The notes under the pieces are model-generated. The model had not been told where the DNA came from. It did no database searches and saw only the letters and a list, made by a program, of their open reading frames with translations. A program made the translations under genes and the position numbers. Shown piece by piece: positions 1 through 64,000 of a stretch of DNA of 64,000 bases; the stretch's first letter is position 1; each line of letters starts with the position of its first letter. This DNA is from Geosiphon pyriformis uo1. Lineage: Eukaryota; Fungi; Glomeromycota. The stretch is taken from NCBI GenBank assembly GCA_016748015.1, contig JAAOMT010000135.1:571960-635959 (forward strand). The letters run 5' to 3'.

Positions 1-577
1 CTAGTAATTCTGCTTTCTTTTGTTTACTTTGAAATAGTAGTCATTCAAATGTTAATGTTGCATGTAATGTGGACATGCCTGTTGATGAGATGTTGATGGT
101 GTTTTTGGGTGTATAGTAGTATAATGGGTTTGTTGGTGATTCAACTCTGGTTTTCTTCCAAGTGAGTGGTTGTATTTGTTTTAGTGTTACTGCTGGTGTT
201 TGCAATCTTCCTTTGCCTTTATCTGCGTAAGTAATAGGGAATTGTTGTTGTATGTATCTTTCAATGATTTGATTGATTTCCCTAATGATTTGTGTGAAAC
301 TGTAGTTTCTTGGTAAGCTGGTATGTTGAAATAATTCTGTATAAAAATTTTTCCTTGTAAATTCAATGTTAACTGTTCCTCTTAAGCAGTCTGTAATTTT
401 ATTGTTAATGTAGAAGTTAAAGACAGATTCTGCTGAGAAGTGGTTATTGTTTAGTCCTAATTGTTGGCTATACTGTTAGAATAAGGATTTAGTGAATCCT
501 AAATGGTTTGCTTCTATGTTTTCTGATTCTGCCACTTTTGGATAATTGCTGTTGGTGCTGGTTCTTTGTAGGATTAT

Positions 578-595
578 ACCTTACAGAAAGCACCA
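578..595 (-). other. Primer-binding site of family B element (TGGTGCTTTCTGTAAGGT)
   Basis: Starts with TGG (complement of tRNA CCA) 2 nt inside the LTR boundary. The cognate tRNA was not identified. Confidence 0.7.
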
Positions 596-597
596 AA

Positions 598-1422
598 TAT
601 TACAGGTGATTATTTGGGGTCTCAAATCAAATAACAAATCTGTAACTTGGTGCTTGGTTGGTATTCTGATATCTGAAGGTTTTGTTGTGGAGTCTTTTGT
701 ATAATGGACAGAGATTTAATTGATGGTTTTATCTGTAGCTTTCCAAAACTGCAGTTTTGTTAAATTTCTTTTTCAGTATGGTGGCCAATAATCCTCCTAA
801 TAAGCTATTCTCAAATCTATGAGTGTTCTACTCTTGTTTCATAGGTCTTTTACCAGTTCCTATGACATTTGTATTTCAGTGCTTAATTCTTAATCAATTT
901 AGTAAAACCCAAAGAAATAACAAAAAAAAATAAAAGAAAAAAATAGAAAAAGATAAAGAGATAGACAAAAGCAATTGCAAGTTAGTATTCCATTAATAGC
1001 CATGATCAAGAGCTATTGTTCCAGTATGGTTTAAATATCAATTACTATCAACATAAAGTGTTGATAGTGAAGAGTGGATTGAGATAGTAAATGATTATTT
1101 ATTTGATATTTGTGAATGGAAGGTTTCTAACTAATAAATTCTGTCTTTTCTACCTCTAGCACTACTGCTATATATACATAATTGAAATTTCTCAATTTTT
1201 CAATTCTTTATACCAGAAATCTTAGAATTTCTGGAATTCTGTAATTCCTCTTGAAAGGAATCCTGGAATTCTGAAATCCTGTGATTCCTTGTACAAGAAT
1301 TCTGAAATTCCTGGAATCCTGTAGTTTCTCTTGAAAAGAATCCTGGAATTCCACATTTACTATGGCTACTTCTGATTGGCTAATTTATATGCTAATATAC
1401 TCCCTATGTTCTATAAGTAACA
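598..1422 (-). repeat. 5' LTR of gypsy family B (~825 bp)
   Basis: Ends are TATTAC (decayed TGTTAC) at 598 and GTAACA at 1417-1422. The PBS is directly adjacent. Contains CCAAT (ATTGG ~1375), a tandem array and a TATA-like run (~1169-1177) in the expected minus-strand order. Confidence 0.75.
1214..1352. repeat. Tandem GGAAT(T)CCT-type subrepeat array in U3 of the family B LTR
   Basis: Units of ~9 nt, with a higher-order duplication (ctggaattctgtaattcctcttgaaaggaatcctggaattc at ~1231 and again at ~1310). Confidence 0.75.
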
Positions 1423-4400
1423 ATGCTCTTTAGCACAGAGAAATTATTACCACAAAGAATATCAAACACACTGCATGCCAACAAAATCTTATCAGAAAAT
1501 ATTTTAGAGAGAATCTTACAAGCAGTCTCAATCAAAGCTATCAGTTTAGTATTGGTTAGAACATCCTTTCATTCATAAGGCTTAGGAATTATTAACACCC
1601 AAGCTTCTTTTTAAATTTGGGATACAAATTCATGAACCAAACAGAGATTCAAGAAATCCAACAGCATATCAAGCACAGAACCATTGCAATGTTTCCAAAA
1701 TTCATTTATAATACCAGACAAACCAGCTGCTTTATTATTTGGCAGATTTTTGATCATGCATACCAAATCATCATAGCTAATAGCATTTATTACTTCAGAA
1801 AAAGCATTATTATTAACATAATCCAATGGCAGATATTGATACTACTACAAATCAGGAATATTATATAACACCACTCTTTTCCTTGTCCAACTTTCCATAA
1901 TTTTGTCAACATTATTCTTAACATCAACTGGATTCACAATTAAACTACTATCAGAAACCAGGTGGTCCAACACTATTTTCTGAAAAAGGTGTTTCAAAAT
2001 GCTATAGATCATAAGGCCTTTGTCGACTGTAAAACTCTCTATTTATTTCTCAATAACAGACCTAATGTTTGACTCCTTAGCACATAGGAACTTGGCCAGC
2101 TTGGATGCATAATAAGACTTTCTTATACCAAAGAGAGCAGAATATATATAATCAGAATCTGCACCAGAGCTCACAAGAACCTAAATGATAGATGTCTTGT
2201 CAGTATTCAAAAAGTCCCAATATTTCAAAAAGGAGACAAACCTGTCAGACATTACCTTATAAGAAGTCTTAGCCAACCTTGAAACCAAAACTTCTAGTTT
2301 GTAAAACCTAGATAATTTCTTGGTGAACACTTTATTATAGCCCTTAAACCATTTTTTTTTGAAAACACCATTGGCTGAAAGAAACATCACTTTGCAAACA
2401 GTGTTTTACATAGCATCTAGATCTAAAAACTTCTTAGATGTAACAAACTCATCAGAAAACATAGCAGTATTGGTCACTATAGCATTAGTAAACTCATCCC
2501 ATATCACCTTATTAGCACTTTTGATGTCAAACTTCTAACAATTTCTGTTCACCTGTTTTTGAAGAGAGTTTAACTGCATATCTAAAAGTCCACCCAAACC
2601 CACAGACACAGAGACAGCACAATGATCAATGTCAAAGTGCTTACTAACATTCAGTACATTACAGTATAGAATTGTATTAACCAAATTCAAAGAAATAAAA
2701 ACATAATCAATTGTCTTAGTAAACCTTCTGGAGTTTTTTCACATAGGCATTTTGGCCACTAAGCTTCCAATTAAGAAATTAACTAGTTCCAAACTAAAGC
2801 ACTTTTTAAAACTTGCACATTTGTGAGAACCGTTTTCATTAAAATTGCCTTTAAGAATGAGAAAAAAAGACTTATTTGTAGCTTTGACAATAAAAGAGTT
2901 GATATTACCAGCTTGAGAGAATCAAACTGTAGAAAAAACACCAACATAAAGTCCCAGAATCAAAACAAAGATTTATTTTTGAAGAGTAACTTGATAGAAA
3001 GGAGCCAATTAGGTACCTCAAAAACCTTATACACATATTTTGTCAAAGAATTGTTCATAACCACAACAACACCCAAACCCAAGTAGTCAAAGTTCAAACC
3101 CAAAGTAAACACTTGGACATCACTAAATTTGTTAACAATCTATGAACAGATCTTTTCTTTCAGCTTTGTTTTTGTAAAAATTGAAACCAGATTGTTTATG
3201 TTTTTATGCCAATACATAATATCTTCTTGTTTAGCTGGATTGTTTATACCTTTAACATTACATATGGCAATCTTTCAAACTAAACTGGTTATTGAGAAGG
3301 AAGTTTGAAAAATGCACCACCAGTTAGGATTGAGCCATTAACTTTCACTGTTAAACTTAGAACCAAAGCAAAAAGTCCTTTCAGCATGTTTTCTAGTCTC
3401 TTTATTTTAAGAGAGACAAAATAATCCAAATTCACAACAGTTTTACCACCTGTGGTTCCACCCAAACTCTCTTTCATCACTACATTACCTACTTGATTCT
3501 GTAATAGGGGAATCATTAGCAGTTAACATTTAGAGCTAGGCTGAAAAACTGCCAGTACAAGTGAATCCAACCTTTTAGCCAACTTACTAATTTGTTCCAT
3601 GAGGCTGACAAGACTACTCTCTAAAACATTAAACCTTTTTTCAATGTCTTTAGCATCAGGAAGAATAGGTTTTATCTCCAAAGAGGAGCCAGAATTGACT
3701 GAACCATTTTGCACAAGAAAAGAAGAAAACAAAAATTCACCAGTTATTTTTGCCCAAAAAACACCACCAAAAGTGACAGGACAAGTAACAGGAGCCGAAT
3801 GTTTGGCATAGATAGTAGCCAGTCTACTTTTATTCACATCTAAAAGTGCTCTATAAGAAGATTTTTCAGAAGAGAAATTCTCACCCACAAAACAGTTCAA
3901 TAAAATATAATTCATATTTTCACACTTAACATATCTAGAAACACCCAAACAAGACCAATGCAGATTCACATCCCTCAAAACGTCTATAGTGGCATCTAAA
4001 AATTGAGCTAATTCAAAATAAACAACAGCACATCTGGTTCAAGTATATGTAACAGGATAACAATTGATCACACATGTTTTTTCACTCATTGAACCAATAA
4101 AATCCCAAATGTTGTAAGCATTTGTTCTTATTGGTAAAGTATAAAGCAATGTCTTATGATAATCTTTTATGTTTCATGTTTTTTTGTCCAGATCTGATCT
4201 GGCCACACACACTGCATCTTTCCCAATTAGGATAAACCATCTGGCTGCAACCAAATCAGCCTGGTTTAATTGGTCAAACTTAACCACAGTCTTTTGCCAT
4301 AATTTCACCAATTGTATTTTAATTGACTTAATCATACCAAATTCAGAAAACACAGTGTACATAGTCTTAGCTAATGTTCCAACTGGAATTTTTTTTACCA

Positions 4401-5211
4401 CCACAGTCTGATCTAAATGACTAGTTGATTTCTTGAGATTAGTGTTTACCAAAATATTTGCTGCTTTTGCCTTTTTTGTAGTCTGTACCAAACTAGATTC
4501 AGAAGTAAAAAAAACATGGATGATCTCTGAGAATTTTGAGGAAGTAAAAGCCTTTCCAAAACCATTAACTTTTGAGAACAATTTTCTGATTACCACCAGC
4601 TTTTCCTGAGAAGATTTTCCAGCCATCTTATCCAGCTTAATATTCATAACAAAAGATTTTCAAACAAAAACATTGGCTAAATTCTTCAAAGGAAGAAAAA
4701 AATGTTGTCATCATCAACATCATCCAAAAAGTTGATTTTTCTTAATGACATACTCAGAACTTTCTTGGTTATCAATCTCAGACCCTTTGGTATTTGGTTA
4801 GAATTACCTTTTATAAATACATTCTTCTTACCATAATCCATACTAGTTTCTTCTATTAAACACTCTTCTTTCATATTAATACTATTAGAATTAATGATAT
4901 CATTAGCTTCAGAATCCCAAAAACTATCAACAGTTTTTTTAGACAAGACCAGTTCACTAGTAGCATTATCTTTCAAAACACCACCTTTTCTCTTTTTTCT
5001 AAAAGCAATATCCTTTTCAACATTCTTTTCACTAATAACAGGACCAAAGTCTTTAACAGATTTCTTTATCACAACAATACTATAGCCAACAGTGATTTCA
5101 TAATCAAGCAAAAAAGGTTTGGATTTATTGTATTGAATTGTAAAAAACTTTTTTTAGAAAAAAACTTTTGACTCTTTTTTTGGGAATTTTGGATGAAGGA
5201 AAGAAAGAAGT
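1423..5211 (-). mobile_element. LINE copy 1: 5' end, ORF1, APE and N-terminal RT; inactivated and cut off by the family B LTR element
   Basis: ORF fragments 4686-5111, 4174-4647, 3523-3978 and 3289-3516 match ORF1 of the other copies. 2181-2390 and 1611-1826 (KAAGLSGI..EFWKHC) match ORF2. The shared 5' motif ACTTCTTTCT... ends at ~5211. Confidence 0.88.
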
Positions 5212-5940
5212 TTTTTTATATTGGTTTAGTTTTTTAATTAAGAACACAATTTATTTTTTAAAAAAAATTTTTAAAAAAGATATTTGTTTTGATAAAAAAA
5301 TAAATAAAAATGATTTTATAATTATTTTATAATTATTATTATTATTTTATTAATATTTTATGAGTGATTATAATTTTTTTATTATTATTATTTAAAATAT
5401 TAAAAAAAATTATTATATTTTTAATTAAGTTTGTTTTAAATATTTTTAATTTAAAACTGTTTTAATATTTTTTATTTTTATATTTAATATTGGTTTAATT
5501 TAATTTATTTTTATTTATAAAATTATATTTATTATCAAATACTATTAACTTATTTAAAACTATATTATTATTATTAAAATTTTTAATTTTTATTAAGTTT
5601 TTTATTTAATAATTTTAATTTTTTTATTAAACATATTTAAACCAAAGCTGTAAATAGTTATTATTTCTAAACAAAAAAATTAGAAAGTAAAATATATAAA
5701 CAAGTAAAAACAAAAACTTTTTTAAAAAACCTTTTTTTTTGGGTTTTTTGGAATAAATAAAAGAAAAAGTTCTTTTGAATTATTTTAATTGAATTTTTAA
5801 AATTATAAAATTAACTAAAATAATATGTTTTGTTGTTTTAATTTATACATAATTTACTTGCTATTTTATGAATTTATTTGTAGTTATTTTGATATTTAAA
5901 ACAATAAAATATTTTATGTAATATTATACAAATTATTAAA
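5212..5940. repeat. Extremely AT-rich decayed repeat DNA, including a relic LINE 5' end at ~5710-5775 (-)
   Basis: 5710-5775 resembles the LINE 5' motif at 5150-5211 and 50210-50267. The rest is nearly G/C-free. Confidence 0.5.
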
Positions 5941-5975
5941 TTATATTTATATATGTATATTAAAATAGAAAATTC

Positions 5976-5985
5976 CGATTGGTTG
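5976..5985 (-). promoter_or_regulatory. Possible CCAAT box at the upstream edge of the RNA14 island
   Basis: CCGATTGGTT lies ~340 nt upstream of the ATG, where AT-saturated repeat DNA gives way to CpG-containing sequence. Motif match only. Confidence 0.3.
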
Positions 5986-6321
5986 TTTAAGACTGAGTAG
6001 ACTGCAAATATAAAAATACATAATGGCTCATTATCTTGAAGCCCCCTATTTCTTTTCTCTTGTTCCCAAAAAAAAACTCACAACTAAACCGACTCTTAAG
6101 TCTTTACAACTTCATTTTCTTTGTCGTCTTAAGCTATTTAACACAGCGATCGAAGACTTCAAACGAGTCATTATTGTTTTTAATTAGTACTTGTCATAGT
6201 TAAGCAGATATTTCGCCGCGCAAAAGTAGTATTCTTGTTGTACACCTTTCGCCTGTTAATCATAAATCTGAAAATAAACCACATTTCACTGTAAAAGATT
6301 GTTTTAAAATTGTGGGATCAA

Positions 6322-9300
6322 ATGGATCACTCACCAAACATTGCAATCACAAAAGAGGGGTCTGTCCCCATTGGTGGTGTAGGTGCTTGGTACCGAAACA
6401 CCCATGAATCTCCCATCCCGAACAATTCCCACGCTTTACCTAGTAGGGAAGCGTCTGAAATTGTTGGCGATGCTAAATCTTATTATAATAATGGTAGCAA
6501 TAACCAATCAAAGATGGACGCAAAGCAAGAATCAACCGCCTATTCATCTAAATATAAATTTTCAAATATTCCCTCTGTTACTAGCAACATATCAACAGAA
6601 ATTTCAGGAAATTTATTGAACGAAAGATTGGTTCAAAATAGTAATAAGAGTGATATGGTGAATAGTGATCATCAAGGAGCAGGATCATTATTCACTACAG
6701 CTACAGCAAATTCTAACATTGCTCAAGCATCAAATCTCCCTAATGGTTCTTCATCATTTGAAAGTCAATCGCTCGCTTCAGAAGGAGGATCTACCCAACA
6801 CTCGATAGGGAATGACCTTCAAAAATCATCATCACAATCTTCCGGCGCTGCCGAACCTGCTTTATCATGGCAGATACCACCTAGTGCTTTAACTCCCAAG
6901 AAAGTCAAGCATGAGAAAGTTGAAAAGATGGAACAGCGTATATCGGAAAATGAATTTGACGTCGAAGCTTGGATTAATTTGCTGAATGAGTTGCAGACAA
7001 AGGCTGAAGTAGAAAAGGTCCGAGAAACCTTTGAACGATTCCTAAAGCTCTTCCCGTCAGCGGTAAGTCACGAAGCTATAACAATCATAAGAGCTTTTTC
7101 TTAATAAAACAAACAAATGATGAAAGAATTAATTAGTTGGATTTTCGATACGATTCTATAATGAATTTTCTTCGAGAAACGCTTCAATGAGAAAATAAGC
7201 CTTTTGGCTGAAATTGTTCGATTTATTGTTTTAGGATGAGAATGCAAAATGGGAAATTTGAAGAATTATGGAAAAATCTGTTATTCTTATGATGTGCCAT
7301 CTTAATGATCGAGGAGTTGTCTTTAAATGCTTCTCCTTTGTTTAGTATTGATCTTTGATGCTATTATTTTCGTTCTGCAATCATTTTTAGTCACGACAAT
7401 GGATTCAATATGCCGAATTCGAGCTCAAGCATAATAATTACGAACAAGTAGAAGAGATTTTTAAGCGTTGTTTACGCCCTGTACTCTCGGTTGATTTATG
7501 GAAATATTATCTGAATTATGTTCGTCGCAAGAACGTTGGTGAAAAGACAACCGCTCCAATTGCATCTTTTGCTAGGAAAACAATCGAACAAGCGTATGAA
7601 TTTGTTCTTAATCACATTGGAATCGATATGGTCTCTGGAAGTCTTTGGGGGGATTACCTTTTCTTTCTGAAAACTCTTGAAGCGACTAGCTTATGGGAAG
7701 AACAACAGAAGATGGACCAGATGAGAAAGGCATTCAAAACAGCAATATGCATACCAATACACAATGTCGAGCATATTTGGAAAGAATACGACATCTTTGA
7801 AAACGGGCTGAACAAAGTCACCGTATGTTTTAAGGCGATGATTGTATTAAATTCTCGCTAATTTAATGTTTCTTTGTATCTTACATAATATATTATCTTG
7901 TTGATTTTATCAAAGGCTAAAAAGTTTCTACAAGAGCGATCTGCATCTTATATGACTGCGCGTACCGCTCTAAGAGAACTTAGGGGCTTTATGGAAGAAA
8001 TAAATAGAAATGTTATCCCTGTACCACCAAAATGGGAAAGAGCTGAACTGCAGCAGGTGGATTTTATTAGCAGATTAGGTTATTTTTAATATCGTAATAT
8101 CAATTATCTAAAACATCCTTTATTTGTAGTTGGATGCTTGGAAACGATGGATAGCCTGGGAAAAAACCAATCCTTTAGCTTTCGAAGACAGAACACAATT
8201 AGCCCAAAGAGTAATATATGCGTACAAACAAGCTATGATGTACATGCGTCATTATCCAGAGATTTGGTAATTTATACTATTCAACCATTGAATTAATCCA
8301 TTTTATAATTGATAAAAGATAAGTTTCAATAAAACAATATGCCCATGAATAATTATTAGGTTTGAGGCTTCTAATTACTGGGTAGAGCTCGGAAAGGAAG
8401 AAGATGCAGCAAACTTGTTAAAGAGTGCAATGGAATGTCTACCCACCAGGTTTGGTTCTTTTTGTTAATTTCAAATTTTTATTCATAAATTTTTCTTTAA
8501 GATAAATTCCATTATTCCATATCCCACCAGTTTCCTAGTACACTTCGCTTATGCGGAGCTTCAAGAGCACCGCAAGCTCTACCCACAAGCACGCGAGTCA
8601 CTTGAAACATTGATCAAAAATCTCACAGGGCAAATCCAATGCATTGAGCAATCCGCTAAAGATGAAATCGAATTATTAATGAGACAATCGGTTGAGAGTT
8701 CACCCGAAGAAAGTGGAGGCCAAATACCAATCCAACTGGATGGTGAAATGCGTGAGCAATTAAGAATCAGGGAAAAAGAAAGAGAAAAGGATCGCGGAAG
8801 AATTGAAGAGAGAAAGCAGCGTCAAGTTGAAGAAATTGCTTGTGGTTGCTCGATGGTGTGGATTATGTTGATGCGTTATGCAAGACGTGAAGAGGTAGGG
8901 TTGTTAACCTTGCATTTTGACTTAAGTTCTTTATAACTACCAATATTCAATCCCCCTGTTTTTTCAGGGGGTGGAAGTTGCACGAAATATATTTACTAAA
9001 GCCCGGAAGTTCCCTTATTTGACCTACCATGTGTTCGTCTCAGCAGGTAAAAATTATAAACTTTAAAATGTTTTATCATTGGATTTAAGATTTATCTCTG
9101 AATTAAACCAAAATTTTAATAGCTTTGATGGAGTACTATTTTACCAAAGATCCCAAAATTGCAGGCAAAATTTTTGATTTGGGTCACAAAACATTCGGGG
9201 ACAATTCTGAATATGTGATTCAATATCTCGATTTTTTGATAGGGCTGAATGACAACCAAAGTGAGTTGATTCTTTAAAATATTATACTATGTAAACCCAT

Positions 9301-11096
9301 CTTTGAACTAATTCAAAAAATTTTCATAGATGCTTTAGCTGTGTTTCAAAAAACATTAAAGGGAATGCCACCTGAAAAAGCGAAAATTATTTGGGACAAG
9401 TATTCACATTACTTGAGCCATTTTGCCGACCTTGAAACGTTACGAAAGCTTGATGAGAAAAGAGCTAAGAAATATCCCGATGGTATTTCTTATTTTCATT
9501 TGCATTACTAAACTTAAAACAAAAGAACACTACATTAATAATTTACCCAATTTCAATTAGAAACTCCATTGGGACGATTTGCGCAGCGCTGTAGTTATTT
9601 AAATATAAATATTATTTCTCAAAGAGAGATTGGTGCAAAACGTAAGTTATTAATGAAACTAATTCATTAAGCATGTACGACGATAGTTTATCAGGTTCCA
9701 ATCTAATGTATAAATTTTTATCCATTTATCTGAATTTTTAGCAGGACCACCTGATAGATCTGTCTCACCACCTGAAGCAAATCGTCCAACTAAGGCTCAT
9801 GAAGAAGAGCAAGATTTTCATGCAGCCAAACGTGCGTTGTTGAATTCTGTTCAGCCAGAAAAGTATCCTCGTCCTGATTTTCGTCAATGGGTTCAATATA
9901 AACCGACCCCGGAGCAATTACGTCGACCAACTTTCCCACCTGTTAATCCTGGACAAGGTTCAATTCCACCTGTTGAAATCGTCACTCAGCCTCTAGGCTT
10001 TCAACCTACTTTAAGTATCCAAACTACTACAACAAAACGTCCAAGTCCTCCCCCATCTGTACCATCTCCTCCTTCCCAAGGCCCACCTCAAGCTGGCCCT
10101 GTGATATGGAAAAGAGGTCTAAATGGGATGTTGTTACCCGATGCTGTCGCTAATTTCCTAGCAGCATTACCCCCCGTGGCATCTTTTCCAGGTATATAGT
10201 AAATTACTATATGATATTTTGTTACAATTCTTCTAATAAAATTTATTTTTATTTTTTCGTAGCTAACGTTGTCCCTTTAAATCCCGTGGATCTTATTGAG
10301 ATACTGCGCACGTCAAATATCCCACCTCCTCCAACTATGATACCTAACGGAGGTATGCTATCTATGCAACCATTACCCCAACATTCTCTTCAGCCACCAC
10401 AAGGGCCACAATCCCGAGAAAACCTATCCAGAGCTGGCAGCCCTGGCAGGGGTGGTCCTGATGGGCGAGTTGGGTTTAACGGCTTAGAAGTTAGGTATGG
10501 TGATGGGCCTAGCCGTGGTTATGATCGTGGGCATGACAATTCTCGAGGTGCATATAGCGGAAACAATTCTGGCCCAGGAGTTGGCCGGGCTCGGCAAGGA
10601 GAATTTTTTGGCAAGCAGAACAGAGTATGTTTACAACGGCTAGAAAGGAAACGTGAATATGGTTAATGGTCCATAATAATCAAAATGACTGGATATTAAT
10701 TTATTTACGAAATTTTCTTTTTAGGGTCCACAACCAACTGCTGGGCGAGGAAGAGCTCACGGTAATAATATTAACAATAATCATAACATAGGTGGAGACC
10801 ACGGATCTCCTTCACATTTTTCAATGGGAAACCCTCACGCTGGAAAGCGACGGCGAAGAGACTTTGACGGAGATGGAGAAGATTTTCAAGGAAAAAGTAA
10901 GTTCAATTGTTGATTCAAGTTTTCTTTTAATTGACATTTGTAAGAAATTTATCTCGATATTTTTATAGGTGGTCCAGGAATTAATCGCGCACCAGATTAC
11001 GATCTCTTTCGTGTAAGACAACAAAAACGTGCTCGTGATGGAGTAATGTACGGCGGTGGTATTGGTCCAGCTGGCGGCGGTGGTGAGAAAAACTAG
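6322..11096 (+). CDS. RNA14: mRNA 3'-end processing factor Rna14 / CstF-77 (HAT-repeat, Suf family), 14 exons, 1155 aa. Exons: 6322-7062, 7391-7822, 7916-8056, 8130-8266, 8360-8449, 8531-8894, 8968-9046, 9123-9260, 9330-9482, 9561-9641, 9742-10191, 10263-10624, 10725-10896, 10969-11096
   Basis: All 13 introns are GT..AG and the phases are consistent (3468 nt, open to TAG 11094-11096). Peptides typical of CstF-77/Rna14: FDVEAWINLL..FERFLKLFPSA|SRQWIQYAEFE, IFKRCLRPVLSVDLWKYYLNYVRR, RVIYAYKQAMMYMRHYPEIW, ARNIFTKARK, LPDAVANFLAALPP, YDLFRVRQQKR. Confidence 0.95.
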
Positions 11097-11519
11097 ACTA
11101 ATGAACGATCAAAAATGTAATTAACTACCCAGTGAAACTCTTAACTGGACTTAATAGTGTTTATATAAATAGAATATTTTATAACAGATAATGTATATAG
11201 CGCTTGATTTGAAACTTTGAATCTGATACTTTACGTCGATGTAATTACTTGTGACTATTATCTTTGACACCCAATTTTATTGGCAAATTTTTCAAATCCA
11301 TTTGCAGTTTATTCAATTTGTTATTCTTGAAAAATTATTATTCCATACAAACAATAAAAAATATGAAATAACTTCATCATTACAATGTTTAATCATGAAC
11401 ATCAATATATTGAAGTTGCATACAAATAATAAAAAGCCAATTGCATTAAAATATATCATGCACACAAAACATTGAAAAAATGAAATTTATGAACATTAAT
11501 GGTTTAGATTTTGCATAAA

Positions 11520-13390
11520 AATTTGATTAATTGTAATAAAACATATGTATATTTTTGAGTGATTTTTTATTTATAATATTTTAAAATTGTAAAATCACAA
11601 AATTATTAGCTTCAATTCAATTATTTGTATTAAGTTAATTTAAATTAGTTTATTTTTTTATTAATGTAAAAATTTTAATAATATATTCAAAAAGTTTATT
11701 TGTTTTTACTTTAATATTTAATATTATTTATATTATAATTGTAATTTTATATATGTTTATAATTCTTAAATCATATAAATAAAAAGAAATTTTAATGAAT
11801 ACTAAGTTAAAAAAATCTTAAAATTTTTTTTAATTGAATTTTTTTGTTTATAATAGATTTAATGTTTTTTATAAAGATAATTTTTCAGTTTTAAAAAAAT
11901 TTTCAACTTCTTATTTTTGTAGTAAAATTAATAATAAAAAATGTTTTAAAGAATTAAAAATTATAATTAATTTAAAAAATATACAAAAAATTATAATTTT
12001 GTTAAATAATATTATTTAAGAAATAGTTTAATTAAATTTAAGATATATAAACATTTTATTAGATTTTTTGATCATATTTACAATAATAAAATAAACATAA
12101 TTATGATAAATTTTAGTTTAATAAATAATTATAAAATACATAACAACTTGAATTAAAAAAAAATTTCTTTACTGTTTTAAAAAAATTTTTATAATTTTTT
12201 TTGTATAAATTAAGAAAAATAAAAATTTGTATAAATACAAAATAAATATTAAATTTATTATTAGAATTAGTAAACTTAAAATTAAGACTAATTTAATTTT
12301 TTATTTAATTATTAATATATTTATTAATAATATAATTTAAATTAAAATAGTCAAATATTTATTTAATATATTTTGAATATTATTAACAAATTTTTTAAGA
12401 CCAACAATATTTTAATTAATAATAATAAAATTATAATTGTTTTTATTAATTAATAAATTAAAAAAGTATTTTTATTATTAAAAAAAATTACACAAATATT
12501 TTGAAATTTTTTTGTTAATTAAAAGCTTATTTAAGTATAATTTAAAAAATATATATTTAAATATAAATTTTTTTGCTAATTTGGTTTTAAAAAACACTAT
12601 TTTAAACAAACAACTTATTTATTTAATTTTAATAATTTTATAGTTTATAATTAATTATAAAATTTAATTTAATTTTGTATTAAAAATATATATAAAAAAT
12701 AAAATATGTTTATTAATAAAAGTTTATTTATATTATTTTTATTGTATTATTAGTGTTTATTTAAATTTAATTGTTTTAAAATAGTTAAAATCAGTTTAAA
12801 AAAAACTTTTTAAATAAAATTTTTGGTTTTTATAAATAGATATATTAAGAATTTAAGCTTATTAAATATTATTAATAAGATATTAACTTATTTTTCGAAT
12901 TTAAGTTTAAGCAATAATATAAATATTTATAATTTAATGTTGTTAATTTTGGTTAAATTATATGTAATTGCTTTGACATTAAATATATTCTGGTTTTTAG
13001 TATTATAATTATTAATTTAAACAATTAAGTATTTATAAATATATATATATATTTCATTTAATTTTGATTTTTGCAATTATTATTAAATAAAAAAATAATA
13101 TGTTTATAAAATTATTTATAATAAAAGTTAAATATTAGATAAATTAAATATATAAATTTAAAAAAAATCTATAGTTAAATTTACCAATTTTTTGGTTTTA
13201 ATATTATTTTTTAAATAATTTTTTTAATAATTATTATTGAAAATAAGACTTTTACTACCATTTTTTTATTTGATATTAATAAAGCTATTTTTAACCAATA
13301 TAAGCTAATTAATATAATATATACTAATATTAAAGTTAATTAATAAAATATTAAACTAATTTTTAATAATAAATTTATAACTTTTTTTTG
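11520..13390. repeat. AT-saturated retroelement relics, including a hyper-decayed LINE RNase H segment (~12800-13010, +)
   Basis: ORF 12823-13008 (VFINRYIKNL...YFSNLSL...LILVKLYVIALTL) aligns without gaps to the LINE RNase H VYTDGSVKNF...YFSDLSL...STLAEMQAIALAL. Confidence 0.6.
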
Positions 13391-13399
13391 TTAATTCCC

Positions 13400-16300
13400 T
13401 AGTCACAATGAGAGTGAGATATTGCCAAAGAAAAAAAATTTTTTCTACTCTCTTTTCCCTTTATATTCTCAACTATTTCTTCAAATGTACCTTTATTTAT
13501 AAACATAAAACTGGTAAGTCCTGCTGCTAGTGGTTTTAGATCTACTTCTGCTGGTTTGGAGACCTGGCCTGATGCAAAAAAAAAGAGAGTTAATAGTGTA
13601 TACTCTCATAGTGCATCTTACAAAAAGCCTAAGAATCCTAAAGTTAGTATTGGTGTGATTGACTTGTCTGCTGGCTCATTGAACATGGCCAATATTGGTG
13701 ATGTTGGCAGTAAGTTTTCAAAATCTTGGAGCAGTAAAATAGAAAGCAAAGTAAGTAGCATAAGCAGCCTATTAGACTTAAAGAACATAAAAAATACCAT
13801 CACTAAGGAAACTAGTTATGCTAACTTGGACACTTCTGTAAACATTGACATAGAAGATGATATCACACCCAGGAAAATGCACACTTGCATTTATGTATTA
13901 AGTCAACTCCCAAAGACTTCTTTGTTCAACATATTAAGTGATAATGAGGATTTGATGACTCTTCCGTCTCCTAAGTTTGCAGGCTTCAAAAAATTGCACT
14001 CTGTTAGATCACGTGTATTGGATAAGCATATTTTTGATCCAGTTAAGTCATTTGTATTAGATATTAAGATTTTTGTCTTGTCTGACAAGACCATTGATGA
14101 CAAATTAATTGCTATAAAAAAAATGTTTTATTGAGTCAATGGTTTTGAAAAGAGCATCTGCTCCTTCAAAATTCTCTAACATCATTAGATCTTCTTTTAC
14201 TTCTGAATTAAGTTTAATTAAAGCCAAGGAAATGGCTATCAGTGAGAAAATTTTGGTAAATATTAATGTTAGAAAACCAAATAGCCATTCAGATTGGGAA
14301 GTGATAGTCAAGGAGATTCTAATAGATCTTCCCAAATTGGCAATTGGGTCAGTATTTTCTAAATTTAGTAAGATGGTTTTGATTAAGATGCAACTGATTG
14401 GGCTTTGACAAAAGACTGTAATGGAATTTGAGTCATTAGATATGGCTAGCTCAATTGTTTTCAAATAGTCAGTTCTTGTGGGTAAAAATTCTGTTCATGT
14501 TGTATTGGCTGTAAATAACAAAGAGTCATGAGTAGTCAAAAATTATCATCAGGTGTTGTTGTATACTTTGCCAATAAGCATTACTGCTCATAATTTATCA
14601 GATTTGTTGGATTCATATGGTGGGAAAACTTGCTTCATTGGTCATAATCTTGTTTTATATGTTTATAATAAATGTGTAGTAATTTGTTTTGATAACGAGA
14701 CATCTAAATTGGCTGCCATTGATTCTGTTTTAGTCTATAAGAGTGTAAATTTACATTGGGCTGGTCTTTCTCTGATTTGTTATGCCAAGTGTAAACAATT
14801 TGGTTATGTTTCTGATGTGTGTTTGGTTGGTAAGAATTCTGGAGTTCATTATAAGTGGGTGGTTTCTTCTCAGGATTAGGTCTGTCTGGCTAATATTTAT
14901 AAGAAGAAGCAAGTTTCAGTTGTCCATTCGGTATCTTTTGGTGGTAAAACTTGGGCTCAAATTGCAGATAACTCACCCTTTCATGTGGCTTCATTAGTTT
15001 CTTCTGGTGCTGGTTTGACTTTAAATGCAAAACTTTTGATAATGGCTTCCAACTTTCTTAATAATTCTGGTTTGACTGACTGCATGGCTTTTTTGAAATG
15101 CTCCATGGAGCTTCTATCAGATCAAGTTTCTGAAATTTTGAGAAAATTAAGCTTTGTGGAATTGGTGCCAATGTTATTTTTATCTTGCATCCCCTTCTGT
15201 TGTTACTTTTTTTATGAACTCAGCTTTGAGTTTGAATATGGTTGTGGATAGCATGGTGGTGCTTTCTTCTTTTTCTCTTTTAGTGATTGAAAATGCTACC
15301 CTTAAACTAAGTTTGAGCAGCTCAAAGATTCTCACTACCAAGGTGGGTGGTTTAAAATCAAAAATGATGGCTTTGGAAGTTTCAGTTGGTTTGGTTTTGG
15401 TAAAATTGAATTCTTTATGTTCTAGTTTGGGTTTGTCAGCTCCTTTTCTATCTCAATGATTGATTAATTTGGAAAATTGCTACATGCAATGTTAGAGGAA
15501 TAAATAATCCTGTGAAGCAGAGTAATATAATTTGTTGGCATAAAGAAATAAACAATTTGATTTTCATTGTTACTGAGACAAAATTAAAAGATAAAGTTTG
15601 TCCATGGATCATGAACAGATTTGATGGTATCTATGTTTTCACTTCTGGGATAGATTCTGGTTACTTGAGTTCAGACATAGCTATTATTATAGACAATTCT
15701 TTGGCCTGTCATGTGTGCAAAGTTTCTGAAGTGCCTGGTCAGATCCTTTGTGTCAAGTTGTTTTTTAAGAATAAACTTTCTGTGTTAATTTTGGGGCTGT
15801 ATGCTGGTGCTTCTTTAGTGGTTTGGTTTTCTCAGACTGTAAACAAGTCTTCTTTTGTCATTCTTGGCAGTGACTTTAATAAAAATAAATCTTGTAAATG
15901 TGCCAGTTTTAAGAAGTACTTTGATTTGGGTCTGGTCAACTCTTTGGCTGAAAGTGCATTTGCCAAGATACTTACATGGTGTAATTCTCATGGAGTTGTT
16001 AAGACAATTAATTATGTGTTTGTTTCTTTGAATTTGGTCAATGTAATAGGAAATCATAATGTGGTTGGTGTTGTGGATTATTTTGATACTAATTATGCGG
16101 CTGTTTCTATTTCTGTGAGTCTGGGTGGTTTGTTGGATGTTCAGCTGTCCTCACTGTACAAGCAGGCAAACAAAGATTGTTGGAAGTATAACATCAAGAG
16201 TGCTGATAGAAGAAAGTGGTGTGAGTTTAGAAATGCCACAGCTGTTAATACTACTATGTTTTCAAGTAAATTTGTGATGGCTGAGAGGTCTTCGGATTTG

Positions 16301-19300
16301 GATGCAATGTGAAACATTGTTTGTGGAGTCATGGTTTCCTCAGCTGATAGGACATTTAAGAGAAAATGGTTCAAAAGTTATAACAGAGTTTTTACCAAGG
16401 TGTCTTTTAAATTTCATAAACTAGAGTTGCTGGTATCCAGGTTGGTAAAAGCTTCTTGTTTGGTTTTAAGTAATGATTTTGTTTCATTGTTGGGTACATG
16501 AGACAGACTTGACTCTAGTGGTGCAGCAGAAGTGAAATCTCTTTTTTTTTTAGGTTCTACTTTTGATGCTATTTGTTTTGGGTTGGTTAAAGCAAGAAAG
16601 TTTTACCATTCTTCCAAGTTACTGGAATTCAAGCATGCTGAAGAATTTCTTATCAAGTGGGCCATTACCAGTAAAATAGAAAGTTTTGAATTAAATAAAG
16701 ATCATATCATTAGAAGTGTGTTAGAGCATTCTTTTTGTAAGGTTGTATTGGATCATTTAGTTGTAGGTGATGAGTTGGTTTTGGAGCCTGATTTGGTTAG
16801 GTCTAGAGTGGATGAAATTATGAAAAATTGGACCAGAAAACATGGGATAGTGTCCGATATCTCTGATAATTGAACTTGCCAATATTAGTCTTTGGATTAT
16901 GTTTTCAATGGTGCATTTTCCAGTGTAATGTGTTCAATTAATTCTGATGAATTGTTTGCTGTGGTTTCAGATCTGCTTGATGGAAAAGTGGCTGGGCTTT
17001 CTGGCATCTCTAATAAATTGTGAAAACACTGTGACAACTTAGTCTTGGCTATGCTTTCTGTGCTCTTGAATCTGTGTCTGATTTGTGAATTAGTATTTGG
17101 GTCTTGGAAAAAAGCTTGGGTTTCAATAATTCTTAAGCTATATGAATGGGAAGATGTTCTTACAAATACTTGTTCTATTGTTTTGATCAAAATGGCTTGC
17201 AAAATTCTTTTCAAGATACTTTCAGACAGGATTTTTTTAGCTTGCAGTATTTATGATGTTTTACATGGAAACAATTTCTCTGTGTTAAAAGGTATGACAA
17301 TGCAATCACCTATTTTTGCCATCAGTTCAGTGATAGAGGATGTATTGAAGAAGAACCAAGAACTGTGACTGGTTTTGCAAAACATACATAAGGCCTATGA
17401 CTCTGTTGGTTAGAAATATCTTAGGAGGAGTTTGGTTAGAATCAAAATATGCAACAGGTTTGTTAGATTTTTTGGTAATATTTACAATGGTCGAATTAAC
17501 AAAGTGATGACAAACTTTGGCTTAACTGATGGGTATCATGTTCATAATAATTTGGACCAAAGAAAGGTGTTTTGCCTCTTTTTTGGCACATATTTTATGA
17601 CTTGCTTCTGTGTAAAGTCAAAAGACAGAAGAGTATGTATGGTTACAGATTAAACTCTCATTTTGTTTTCAAGTCTGGCTGGATGGAATCTCAGACTGGA
17701 TTGACATCATTTTTTGCTGCTGGTGCTTTTGTTGATAATACAATTTGAGTTGGTAGTAGTCAGACTGCTACACAACACATCTTCAATGTTGCTAGTGAAT
17801 TCTTTAAGTTTAATAATATTTCCATAAATAATGACAAAACTGTGGTCATCCCCATTAACTGTTGAGTTTCAAACTCTTATCTGACTGTTAGTGGTTTGCC
17901 TATTTCTGTCGCCAAAAAGAAGGAACCTCATCATTATTTGGGTATTTTTTTGTCCTCTGAGGGTCTGTCAAAACTTAGCCTGGCTAAAACATATTCGGAT
18001 GTTCAATTTTTCATCAATCTTGTTCTAAGAAAAATGATTTTAGATAAACAGTTTGCATATTTGGTGTCAGCAGTCTTTTTCTCTATTGTCAATTACAGGA
18101 CCCAATTCAGTTTTGTTCCTATTAGTGTTTGTAATAAATGGGATGCTATGATTCACAGGGGCTTGAAGTTTAGGTCTGGTCTTCCACATGATTTCCTTAT
18201 TGATACAGTCTATCATCTTTCCTTGTATGATTTAAAAACTTTTAAACAAATTCAGGCTGAGAGCAAATTGGCTTCCATTATTTCTTTTGCAAATTTATTG
18301 GGTATTTTGGGTTGGTTATTTTCTTACAGATCTCATGATTTTTAAATTTTTAGCTGGTGTTCTTGCCACCCTCTCCAATTTCTGGCTTGTGTTAGAGTCA
18401 ACTCTTCAAACAATTTTTTGGCTGGTATGGTCTGTATTTTTTCTGGATGTGATTTGTCCTTAAGTGGTTCTCCAGCCAGTGTGTTTCATTATCAGGGTGG
18501 TACTTCTATGTCTCTTGTTCTTGGTGGGCTTAATTATTTTAAGTATGTTTTTTCTCTTTGGCAGTATGGAGTTGCTTTTGTAAATCAGCTGTATGACAAG
18601 CATGATAATGTTCTTGGTTGGCCAACTTTCAAGCAGTGAAAGTAACTGAACTTTCATGGTCCTGTTCCTATCTAGTTTGAGTTTTTTGTTCATTTTCTTG
18701 GTGGTAGGACTTCTCTTTTTGTTTGTTCTCCACTTCTGAATGTCTTTTCTGATGTTTTTTGGTCTCATAATTTTGGTGTTATTGAAGTCAATTTGTTATA
18801 TGTTAATGCTGCTTGTCTTTCTGTGTACATGAATAGGTCTCTGAACAGTCTGAAAACTCCTGATGTGATGGCTGGTGCTGCTGTTTTTTTTGAGGACATT
18901 GATTTGGGTCTGGGTGTTAGAGTCTCTGGTTTGGTCTCTTCTACAATAGCAGAGTTGCAGGCCATTGCTCTGGCTCTCAAGTGTATTTTTTTTTTCTGTT
19001 CTGTTAACTTGTTTTCAGACAGCCAAGCTGCTCTGGATGCATGCAAGTCGGAGCTTGTGTTAGCTTGTCCGAATTTCAGAAATCAGTGTTGGGTTGAGCA
19101 TTACTATATTGTTAATGTCATTTGCCACAAGAATTTGGATGTAAATTGGATTAAAGTTAAAGGTCATTCTGGTGTCTCTGGCAATGAGCATGCTGATGCT
19201 TTAGCTAGGACTGCTGTTTTCTCTGATAGGTGCCTACCTCATATGATCAGCAAACAATTTTTTTAAGCTGATGGTGTAACAGTTTTTGGTAATTCTTAAC

Positions 19301-20238
19301 ATTTTGTTCATAATATTTTCTGATCTATTCACCATATATGTTGGGAGATTGGTTCTGGTTTTCATATTCTGATGGATAGCCTGTATGCTGATATAGATTA
19401 ATCCAGATCTTTGTTGGTGTGGCATCCTGACTCTCACTTGGCTGTTGGTTTTACCAATGCATACACTGCTGGCTTTTGTTTATATTTTATGAAGGCATTA
19501 TATTATTGTCTACCTATTACAGTATGTAAGCAACTTTATAATAAGTGTTACTTTAATGTGGTGTGTTTGTTTTGTGGAGATGTTGAGGTCTTGTACCATG
19601 TTTTTTCTTGCTCTTTTGATGCTGCTGGTCATGCCCAGTTGATAAAAGCTTATGTGTTTACTTGGGAAACATGCTCAGGTTTATTTCGCTCTTTTTCTTG
19701 TGTCTTGCAGTTATTATATATTTGTGTTTTCAATGTTGTTATTGGTACAGCTCTGTATAAAGACTTTGTTTTCAAGGATTGGTATCGTGAATTTGTTTCC
19801 ATTTTTAAAGACCCTAAAGTTGCAGCTCAGAATATTGTTTCTTTTGTGTGCAAATTCTGTCTTGCTTTTGAGGATAATATTTGGCTGGTGCATATCAAAC
19901 ACTGGGCTATTATGGAGAAAGGTGGCTTGATCTCACAGAATGGTTCTGCTTCTGTTCCAGTTTCTGGTCTTCCAGTGGTGCTCTTGGCTGGTATGATTAG
20001 GTTATTGGATATTGCTGATGTGTTTGGTATTAGTTTTGAATTTTGTAAGTTTTGTTAGTTTTTTTCAGGTATTGAGGACATAGTCTCTGTTCATATAAGT
20101 GTCTAGTGTTGTTTTAATTAGCCTGAGTGGCTGGTCATGTGTAGCAAATGCATGATTTACACCTAGTTTAGATTATTAATGTAATATATAATACTAGGCT
20201 GCATTTGGACTTCACTTATTAAATGATAAAAAAAAAAA
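13400..20238 (+). mobile_element. LINE copy 2: near full length, inactivated; ORF1 ~13510-15459, ORF2 ~15456-20106, poly(A) tail 20228-20238
   Basis: APE (ETKLK, GLYAG, DFN), RT (KAYDSVG, AFVDNT), RNase H (ELQAIALAL, SDSQAAL, KVKGHSGVSGNEHADALA) and CLFCGDVE..HVFSC zinc finger, with many stops. The conserved 3' UTR is followed by A11. The 5' boundary is approximate. Confidence 0.9.
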
Positions 20239-20506
20239 TTTTATTAATAATAATATTATTAAGTTGTTTATAAACCAATAAAATTATTAAGTTAATTAAG
20301 CTGTTAATATTTAAATAATTATAGTTAATAAAACCACAAAATATTTATTAAAAAATTAATAGAATTATTATTTTTATTAAAGTTTTTATTATAAAAATTA
20401 TTTAATATTAACTCTTAATTAAAAATAATTGGCTAACAAAAATCAATATTATTTTTAATTAAAACATTTAAAAATTTTAATTTATATTTAATTTTAATAT
20501 ATTTGA

Positions 20507-20507
<1 letters not shown>

Positions 20508-20551
<44 letters not shown>
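20508..20551. repeat. (TTA)n/(AAT)n microsatellite forming the 3' tail of the old minus-strand LINE
   Basis: About 14 perfect units. The adjacent 20552-20690, reverse-complemented, matches the decayed LINE 3' UTR. Confidence 0.85.
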
Positions 20552-20809
20552 TTTTATTATATTTAATAAATAAAATTCAAACACTACTTAATATAATATA
20601 TTAAACTAAATGTAAATTATGTATTTATTTATATATAACCAACTATTTAAACCAATAAAAACAACACTATATATCTATATATACAGAAATTATGTCTTTA
20701 ATATCAAAAAAAAACAAACAAAATTTATATATACTAAAATTAACTTCAAAAGTCTTAGCAATTCTAAATAGCTTTATTATACTATCAGATAGTACAGAAA
20801 ACAAACCAG

Positions 20810-21764
20810 TATTACCAGTAGAATTTTAGTTATTAATTAGCATGAAATTACCCTTCTAATTTCTAACATTAATTAGTATATATTATTATCATTTTAATTA
20901 TTACTTATTAGTTAAATCAAATTATCAAATATTATTATTTAATTAATAACCTGATTTGTACTATAGAAATTAAAATAATTAAATTACACAATATCTTGAA
21001 CTATTTAATATTCAAAAATTCGCCGAAATTAATAGAAATTAGCTAAAATAATCAATAGTTTGTAGAAATAATTTGTAGTTTGCCGAAATGTATTTTTAGT
21101 TTGCTGAAATTATAGCAAAGGAAAAAATGCAAATTCAAAGACTAGTACTATAACAAGTTGTATAAAAAAAGAGCTTTTCTTTTCAAAAAAATGTATCTTA
21201 TCTTTTATCAGATATCTTAGTTAGAAACAATTATCCCTTACACATCTTTACAAATCAAATAAAATAAATATTCAAAAAATTGAATTCTTAATTATTTATT
21301 TAAAATTTACAAAATCCAACTAACGTTTTAAAATTGATTAACTACTAATTTCAATAATCTATTAGTGATTTCAGGCCTGGATAAGGAACATTTCCCTTGA
21401 TAAAATTCTATTTTTTTTACATTTCCTTTATTTTTTTTTATTTTTTTTATTATAATTATTAGGATAGCCTACATACAAGATTTCTGTAAAAAAGTTGACT
21501 TTTACAGCAAAGTAACTACACATTTTTAGTGAACTTCCAGATGAGCAATTTTTGAGAAAGAGTTAACATTTACTACAATGTAATTACATAAAATAACTGG
21601 CACAGAATTGATTATTCTACTTATAAGCCCAGCAGTTCAAATTATAAAAAATAATTTAAAGATAAATTCAGTTATTAAAGGTTTACTAGTTTCCAAAAAA
21701 CGTGAATTTACAACAAACAGACATTAACAACATTAAAAAAAAAGACCAAAAACCTCTAGTAACA
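20810..21764 (+). repeat. Solo LTR of gypsy family A, opposite orientation to the full-length element
   Basis: Reverse-complement homology to 25350-26321 over ~950 bp. Ends TATTACCAG...CTAGTAACA. Both flanks continue the same LINE reading frame. Decayed 4-bp TSD CCAG/CTAA. Confidence 0.85.
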
Positions 21765-24291
21765 CTAACAACAACTATAAAAATAGTTTTATTATGTAAA
21801 ATAAAACCACTTTTTTTTATAAAAATCTGATACTTAGAACAAACAAGCCAAATATTATTTTTATAGACCAATTCAAAACTACAAATAAAATTCACAATTA
21901 TATTACTAACAATTTTAACATTCTTAAAAATCAAAAAACTCTTAAAACCAGTTTTTAAAAACAAATTTCTTATACAAAGCTAAATATATTAAAATATTAA
22001 AAAAGCATAAAAAAGGTAATTATAAAATACATAAAAAAAATTTGAACAAATTTAAAGATTTTTTCCAAATAATAACATAAAAATTTAAAAGTTTTTTGTA
22101 TGTTTTACTATTTAATTTATAAGAAAAACATAATTCAAAAACTCAACATTCTCATAAAACAAACACAAAACATTATAATATTATTTATTATATAGATGTT
22201 TACAAATAGTTACAAACTATTTATAATATAAAGCTTTTATAAAATAAGAATATATTTTGATCATAAATTTTGTTAACATATAAAAATTAGAGTATTATAC
22301 AAACAAAAACTTAACTTAGTTTATATTTTTAAACAAGTTAGCATTTAAGACATAAACATCAAATTTGATTTTTCAATAAACATAATAAATTACTTTATTA
22401 TCCTATAAGCAAAGTGTTTTGTATTTTCAAAAAAATCTTATTATCAGCTTTAATAAAATGTTTTTGTACATAAACTAAAAACACCATATTTAAGAACAAG
22501 ACAATACTAATTAGAACATTAGTTTTTAATTGTTTAAAATATCAGAATAGTCTTTAATTTTATACTAATTGACATTCAAATTTTTTTTTCTTATAATATT
22601 TATAATATGTTAATATTTAATCTAGCAGCAATTATAAAAATCTGGCAAAACCAAAACCAACTTCAAATAATATGTATTTAGTATTATTTGGCTGTTAAAA
22701 AACAACTTAATTATACAGAAAAAGAAAACATATTCTAAAGCAAGAGCTATAACCTACAATTTAACCAAAGTAAAAAACATTAGCCCAAATATTCTAATAT
22801 TTAAATTCAAATTTATATTCTCAAAAAAAACTACAACATCAGCTTTTATTTCAATAGTACTTAAATTGTTAAAAAACTATCTGTATATACAAAAAAACAA
22901 GTTATGTTAGTATTCAAAAGCCAATTATAACTCATACTAAATCTATATAAATTATGCATATTTAAAGACTGAGATCTAACAATTAAAAACAAATTAAAAA
23001 AGCAAAAAACTGATTTATTTAAAAATCTGACTGCAAATTTAAACCAATAAGAAACAAAACTTTAAAAGTTTAGCTTTTTCTAATATTTGAAAATTTCCTA
23101 ATTAAAAACATCATTTTTTTTTATTAAACAACTGTTTAACAAAAACTATATTAAACTGTTTAAAAAAACATAATACTCTAAAAAAAACAGAATTATCCAA
23201 GACAATTAATATTAAAATTCTATTTTGAAAGTAAAAAACTAAACACAAAAAATTATTCAAAAACAGATTATAATTATAAAGAATACAAATCATACCAGCC
23301 AAAAAGTTGTTTAATTAACTAATCTTAAAACATATCAAAAAACATAAAAAATAACAGAACAATTAGTTTAAAACCTACAAATTATGAGATTTATAAGTAA
23401 ACAAACAATTTAAAACACTATATATATTTAAAAAACTTAGTATAAATACTAATTTATTCTTAATTTATATTTGTTTAAAAATCTTTAAGTTATATAGAAA
23501 AAAATAATAAATTGTATTATTTAAAAAATTCAAAGACAAGCAAAATTTAGATTTTAGGTTTTTATAGATTATAGTATTTTATTTATTTTATACTTTATTA
23601 AAAATAAAACTAAATTAAGTCTTATAATTAATAATAAGATAAAATATTATTGAGATTAAATATAAAAACTATTTGTTAAATATAGTCTTTTTTAGAACTT
23701 TGTTAGCAAAAAATTTAATATTTAAATGAATCTTAACTAAACTAAGCTTTAATAAGTTGTTTATTAAAAAAAAAATACCCAAATATATGTGAAATTTTTT
23801 ATTTTTAATTATTGAAATTAGTAAACTATTGGTCAACAAAAAAAAATTTACAACTCTATAGTTTATTAAAATGATTACTATTTTGTTATTATTAATTAAA
23901 ATATTATTGATCCAAAAAAACTTACTTGTAATATTTAAAATATATTAAATTGTAGCTTAATTATTATTTATTTAAATAGTATTATTATTAACAAATATAT
24001 TAATAACAAAAAAATATATAAAACCAGTCTAACTTTTTACATTTCTTATTTTAGTCACAAATTTGAAATTAATCTTATATTCACATATATTTTTTTGCTT
24101 CTTAACTTTACATAAAAAAAATTGTAGAAAATATGCCAGAAAAAAAAAAGAATATCTTACTTTAATTTAAACTATTAAGTATTTAATATTCATTAATCAA
24201 GCCAAAATCAGACATAATATTATTAACTTAATTATTGTAAATATTACCAAAAAACTTAACAAATTTGCCATATATTTTAATATAAATTAAA

Positions 24292-25349
24292 TTCAGGAGT
24301 TTCAGGCAATGAGCATGCTGATGCGTTGGTTAGAGATGCTGTTCTCTCTGCTTGGCATCTTCCCCACTTAGTCAATAAGAGATTTATTAAGGCTGGTGGT
24401 GATGCAGTTTCTGGTAATTCTAGACACTTTGTTTGTGATGTTTTTAGGTCAATCCATTGTGCACACTGGGAGATTGGTTCCAGTTCTCAGATTGTTCCAG
24501 CTAGTTTGCGTGCTAATATTGATTGGCTGAGGTCTTTGCTGGTTTGACCTGGACTCTCACTTGGCTTTGGGTTTTACTAGTGTGCAAACTGTTGGCTTTT
24601 GGATGTACTTTATGAAGGCTTTTCACCATCAGCTCCCTGTTGCTGTGCAGAAGCATTTATATGATAGGAGTTATCTCAGTGTGGTGTGTTTGTTTTGTGG
24701 TAATATTGAAGTCTTGGACCATATTTTTTCTTGTCCATTTGAGGCTGCTGGTCGTGCTTGGCTGTTGGAAAATTATGCATTGGCTTGAGAAGTGTGCTTT
24801 GGCTTGGTTCGGTCTTTTTCGTGTGTCTCACAGTTGCTGTCCACCTGTGTTGTTGATGCTGCAGTTGGTACAGCTTTGTGTAAGGGCTTTGTTTTCAGTG
24901 GTTGGTTTTGTGAATCAGTTTCGGTTTTTAAGGATTCCAAGATTGCGACTTCAGTCATTGTGGATTTCATGCATGCATTCTGTCTCTCCTTTCGAAATGA
25001 TATTTGGCTGGTCCATGCTAAACACTGGGCTTTCATGGAGAAGAATGGGCTCATCCCACATAACAGTTTTGTTCCAGTTTTGGTTTTTGGTTCTATCTTG
25101 TTGTTTTCTTCTGGTGTAGTCAGATTGTTGGGTATTGGTGAGGCTTTTGGTGTTGGTTTCAGGTTTTGCAGGTCTTGTTTGTTTTTTTCAGGTATTAATG
25201 GTGTGGTCTCCATTTATATAGGTGCTTAGTGTTGTTCTGGTTGGCCTGAATGGCTGGTCACATATAGAAAATACATGATTTGCTCCTAGTTTAGATCATT
25301 TGAATAATGTATAGTACTAGATTGCATTTGGACTTCACTCATTAAACAT
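24292..25349 (+). mobile_element. 5'-truncated younger LINE (RNase H C-terminus, Zn finger, 3' UTR); its last bases and A-rich tail are displaced to 35192-35221 by the LTR element
   Basis: Starts abruptly at HSGVSGNEHADAL. Includes ORFs 24326-25229 and the 3' UTR ...GGACTTCACTCATTAAAC. After the LTR element, ACGTAATAAAAAATAAATAAA... completes the family 3' end. Confidence 0.85.
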
Positions 25350-26321
25350 TGTTACTGGAGGTTTTTGGTCTCTTCTTAGCTTTTATATGTTTGTTGTAAT
25401 GCTGTCAATTCATGACTATGGGAAGTGTTTGAACCTTTGATAACTGAATTTTTATCTTCAAATTATCTCCTATAATTTGAACTGCTGGGCTTATAAGTAG
25501 AATGGCCAATTTTATGCCAGTTGCTTTGTGTAGTTACATTGTAGTAAACATCAACTCTTTTTCAGGAATTGCTTGTCTGGAAGCTTACTAAAAATGTGTA
25601 GTTACTTTGCTGTAAAAGTCAACTTTTCTACAGGAATCTCGTCTGTAGGCTACTCTAATGATGATAATATGAAAATAAAAGAAAAATAAAAGAAAAGTAA
25701 AAAAATTGAATTTTGTTGAGGGAAATGTTTTCTATCTAGGCCTGGAGTTACTAACAGTTTTACTGAAATTGGTAGCTAATCAATTTCAAAACGTTAGTTG
25801 GGTTTTGGGAATTTTCCAAGTACAATAATTAAAGAATTTGGTTTTTCGAATTATTTGATATTTATTTCTTTTTGTGTATATAGAAATGGTTCTAAGTAAT
25901 AAATCTAAGGTAAGATACATTTTCTCGAAAAGAAAAGCTCTTCTTTTATACAACTTGTTGTAACACTATTCTATGAACTTGAGCTTTGCTATTTTCTATA
26001 ATTTCACTGAACTAAAGTTATATTTTGGCAAACTACAAGTTATTTCTGCAAACTATTAGATATTTCGGTGAACTATCAATTATTTTGGCAAATTCCTACA
26101 AATTTCAGTAAACTTTTTAAATGTTACATAGTTCGGAGTATTGTATGATTGATCATTGCAATTAAGTTACATTTGTGTTATGTACAAATTGGATTATTAA
26201 TTAAATGATAATTTCGGATATTTTGCTAATGTAATAAGTGATAATTTGAAATGCTAATTAATAATAAGAATTATAAAAGTAATTTTATGTTAAGCAATAT
26301 CTTTAATTTCATCTAGTAATA
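25350..26321 (-). repeat. 3' LTR, family A
   Basis: Direct repeat of 34221-35191. Plus-strand ends TGTTAC...TAGTAATA (decayed TGGTAACA). Confidence 0.95.
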
Positions 26322-26967
26322 TAACCTTCTCCTCAAGACTGAGTTCCATTAAAGTCCAAGTACTGTCTGTAATTTCCAGATAGTAATCCAAGATTATTGA
26401 AGAAATTTGATCTGAAAATTTTTGAAATTCCAGTTCTGTGAGCTTTCTAATGTATTGAATCTTCAAGGGTTGTAAAATTGGGTTTTGTAGGATGTTTTTA
26501 CAGGTGTGAAATAGGTCATAAAGTCTAAGAGCAGCTCTTAGTTTATAATGACTGTTTGTAGATCTAGCTGTTGTCTTAAATTCGTTGTGAAATTGTTTCT
26601 GAATAGCTTCTTTTGTGAGGTTTGCTGCTGTAAGCTCTCATTTTTGTTCGTGAAGTGTTTTTCCAATGTAGAAGTATCTATATATTGGAGTATAGTTGTA
26701 GTTTTCTTCGTTAAGACATAGTTAAAGCTTTTGTTGAATAGTAGTATTTGGTGGAATACTAATAGGAGTGAGCATTAAGTTTTCTCTTAAAACAAGCTTT
26801 AAAAGTTCTAACAGGTGAATTCCAGAATAACTTCTTGTGTTCTTCTTATATGGATGATATTTTCATGAATTTGGGGCTAAATTTGTAACTGCTTCTGTTT
26901 GGGTATAATTAATGTGGTTTTCAGTAATAGTAATAGATAATTTGAGTATTGTTTTTAAAACTAACAT
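26290..26967 (-). pseudogene. ORF3 of gypsy family A: ~225 aa protein of unknown function, not env-like; three premature stops
   Basis: Single frame, 678 nt, ATG to TAA with no frameshift: MLVLKTILK...PIYRYFYIGKTLHEQK*EL...KLRAALRLYDLFHTCKNIL...IQYIRKLTELEFQKF...EEKVILLDEIKDIA*. All three stops are one C-to-T away from CGA or CAA. Confidence 0.75.
26322..26334 (-). other. Polypurine tract (GAGGAGAAGG; GAGGAGGAGG in the sister copy)
   Basis: Purine run on the minus strand just upstream of the 3' LTR. Also present at 61638-61650. Confidence 0.8.
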
Positions 26968-27139
26968 TAGTTTTTGGAATAATTGTTAAATGTTTTGAGG
27001 AATAGTTATTATAAGAGATTTGAAAATAAAAGAAAATTATTTTTGGTGTATGGGTTTTTATTATTTTTTGCTTTGTTTTTGTGAGATTGTTTCTAAATTA
27101 TAAGGAGATAACTATAATAATAATAAATTTAAGTTAAAT

Positions 27140-28519
27140 GTTCAAGTTGGGAGGTTGTTCAATAACAACTATTGGTTCTAAATTTCGAGAAATATCTTCA
27201 GAATTGATTAAAGGAGAATGTGTACCAATTTGTGAAATTAATAGTTCAGAATTGTTTCTAGAATTATAGTGTTTCAAACGATCTCCATGTGCAACTTTTG
27301 CTAGGATTTTGTTATCAAGTCTTAGCTTGTATGACTCATTGTCTAGAACTTCATAGATAAAGAATGGTTTATCTCATTTATTTTCAAATTTCCCACTCCA
27401 TTGTTTTTCAGCTTTAGTTCTGTGTAAGAGAACTTTGTTCCCAATTTTAAATTCATTGGTGACTGGTGGCAATTTTTTGTCATGCCGTTCTTTTTGTTAA
27501 GCTTGGGAGTGTTCAATATAGGTGACTGCTATTCGTCGTTTTCCTTCCAGCATGCTAAGCAGAGTGTAGGCTTTTTGTTGAAGTGTTTCCTGAAAATTGT
27601 TTTTATCAATTGGTTGTGCTGGGTATGTTTCTACTGTGAAACTAATTGGTAATGTTGCTGTCCTTCTGTAAGTTAAATCAAATAGTGTGTGTTTTGTGGT
27701 ATCTTGTTTTAGTGTCCTATATGCTAGTAACATTGATGAAATAAAGATATTCCATTCTTGCTCAAAATCAATTGAGACTTTGGCTAATGATTCACACAGT
27801 GTCCTATTAAAACGTTCCACAAGCCCATTTGTTTGTGGATGGTAGAGCAAAGATAATGGTCTCTTGACATTAAATCATTCACAAATTTTCTGGATTAAAT
27901 TGTTCACAAAATGTGTTTCTTGATCAGATAAAAGTTCTATTGGGCATCCATATCTACAAATGATGTCTTCATAGATGAAGTTTGCTACTGATTTCGCATC
28001 TGCTCATTGAATGACTCTGGCTTTGAGCCATTTGGTGAGATAGTCTACAGCTACTGCAATATAACGGTTTCCTTGGTTTGTGATAGGTAGTGGTCCAACT
28101 AAATTGATACCAACTCAGTCAAAAGGCTGTCCAACTTTGATTGGATTTAAAGATTCTATAGGGCGTGTTCCTTCTCTTTTTTGACAACTATTACAAAAGT
28201 CAACATATTGATGTATGTCTCTTCTTATTTGGGGCCAAAAGTAGTGTTCTAATGTTCTTTGGGTGGTACTATCTTTTCCTAAATATGCTGATGAAGGGTC
28301 CAAGTGCATGTTGTATAAGATAGTTTCCTTTTCATGTTCTTGTATTAATCGGAGTAGTTTGTCTGAATTTCTGGAGTTTTGATAATAAATGATGTTGTTG
28401 TGTAGGAAGTATTGTTTGGTTTGTTGTTGTAACTGATGTTTTTCATCTGGGGACCAATCTGTTGGGATTGTTAATGTCTCCAAATATTGTTTAAGATTGT
28501 TGTAGTTTTTGGGGTTCAT
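27140..28519 (-). pseudogene. Integrase (HHCC, DDE core, GPY/F region); no chromodomain seen
   Basis: MH..PSSAYLG..YFWPQ..YVDFCNSCQKR; PFD*VGINLVGPLP; DYLTKW; YHPQTNGLVERFNRTL; WSGKFENK*DKPFFIYEVL..HGDRLK. Confidence 0.9.
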
Positions 28520-28568
28520 TGTTTGTCATTTTGTTGCTGTTATTTCAAATGGGTGTTAGTTTTGTGTT

Positions 28569-29980
28569 CTAATCTTGCCTCATTCTTGAAAGACAATAAA
28601 TGTTGATGTGAAGTTTTCCTGATTTATGGTGTACAATATATCAGTAGTTGGCTAAAAATCCTGTCCATTGGGTTTGTTTGGCGTTCAGTTGAGTGTTTTT
28701 GTTCTGAAGCCATTTGAGTCCAATATTATTAGTGATAATATCGAATTTCTTGAGATAAAAGTTGAAATGATGTAGGGCCCAAATTACAGCTGCTGTTTCC
28801 AATTCAATGGCAGGGTAATTCTTTTTGGCTGGTTTTAATGTTCTGCTGACATAAGCAATTACTCACTCATTTCCTTGGTCATCTAATTGTGACAAAATGG
28901 CACCAAAAACAGTATAAGAAGCATCGGTGGCTAGTCGAAACCAGTTACTGAAGTCTGGGTAGGCAAGAATTGGAGCTGTTGTCAGCTTTTCTTTGAGAAT
29001 TTCAAAAGCTTTTTGGTGTTCAGTAGTCCATTTGTATTTAACGTTTTTGGTGGTGAGCTGGTTAAGGGGTTTTGCAATTTCCAAAAACCTTTTGATAAAC
29101 TTTTGATAGTAGGATGCTAATTCGATGAATCTTTTTAGTTCTGTGGTATTTCGAAAAGTTTTGAAATTTTTCCAGAGTCAGGTTTAATTCTATCTTTGCT
29201 AACAATGTGACCAAAAAAAGCCAAACTTGTTTTTCCAAAGTAGCATTTTTTGATATTCAGTTTCAATTCTGCTTTCTGTAATCATTGAAAAACTTCTCAC
29301 AGGTGTTTTAAGTGTAGTTCAAAAGATGGTGAATAAACATCAGTATCATTGAGATAGACAACTACTGATTTCCAAAGGAGACTTTTGTAAACAACATCCA
29401 TGAGTCTTTGGAATGTTGCTGGTGTATTGCATAATCCGAAAGGCATTACGTTGAACTTGTAGTTTCCTTCTTGAGTGGTGAATGCTGTTTTGGGGCGATC
29501 TTTGGGATCCATGACAACTTGCCAATATCCACTCTCTAAATCTAATGTCGAGAAGTATTTGGACTTTCCAAGGGCATCTAACATGTTATTGATTCGGGGA
29601 AGAGAGTAGGCATCTCCAATGGTGACACTGTTGAGTTGTCGATAATCAACACAAAATCATATTTTTCCATTTTTCTTTTTAACTAAGACCACAGATGAAG
29701 CCCATGGACTCATTAATAGTTAAATAAGCCCATTGTTAAGCATCCATTGCACTTTTTCTCAGATAAATTGGTGACTTTCTGGAGCAACTTGGTAGGCTTG
29801 TTGTTGCCTTGGTTTGGCATCTCCTATGTAGATTTGGTGTTGAACCAAATTGGTTCTTCTTAAGTCATTGTTGTTTTTGGCAAAAATATTGGCAAACTCT
29901 GCAATTAGTTTTTTGAGCTGGTTCTGTTGTTGTGGTTCAAGTTGTCTCATGTTGATTCGAGATAGTTTTTCCATGACAAC
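28569..29980 (-). pseudogene. Reverse transcriptase and RNase H of gypsy family A
   Basis: SPWASSVVLV, CVDYRQLN, FSTLDLESGYWQ, KTAFTT, MPFGLCNTPATFQRLM, YLND (decayed YLDD), LATDASY..GAILSQ. Confidence 0.92.
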
Positions 29981-30382
29981 ATGGTAGTTTTTAGAGCTGG
30001 AGTTTGGGATTTTTGGTAGTGAATGTCCAATAATTTCAGAGAAATTGGGGACTGTTTGGGGTAATTCTTGTTAAAAGATATTACTGTGAATAATTCCAAT
30101 TTCTAAGTTATTTAATAAAACTATGGGGAAATTGTTGGAATTGTAAAAAGTAACTCGGATTTTCTTTGTTTCTTCTAGAATATAAATGTTTGGAATCAAG
30201 ATATTATGTTCCAAGCAGATTTGTTTGTTGGACTCAAAAATTTGTTATGTGGTTGTTGGCTTTTCACAAGTGTATATTTCAGGGTGTTCTCCAAAGGGTG
30301 AAATGATAATTGGTTGTAGAAGTTGTAAAATCTGGTAAAATTCTTTCTGTTTGTTGATGGCTATGTTTATTGGAACTGTAAA

Positions 30383-30830
30383 TCATCCAGTTGAACCAAA
30401 ACCTTGGGTTCCTCTTTTACTTTTTCCCAATAGTTCTTTTTGATTGACTAATTGTAAACTTGAAATGTTGATTAAGGGTAAATAAATGACTTGGGCAATT
30501 TTCTCGGCATGTTCAATCTTAAACAGCTTGTCAGTTTTATTTTGGAGTATTACTGTTATGTCACCAGTATATCTAGCATCAATTATTCCTTCTCTGACAT
30601 TGATTTCTTTGCTTGCCAGAGAGGACCAGGAGCCAATTTGAACCATTGCTTCTGGTGGGATTTCGAGAGCAATTTTGAGGTTGATTTTTGTGAGAGATTT
30701 GGGTTTGAGAATGAGAGTATCCTTGTCTGGATATCTTAGGTTATATCCAGCATCAATTTCGTGTGCTTTTTCAGGTTTTATTCCTTGTCTATTATTGTTG
30801 AAGTATTTGAGTTGTAAGACAGGCTGATTT
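30383..30830 (-). pseudogene. dut: dUTPase domain inside the gypsy polyprotein
   Basis: Trimeric dUTPase motifs: DAGY(D/N)L, RSSLA (WSSLA here), GIIDARYTGDI, KIAQ, RGTQGFGSTG. Confidence 0.92.
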
Positions 30831-30899
30831 TTGATAAGATAGATGGGTGTTGTTTCAATTTCTTCTGTTGCTTCCAGTTCTCCAGATTCAATTTCGTTC

Positions 30900-33800
30900 T
30901 TATCACTTTCCCTGGGCAAGGGAATGCTAAGAGTGTAGCATTTAGGACACCACTGTTCATCACAAGACATAATGCATTCTTCACATAGCCTAATGTTTAT
31001 TTGCTCTAATTGTTGAATTTGAGCTTCTTGGGTTGGGTAGGTGTGACTTGCAATTTGGTGGTAGACTTCTACTTCATCTTTGTAATTGAATCCAGCTAAT
31101 TCTATAGTGTATTCAATGTATTCTGCTTCCTTCATTTGATGGACATCTTCTTTGGTAGTTCCATTAATTAATGCTATTGCTAGGTCAAAAATTATCTTAG
31201 CATCATGGGAGTAGTGATAAAGTTTGTTGAGAGCACTGTTGTATGCCGCATTAAAGGGTGTTCCTCTTTTTACTTTTTCTGAAATTGATAAAGCATATTG
31301 GCAGGTCTGATCGCAGACTCCTCCTTTCATTGTTACATCAATCCAATTGCATTTTTCTGGTAGCATATCTCTACAAGTCAAACAAAGAGTATTGTCTTAT
31401 TTTCTGCTTCTTTTTATTAGATGGCCCCATTGTTTTCTGTGGCAAGCCTTGCAGTAATAACAAGTATGATTTTCATATTCTTCTTCAGGTGAAATGCAGG
31501 CTCCCATTGATGAGAGTTTCTTGTGGCAATCTTTGCATTTGAGTAGAATGTAAGGGTGTTGGTTTCGTGGTTCTGGTTTTAAATAGAGAACATTCCATCT
31601 GGTTGTCACTGGTTCTTTTGTTTCAAGAGAATCATTTGTTGAAAAGTACTATTGTTCAGTTTCATCAGCCCAATTGGAGGTTGATCCAAGTGCCATAAAT
31701 GTTTTAATGATGGGTTTTTTTTCTTTTGGTTCAAATTCAAAAGCCAGGGCTTTTTCAGAGTATTTGTTGAATGTACCACAAGTAGTGGGTACTTGGGCAT
31801 GTTGTTCTTAATAGGAGAGTTGTAATTCTTGGGTTTCCCAGTTTAATTTTGCATTGGCTTTTTGAAGCCAATCATTTCTGACAAGGACTTGATACTGGGG
31901 CGCGTCTATTACAAGAACTTTAACTAAAATGGTGATTCCATCAAGAGTAAATAGAAAATTGTCAATTTCTCCTATGGGTGTTTTTTTCATGCCATCAGCA
32001 GTAACAATTACTGTCTGAGCTGGTTGGTCAATATTTTTCTTTAACTGTTGCATCAATTGGTAGGTGATGATGCTTCCGCGGATCTACTGTCTAGAATCAA
32101 GCGAATTGCCATTCCTTTGACTTCTGCTTCAGTGTACATAACAGTAATTGCTTTTTGTTCATTGGTGGCTGCATTGCTAAACAGGAATGGTGAATCATTT
32201 GCTTTGAACTCAAAAGGAAATATATCTGAAAGATTGGCATTTTCAGCAATTCTGGCTGGTGGAATTGTGGTAGAAGTATAAGAAAGGCTTTGTTGTTGTG
32301 CTGCAGCTCTATTTTCCGAGAGTGCAGGATGGTAAAAATTCTGTTCTTCAGGTATTGTAAGATAGCTAAGTTGAGTATAATAATGGGAGAGTCTTGGCTG
32401 AACTGGATTTCGGAGAACTAATTGGTTATTTGGGTTGATTCTGTTGTTGTTTGTTATGAATTGGTTTTGTGATGCAAATTGGTTTTGTTGAACCAATCTT
32501 TGAGCAGGTACTTGGTAATATTGAATGAGTTGTCGATACTGTTGTTGCATTGGTTGTAGAGCAGGTTGATAGTAGTTGGTTTGATATTGTGGTCTTGGTA
32601 GATAGTAAGCTGGTAGTAGTGATAATTGGTAATAAGATTGTTGTAACAAAGGGTAACGTTAATTACTCTGTTTTGTTGGTCTCATTGTAGCTTTTTGCAA
32701 TCTCTTTTCCAGTGGCCAGAGATTCCACAGTAATGGCAATTCTGAGGCTGGTTATTAGAGAATGATATGAAGCTGTTTTGATTTCATCTTTGGGGTGGTT
32801 GATATCTTTGGGATTGCTGTTGTTGTTGGTTGGTGAAATAGTTTTTGACTTTTTTTGTGAGTTGGTCAATTTTCTCTTCAGCTGCTGAACTGGTTTTTCT
32901 AATGGCTAAGTTCACGAGTTTTGTATGATTGGCTTCTTCCATGGTCATTTCATATCTTTTTGCATGCTGAATGGCAGAGTTTAAATCTTTTGAAGGATGT
33001 GGGTGAACTTTTTTAATCAGTTTATCTTTTAAACCAGCGATAAATTGATCCAAGACTTGAGCATCAGAATAATAATCATTAGTTTTAAGTTGGCGAATTT
33101 GTCTGAAAAGTTTGTTGAATTTCCCAATATATGTCATGACAGATTCGGAGGTTTCTTGTTTGATATTGCGAAAACAATTTCAAAGTGTGATTGAGGTGTT
33201 GTTATCAGTGAATTGTTCTAAGAAGGCAGTTTTGAAAGCTGTCCAGTTATTAAAAGGGGTGGTCAAGTTTTCAAACTATTTACCTGCTGTTCCTTTGAGA
33301 AAGTAGAGAATTGTTCTTAACATTCTGGCAGCATTCCATCCATTTGCATCTCCAGCTTTAGTAACTTGGTCAAGCCATTTTTGGGGACTGGTCTCAATGT
33401 CTTCTCTATTAAATTCAGAGATTTTTGCAATGTATGCTGTCATTTCATCTTCTTTGTTTTCACTGTCTATTGATTTTTTTTCAGATATTTCAGAGTTGTT
33501 TTCTTCATTTGCTGCTGTCTCAGAGTGTTCACTTTGATTTTCAGCTAGAAAGTCAAGGAGATTGGAACTAATTTGAAGGGGTTTTTGTTGTCTGGTAGGA
33601 CTTCTGGGTGATGTAAAATCTTCTAGTCTTGCAAATCGATTTAAGAGTGAATTAAGTGTTTGTGCTTGTGCAAGTGAAGCTAGAAAAGATGTGATAGTAA
33701 GTAGAAGTTTTGAACTGGTTCCTTGTTTAGGTGTTTGTAAGTGTTTGGCAGTTGTTTTTGGTAGTATTGGAGTATTTGGAGTGGTTTTTGAGTATTGCTT

Positions 33801-34175
33801 CAATTTTTGTTTGTCTTTGTTGCTTGTTTCTGTCTCTAATTCAAAATCAATGGAGTATTGAGACTGCACTGGATATGTTTCTTCACAGTATTTGATAATG
33901 TTAAAATTAAGTTCTTGAAAGTAAGTGGCAAGTGTTTCACTGTTAAGGTCTTCAGTTCTCAACTGTGAATAGTGTACTAAATTATTGTAAAAGTTGCTTC
34001 TAACTTCTGAGATATTGTAATTTCCAAAAAGATAATTGTTGATGTGGTTTTCAATGTATTAGTATACTGATTTTTTGACAACTTCAATTCCGTCTGGAAT
34101 GTTGAATCTTTGCTTGCAGTGGATGTAAATTGACTGGTAATACTCTAGAGTTGTTGTGTCTGGTATGGTTGCCAC
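30900..34175 (-). pseudogene. gag (capsid-like region and CCHC knuckle at ~32695-32745), aspartic protease and Cys-rich spacer
   Basis: SPQKWLDQVTKAGDANGW, ETSESVMTYIGKF, CHYCGISGHWKRDC, LILDSRSA (LILDSGSAGS in the sister copy). Multiple CxxC pairs at 30930-31560. Confidence 0.88.
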
Positions 34176-34200
34176 TTTGAAGTTGTTTTTGCTGTGTTGT

Positions 34201-34218
34201 TTCCATAGGAGAGCACCA
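34201..34218 (-). other. 18-nt primer-binding site TGGTGCTCTCCTATGGAA
   Basis: Lies 2 nt inside the 5' LTR and is complementary to a tRNA 3' end ...GGAGAGC-A-CCA. tRNA identity not determined. Confidence 0.85.
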
Positions 34219-34220
34219 AA

Positions 34221-35191
34221 TGTTACTGGAGGTTTTTGGTCTCTTCTTAGCTTTTGTATGTTTGTTGTAATGCTGTCAATTCATGACTATGGGAAGTGTT
34301 TGAACCTCTGATAACTGAATTTTTATCTTCAAATTATCTCCTATAATTTGAACTGCTGGACTTATAAGTGAAATGGCCAATTCTGTGCCAGTTACTTGTA
34401 TAGTTACATTGTAGTAAATGTCAACTTTTTCTCATAAATTGCTTGTCTGGAAGCTCACTAAAAATGTGTAGTTACTTTGCTGTAAAAGTCAACTCTTCTA
34501 CAGGAATCTTGTCTGTAGGCTACCTTAATAATAATAATAAAAAAATGAAAGAAAAGTAAAAGAAAAGTAAAGAAATTGAATTCTGTTGAGTGAAATGTTT
34601 TCTATCCAGGCCTAGAGTCACTAACAGTTTTACTGAAATTGGTTGCTAATCAATTTCAAAACATTAGTTGGGTTTTGGGGATTTTCCAAGTGCAATAATT
34701 AAAGAATTTGGTTTTTCGAATTATTTGATATTTATTTCTTTTTGTGTATATAGAAATGGTTCTAAGTAATAAATCTAAGGTAAGATATATTTTCTCGAAG
34801 AGAGAAGCTCTTTTTTTATACAATTTGTTGTAACACTATTCTATGAACTTGAGCTTTGCTATTTTTTATAATTTCACTGAACTAAAGTTATATTTCGGCA
34901 AACTACAAATTATTTCTGCAAACTATTAGATATTTTGGTGAACTATCAATTATTTTGGCGAATTCCTACAAATTACAGCAAACTTTTTGAATATTACATA
35001 GTTCAGGGTATTGCATGATTGATCATTGCAATTAAGTTACATTTGTGTTATGTACAAATTGGGTTATTAATTAAATGATAATTTCGGATATTTTGCTAAT
35101 GTAATAAGTGATAATTTGAAATGCTAATTAATGATAAAAATTATAAAGATAATTTTATACTAAGCAATATCTCTAATTTTGTCTGGTAACA
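34221..35191 (-). repeat. 5' LTR, family A
   Basis: TGTTAC...GGTAACA ends, adjacent PBS, direct repeat of 25350-26321. Confidence 0.95.
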
Positions 35192-35221
35192 ACGTAATAA
35201 AAAATAAATAAATAAATAAAT

Positions 35222-37400
35222 AAAACTGTTTTTTAAGTATGTTTAATCTATTAAATTATATGTTTTGTATATATTTAGCAAAATCAATTAAAATTTACAA
35301 TTTTTTTCTAAAATATCTTTTATTATTAAGCCAACAGCAAAAATCAAAGATTACATATTTATTTTTTTAAAATCAAGAAATTGTTCTCATAAAAAATATT
35401 TTCTTATTGCAGACCAAAAATATTTTGTTTGCTAAAATCTTAAAAAAAAATTTTTAAATAGTTTTAATTAACACAATAGACTTTGTGTTTGTTAAAATTT
35501 TATTCCAATTATATGGTTTAAGAATTATTAACATCTAAGCTTCCTTTCAAAACTAAAAAACAGATTTATTTACCAAATACTTATTTAATAGATTTAACAA
35601 AAAACCTAGAATCAAAGAATTATAGTGTTTCCAAAATTTATTAAATATTTTAAACAAGTCAAAAATCTTTCTATTTGACAACTTTATTATAATACTTAGT
35701 ATTTTATTATAGCCAATTTTATTTATGACACTAAAAAAGACATTGTCAAATATATAAAATAAAAACAAATATTGCTAATGCCAAATATTTAAAACATCTT
35801 TATTATTTCATGTTTTTTTGTTTATTTTTTTATAATTAAATTTATTTAAAACTTAATTTTTTTAGACTTTAATATTAAATTTTTACTATTAATTAAATAA
35901 TTTAAATCCACTTTATAAAATGAGTGCTCTAAAACACTTCTAATAATGTGATCTTTATTAATTTTAAAATTCTTTATTTTTTTATTAATTGTTATATAAA
36001 TTTTTACAATTTAAGTACATTAATATTCAGCAAGCTTAAGTGTACAATATATTTTTTTAACTTTAGCCAATTCAGTTTTAATTGTATTAAAATTGATATT
36101 TAATACCAAAAAATTTTAAATACAATATATACATATGTTATTAAACAGCAACCAATAAACAATTAAGTTATTCAACTTATAACTAAAGCCCAAATGTAAA
36201 GTTTAAACAATTTTAGATACTAAAATTATTAATTTATAAGACTAAGATAAATTTTTAGTATAAATACTATTAAAATTTTTGTTTTAAGTTAAAAAAATAA
36301 TCTTATTGGCTAAGAAACTAACAATTTTTCTAATATTATCTTATATAAAATTTAAATTAAAATGTTTTTTTAAGAGCTTAAAATTTTTATCAAATACAGC
36401 AATATTTATTAATATAAATTTCTTAAACTGGATTTATTTGGCCATATTAGTATCTTTAAAGTTATATTTTTATTAGTTTTTGTTAGCTTGTTTGTGAATA
36501 TTATTTAAATATTTATTTAAAATACTACTTAAACCAACTAAAATAAAAAAAGCATGATAATTTGTGTTAAAAAAATTATTTACATATAAAACTCTTTTAT
36601 TAGTAAAAGCATTAGCTAGATTGAGTAACATAAAAATATAATTAATTGTTTTTTTAACTTTTTATAGGTTTTTTTAAGTAAAAATTTTAATAAATAAGCT
36701 TTTAAACAAAAAATTAATCAAACCAAAATCTACATACTTCTTGAAATTAATATTGTATTTGATACTATTCTTATTAAAATTACTATTCAAAATAATAAAA
36801 ATACTCTTATTATATATTTTAACTATAAAAAAGTTGATAAAAGATGCCAAGTTTAAACATTTTTTAAAAAATATATTTACATAAAGCCTTAATATTAAAA
36901 CAAACTAATTGTTTTTAAATAGCAAATAAACTATTAAGAATTTGTCTAAAATTTTCATAATCTTTGAAACATATCAAACCAAATAATTATTTATAATAAT
37001 TATAATACCAATATCTATATAATTAATGTTCAAACTGAAAATAAAAACTTTAACTTCATTAAATTTGTTTACAATCCAAGATTAAATACTCAAATAAAGT
37101 TTAGTTTTTGTAACAATTAAAATATTGTTTTTTAATTCTTTATGTCATTTAATAATATTATTGTTTAGCAAAATTATTTATTTTTTTTATATTATATATA
37201 GCAATTTTTTAAATAAGACTGGTTATTAAGATATAAAAAAATAAAATATATTCTAAATCAAAGCCAAATTGTTAAATTTTATTAACAAATTTATAATTGA
37301 ATTAGAAAAACTTTTTAATTGTATTTCTAATTTAATTATTATTATAGGGAAACTTGATAAAGTATTATAATAATGTTTAATGCTCGGAATTTAAGTAAAA
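35222..37400 (-). mobile_element. LINE copy 3, 5' continuation (decayed RT N-terminus, APE, ORF1/ORF2 junction ~37225)
   Basis: Resumes at the decayed QDMRKAYDSVGWEHLKNSL codons that precede the break at 24291. ORF 35553-35768 includes NKFWKHYN. The right boundary is approximate. Confidence 0.7.
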
Positions 37401-40400
37401 AAACTGTAAAGTTTTTTTTAAATACACAAACAATGTGCTAAGAATATTAGTTTTTAAAAGTTTTTGTTATATGTAAATTTACTCATAAATTTTTTAGTTA
37501 TAAAGTACAAAGATGTATTTTGGCAGTTTATAGTATAGATATAAGCTATTTTTTTTAAGTTAGTCAAATATAATTACTAGAATCTGGTGTTGTTTTTTTG
37601 CTTTTTTGGTAAGTTAACAAAATAAAATTAATATTCAAACTTAAAAAGAGCTTTTTTTTATTAGATTATTACAAAATTTAGTCTCAGATAATTAATTTTT
37701 AATGTTGTCATTCCACAAGAGCAAAGAAAAACCAAGAAAAAAATAAAATAAAAATTAGTAATATTAATTATTATAATTAAAAACAATTAATCCAAATCAT
37801 TAAGATTCTAAAACTATTTATATTAATAGCTCTAATTTGAAATAAAGATAAAAAAAATAATTAATTTGATTTTAACAACATAAATTCTGGAATTATATAC
37901 AAGTAAATTGAATAATATTTTATTTAATGATTAATAAAAAATATAGAAAAACTTAAATAAAAAAATTTATCAAGTTTAAAGATAAAATATTTAGAAAAAT
38001 ATTGGTTTTTGTTTTCTTTCTGTTTTTTTCTATTTGCTAAAACTACTTATTTTTATATATATTCTTTAGTTTTACAAAATTGCTTTTAATTATTTGTTAT
38101 TTTTATTATTTTACACTATAACTAGTTATCTTATATTATAATTAATTATTTTGTATTATATTATATTATTGTGTATTATCTTGTATTATTCTAAATTATT
38201 ACATATTATTTTGTATTATTTTGTATTATTAAGTTTTTTTTATATTATCACATATTAATTACGTTTTTTTAATAATTTTGAATTGGTTTTTCTATTCAGA
38301 TAATATTATTTCTTTTTTTTAGAATTAAGTTTCTACAAAATTCTATGTATTTGTAAATATTGTTTTTTCAAATATTGTTTTTTATAGATTTTTAAACTGT
38401 GAATTTGTTATTTGTCTTATGTTATTAATTATAATAATTTTTAATAAATTGTTTAATAGTATAATAGAACAGTATTTAAATACTAAATATAGTTAGTATG
38501 TTGTCTTATAATATAGTATTAAGTTGTTTCTCTTAACAAATTTTTCTATTTGTTTGAGAGCTTTTTTGTTGAATATTTGTTTGTTAATATTTAGATATAG
38601 TGTTTATAAGTCTAGTTTTTGCCAATTTTAAAGAACCAATAGATTAATAAAAAGTCTTTTTTTTAAGCTTTAAAGATTTTTGGTGTTCACTTTTCTATAT
38701 CTAGTTTTATAATTAACTTGTTTAAGATTTCTTTTATTTTTTAAGCATACAAAGCCACATATTTTTTTTTTAATTATTTATAAAGATAAAAATACTTAGT
38801 TTTAGTTGAATTTTTGTTCACTTTTTCTTTGTTTGTATTTTTGTATTGTATTTTTTTTCTATTAATTGTGATTTTTATTGATATTATAAATTGTTAAATT
38901 GTTTTAAATAGTTGTTGTAAAAGTTTTAAAATTTTGTCTAAGAGATTTATGTTGAGAATATTATTAACTTTTTTTTTGTTTTTTTAATATTTATATATTT
39001 ATTTTACATAATTTAAATTGTTATATATAAATTGTGTTTGATAATAATAATTGGTTTTAAATCTTATAATATATTTTTTGGTCCAATTAATAAAATTTGT
39101 GTTCTTAGTTAAAATATAAATAATAACAATTCTTGTATTGTATAATAAATTTTTAGATGATTTTTATGTATAGTTTTCTTTAAAAATTTGTCTTTTAATT
39201 TTAATTTATAAGCTCTATTGTCTAAAACTTTGTGTATATGAAATAATTCATCTTATTTTAGATTAAACTTCTCACTTTACTGTTTTTTAGCTTTAATACA
39301 ATATAACAATACTTGGTTTCCAATTTTGAATTCAACTAATTAGTTTAATAAACAATTATTATGTTTTTTTTTCTGTTATTTTTGAATATTAGTAATATTA
39401 TTAGCTGTTGTTTTATAATTGTTTTCTAATATTTTCATAATCTGGTATGTTTTTTAGTGTAAAATAATTTTAAAATTTCCTTTAATAATTGTTTTTGTCA
39501 GAAAAAAAAGTATTTTTTGTTTAATAAGTAATATAGCTTTTTTTTTATAGACTAATTTGAATAATATAAATTGGATAGTATTTTGATTTAATATTTAATA
39601 TGTAAATAATACTGAGAATATAAATAAATCTTATTTTTGCATATTTTCATAACTTATTTTTGTTAATGTTTTGTACAATATTTAATTAAATCATTATATT
39701 AGTCTATTTGTTTAAAAATAATATAATAATAATAATTATTATTTTATTTCAAATTGTTGGTTCAATTTGGCAAGTATATTATTAACAAAATAAGTTTTTT
39801 GGTCAGATAATAATTTTTTTAGACATTTATATTGGCAAATTAGATTTTGATATACAAATTTGGCTATTGTTTTGGTATTTGCCACTTAAATAAATCTAAC
39901 TTTAAGTTATTTGATAAGATAGTTTACAGTATTACCAGAGGTTTTTGATTTTTTTTTTGAATATTATTGATATTATTTTGTTATTAATTCACAATTATTA
40001 AAAGTAATTAAATCTTTAATAACTGAATTTATTTTTAAATTATTTTTTATAATTTGAATTGCTGAATTTATAAGTAAAATAACCAATTTTGTGCCAATTA
40101 CTATATATAATTACTTTGTAGTAAAAGTTAACTCTTTTTCAAAAATTGCTTATCTAAAAGCTTACTAAAAATATGTAGTTACTTTACTATAAAAGTCAAC
40201 TTTTCTACAGAAATTTCATCTGTAAACTACTTTAATAATTATAATAAAAAATATATATATATATATATAATATAAAAAAAAAAATTTTGTTAAGAAATTG
40301 TTTTCTGTTTAGGTTTAGAGTTATTAACAGATTACTAAAATTGTTAACTAATTAATTTTAAAACTTTAGTAAAGATTTAAAGAATTTTAAGTAAAATAAT

Positions 40401-43400
40401 TATAATTTTTGTTGTTTTTTAATTTTTATTGAAGTAATTGTATAGATACTAAAAAAAATATTTTTAATAAAATTAATTTTACCTAAGATATATTTTTTTG
40501 AAGAAAAAAGCCTTTTTTTATACAATTTGTTATAATACTAGTTTATAAACTTGCACTTTTTTTTTGTTTTTATTTTGGCAAACCAAAAATTCATTTTAAT
40601 AACTTACAAATTGTTTTCACAAACTATAAATTATTTTAGTAAACTATTAAAATATTTTGCAAATTTCTATAAATTTTAGTGAATTCTTGAATGTTATAAA
40701 ATTTAGAATATTACATGGTTTGATTATTGCATTTGTGTATTGTATAAATTAAATTATTAATTAGATAATAATATTTAATAATATAATTAAAATAATAAGT
40801 AATAATTGAAACAATAATAATATATACAAATTAATAATAAAAATTATAAAAATAATTTTATGTTAATTATTGACTAAAATTCTACTAATAATAATAATTA
40901 TAATGATATAACAATTTTTTTTGAAGATAATAAGAAAAATTCAACCAAATTAATCCCAATTCTATCAAAAAATTTTCTTTTTTTTTCTTTGGCAAAAGTC
41001 ATAATTAAGAATATATTCAAAAACATTTTTATATATTATTAGTCAATAATATAAATTAATTGTTATTTCTAAGATAATATTTTTGTTGAAGTGTTTTATT
41101 GTTAGATTAGAATACATATTAAATAAAACAATTTTTTATTTTTTATTTTTTATAATTTATTATGATATAATATAGTTTTGGCATTCTTAACAATATTATT
41201 AGTTATTGTGTAAAAAGTAGTTTTAAGTTTGTTTTTGTATAGTACTTTGTTTTTGTTGAGATAATTTCTTCTCAAATTAAAGTGTTAATAAATATTAGTA
41301 TAATTATTAATATGTGGCTGTATTTATTAGTTCAAGATTAAATTTGAATCATTTTTAATAAGCTGTTAGCATTGGTGTTTTTAGCTTTTTTTGTATAATA
41401 TACTTTATATAAAAATTATTACAAATAAGTACTTAATCTTATATATTTTTCTTTAAATTGTGGTTTGCTAAATAACTAAATAAGTTCTTTATAATCAATA
41501 TATAAATTAAATAGTTAGTAAAAATAATATTTTTATTTCTGTACAGCTTAGTAAATAATAAAATATTTTAAATTAATAGTATTGTATATTTTTTCAGTAG
41601 TACTGATATTGTAATTAGCATAAATAATTAAATGTTCTTAATTGTTAAATTCAATTTGCAATAGAACAGCTTTTAGTGTATTTTTTAAAATATTTATAGT
41701 TATGATAAAATATTTATTAAAGTTTAGATAAATTAGGTGCTTTTATAGGTTATTGTTTAAGATAATTAAAAATTTTTTGCTAACTGGTTTTTTATATGTA
41801 TAAAACATGTTTTGACAGTAAGTAATAAAGAAATTTAACAATATTTGAAAAGCTTTTGACAAATTAACAATATTATTTAACCAGTCTTAAAAATTTTTTT
41901 AGTTCTTAGAAATTAATTAGAGCAAAAAAATTCTTAACTTTTTGAACTTTGTTAAGATTTTATTTTATTCTATCTTTGCCAATTATATGTTTTAAGAATT
42001 TTAGTTTAATTTTTTTAAAGAAATATTTATTAAAATTAAGTTTTAGTCCTAAATTTTAAAGACAATTGAAGATTTATTAAAAGTGAATCAGATGGTTATT
42101 AAAGATTTTACAAAATACATTGGTATTATTTAAGTATATTACAATAAATTTTCAAAAAATTCTCTTATACATAATATTTATAAAATATTAAAAGATAACT
42201 AGAACATTATAGAGTTTAAAAAGCATTATATTAAATTCAAAATTTTTATCTTAGGTAATGAATGCTATTTTTTTTTGTTTAAAAAATTCATCTTAATTTG
42301 TCAATATCTACTGGCTAAATCTAAAAATAAGAATTATTTTTTATTTTTTAAATTATCTAAAATTTTTTAAATAAAAAAAAGTTAGATAATTATTTTCTTA
42401 AGTAATATTATTAAGTTTTTAATAATTCATGCAAAAATAAATTTTTCTATTTTTTAATAACCAATATAACAAATAAAAATCAAAAGCTTAGCAATTTTTT
42501 GATTAATCTATTATTTAATATTTATTGTATTTTTTGTTTAATCAAATTGTTATTATTTGAAATTACTTAATAAGCTTATTGTTTAATAGGTCTGGCATTT
42601 TTAGTGTTAATCTTATGCTTTATAATATTAGTGTTTGAATTTGTTTTTGCTGATAAAAATATTAATATATTGGTTTAAAAAAATCTTAAATTGCATTTGC
42701 TGTAAAGTACTTAAATTTTTTAAGTTCAGTTTATTAATTTCTTCTATAGTAAATAGATAATTTTTTTTGGCAAATTCTATATTTGTAAAGTAATATCACA
42801 AAATAAAAACAGTTATGTAAAGTCAAAGATAGATTAAAATTTTTTGGAATTTTAAATGTTTAAAGAAATAGAACTAATAAAAGTTTTTTCAGAAATTTTG
42901 ATAATATTTTTGATAAAGTTATGAATAGAAATTTTGAAATGTTTGTAAGCTTTAATAAGTATATACAAATTTGCAATATTGGCTAGAAAACAGATTTTTA
43001 GAGCCATATCAAATAATAAAACTTGGTTTTAAACTTTTTAATTAATTTTTAAAATGTATTATCAATATAGAAAAATAAAAATAATAGTATTAGTATAGAT
43101 AAATTCTATCTTATTACTGGTATTTTCCATGAAATTAACTTGTATATTTTTTCTTTTACTTAATTCAAATCCTTGAATTTTTTAAATAATAAGACTTAAT
43201 TCTTTTTGTATAATTATTAGAATTAGTTAAAAGATTTTTATGAAAGATAAAAAAATAGTTTGTGTAATTTTTTCTTGAAATTTAATTATATAGGGCTTAT
43301 TAAAATTGTTTTAAAATATTACAATTATATTCTCAATATATTTGGCATTAATTATTTTTTTTTTAACATTAATTTTTTTGTTTATAAAACCAAACTAAAA

Positions 43401-43445
43401 TATAATTTGAACTATAAAATTAATAAAAATTTATAAAGCTAATTT
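37400..43445 (-). mobile_element. Old, AT-decayed gypsy element, family C: 3' LTR remnant ending ~38305, ORF3 homolog ~38310-38900, IN, RH/RT; probably continues at ~50270-51300
   Basis: 39760-39929 reads VNYLIK*LKVRFI*VANTKTIAKFVYQNLICQYKCLKKLLSDQKTYFVNN (integrase). PPT-flank homology at 38310-38340. A ~10-nt TATTATTTTG array lies at 38120-38260. Boundaries are approximate. Confidence 0.65.
39930..40893 (-). repeat. Solo LTR of gypsy family A (old), inserted in the integrase of family C
   Basis: Collinear with 25350-26321 but G/C-depleted. The flanks join into continuous integrase sequence. Decayed 4-bp TSD ACAG/ATAA. Confidence 0.82.
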
Positions 43446-43451
43446 TAGATT

Positions 43452-46400
43452 TATTTTTTATTTTTTATTTTATTAAGTTTAACGAGTGAAGTCCAATTAC
43501 TATCTAATACAATACAACTATCTAAAGTTCTAAATTAAACATGATTCACGCTTTTGCTACATGTGACTAGCCACTCAGCCAATCAAGGCTACACTACGCA
43601 ACTATATTTACCATAACTTCACCAGCAACACTAATGAAAAACAAACAGCTACTACTCAAGCCAAAGCTGACCACGTGACCCCTACCTACTTCCAGTAAAT
43701 GAGCAACACCACCTGAAATTCTAACGGGGAGACCCCAGACAACATTACATAAAGATCCATCCACACCCAACAATCCACACTGCTTCATTTCCACTCAAAG
43801 TTTTGAATTGGGTATCTAAATCCACTCCTTATGGCCAACAACCAGACTCCAAACAAACTCGACCAAACTAAACATTGCAAGCTTAGAATCCACAAAGAAT
43901 GTCTTAGTCTCTGTTAGCCAATTATCCAACACTAAACCCTTACACAAAGCTGTATACAGATCACCATTGGAAATAAAAAAAGCCAAAGACTGCAGAACTA
44001 CAGATGATGACAAAGTAGCTCCAGTAAGAGATCTCCAAAGAAAGGAGTGCTCACACAAAATGCCCTGATGCATCAAAAAATCTAAGCGACAAATAAAACT
44101 ATGATTAGAAAATTTCACCTTCCTGCAATGTATACATGATACACTAGGATAATTTTGATTATACAAATGCTTCCTAACAGCCACTGGCAGCCTTTTGTGT
44201 AAAGTCTTCATTAAATATGTGCGCAAACTGGTAGTGGTTCTGCTTGTATATCCAGCTGACATGTGAGAATCAGGGTGTCAGACCAATGCAGTACAAAACC
44301 AATTTATGTCCCCAATCTGTGAAGAATCCACAACACTCAAACCAAGTCCAAATTTCCATTGGAAACGCCTAATAGTATCATTTACTATCCTAATAAAATG
44401 GCGTGCCTTGCCAGAAATCACTCTACCATTTGCCAATAAGAAATTTTCTTTGATGTTTGCTGGGAAAAAAAGTTCTGATGACATGGCTGTATCAGCCAAA
44501 CAATCAGCATGCTCATTACCTAACACACCAGAGTAACTCTTTACCTTCGCCTAGATGACAGAAATGTTTTTACATTTGACCAAATTGGCGATATGACGGT
44601 GCTCAACCCAGCATCTATTGCAGAAATCTGGAGCCACCAAACTCAATTCAGCCTGACAAGCATCCAAGAAGGCCTGGCTGTCAGAGAAAACTATAACATC
44701 CGAAAAAGCCGGAACACACTCAAGTGCTAATGCAATAGCCTGCATTTCAGCTAGGGTAGATGACAACAGACCATGAACCTCCACACCTACATGCAAACTC
44801 AGATCAGAAAAATATGCGGCAGCCCCTTTGACAGCATCAGAGGTACCAAAGTTTTTAACAGAACCATCAGTATAAACCAAAATCACTGGCAAAAAAGCAT
44901 CTTTCAGACTAGAATAGACAAAACTGAAGTGATCTGTATTCAAAACATCCAATTTAAGAGGAGACTCAACAGTGGGAAATGCATTTTTAACCAAATTACC
45001 ATCCTTGACAAAACCTGAAACCAGTGTAAACCACAAGAGAACTGGGCCTTTAGAATCCAAATGCTTCCAACGGCGAAAATTTTTCCAATCAAAACATTCC
45101 CCATAACTGTTTAGCAATTGGTCTGCAAACATGATTCCAAAATACTTCAGTAATCTGCAAACCTGGAGATACATTGTCTGGCCCAAAATATCCAGAACAG
45201 AAAAACCTCTCTTGAGATGAAAAGCATTGGGTAAACTATTAATTAGGGAAACTTTATTATGTAGAAAAATTTTTGTGACACCAGCCAGAAAATTGTTTAT
45301 TGGGTTAACTATTAACTTTACAAGAGATCAAAGAGAGTTTCGAGGAACCCAGCCTAAAACCTGCAAGTCTATTGACCTATGTCTGAACAATCAGCCCAAC
45401 ACTCCACCATCATTAGCAAACTGTAACACTAATGAGACTTTTGCTTCTGCCTGAACTTGCTCAAAGGGCTTCAAATTGTACAAAGAAGGATGGTACACTG
45501 CCTCGTTAGGAAAGTCTCTAGGCAGACTGGCCTTAGACTTCAACCTCTTTCTAATTACACAGTCCCATTTCTCGCATGTGCTCCTACTGATGAAGCTGAA
45601 TTGAGTTCTATATTCTACTATGGGCTGTAAAACAGCTGACACCAAATAAAAGAACTGTTTGTCTGTGATAGCTTTGCACAAAACCATGGACAAGAAAAAC
45701 TTGACATCCAAATTCGCCTTCTTTAGACTTGGACCAGAAAGACCCTTGGTCGACAGAAAGATACCTAAATACCAATGAGCTTCGCCAGCCTTTGTGATTG
45801 AAATTGGAGATCTGCTCACTTCCAAGGAGATATTGCTAGATCTTGGATTAATAGGAATGGCAATTGTCTTCTCAGTATTAATTGATATATCTATTAACCC
45901 AAAAAATTCACTAGCAATGTTCAAAATATTCTGCATCGCTGTGAGACAATTGCCAACCCAAATGGTATCATCCATGAAAACACCAGCAGACAAATAGGAA
46001 GTCAAATCAGCATTTGATTCAATTCTGCCCATCCTGGCTACAAATTTGGAATCAACTTAATATCCAAAAACTGACTCATGTTTCTTTACTTCGCACAAAA
46101 GAGGATCATAAAAAATCTTCCACAAAAGAGAAGAAAAAACTTCACTCTGGTCCAGACTGTCATGTACTTTGTAGCCCTCAGACAGACCAAAGTCTGTTAT
46201 AACTCTGTTCGTGCGGCCATTGTAAATACTACCAAAAAACCTGATGAATTTTTCACACATCTTAATTTTCTTCAGACTACCTTTCAAATGTGACCAACCC
46301 ACTGAGTTGTAAGCTTTGCACATGTTCTGAAGTACCAACCAAAGTTCTCTACCCTTTTCCAAAGCATCTTCTATAACAGATCCAACAACAAAGATAGGAG

Positions 46401-49400
46401 ACTGAGTGGAAGTGCCTTTCAGCACTGAAAAATTGTCTCCACACAGAATGTTGTATATGCTGCAGGCTTTCAAAATGCGATCAGATAGAATTTTTAAAAG
46501 AATTTTTCTAGAGGTCTCAATGAGAGCAATTGGTCTGGTGTTCGTCAGAACTCCATCCCACTCATAAGATTTCAGAATCATGGATACCCAGGCCTCTCTC
46601 CAGGCATCTGGAACAGATTCATACACTAAGCATAAGTTGAGCAGGCGCAAAAGAAGGACCAGAACAGACTCATCACAGTGTTTCCACATCTCGTTAGAGA
46701 TACCAAACAAACCAGCAGCTTTGCCATCCGGAAGATTTTTTACCACCAACAAAAATTCACCAAAATCAATTTGCTTTATCACATCAAAGGAAGCACCATT
46801 ATCAACATGATTAAGAGGAGAAAATTGTTCTTGCCATTGGGAAGGCATTAAAAGTTTAACTGCATGTTTCCTGGTCCAATTCTCCATAATCGAATCCACC
46901 CTACTCTTGACCAAATCAGACTTCAATATCAAATCTCCATTATCAACCAAATGGTCCAGCGTAACTTTTCTGAAAAGCTTCTCTAACACACTCCTGATCA
47001 TTTGATCTTTGTTGTCTATAAAAGCTTCCATATGCTTTTTAATAGCTGTCTGAATTTGTGAGTCCTCGAAAGCCTTAGATTCCAAAAACTTGCGAGACCT
47101 ATACAATTTTTTAAAACTTGTTAGTGATTGTTCAACCAATACTCTGTTATGACCATCGCCCAAGGAATTCTTGAATATTACAGTCTGGTCAAAGTCCAAA
47201 TCGACCCACTTATTAACTAAAAACTGAAATCTCACCATATTGCCTGTTTTGTAAGCATCCAAAATTTTTGCAACCAAAATTTCCAATCTGTGAAACCTAG
47301 AAAATATAGCTGTCTTGACCAATCCAACATCTCTGGACTATGTTTTCACGAGAGTGGCCTCTGCTGCAGAGCACACATTAGACAAAGAAGTGTCCACATT
47401 CTGTTAATATTACTATTAGAGCCATGGAGTTCAAAATTACCAGCAGCCTTTGAAGCAGCAGCCAATGACGTGTTTCCAAACTTTTTCCAGATCTTACCAC
47501 TGACATCACTAACTCTGTATTTCCATTTTTCTCTTACGGCCTGCCTGCATATTGAATTAAGCTGAGAACTGAGAAAGCCCCCCAAACCAATATCCACCAA
47601 CACGGCCAAGTGGTCAGAATCAAAAAATTTGGCTGGACATGATACACACTGGTTAAAAGAAGAACTGCGAAAACCATCACTAACTAATATAAAGTCTATG
47701 CACTTATGAACACCCTTTGAATTGGACCACGTGGGAAGCCTGTGTGAAGAAGAATCATGTAAAGAATCAAACAAACCCAAATCCAGACATTTCTTGAAGC
47801 TTGCACTGTGGTCTAAATCATTTTCGTTAAAGTCACCACCAAGAACAACAAAAGTACTGCCATTTAAAGTCTCAGCCACCATTGAATTGACAACGTGAGA
47901 GTGAGCCAGTCTCTTTTCCAAGGTGGCATTTGTATATAAGCCCAAAACTGTCACTGAAAGTTTATTTTTGAAAAGCAATTTCACAGAGATAAGCCGGCCG
48001 GGCATCTCAGAAATCTTGCACACATGCTTTGCCAGAGAAACATCCATAATTATGGCAACTCCTGCACCCAAATAACCAGACTCCAAACCAGAGGTAAACA
48101 CCCAAACACCATCAAATTTGTTCATAATTCAAGAATGGATCTTTCCTTTCAACTTTGTTTCAGTAACTACAGAAATCATGTTATCTGCATTTTTGTGCCA
48201 TCGAACAATATCTTTCTGCTTGGCAGGATTGTTCATGCCCCTCATATTGCACGTAGTCACTTTTCAAACTAGGTCAATCATTGGGAAGAAAAAGATGCCT
48301 GAAAACCCGAACTAGTGTACAACTAATCTAACTTCCCCAGAATTGCACCAACAGAAGCATTGAGAGCCACCAACTTGGATTCCAGAGAACCCACCTTAGA
48401 GGTCAAAACTTTTGAACTACTTGAACCTGAATCCGAACCAATGAAAGGAAGCAAAAGTGCCACCACAGGATTATGTGAGGTATTATCCAAAATCATATCA
48501 AAACTGGTAGCTGCCGAAACATCCAAAATACCCAAAAAAGAAGGAGGGGGGGCCAAAGACACCAAATTCATACTGCCAAGTCTGTGCACAATACTAAAAA
48601 CCTGATCATGTAGAAGCTCCAAGAAACATTCCAAAGACACCAAACAGGCATTCAAAGAAGAGTTGTCATTTGTCAACAGAGGAAGACCACCACCCAAATC
48701 AGAGATGCCAAGAGAAAAGACACCAGAACCAAAACCAGAACCAGAAAAGGAACCACCAGAAAAGGATGCAAGAGACACCACTTGGGCCCATGACTTGCCA
48801 CCAAAAGCAGCAAGGCGAGAGATAAGAACATTCTTTTTCACATACAGCCTGGCCAGCTGGAGACAATTGGCATTGGAGGCAAGTTTTCTAAACGAAAACA
48901 GGAACTTGGGAGGTGATACATTTGAAGTGTCACATTCAAGAGCCAAATGACCAAAATGCCCACACTTTTTGCAATGAACCAAATCAAACCTGGCCCATGA
49001 AAGCCAAACACCACCAAGAATAGGCTCAGTAAGAAAGGCCAAATTCAAATTATCAGTGGATTCAAAGCACACTACAGTACAACAAAACCTATTGCCAGTT
49101 TCCAATGAGTAATTAATAACACAAGTTTTCCCACCAACTTTATCCAAAAGAGTACCAAGATCATGCGCAGTTGTCTCTACTGGCAAAGTAAACAGAAGCG
49201 CTCTATAGCAATCCCTTGATGTCCAGACATCACAATCCCCCACAGCTCTGGCAATACGCACTGAGTCTTTTCCGATTAGGAATGACCACTTTGAAGCTAA
49301 CTGATCAGCTTGACTAGATTCAGCAAACTCCACCACAGCCTTCTGCCACATTCTGATCAACTGAATTCTGATTGACTTAATTTCTCCAAATTCAGATACT

Positions 49401-50267
49401 GCAGCGACAATCATATCTTTTGGCATGTCCATGGGAATTTTTTTTAACACCACAGTCCAATCTGAACACATTCCTTGTTTCTTGAGATCAGTGTTTATGA
49501 CAATTCCTTTTTCTCTGGCCAATGATGCAGCCACTTCCATGCTCTCTTCTGAAGTAAATGTCGATCAGATGATCCCTTCAAACTTTGAGGGGGTAGTGGC
49601 CCCCCCAAAACCATTGACCAAAGAAAAAATTTTCCTGATTACTTGAGTTTTTGCCATTGCCGATTTGCCCTCCACTGCTGAAAAATTAATATCCAAAGCA
49701 AATGATTTCTTGACTGATACTTCCACAGAAATCTTGACAATCTTTGGGTCCACCCATTTTCTATTCAAAGAGATAGGTACACGAGAAGAGAGAACAACTT
49801 CAACATCATCCATTGCAAAGTTGGGAGATTTAAGTGGGGATCCAAATACAGCACCAGTGTCAACACACTTTGCTTTAGAAGTATTAGCAGCTGAACTGAG
49901 AAGGAACCCACCATAGAAACCAGACATACTGGCATTATCATTATTACCGGAAAGACTGTTCACATCAGAAAACACATTGCCACCAGAACCAGACTTGTTC
50001 AAAGAGATATCTTTTTCATTACCTAAGTGTTTGACATTCCCAATCACAACTTTTTTTCTTTGTGAGAATGAACCACCAGCAAGACCATGGAGAGCACCTC
50101 TAGGAGCCTTCTTTTTAGACATACTGCTGCCAGAGGCAGCCTCCAAATCCATAACAAAGGGGTTATTAGTTAAAGAAATGATGAAATGAACTAACAAAAA
50201 AGATTAAAAACTTCTTTTTCAAAAAATGCACTTTTTAAGGATTTTTGGAGGTAAGAGAGAAAGAAGT
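43452..50267 (-). mobile_element. LINE copy 4: full length and best preserved; ORF1 ~50152-48278, ORF2 48281-43594 (one frameshift near 47350, several stops)
   Basis: ORF1 has CKKCGHFGHLALEC and C-terminal heptad-like segments. ORF2 has APE (GGDFNE, TWSNSKG..IDFI, SDH), RT (RPIALIE, KAY, FMDDTIW, YLG), RNase H (VYTDGS, AEMQAI, SDSQA, GNEHAD) and CIHC..HSFIC. A-rich tail at 43452-43475; 5' motif at 50210-50267. Confidence 0.93.
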
Positions 50268-51299
50268 TTTTATGATTTATTTTTATAAAAAAATAAGATA
50301 CTATAATTACAAAAGATTGTTTAAAGTATTTTAAATCAAATTTAATATTATTTACATATGTTTTTTCAGAGCATATTTTTTTATTGTTGTTATTATACTA
50401 TTTTAGCTCTAATTTCTTAGAAAAATTAAGATAAATAAGATACTGTTTTATTTTAGTAGTTATACTTGATTTTTAAAACATTATGTTTTCTATTATTAAC
50501 ATGTACTTTTTTTTGAATTTTTTGAGTTTAAAAATAAGATAAAATGTTTGTAAAGATGAATTAAACAAAAAATCATATTTATTACAATACTGAAAATAAT
50601 AAGAGATTAAACAATAATTATACAGTTTTGTATTAAAGTTAATTAATCTTTGTTTTTGTTCTTTTTGGATAGAAACAAGTTATTAATACTAGTTTTAGAA
50701 TGCTTTAAGATTATTATTGAATAGATTATCTATTTTTTCTATGATTACCAGAGCATTTTTTATGACATGTATTTTCTTAATTATAACATTTTTTTATTTT
50801 ATAGTAGTATTATGAATTAGTTTTTCTGGTGATTATATTATAATTAATTTTTATGGCTTTTTAAATCAAACAATAATATAAGATATTATTTAATTTAAAC
50901 ATAAAAATAAATATATTAGTCTTGATTAATATTATTTTTAATTTATGCTGAATTCCTGTTTAATATATTATTATTATTTTTCTTATTTAAAGATCTAAAA
51001 ATTAGCTTGGTAAGTTTTTTCTAACTTCTTAGCAAATATTGAATAATTTTTTTTGGTAAGTGTTTTTATTATTGGATTTGGTAAATAATATAATTTTTCT
51101 GTCGAAATTGCTGTTAGTAGCCACTATTATGTTAGTTTTCCAAAGAAAATTTTTGTTATATTCCTATACTTTTGATTGTGGCTTTTCTTAAAATTTTTAC
51201 AAAAATACTTTTTTTATTTTGTATTAATACTAAATGTCTGTATTTTTTTGTTTGTAATAAAGCAGTATTCTATTCTTAATAAATTCAAAAAAAATTAAA

Positions 51300-53950
51300 A
51301 TAAAAAGTAAAATTTAACAAAATTAGTATTTATAAAATAATTTTGTTAAACTTGGATCTCATTTGTGTTTTTATTGGTATATTGAATGTTTCTATTATTG
51401 TTTTTATTAATGAAAAAATAATAGTAAAAAGAGGTAGTAATTTTTTTGGTTATTTGCAAAAGACCAGATTATAAAAGAAAAAAGTTTCCAATTTCACTGA
51501 TCTTAGTATTAATAAATATTATAATATAAAGCTTAAAGAACATATTTTCTAGCTTTTTTGAGATTATAATCTAATTTTTTTATTTTTATTTTTTTTTATT
51601 TTATCTAATTAACTTTTTTTATTCTTTATAATTCTTTTTTCTTGTCTGTTTTTTTCTAATTAAAAAGCTATTATATATATACATATTTTGAGTTAATATA
51701 TTATAATATTATTATTTTTGATTTTTGTTAATTTCTATTAAGTAATATTATTCTACTCTTAAGATTAAGCTCTATTAAAATTAATATGCATTTTTTTAAT
51801 ATTAATATCTAACATAAAAGTTTGTATACTTGTTTGAACTATTTATTCTTATAAGTTCTGGAATTTATTGTTAATAAGTTTTTTAATTTTATTAAAAATA
51901 AATATGTTTATTTTGTTTGTTAACAATACTTCTAAACAATATTAAAACAGCATATAGAATTGGTATACTATTCTAAAACAGTGCTTAAAGTTGTCTTTTT
52001 CAGTCAGTTTTTTAAACTTTTAAAGTTTTGTTTTGTTGATTTTATTGCTATTTTTTCTGGTGTAAATTGTTTGAAAGTCTAATTATATGGTTATTATGAA
52101 GTGTATATAACAAAAAAAAGCAAATAAGTTTTTTTCTTCTTTAAGCATTGTACTTCTTAAAAGCTGAAATTTTTTTATAATTTTATTAATCAATATGTCA
52201 ACATTTTTTCATTTCTTATGGTAAGAATTAAAACAAGTTATGTTGACTTGTTTTTTTATATGGCTGAATTTCTTTTTTTATATAATATTTCAGAATTATT
52301 AAAAGTAATTTTTAATAAAAAATTATTTTTTTGTAATAACTAAAATAAAAGTTGAGAAGTATTTATAATATTTTTAGGTATATTTATAATAAAATAAATA
52401 TTAAATAAATATTAAAATAAATTATTTTTATATATAAAAATTATAAAATTTTTTTAATAATTTAATGTTTTTAATTTTTTTAACTATTTTTGGAATTGTT
52501 TTAATTCTTTTTTAAATATTAATAATAATAATCCAAATATAGTTAATTGAATTAATTGTTTTTTAGGTAATGTTTAATGATTACTATTGGTTCTAAGTCT
52601 TATAAAATTTGGTCAGAAGACATAATTAGTATATGTATTCCTAATTTAAATGTTAATAAATCAGATAATTGTTATTAATAATAAATTTTTAATTGGTTAC
52701 TGTGTGCAAATTTTTTCAAAATTTTATTGCCTATTATTTAAGACATTATAAACATAGAAGAGTCTATCTTATTTGTTGTCAAATTTTTTACTTTATTGTT
52801 TTTTTGTTTTTGTTCAATATAATAAAACTTTGTTTTTTATTTTGTAAACAATAGATTGTTTTGAAAATTTGCTATTATGTTAAACTTTTTGTTGTTCTTA
52901 AGAGTATTTGATATTATTGATTATGCATTGGCAATTGTCTTTTGGTTTTTTTAATAGTTTATAAGCCTATTTTTTAATAGTTTTTTGTAAGTTGTTTTTA
53001 TTTATTAGTTCTGTTGGATAAATATTTATTATTAATTCTATAAGTAATATAGTATTTTTTTTGCATCCTAATTTAAATAGTGTAAATTTTGTAATATTGT
53101 GTTTTAGTATTTAATAAGTTAATAAAACTAAAAGAATAAATAAATCCAATTTTTATTCTATTTTATTGCTTATTTTTATCAGTAGTTTGTATAATATTTT
53201 ATTGAAACATTTTACTAATTTATTTGTCTGTAAATAATAAGATAATAAAAAAAATTATTTTATTCCGAAGAATTAACTAATTTTAACAAGCAAATTGTTT
53301 ACAAAATAAGTTTCTTAATTTAAGAGTAGCTTTTTTAGATAATCATGTTTATAGATTAAATCTTTATACACAAAATTAGCAATTGATTTAGTGTTTACAG
53401 TTTTAATAATCTTTGTTTCTGGCCATTTTGTTAAGTAGTCTATAACAACTACAATGTATCAATTCTATCTAGTAATAATAGTTAATAATTCTACTAGATT
53501 AATTTTTATTCTATCAAATAGTCTTTTTATTTTAATTAATTATAACAGTTTAATTATTTTTAATTCTTTCTTTTTTTGACATATATTGCAATTGTGAATG
53601 TATTAAATAATATTAATATATATTTTTGGCCAATAGTACAAACTAGTTATCTATTAAATTGTGGCTTTTTTTGCAAAATATTTTGTATTTGGATCTAAGT
53701 ATATGTTATAAAAAAGAATTTTTTTCTTAGTTTTGGTAATCACTTAAAATAGATTGTGTTAGTAGTATTAATATAATATATTGTTTTCAATTAAGTAATA
53801 TTTAGATTGTTTCTGAATTTTTATTTGTTTTTTTAATAATAATTTTGTTAATAATTAAAGAGTTATAAGATAATATATCAAGTATTGGTGTATTTTAATG
53901 TTTATTTTAATTGAATAATAGATAATTTTTGATAATTATGTATGTTACAA
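51300..53950 (-). mobile_element. Old, AT-decayed gypsy fragment, family D: LTR remnant to ~51748, ORF3 homolog, integrase; cut off by LINE copy 5
   Basis: 53340-53525 reads LFDRIKINLVELL...YIVVVIDYLTKWPETK..ANFVYKDLIYKH. GPY/F relic at ~52690-52775. ORF3-like segment at 51850-51980. Confidence 0.65.
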
Positions 53951-53953
53951 AGG

Positions 53954-56900
53954 ACTTCTTTCTCTCTTACCTCCAAAAATCCTCAAAAAAAGCATATTTT
54001 GAAAGAAGTTTTTTCTGTTATTTCATACTGTCTTCCATCATTTTACAAGAAACAAATCCTTTTGTTGTTGACCTGGATGCTCCCATGAATGGTACTGGTG
54101 CTAAAAAAAAGTCGACCAAAGTTTTAACTTCTGGTTCAGTTAGTAGTGGTTCAAGTCATAAGATCAAGAAACCTTCTGGTGGTGCTAAGTTATCAAGTAA
54201 TGGTGCAATTCTCAAAGGTAGTAGATTTGGTCAAGTGGTTGGACAGTTTAATAGCATGGGTACTAATGGAAAGGCTTCCAAAGGTAAAGGAGTATCTAAT
54301 TCCAAGATGAATACACCCCAAGCCAAATGTTTCAATAATGATGTGATTGTTGGCTCCCTCTTCGGCTCTATTAATTACGACATGAAGGAGGAAGAGGAGG
54401 TTTCTCTTTTCCCTTGTAAGTCTTTTTCTTTGGATAAGGCGTGGATTGATCCCAAAATCATTAAAACTCAGGTGGAAGTGGCTGTAAAAAAATCTTTTGC
54501 TTTGGACATCAATCTTTTGGCTGTGGAAGGGAAATTGGCAATGGCTAAAACTCATGTCATAAGAAAATTATTTTCAGGAATCAATGGTTTTGGGGAGGCT
54601 ACTACCCCCTCAAAATTTGAAGAGATCATCAGATCTATCTTCACCTCTAAAGCAAGCATAGAAAAAGCCGCCTTATTGGCCAGTGAAAATAACATTACAG
54701 TAAACAGTGATCTTAAGAAACAAGGAATTCACTCAGATTGGGCCGTAGTAATCAAGGAAATTCCCATGGATATGCCAAAAGAAATGATCATTACCACAGT
54801 ATCCAAGTTTGGACAAATTAAGTCAATCAAAATCCAACTTATTGGTTTATGGCAGAAGGCTGTAGTAGAATTCACCGAATTGGAACAGGCTGTGTCTTTG
54901 GCTGCTAAATGGTTTTTCCTAATTGGTAAAGACTCGGTTCATGTGGCTATAGCAGTGAGTAATCGTGATACTTGGGCTTCTAGAGATCAATTCAGGGCAC
55001 TTTTGTTTACTTTGCCTGTGGAAACAACTGCCCATGATCTCGGTAATTTGTTGGATGAGGCTGGTGAGAAAAGTTGCATAATCAACCATTTCTTGGAGAC
55101 TGGAAATAGGTTTTGCTGTGCTGTGGTTGGCTTTGAGTCTAATGAAGTACTGGAGTCTGCTTTTTACATGGAATCAATCCTTGGTGGTGTGAAGCTTTCT
55201 TAGACTAGATTGGATCTGGTTCAGTATGAGCAGTGTGGAAAATTTGGTCATTCTATTTTGGAGTGTGATGTTGAGGTCACTTCTACTTCTAAATCTTCCA
55301 AGTCTTTTAAAAGAGTTGTTTTTAATAAGAACCGCCTTCAGTTGGCCTAATTGTATGTGAAAAAAGGTGTGCCTATTGCTCGACTGGTTGCTTTTGGTAG
55401 CAAATCATGGGCCCAAATAGTCTCTCTTGTACTCTCGTCTAATAATTCTCACTTTGGTTTTGATCCTGGTTTTGGCTCTCTTTCTTCTGGTGCCTCAGGT
55501 GTGATTGGTCCCTCTCCTCATATGGTTCTTGCTAATACATCTTTGGAGACTTGTCTTGCTTCTTTGGAGCATTCTGTGGAGCTTCTTGTGGATAAGGTGT
55601 CTGGTATTGTGAGTAAACTTGAAAATTTGGTCTTGGTGCCTCCAGCTCTTGCCTTTTCCTCTTGGAATTTGGTGGTCCCAGTTGTGACAACTGTAAAGAT
55701 TGATTCGGACATGACTCTAGATGATCTTAAGTCAGTACTTCTTCTCTCCTCTTTGGTTTCTTCTAGTACTTCAGAATTAGGTTCAAGTAGTTCAAAAATT
55801 TTAACCTCAAAGGTGGGCTGTTTGAAGTCAAAGTTGATGGTCCTTGAGGTTTTGGTTTGTTTGGTTTTGGAGAAGTTTGATCAGATATGTGCTGGCTCAA
55901 GTTCTGTGGTTTTTTCTTTATCTTAATAAGTAGTTTCATTTGGAAAATAGCTACGTGCAATATTAGAGAAATGAATAATCTTTCTAAGCAAGCTGACATT
56001 ATTTGTTGGCATATGAGCATGAACAATATGGTATCAATAGTTACAGAAATGAAGTTAAAGGGTAAAGTTCATTCATGGATTGCTGATAAGTTTGCTGGTG
56101 TTCGGGTTTTTATTTCTGGTTTGGATTTGGGTCATCTCAGTTCAGGTGTGGCTATTATTATGAATATTGCTCTGGCCAAACATGTGTGTAAAGTTTTTGA
56201 AGTCTCTGGTCATCTTATTTCTGTCAGGTTACTTTTTAAGAATAAACTCTCAGTCTCTATTTTAGGTCTGTATGCTGACATGTCAGCTTTGGTACATTTC
56301 TCTTAGGCTGATGATGTGAATGCTTTAATTGCTGGTGCTGTGAATAACTCCTTCTTCATTGTCTTGGGTGGTAACTTCAATGAAGATGATTTGCATAAGA
56401 GTGCCAGTTTCAAAAAGTGTGGTAGCTTGGGTCTGGTCAACTCTCTTGTCAGTAGTCCGTTTTTAAAGTTTCTAACATGGAATAATTCCCGGGGTGTGAC
56501 AAAAACAATTGATTATCTTTTCATGTCTCCCAACTTGATGAATGCTATTGTGGATCGCAATATTCTGGATGTGGTCAATTTCTTTAATACTGATTACCAA
56601 GCCGTTTCTGCATCAATTGGTTTGGGTGGTCTCTTGAACACACAATTGTGTTCTATTTGTAAACAGGCTAACAAGGACTGCTAGAAATACAATTATAATA
56701 CCACTAATAATGCTTTGTGGTCAAAGTTTAAGGATGAAACAGTGGCTAATGCTACTATGTTCTCTGTTGATTTTATGGCTGCCAGGGAACTGTTGGATTT
56801 GGATGTAATATGAGATGCTGTTCGCAAAACTATGTGCTTTTCAGTAAATGAAGTACTCAAGAAAAAATGGTTTAAAGATTATGATGGCGTTTTCACTAAG

Positions 56901-59900
56901 CATTCATTCAGGTTTCATAAGTTAGAACTTTTAGTGTCTAAATTAGTCAAGGCTTTCCATTCTGTTGATTGTGATGAGTTCGTATTGCTGCTTGATACTT
57001 GGGAATCACTTGATTCTGCTAATGCTGCTGTAGTGAGGTCTCTTTTTTTCTCGAAGTCTCCTTTTAATGACATTCACTTAGCTTTGTCCAAAGCCAGAAA
57101 ATCTTATCATGCCTTAAAGTTGTCAGAAGCAAAACATACTGAAGCTTCACAAATCAAATCTGCTATTGATAAGAGGATAGAAAACTTTGAATCTAACAAA
57201 GGTCATACTATTAGAAGTGTTTTAGAGAAGTCCTTTCGCAAGGTGGTTTTGGATCATTTGGTCATTGGTAATGAGCTGTATTTGGAACCTGGTCCTGTTA
57301 AAACTAAGATGGATGAGATTATGGAGGAATGAACTTGTAAACGTGGAGTGGTTTTTGATATTCCGGGAGATTGGTCTCGCCAATATCAGCCTTTGGAATA
57401 TGTTTTTGATGGTGTTTTTTCTGATGTTATGAGCTGTGTTAGTTTTGATGAAATGTTTGGCATGGTCTCTAACCTATCTGATGAAAAGGCAGCTGGTCTC
57501 TCAGGCATCTCAAATGAACTTTGGAAGCATTGTGACAAATCTGTTCTTGATATGCTTTTAGTGCTTATCAATTTTTGTCTCTGTAGTGAATCAGTGCTTG
57601 GTGCATAGAAGAATGTCTGAATATCAATGATTCCCAAATCTTATGAATGAGAAAGTGTGCTTACAAACACTCGTCCTATTGTTCTGATTGAGACAGCTTG
57701 AAAAATCCTTTCTAAGATTCTCTTTGATAAAATTTCTTTGGCATATAGCAAGTTTAACATTCTTCGTGGGGACAATTTTTCAGTTCTCAAAGGCACTATG
57801 ACTCAATCTCCCATTTTTGCAATTGGTTTGGTAATTGAAAATGCTCTTGAAAAAAACTGAGAGCTCTGGCTGGTTTTGCAAGACATACGAAAAGCATATG
57901 ACTTGGTTGGTTGGGAACATTTTAAAAAAAGTTTGGTTAAAATAAAAATGTGCTGCAAGTTTATTAGGTTTTTTGGAGATATTCATGGTGGTCATACCAA
58001 CCGGGTTATGACTGATTTTGGGTTGACGAATGGTTATCATGTATCACGATGGCTTGGACCAAGGGAAGGTGTTTTTGCCTCTTCTCTGGCATATATTTTA
58101 TGATTCTTTTTGGTGCAAAGTTAAGAGGCAGAAGAGTGTGTGTGGTTATAGGTTAATTTCTCATTTTGTTACTAAGACGGACTGTATAGAGTCTCAGACT
58201 GGATTGTCATCTTTTTTTGCTGCTGGCACTTTTGTAGATGATACAATCTGGGTGGGTAGCAGTCAGGCTGCTACTCAGCTCATTCTTAATGTGGCTAGTG
58301 AATTTTTCTGCATCAATAATATTTCTATTAATAATGATAAGACAGTGGTCATTCTGATTAATATCTGTGCCAGTGTATCTTCTCTTTTCATCAGTGGGTC
58401 CCCCATTTCTATAGCCAAATCAGACAAATCACATCATTATCTGGGTATCTTTTTGTTATCTGAAGGACTGTCAAAGCCCAGCCTGGCAAAAGTGCATTCA
58501 GATGTTTGTTTTTTTACCAACTTAGTTCTGAGGAAGGCTGTATTGGACAAACAGTTTTTATATTTGGTGTCTGCTGTTCTTCACTCTATCATCAGTTATA
58601 GAACTCAATTTAGTTTTGTTCCTGTTAGTGTGTGTAACAAGTGGGATGCTTTGATTTATAAAGGCTTGAAGTTCAAATCTGGATTGCCTCTTAATTTTCC
58701 TAGTGATATGATTCATCACCTTTCTTTTTATGGGTTGAAATCTTTTGCCCAAATTCAATTGGAAAGTAAAGTCGCTTCTCTTATTTGTTTTGTGAACTCA
58801 ATTGAGATCCTGGGTTGCCTATTCTCCCACAGGTCTCATGATTTACAAGTTTTGTGTTGGCGCCCTGTTCATCCTTTAAGCATTCCTGTTTGTGTTCAAG
58901 TCAGCCCTTTGAATAACTTCTTGGCAGGTGTTGTTCGCATTTTTCTCGATTGTAATTTATCTTTGAGTGGTTTTTTTGATAGTCCATTTTGGCTTCGTGG
59001 TGAGATGCCCATGTTTGCCATTCTCAGTAAGTCTAGATTTATCAAGTTCCTTCCTTTACTCCAGCGATATGATATTGCCTTTGTTAATCAACTCCACAAT
59101 TAACATGGTGCTGTGTTTGACTGGTACAAATTCAAGCAGTAGAAGAGATTGGACCCCCGTGGTCTGACTCCTGAGTGGTTTGTGCTTTCTATTGAATTCT
59201 TTCTTGGTACATCTTCTCTTTGTGCCCCTCTTTCTGCTTTGGTTGGTAAGGGTCTTCAAAATATTCTTGACTCTCCTGGCTCTGTGTTGGTTCGTGATCA
59301 GCTTTCCTGAGTTCTTCCTGGTAACATTTCTGTTTATATGGATGGGTCTCTGATGAACTTTAGTACTGAGAATTGCGCAGCTGGAGCTGGAGTTTTTTTC
59401 AGTGACATTAATCTGGGTTTGGGTGTTGGTGTTTTAAGTTTGTTGTCTTCTACTTTGGCAGAAATACAAGCTATTGTGCTGGCACTGGAGTGTATCCCCC
59501 ATTCTAGTTCTGTTCATCTGTTCTTTAATAGTCAAGCTGTTCTGAATGCCTGTAAGTCAGAACTAGATTTGGTCTGTCCAGATTTTTGCAATCATTGTTG
59601 GGTCAAACACCAGCTTGTTGTGAACATTATTTATAGCAAGAATTTGAGAGTGGAATGGCACAAGGTGAAAGATCACTCTGGTATGGTTGGAAATGAATAT
59701 GCAGATGTTATTGCTGGGGCTTCTTCTCACTCTGGCTGGTTCTTTTCTTTACAATTGAATGTGCACTTCTTGTTGGTAGATGGTGGTGTTGTTTCTGGCA
59801 ATTCTAGACATTTTGTTCATGATATTTTTTGTTCTGTTTGTCGTGTGCACTGGAAGATTGGTTCTGATTCTAAATTTTTGCCTACCAGTTTGCTTGCAGA

Positions 59901-60649
59901 CATTGATTAGTTCTGCTCCTCACTGGTATGGCATCCTGATTCACATATGGCCGCTGGCCACACTAGCAGGCCCACAGTGGATGCACGCACTTTTTTTATG
60001 AAGGCATTGCACCACTGGCTGTCTATTGCTTTTTGAAAACACCTGTATAACAGACAGTACTCTAGCATATTGTGCTTATATTGTAGTGAGGTGGAGACAT
60101 TGGATCATGTTTTCTCTTGCGAGATTGATAACTCTGTGTGTCTTCAGATACTGAATACATGTTCAAAATCTTGGATGACACTTTCTGGCCTATCTCTCTC
60201 TTCTTCCTGCATGCTGCAATTGTTGTCTTTTTGTGCCTCTGATGTTTCTGTGTCTATGGCTCTCTTTAAAGGATTTGTTTTTAGTGAATGGTTTTGTGAG
60301 GCTGTCTCTGTTTTTAAGGCCTCCAAGGTTGCTAGTTCGAATATTGTTGAGTTTGTGCATTCTCTTGGTCTCACTTTCAGAAGTAATATTTGGTTAATTT
60401 GGATTAAACATCGTGTATTTATAGAAAGGAATAATCTCATTCCACTTAACGGTTCATTTCCTATCTCAATCTCTGGCTCAGCTTTTAGGTTCTCAGCTGG
60501 CATTGTTAGGCTACTTGGCATGGCTGATACTCTTGGTATTTGTTTTGGTTTTTGTAAACATTGTTCTTTCTTTTCTGGTATTGGTAATTCTGTTTTGGTA
60601 CATATAGCTGCATAGTGTTGTTTTGATCAATCTGAATGGCTGGTCACGT
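53954..60649 (+). mobile_element. LINE copy 5: full length, inactivated; 3' UTR interrupted by an LTR element
   Basis: 5' motif ACTTCTTTCTCTCTTACCTCCAAAAATCC shared with copy 4. ORF1 to ~55929. ORF2 has APE, RT (FVDDTIW), RNase H and CLYC..DHVFSC, with stop at 60615. Confidence 0.92.
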
Positions 60650-61637
60650 TGTTACCGGAGGTTTTTGGTTTCTTTTCTGTAATGTTGTTGATACTTATTT
60701 GCTGTGAATTCACATTTTCTGGATGTGGTTGAACCTCCAATAACTGAATTTATCTTCAAATTATCTCCTATAATTTGAACTGCTGGGCTTATAAGTGGAA
60801 TAACCAATTCCTTGCCAGTTACTTTATGTAATTACATTGTAGTAAACGTCAACTCTTTCCCAGGAATTGCTTGTTTGGAAGCTCACTAAAATGTATAGTT
60901 ACTTTGCTGTGAAAGTCAACTCTTCTACAGAAATCTCGTCTGTAAGCTACCTTAATAATTGTAATAAGAAAAATAAAAGAAAACTAAAAGAAATGTAAAA
61001 GAAATAGAATTTTGTCAAGGGAAATGTTTTCTATCCAGGCCTGAAGTCATTAACAGTTTACTGAAATTGGTAGCTAATCAATTTCGAAATGTTAGTTGGG
61101 TTTTTTTGGGGGGTTTTTTCAAGTACAATAATTAAAGAATTTGGTTTTTCAAATTATTTGATATTTTATTTCTTTTTGTGTGTATAGAAACGGTTTTTAA
61201 GAGATAAATCTAAAAAGTAAGATACATTTTCTCAAAGAGAGAAGCTCTTCTTTTATACAACTTGTTGTAATACTATTCTATGAACTTGAACTTTCCTATT
61301 TTCTACAATTTCGCTGAACTAAAGATACATTTTGGCGAACTACAAGTTATTTTGGCAAACTATTAGATATTTCAGTGAACTATCAATTATTTCGGCAAAT
61401 TACTACAAATTTTGGCAAACTTCTGAATGTTACATAGTTCGGGGTATTGCATGATTGATCATTGCAATTAGGTTACATTTGTGTTGTGTACAATTTGGGT
61501 TATTAATTAAATGATAATTTCAGACATTTTTGCTAATATAATAAGTAATCATTTGAAATGATAATATATGCTAATTAATGATAGGAATTATAAGATAATT
61601 TCATGCTAAATAATATCTCTAATTTCGTCTGGTAACA
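60650..61637 (-). repeat. 3' LTR of the deleted family A copy
   Basis: TGTTACCGG...TGGTAACA. Homologous to the other four family A LTRs and retains more CpG. Confidence 0.93.
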
Positions 61638-61787
61638 TAACCTCCTCCTCAAGACTGAGTTCCGTCGAAGTCCAAGTACTGTCTGTTATTTCCAGATAAT
61701 AATCCAAAATTATTGAAGAAATTTGGTCTGAAAATTGTTGAAATTTCAGTTCTGTGTGTTAAGGGCTATATTAACTGGAACTGTGAA

Positions 61788-62235
61788 TCATCCAGTTGAA
61801 CCAAAACCTTGGGTTCTTCTATCGCTTTTTTCTAATTGTTCTCTTTGATTGACTAGTTGCAAACCCGAAATGTTGATTAAGAGTAGGTAAATAGCTTGGG
61901 CAATTTTTTCAGCATGTTCAATCTTAAATGGTTTGTCAGTTTCATTTTGAAGCATCACTGTTATGTCTCCAGTATATCCAGCATTGATTATTCCTCCTCT
62001 GATATTGATTCCTTTGCTTGCCAGAGAGGACCGGGAGGCAATTTGAACCATTGCTCCTGGCAGGATTTTGAGTGCAATTTTGAGGTTGATTTTTGTGAGA
62101 GATTTGGGTTTGAGAACAAGAGTATCCTTGCCTGGATATCTTAGGTCATATCCAGCATCAATTTTGTGTGCTTTTTTGGGTTTTATTTCTTGTCCGTTGT
62201 TGTTGAAGTATTTAAGTTGTAAGGCAGGCTGATTT
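61788..62235 (-). CDS. dut: dUTPase domain, second copy, with the recognisable motifs in one open frame (part of a polyprotein)
   Basis: DAGYDL, ASRSSLA, GIINAGYTGDI, KIAQ, RRTQGFGSTG in ORF 61788-62375. Some substitutions at conserved sites (D>N, G>R) are consistent with G-to-A decay. Confidence 0.85.
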
Positions 62236-64000
62236 TCAATAAGGTAGATGAGTGTTGTTTTAATTTCTTCCGTTTCTTCAGGTTTTCCAAATTTAATTTC
62301 ATTCTCATCATTTTTGCTGGGCAAGGGGATACTAAGAGCATAACATTCAGGACACCATTGTTCATTGCAAGGCATAATGCATTCTTCACATAGTCTAATG
62401 TTTATTTGCTCTAATCATTGAATTTGAGCTTCTTGGGTCGGGTAGGTGTGACTTGCAATTTGGTGGTAGACTTCTACTTCATCTTTGTAATCAAATCCAG
62501 CTAATTCTATAGTGTATTCAATGTATTTTGCTTCCTTCATTTGACGAACATCTTCCTTGGTAGCTCCATTAATTAATGCTATTGCTAAGTCAAAAATTAT
62601 CTCGGCATCATGAGGGTAGTGATAAAGTTTGTTGAGAGCACTGTTGTATGCTGCATTAAAGAGTGTTTCTCTTTTTACTTTTTCTGAAATTGATAAAGCA
62701 TATTGGCAGGTCTGATTGCAGACACCTCCTCTCATTGCTACATCAATCCAATTGCATTCTTCTGGTAGCATATCTCCACAAGTCAAACAAGGGGTGTTGT
62801 CCCATTTTCTGCTCCTTTTTATTAGATGGCCCTATCACTCTCTGTGACAAGCCTTGCAGTAATAACAAGTATGATTCTCATATTCTTCTTCAGGTGAAAT
62901 GCAGGCTTCCATTGATGATAGTTTCTTGTGGCAGTCCTTACATTTAAGGGGAATATAGGGGCATTGTTTCCTTGGTTCGGGTTTTGAGTAAAGTATATTC
63001 CATCCAGAGGTTTCGGGTTTAGTGTGTGGGGTAAAATGTTCTTGTTTTGTTTCATTGGCCCAGTTGGACGTTGATCCAAGAGCCATGAATGTTTCGATTA
63101 TTGGTTTTTCTTCTTCTGGTTCAAATTCAAAAGCTGGGGCTTTTTCAGAGCATTTGTTGAATGTACCACAAATGACAGGTACCCAGGCGTGTTGTCCTTG
63201 GTAGGAGATTGTTAACTTTTGTGTTTCCCAATTCAGATTAGCATTTGCTTTTTGAAGCCAATCATTTCCGACAAGAGCTTGGTACTGGAGTGCGTCCATT
63301 ACAAGAACTTTGACTGGAATGATGATTCCATTAAGAGTAAATGAAAATTTGTCAATTTCTCCTACTGGGGTCTTTTTCATGCCATCAGCAGTGACAATTA
63401 CTGTTTGAGCTGGTCGGTCAACATTTTTTTTCAACTGTTGCATTAACTGGTAAGTAATAATGCTTCCAGCGGATCCACTGTCTAGAATCAAGCAAATTGG
63501 CTTTTCTTCTACTTCAGCTTCTGTGTACATTGCAGTGATGGCTTTTTGCTCATTAGCCGCTGTATTGCTAAGCAAGAATGGTGATTCATTTGCTTCAAAT
63601 TCAAAAGGAAAGATATCAGAGAGATTGGCATTTTCAGCAATTTGGGCTGGTGGAATAGTGGTGTGGTTATGAGAAGGGTTTCGTTGTTGTTGTGCTGCAG
63701 CTCTACTTTCCGAGAGTGCAGTATGGTAAAAATCCTGTTCTTCCGGCATTGTTAAATAACTGGGTTGAGTGTGGTAATGGTTGGGTCTTGGTTGAGTGGT
63801 ATTTCGGGGAACCAATTGGTTGTTCGAACTGATTCTACTGTTGTTTACTTGGTATCGGTTTTGTGGTGTGAATTGATTTTGTGTAATCAGTCTTTGAGCA
63901 GGTGCTTGATAATGTTGTGTGGGTGGTTGTTGGTATTGCTGTTGGATTGGTTGTGGGGTGGGCTGATAATAGTTATTTTGGTATTGGGGTCTTGGTGAAT

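Follow-up and report, generated by a model that had tools for sequence, protein, structure and literature searches.

A putative non-env accessory gene conserved at the 3' end of dUTPase-bearing Ty3/gypsy retrotransposons of Geosiphon pyriformis

Between the integrase and the 3' LTR of a decayed retrotransposon in the genome of Geosiphon pyriformis lies an additional reading frame, here called ORF3, and the question raised by this locus is whether the frame is a gene and, if so, of what kind. The element lies on the minus strand of the stretch of DNA that was analyzed (64,000 nt, hereafter the window). According to the original prediction, ORF3 encodes a basic, helical accessory protein that is distinct from env and common to a whole lineage of gypsy elements, in a layout resembling that of lentiviral nef.

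The target is a 9.8-kb LTR element with the hallmarks of a decayed Ty3/gypsy (Metaviridae) element: two LTRs, a putative primer-binding site, a polypurine tract (PPT) and a 4-bp target-site duplication, ACGT/ATGT, the two copies of which differ by one transition (Table 1). A Pfam scan gave the domain order gag, dUTPase, RT, integrase, which is the gypsy order, with gag followed by RT, RNase H and then integrase as an ORF of its own. LTR ends of the form TG...CA are expected, and the start of the target's 3' LTR has decayed to TA. The two LTRs differ by 59 transitions and 5 transversions over 969 columns, and CpG is depleted (observed/expected 0.2–0.24), which argues that the element meets silencing of the methylation type. 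CG methylation of transposable elements (TEs) in Rhizophagus is described in the available part of 10.1101/2021.03.30.436303. Two further stretches of the element lie around the dUTPase: about 400 codons with Cys/His-rich motifs between protease and dUTPase (32600-30383, minus), without a Pfam match, and a second protease-like stretch between dUTPase and RT, with a weak match to Spuma_A9PTase.

Table 1 Features of the target element and of ORF3 homologs in the window (all coordinates in window positions).
Feature	Coordinates	Strand	Remarks
5' LTR	34221..35191	-	93% identity to 3' LTR
Primer-binding-site-like sequence	34208..34218	-	Putative PBS; TGG-starting, directly after 5' LTR
gag capsid fragment	32784..33179	-	PF03732, PF19259
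pol segment with terminal dUTPase domain	30383..31396	-	PF00692, E 8e-20
RT and RNase H, decayed	28569..30382	-	RT PF00078; frame stop at 28571-28569
Integrase	27134..28519	-	Separate ORF with own ATG (28519)
A+T-rich spacer	27010..27133	-	124 nt, from integrase stop to ORF3 start
Accessory ORF (ORF3)	26290..27009	-	239 codons in intact relatives; four premature stops, no frameshift
Polypurine tract	26322..26334	-	In frame with ORF3 tail
3' LTR	25350..26321	-	About 970 bp
Decayed ORF3 homolog of family C, old element	38312..38938	-	Frame ends at PPT edge
Decayed ORF3 homolog, second old element	51756..52387	-	Frame ends at PPT edge
Last 47 codons of ORF3 in internally deleted sister copy	61605..61761	-	

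In the window copy, ORF3 was recovered as the predicted single frame without frameshifts, running from 26967 to 26290 on the minus strand (225 codons plus stop) and interrupted by three internal stops, TGA at codon 35, TAA at codon 82 and TGA at codon 110. A frame equally long with at most three stops arose once in 2000 shuffles of the region. The start in intact relatives is situated 14 codons upstream, at 27009, giving a protein of 239 aa; the window copy has lost this ATG and carries a fourth stop in the added 14-codon stretch. The proposal that the internal stops came from CGA- or CAA-type codons was correct for codon 35, which is of the CGA type (C in 117,590 of 131,847 depth units from other copies), and for codon 82, which is Gln in the family-A proteins, and wrong for codon 110, which goes back to TGG or CGG. 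Contigs of run X1 covering ORF3 had sense codons at stops 35 and 110 in most copies.

A protein search in which the stops were written as X returned 194 matches. The best 120 of the 194 were all hypothetical proteins of Geosiphon pyriformis, and 64 of these 120 gene models were full-length and free of stops. ORF3 is a real gene that is open in many copies, and a couple of hundred Geosiphon gene models labeled "hypothetical" represent one transposon gene. The Geosiphon proteins include family A (225/239 aa), with about 77–85% identity to the window copy, and subfamily A' (221/235 aa), with 61–67% identity. ORF3 is under purifying selection. Compared with the family majority, a diverged contig of run X2 differed at 14 sites, 11 of them in the third codon position (P 7e-4) and 10 of them synonymous; the count was made from 20 of 24 places, with the 6 that were private to the window copy removed. 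Identity between the subfamilies was 37/42 in predicted helices (171-212) and 11/28 in the linker that precedes the helical core. The variants segregating within family A were weakly skewed (14/31 synonymous, P 0.053, with two nonsense changes, for 40 of 57 rows), the outcome to be expected if insertion is followed by decay in most copies.

A sister copy in the window had been put forward as keeping the same read-in from ORF3 into the LTR. The same last 47 codons are indeed present there, followed by a PPT and an LTR at 61637-60650. The copy is a derivative of the same family by internal deletion, with the dUTPase joined to the ORF3 tail at a shared ACAGAA, and for this reason it does not count as independent support.

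Support from outside the family came from a profile search over 1.84 billion representatives, which gave 35 representative matches. These included two further Geosiphon families at E 2e-7 to 2e-4, namely B (P0148, P0149) and C (P0150, P0151). Two proteins from metagenomes were also among them, P0145 (E 5e-16) and P0147 (E 3e-12). The B and C proteins and both metagenome proteins share 20–30% identity with family A. No relatives were found in viral contigs, prokaryote genomes or phage records, and a search with P0147 as the query returned P0147 itself only. The DNA context outside this genome comes from one element, the P0147 contig (L001). Here the order is RT-RNase H, an integrase 60% identical to the window integrase, a 316-nt spacer, an intact 230-codon ORF, PPT and LTR. 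The longest ORF among 2000 shuffles had 151 codons, as against the 230 observed. Identity between ORF3 and its L001 counterpart was 0.42/0.57/0.43 at the three codon positions, which fits coding sequence and is partly circular, the alignment being protein-based.

Homologs had also been proposed in the two old elements of the window, and they are present, at 38938-38349 and 52387-51777. Against the family-A profile these frames scored a marginal 4.0 and 6.6 bits, each value being reached by 1 of 200 shuffles, while against the family-C profile they scored 90.6 and 40.6 bits, reached by 0 of 200 shuffles (null maxima 4.8 and 5.5). The homologies hold because family C acts as a bridge; they are borne out through that family and remain marginal against the target's own. 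The regions of the old elements (35000-43000 and 50000-54000) contain 15–17% G+C versus 30–37% in younger copies, consistent with a long-running C-to-T loss. Within family C, several models change frame after about 80 residues (P0150, P0164 and P0165 versus P0151, P0162 and P0163), and a shared frameshift may have split ORF3 in two in one sub-branch.

The frame is common to several divergent families and to elements outside this genome, in good agreement with the prediction of a lineage-wide, non-env accessory ORF. By these comparisons, ORF3 is an accessory gene encoded by the elements themselves and conserved within a Ty3/gypsy lineage that carries a dUTPase. The near-neutral variation segregating in family A would suit a passenger, that is, a captured or spurious frame whose openness reflects no more than a few master copies having amplified recently. 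Against a passenger, families at 20–30% identity share open frames and conserved positions, a third-position bias separates the subfamilies, and the core of the protein is confidently folded in models. We regard this explanation as largely refuted and give it only a very slim chance.

Which protein ORF3 encodes was assessed on nine proteins. As predicted, none contained a transmembrane segment or a furin site: the highest 19-residue hydropathy was 0.68–1.29, a hydropathy scan gave neither a signal peptide nor an anchor, R-x-K/R-R was missing in 9/9 proteins, and each had 1–2 Cys. The ORF3 protein thus appears to be soluble and is not env-like. The term "basic" fits part of the proteins, with the pI ranging from 5.4 to 9.6 over the nine; the metagenome homologs P0145 and P0147 are acidic overall (pI 5.4 and 5.9), and the central part of the proteins has a pI of 7.0 to 9.7. 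The predicted helical nature was upheld by AlphaFold2 models, which confidently place an all-helical core. In the model of the whole protein, an N-terminal helix with a beta-hairpin and a linker, all of low confidence, precede this core. Modeled alone, the core comprises seven helices over about 130 residues (pLDDT 90.7, pTM 0.83). The linker is predicted to be disordered and basic, and the conservation pattern follows the predicted outline, being high in the helices and low in the linker. A homodimer prediction without alignment gave no answer (score 0.00). The linker also holds the motif R/K/H-x2-5-PY in 8/8 proteins of distant families and in 27/64 decayed copies of families A and A'; the motif is short, and the full PY pattern is missing in the remaining 37/64. 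According to the available part of PMC2408616, nuclear-import signals of the PY type have R/K/H-x2-5-PY in common as their C-terminal element.

Nothing exceeded a cut-off when ORF3 was scanned against Pfam, PHROGs and NCBIfam. Two hits, phrog_23683 (function unannotated, E 4e-4) and the unrelated family FtsQ (E 5e-4), were treated as chance-level. Sequence searches of the PDB with ORF3 yielded nothing below E 0.2, and an Atlas search gave no usable match for the C-terminal half and a best value of 0.88 for the whole protein. Foldseek with the ORF3 models reached E 0.11 at best in the PDB (core-only model left out) and E 0.042 and 0.51 among viral structures, where a DUF3102 protein stood at rank 7 (E 1.8). 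VIA-align gave no significant fold match, with best Z scores of 5.1 and 5.8; the DNA-binding domains of ParB, Spo0J and KorB (Z 4.2–4.7, rmsd 2.5–5.4, 57–91 aligned residues) were within background.

The most recurrent weak Pfam match was DUF1016_N (PF17761), the helical N-terminal domain of YhcG-type PD-(D/E)XK proteins, which was hit by 8/46 members with a best E of 0.015. All stayed below the Pfam cut-off (P0012, 12.9 bits versus 32.8 bits required), and the domain appeared at rank 20 in the Atlas list (0.85). In profile-profile comparison with an 8-sequence profile, P was 0.007–0.009 at a probability of 4–5%, and the alignment score exceeded 200/200 column or block shuffles. Three of four sub-profiles aligned in one register (P 0.015–0.036), and the B/C sub-profile gave P 0.29. 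The likeness to ORF3 lies in helices arranged colinearly and in matching aromatic-x-Ile-Gly and Arg-x-Tyr-x-x-Phe positions, which fall in register; the difference is that ORF3 has no nuclease domain attached, and homology is unproven. The lead was picked after scanning about 25,000 families, and matches of this size can be chance, since the unrelated FtsQ reached its E value on the same proteins. We therefore treat a relation to DUF1016_N as a weak lead. No function is shown for the domain in the available part of PMC1189080. In Rhizophagus and Gigaspora, an expanded helical family that is still uncharacterized may show a comparable pattern.

The original prediction also included an overlap of ORF3 with the cis-acting sequences at the 3' end. 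As had been claimed, ORF3 does cross the PPT (26334-26322); its last 32 nt belong to the 3' LTR, which starts at 26321. In lentiviruses, Nef is myristoylated and U3 encodes about the second half of it. ORF3 resembles it as an accessory ORF of about 200–240 aa at the 3' end that overlaps PPT and U3, and differs in having no Met-Gly start (9/9 proteins), an overlap of 32 nt, and other families in which the overlap is absent. The Nef core fold did not appear in the fold-search listings, and absence from a list does not exclude such a fold. Families A and A', P0145 and P0147 read in the same frame through the PPT and end 6–11 codons into U3, whereas family C ends with FAGAQF-stop at the PPT edge, as do both old elements. 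The PPT-reading families group together, set off by a branch supported at 100/98, in a tree of 15 rows in which long branches were flagged.

If the overlap were itself functional, as in lentiviral nef, the PPT would also encode a needed acidic tail (of the ELSLEEEIML type). The persistence of the frame through the PPT in A, A', P0145 and P0147 at about 29% identity, all on one side of that well-supported branch, would be in keeping with this, as would the identical end of the target and L001 at 32 nt into the LTR. Against it, the roles of this DNA in priming and integration fix the sequence, which is enough to explain the peptide; the tail is of low confidence in the model (pLDDT <50), subfamily A' stops after 6 codons in U3, no Met-Gly start is present, and family C and the old elements end at the PPT edge. 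We consider a functional overlap very unlikely, and the nef-like layout did not survive. That ORF3 continues through the PPT and into U3 is probably incidental, with the last gene packed against the cis-elements, and the overlap is best described as a clade-specific short read-in over DNA fixed for other reasons. Among Ty3/gypsy elements, CRM group A already offers an example of coding sequence that continues into the 3' LTR (PMC3059260, available part), and its CR motif likewise extends the last coding region through the PPT; there it is the integrase C-terminus that supplies a functional motif encoded in the LTR, whereas ORF3 is a separate ORF with 6–11 low-confidence residues in U3.

The CRM comparison brings in the integrase, which is itself set apart in these elements. 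In the target, 49 nt separate the RNase H stop from the integrase ATG (28519), and the two frames differ. The split between RNase H and integrase is seen in the window at 28580-28514 (minus), in L001 at 772-801 (24-nt spacer), and in the window at 41450-41200, in the old element at 41 kb, as far as its decay allows reading. In these three divergent elements, an integrase ATG with A at -3 follows a stop and a short spacer. Such a separation is unusual for Ty3/gypsy pol and would imply a subgenomic RNA, re-initiation or readthrough. A narrow literature search (PMC5911963, in the part available) brought up no precedent for it. The 3' half is a row of separate ORFs, which makes ORF3 at least the fourth reading unit.

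ORF3 might, on this ground, be a split-off integration-targeting module, acting as a separate protein that binds integrase and a chromatin mark. Its place, after the SH3 region and against the PPT and LTR, is the one that a chromodomain or CR motif takes in chromoviruses. The integrase tails of the target and L001 have SH3_Tf2-1 as their sole Pfam match, and no chromodomain was found at the integrase C-terminus of either, so that the integrase ends in a Tf2-1-like SH3 region. Moreover, RNase H and integrase are split by a stop and spacer in the target, L001 and the old element at 41 kb, the CR motif that spans the PPT into the 3' LTR in CRM group A is held to guide integration (PMC3059260, available part), and the nuclear-import motif would fit as well. 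Opposed to this are the lack of any likeness to chromodomains or the CR motif in ORF3 and the spacer, which differs in length (124 and 316 nt) and frame; hence no fusion with integrase has been kept, and ORF3 is not in frame with integrase. We judge a targeting module to be unlikely.

Our preferred reading, held tentatively and at somewhat less than an even chance, is that the ORF3 product is soluble, works in the nucleus and uses its helical core to bind DNA or chromatin, thereby aiding transcription or protecting the element from silencing. Translation of ORF3 would begin at its own ATG, either on a subgenomic RNA or through re-initiation, as suggested by the position of ORF3 after a non-coding spacer of variable length; inspection by eye gave no clear splice acceptor near the ORF3 start in the spacers of the target and L001. 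The protein may then enter the nucleus by the Kap104/transportin route through its R/K/H-x2-5-PY motif. Its core, distantly like DUF1016_N, could bind DNA, and this DNA or chromatin binding would help the element's own transcription or its evasion of silencing. The CpG depletion, the transition bias and the CG methylation of Rhizophagus TEs amount to a pressure for an anti-silencing role. The nucleic-acid binding, trans-activation or anti-silencing proposed originally is thus weakly supported. A bolder version, which we think improbable, is that an element with a modular, multi-cistronic 3' half captured a prokaryote-type DUF1016_N/ParB-like domain as a nuclear, sequence-specific anti-silencing or targeting factor. 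This would be the first counter-defence protein encoded by a fungal retrotransposon and a cause of the LTR expansion to about 41% of the Geosiphon genome.

The position of env at the 3' end is held by ORF3, whose linker is predicted to be basic and disordered. ORF3 could accordingly be a particle- or RNA-associated factor for packaging or for inter-nuclear movement in the coenocytic hypha, taking the place of env without being a membrane protein; in insects, small accessory ORFs are described as giving transmission without env (10.1101/2025.03.14.642691, available part). The insect protein in that source is a transmembrane fusogen, whereas ORF3 has no hydrophobic segment (maximum 1.29), and no capsid, matrix or movement protein stands out in the fold lists. 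We rate such a factor as doubtful, with little probability behind it, and return to the soluble nuclear protein as the better account.

Placed among known systems, ORF3 belongs to the class of additional ORFs (aORFs), being conserved at a fixed position in related elements and under purifying selection. The premise that extra 3' ORFs in gypsy elements are usually env-like was too strong, as non-env ones occur in plants, rotifers and insects (see the available parts of PMC5408684 and PMC11728184 for other gypsy lineages). The plant Ty3/gypsy aORFs (Athila/Tat 3', Grande1 ORF23, Retand, Tekay 5'), as far as PMC11728184 is available, are likewise conserved extra ORFs of no known family, often predicted to be nuclear and proposed to act in silencing evasion or targeting. 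ORF3 differs in its fungal host, in a separate integrase, in being on the sense strand and packed against the PPT, and in that no sequence or fold likeness was found. The non-env ORF3s of bdelloid rotifers also lie between pol and the 3' LTR of dUTPase-bearing elements, measure 210–230 aa in some types and form separate transcription units (PMC5408684, available part). Those proteins are transmembrane/coiled-coil, GDSL esterases or DEDDy exonucleases in that source, while the fungal ORF3 has neither a hydrophobic segment nor an enzyme match.

ORF3 is therefore of a known kind, a non-env additional ORF, whereas the protein family, the fungal lineage and the split integrase are new within the literature searched. 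That literature contained no description of ORF3 or its lineage; TE databases, supplements and most subscription papers lay outside its scope, as did Repbase, Dfam, GyDB and the TE library of PMC11952901, which could hold consensus elements. Few descriptions exist of extra genes in fungal LTR retrotransposons, and what non-env additional ORFs do is a general question throughout eukaryotes. ORF3 is small, soluble and predicted to be well folded, with dozens of intact copies and a conservation that extends past a single genome, which makes it directly expressible and assayable. LTR elements make up 41.2% of the Geosiphon genome (PMC11952901, available part). If ORF3 is a helper against methylation silencing or a targeting factor, it bears on how this expansion happened.

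The window also contains other repeats and a gene fragment. Two solo LTRs of a related family, 72–76% identical to the target LTR, lie at 40893-39928 (minus) and 20812-21764 (plus), the former interrupting the integrase of the old element at 38-42 kb. LINE-like elements nested with the gypsy elements occur at 43816-50203 (minus) and at 53926-60649 and 15305-20140 (plus), with an ORF1 carrying RRM and zinc-knuckle domains, an endonuclease, RT and RNase H. A host gene fragment with HAT repeats (Suf/PRP39-like) is at 6295-7104 (plus).

Internal-deletion derivatives in which dUTPase or integrase is joined to parts of ORF3 recur, at 63996-60650 (minus) in the window and in P0120, P0126 and P0146. 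In the window derivative the two parts meet at 6 nt that they share, the kind of junction expected from template switching. Finally, the target and the deleted sister copy both adjoin ACGT/ATGT (35195-35192, 25349-25346, 60649-60646), and these two cases only hint at a palindromic target preference.
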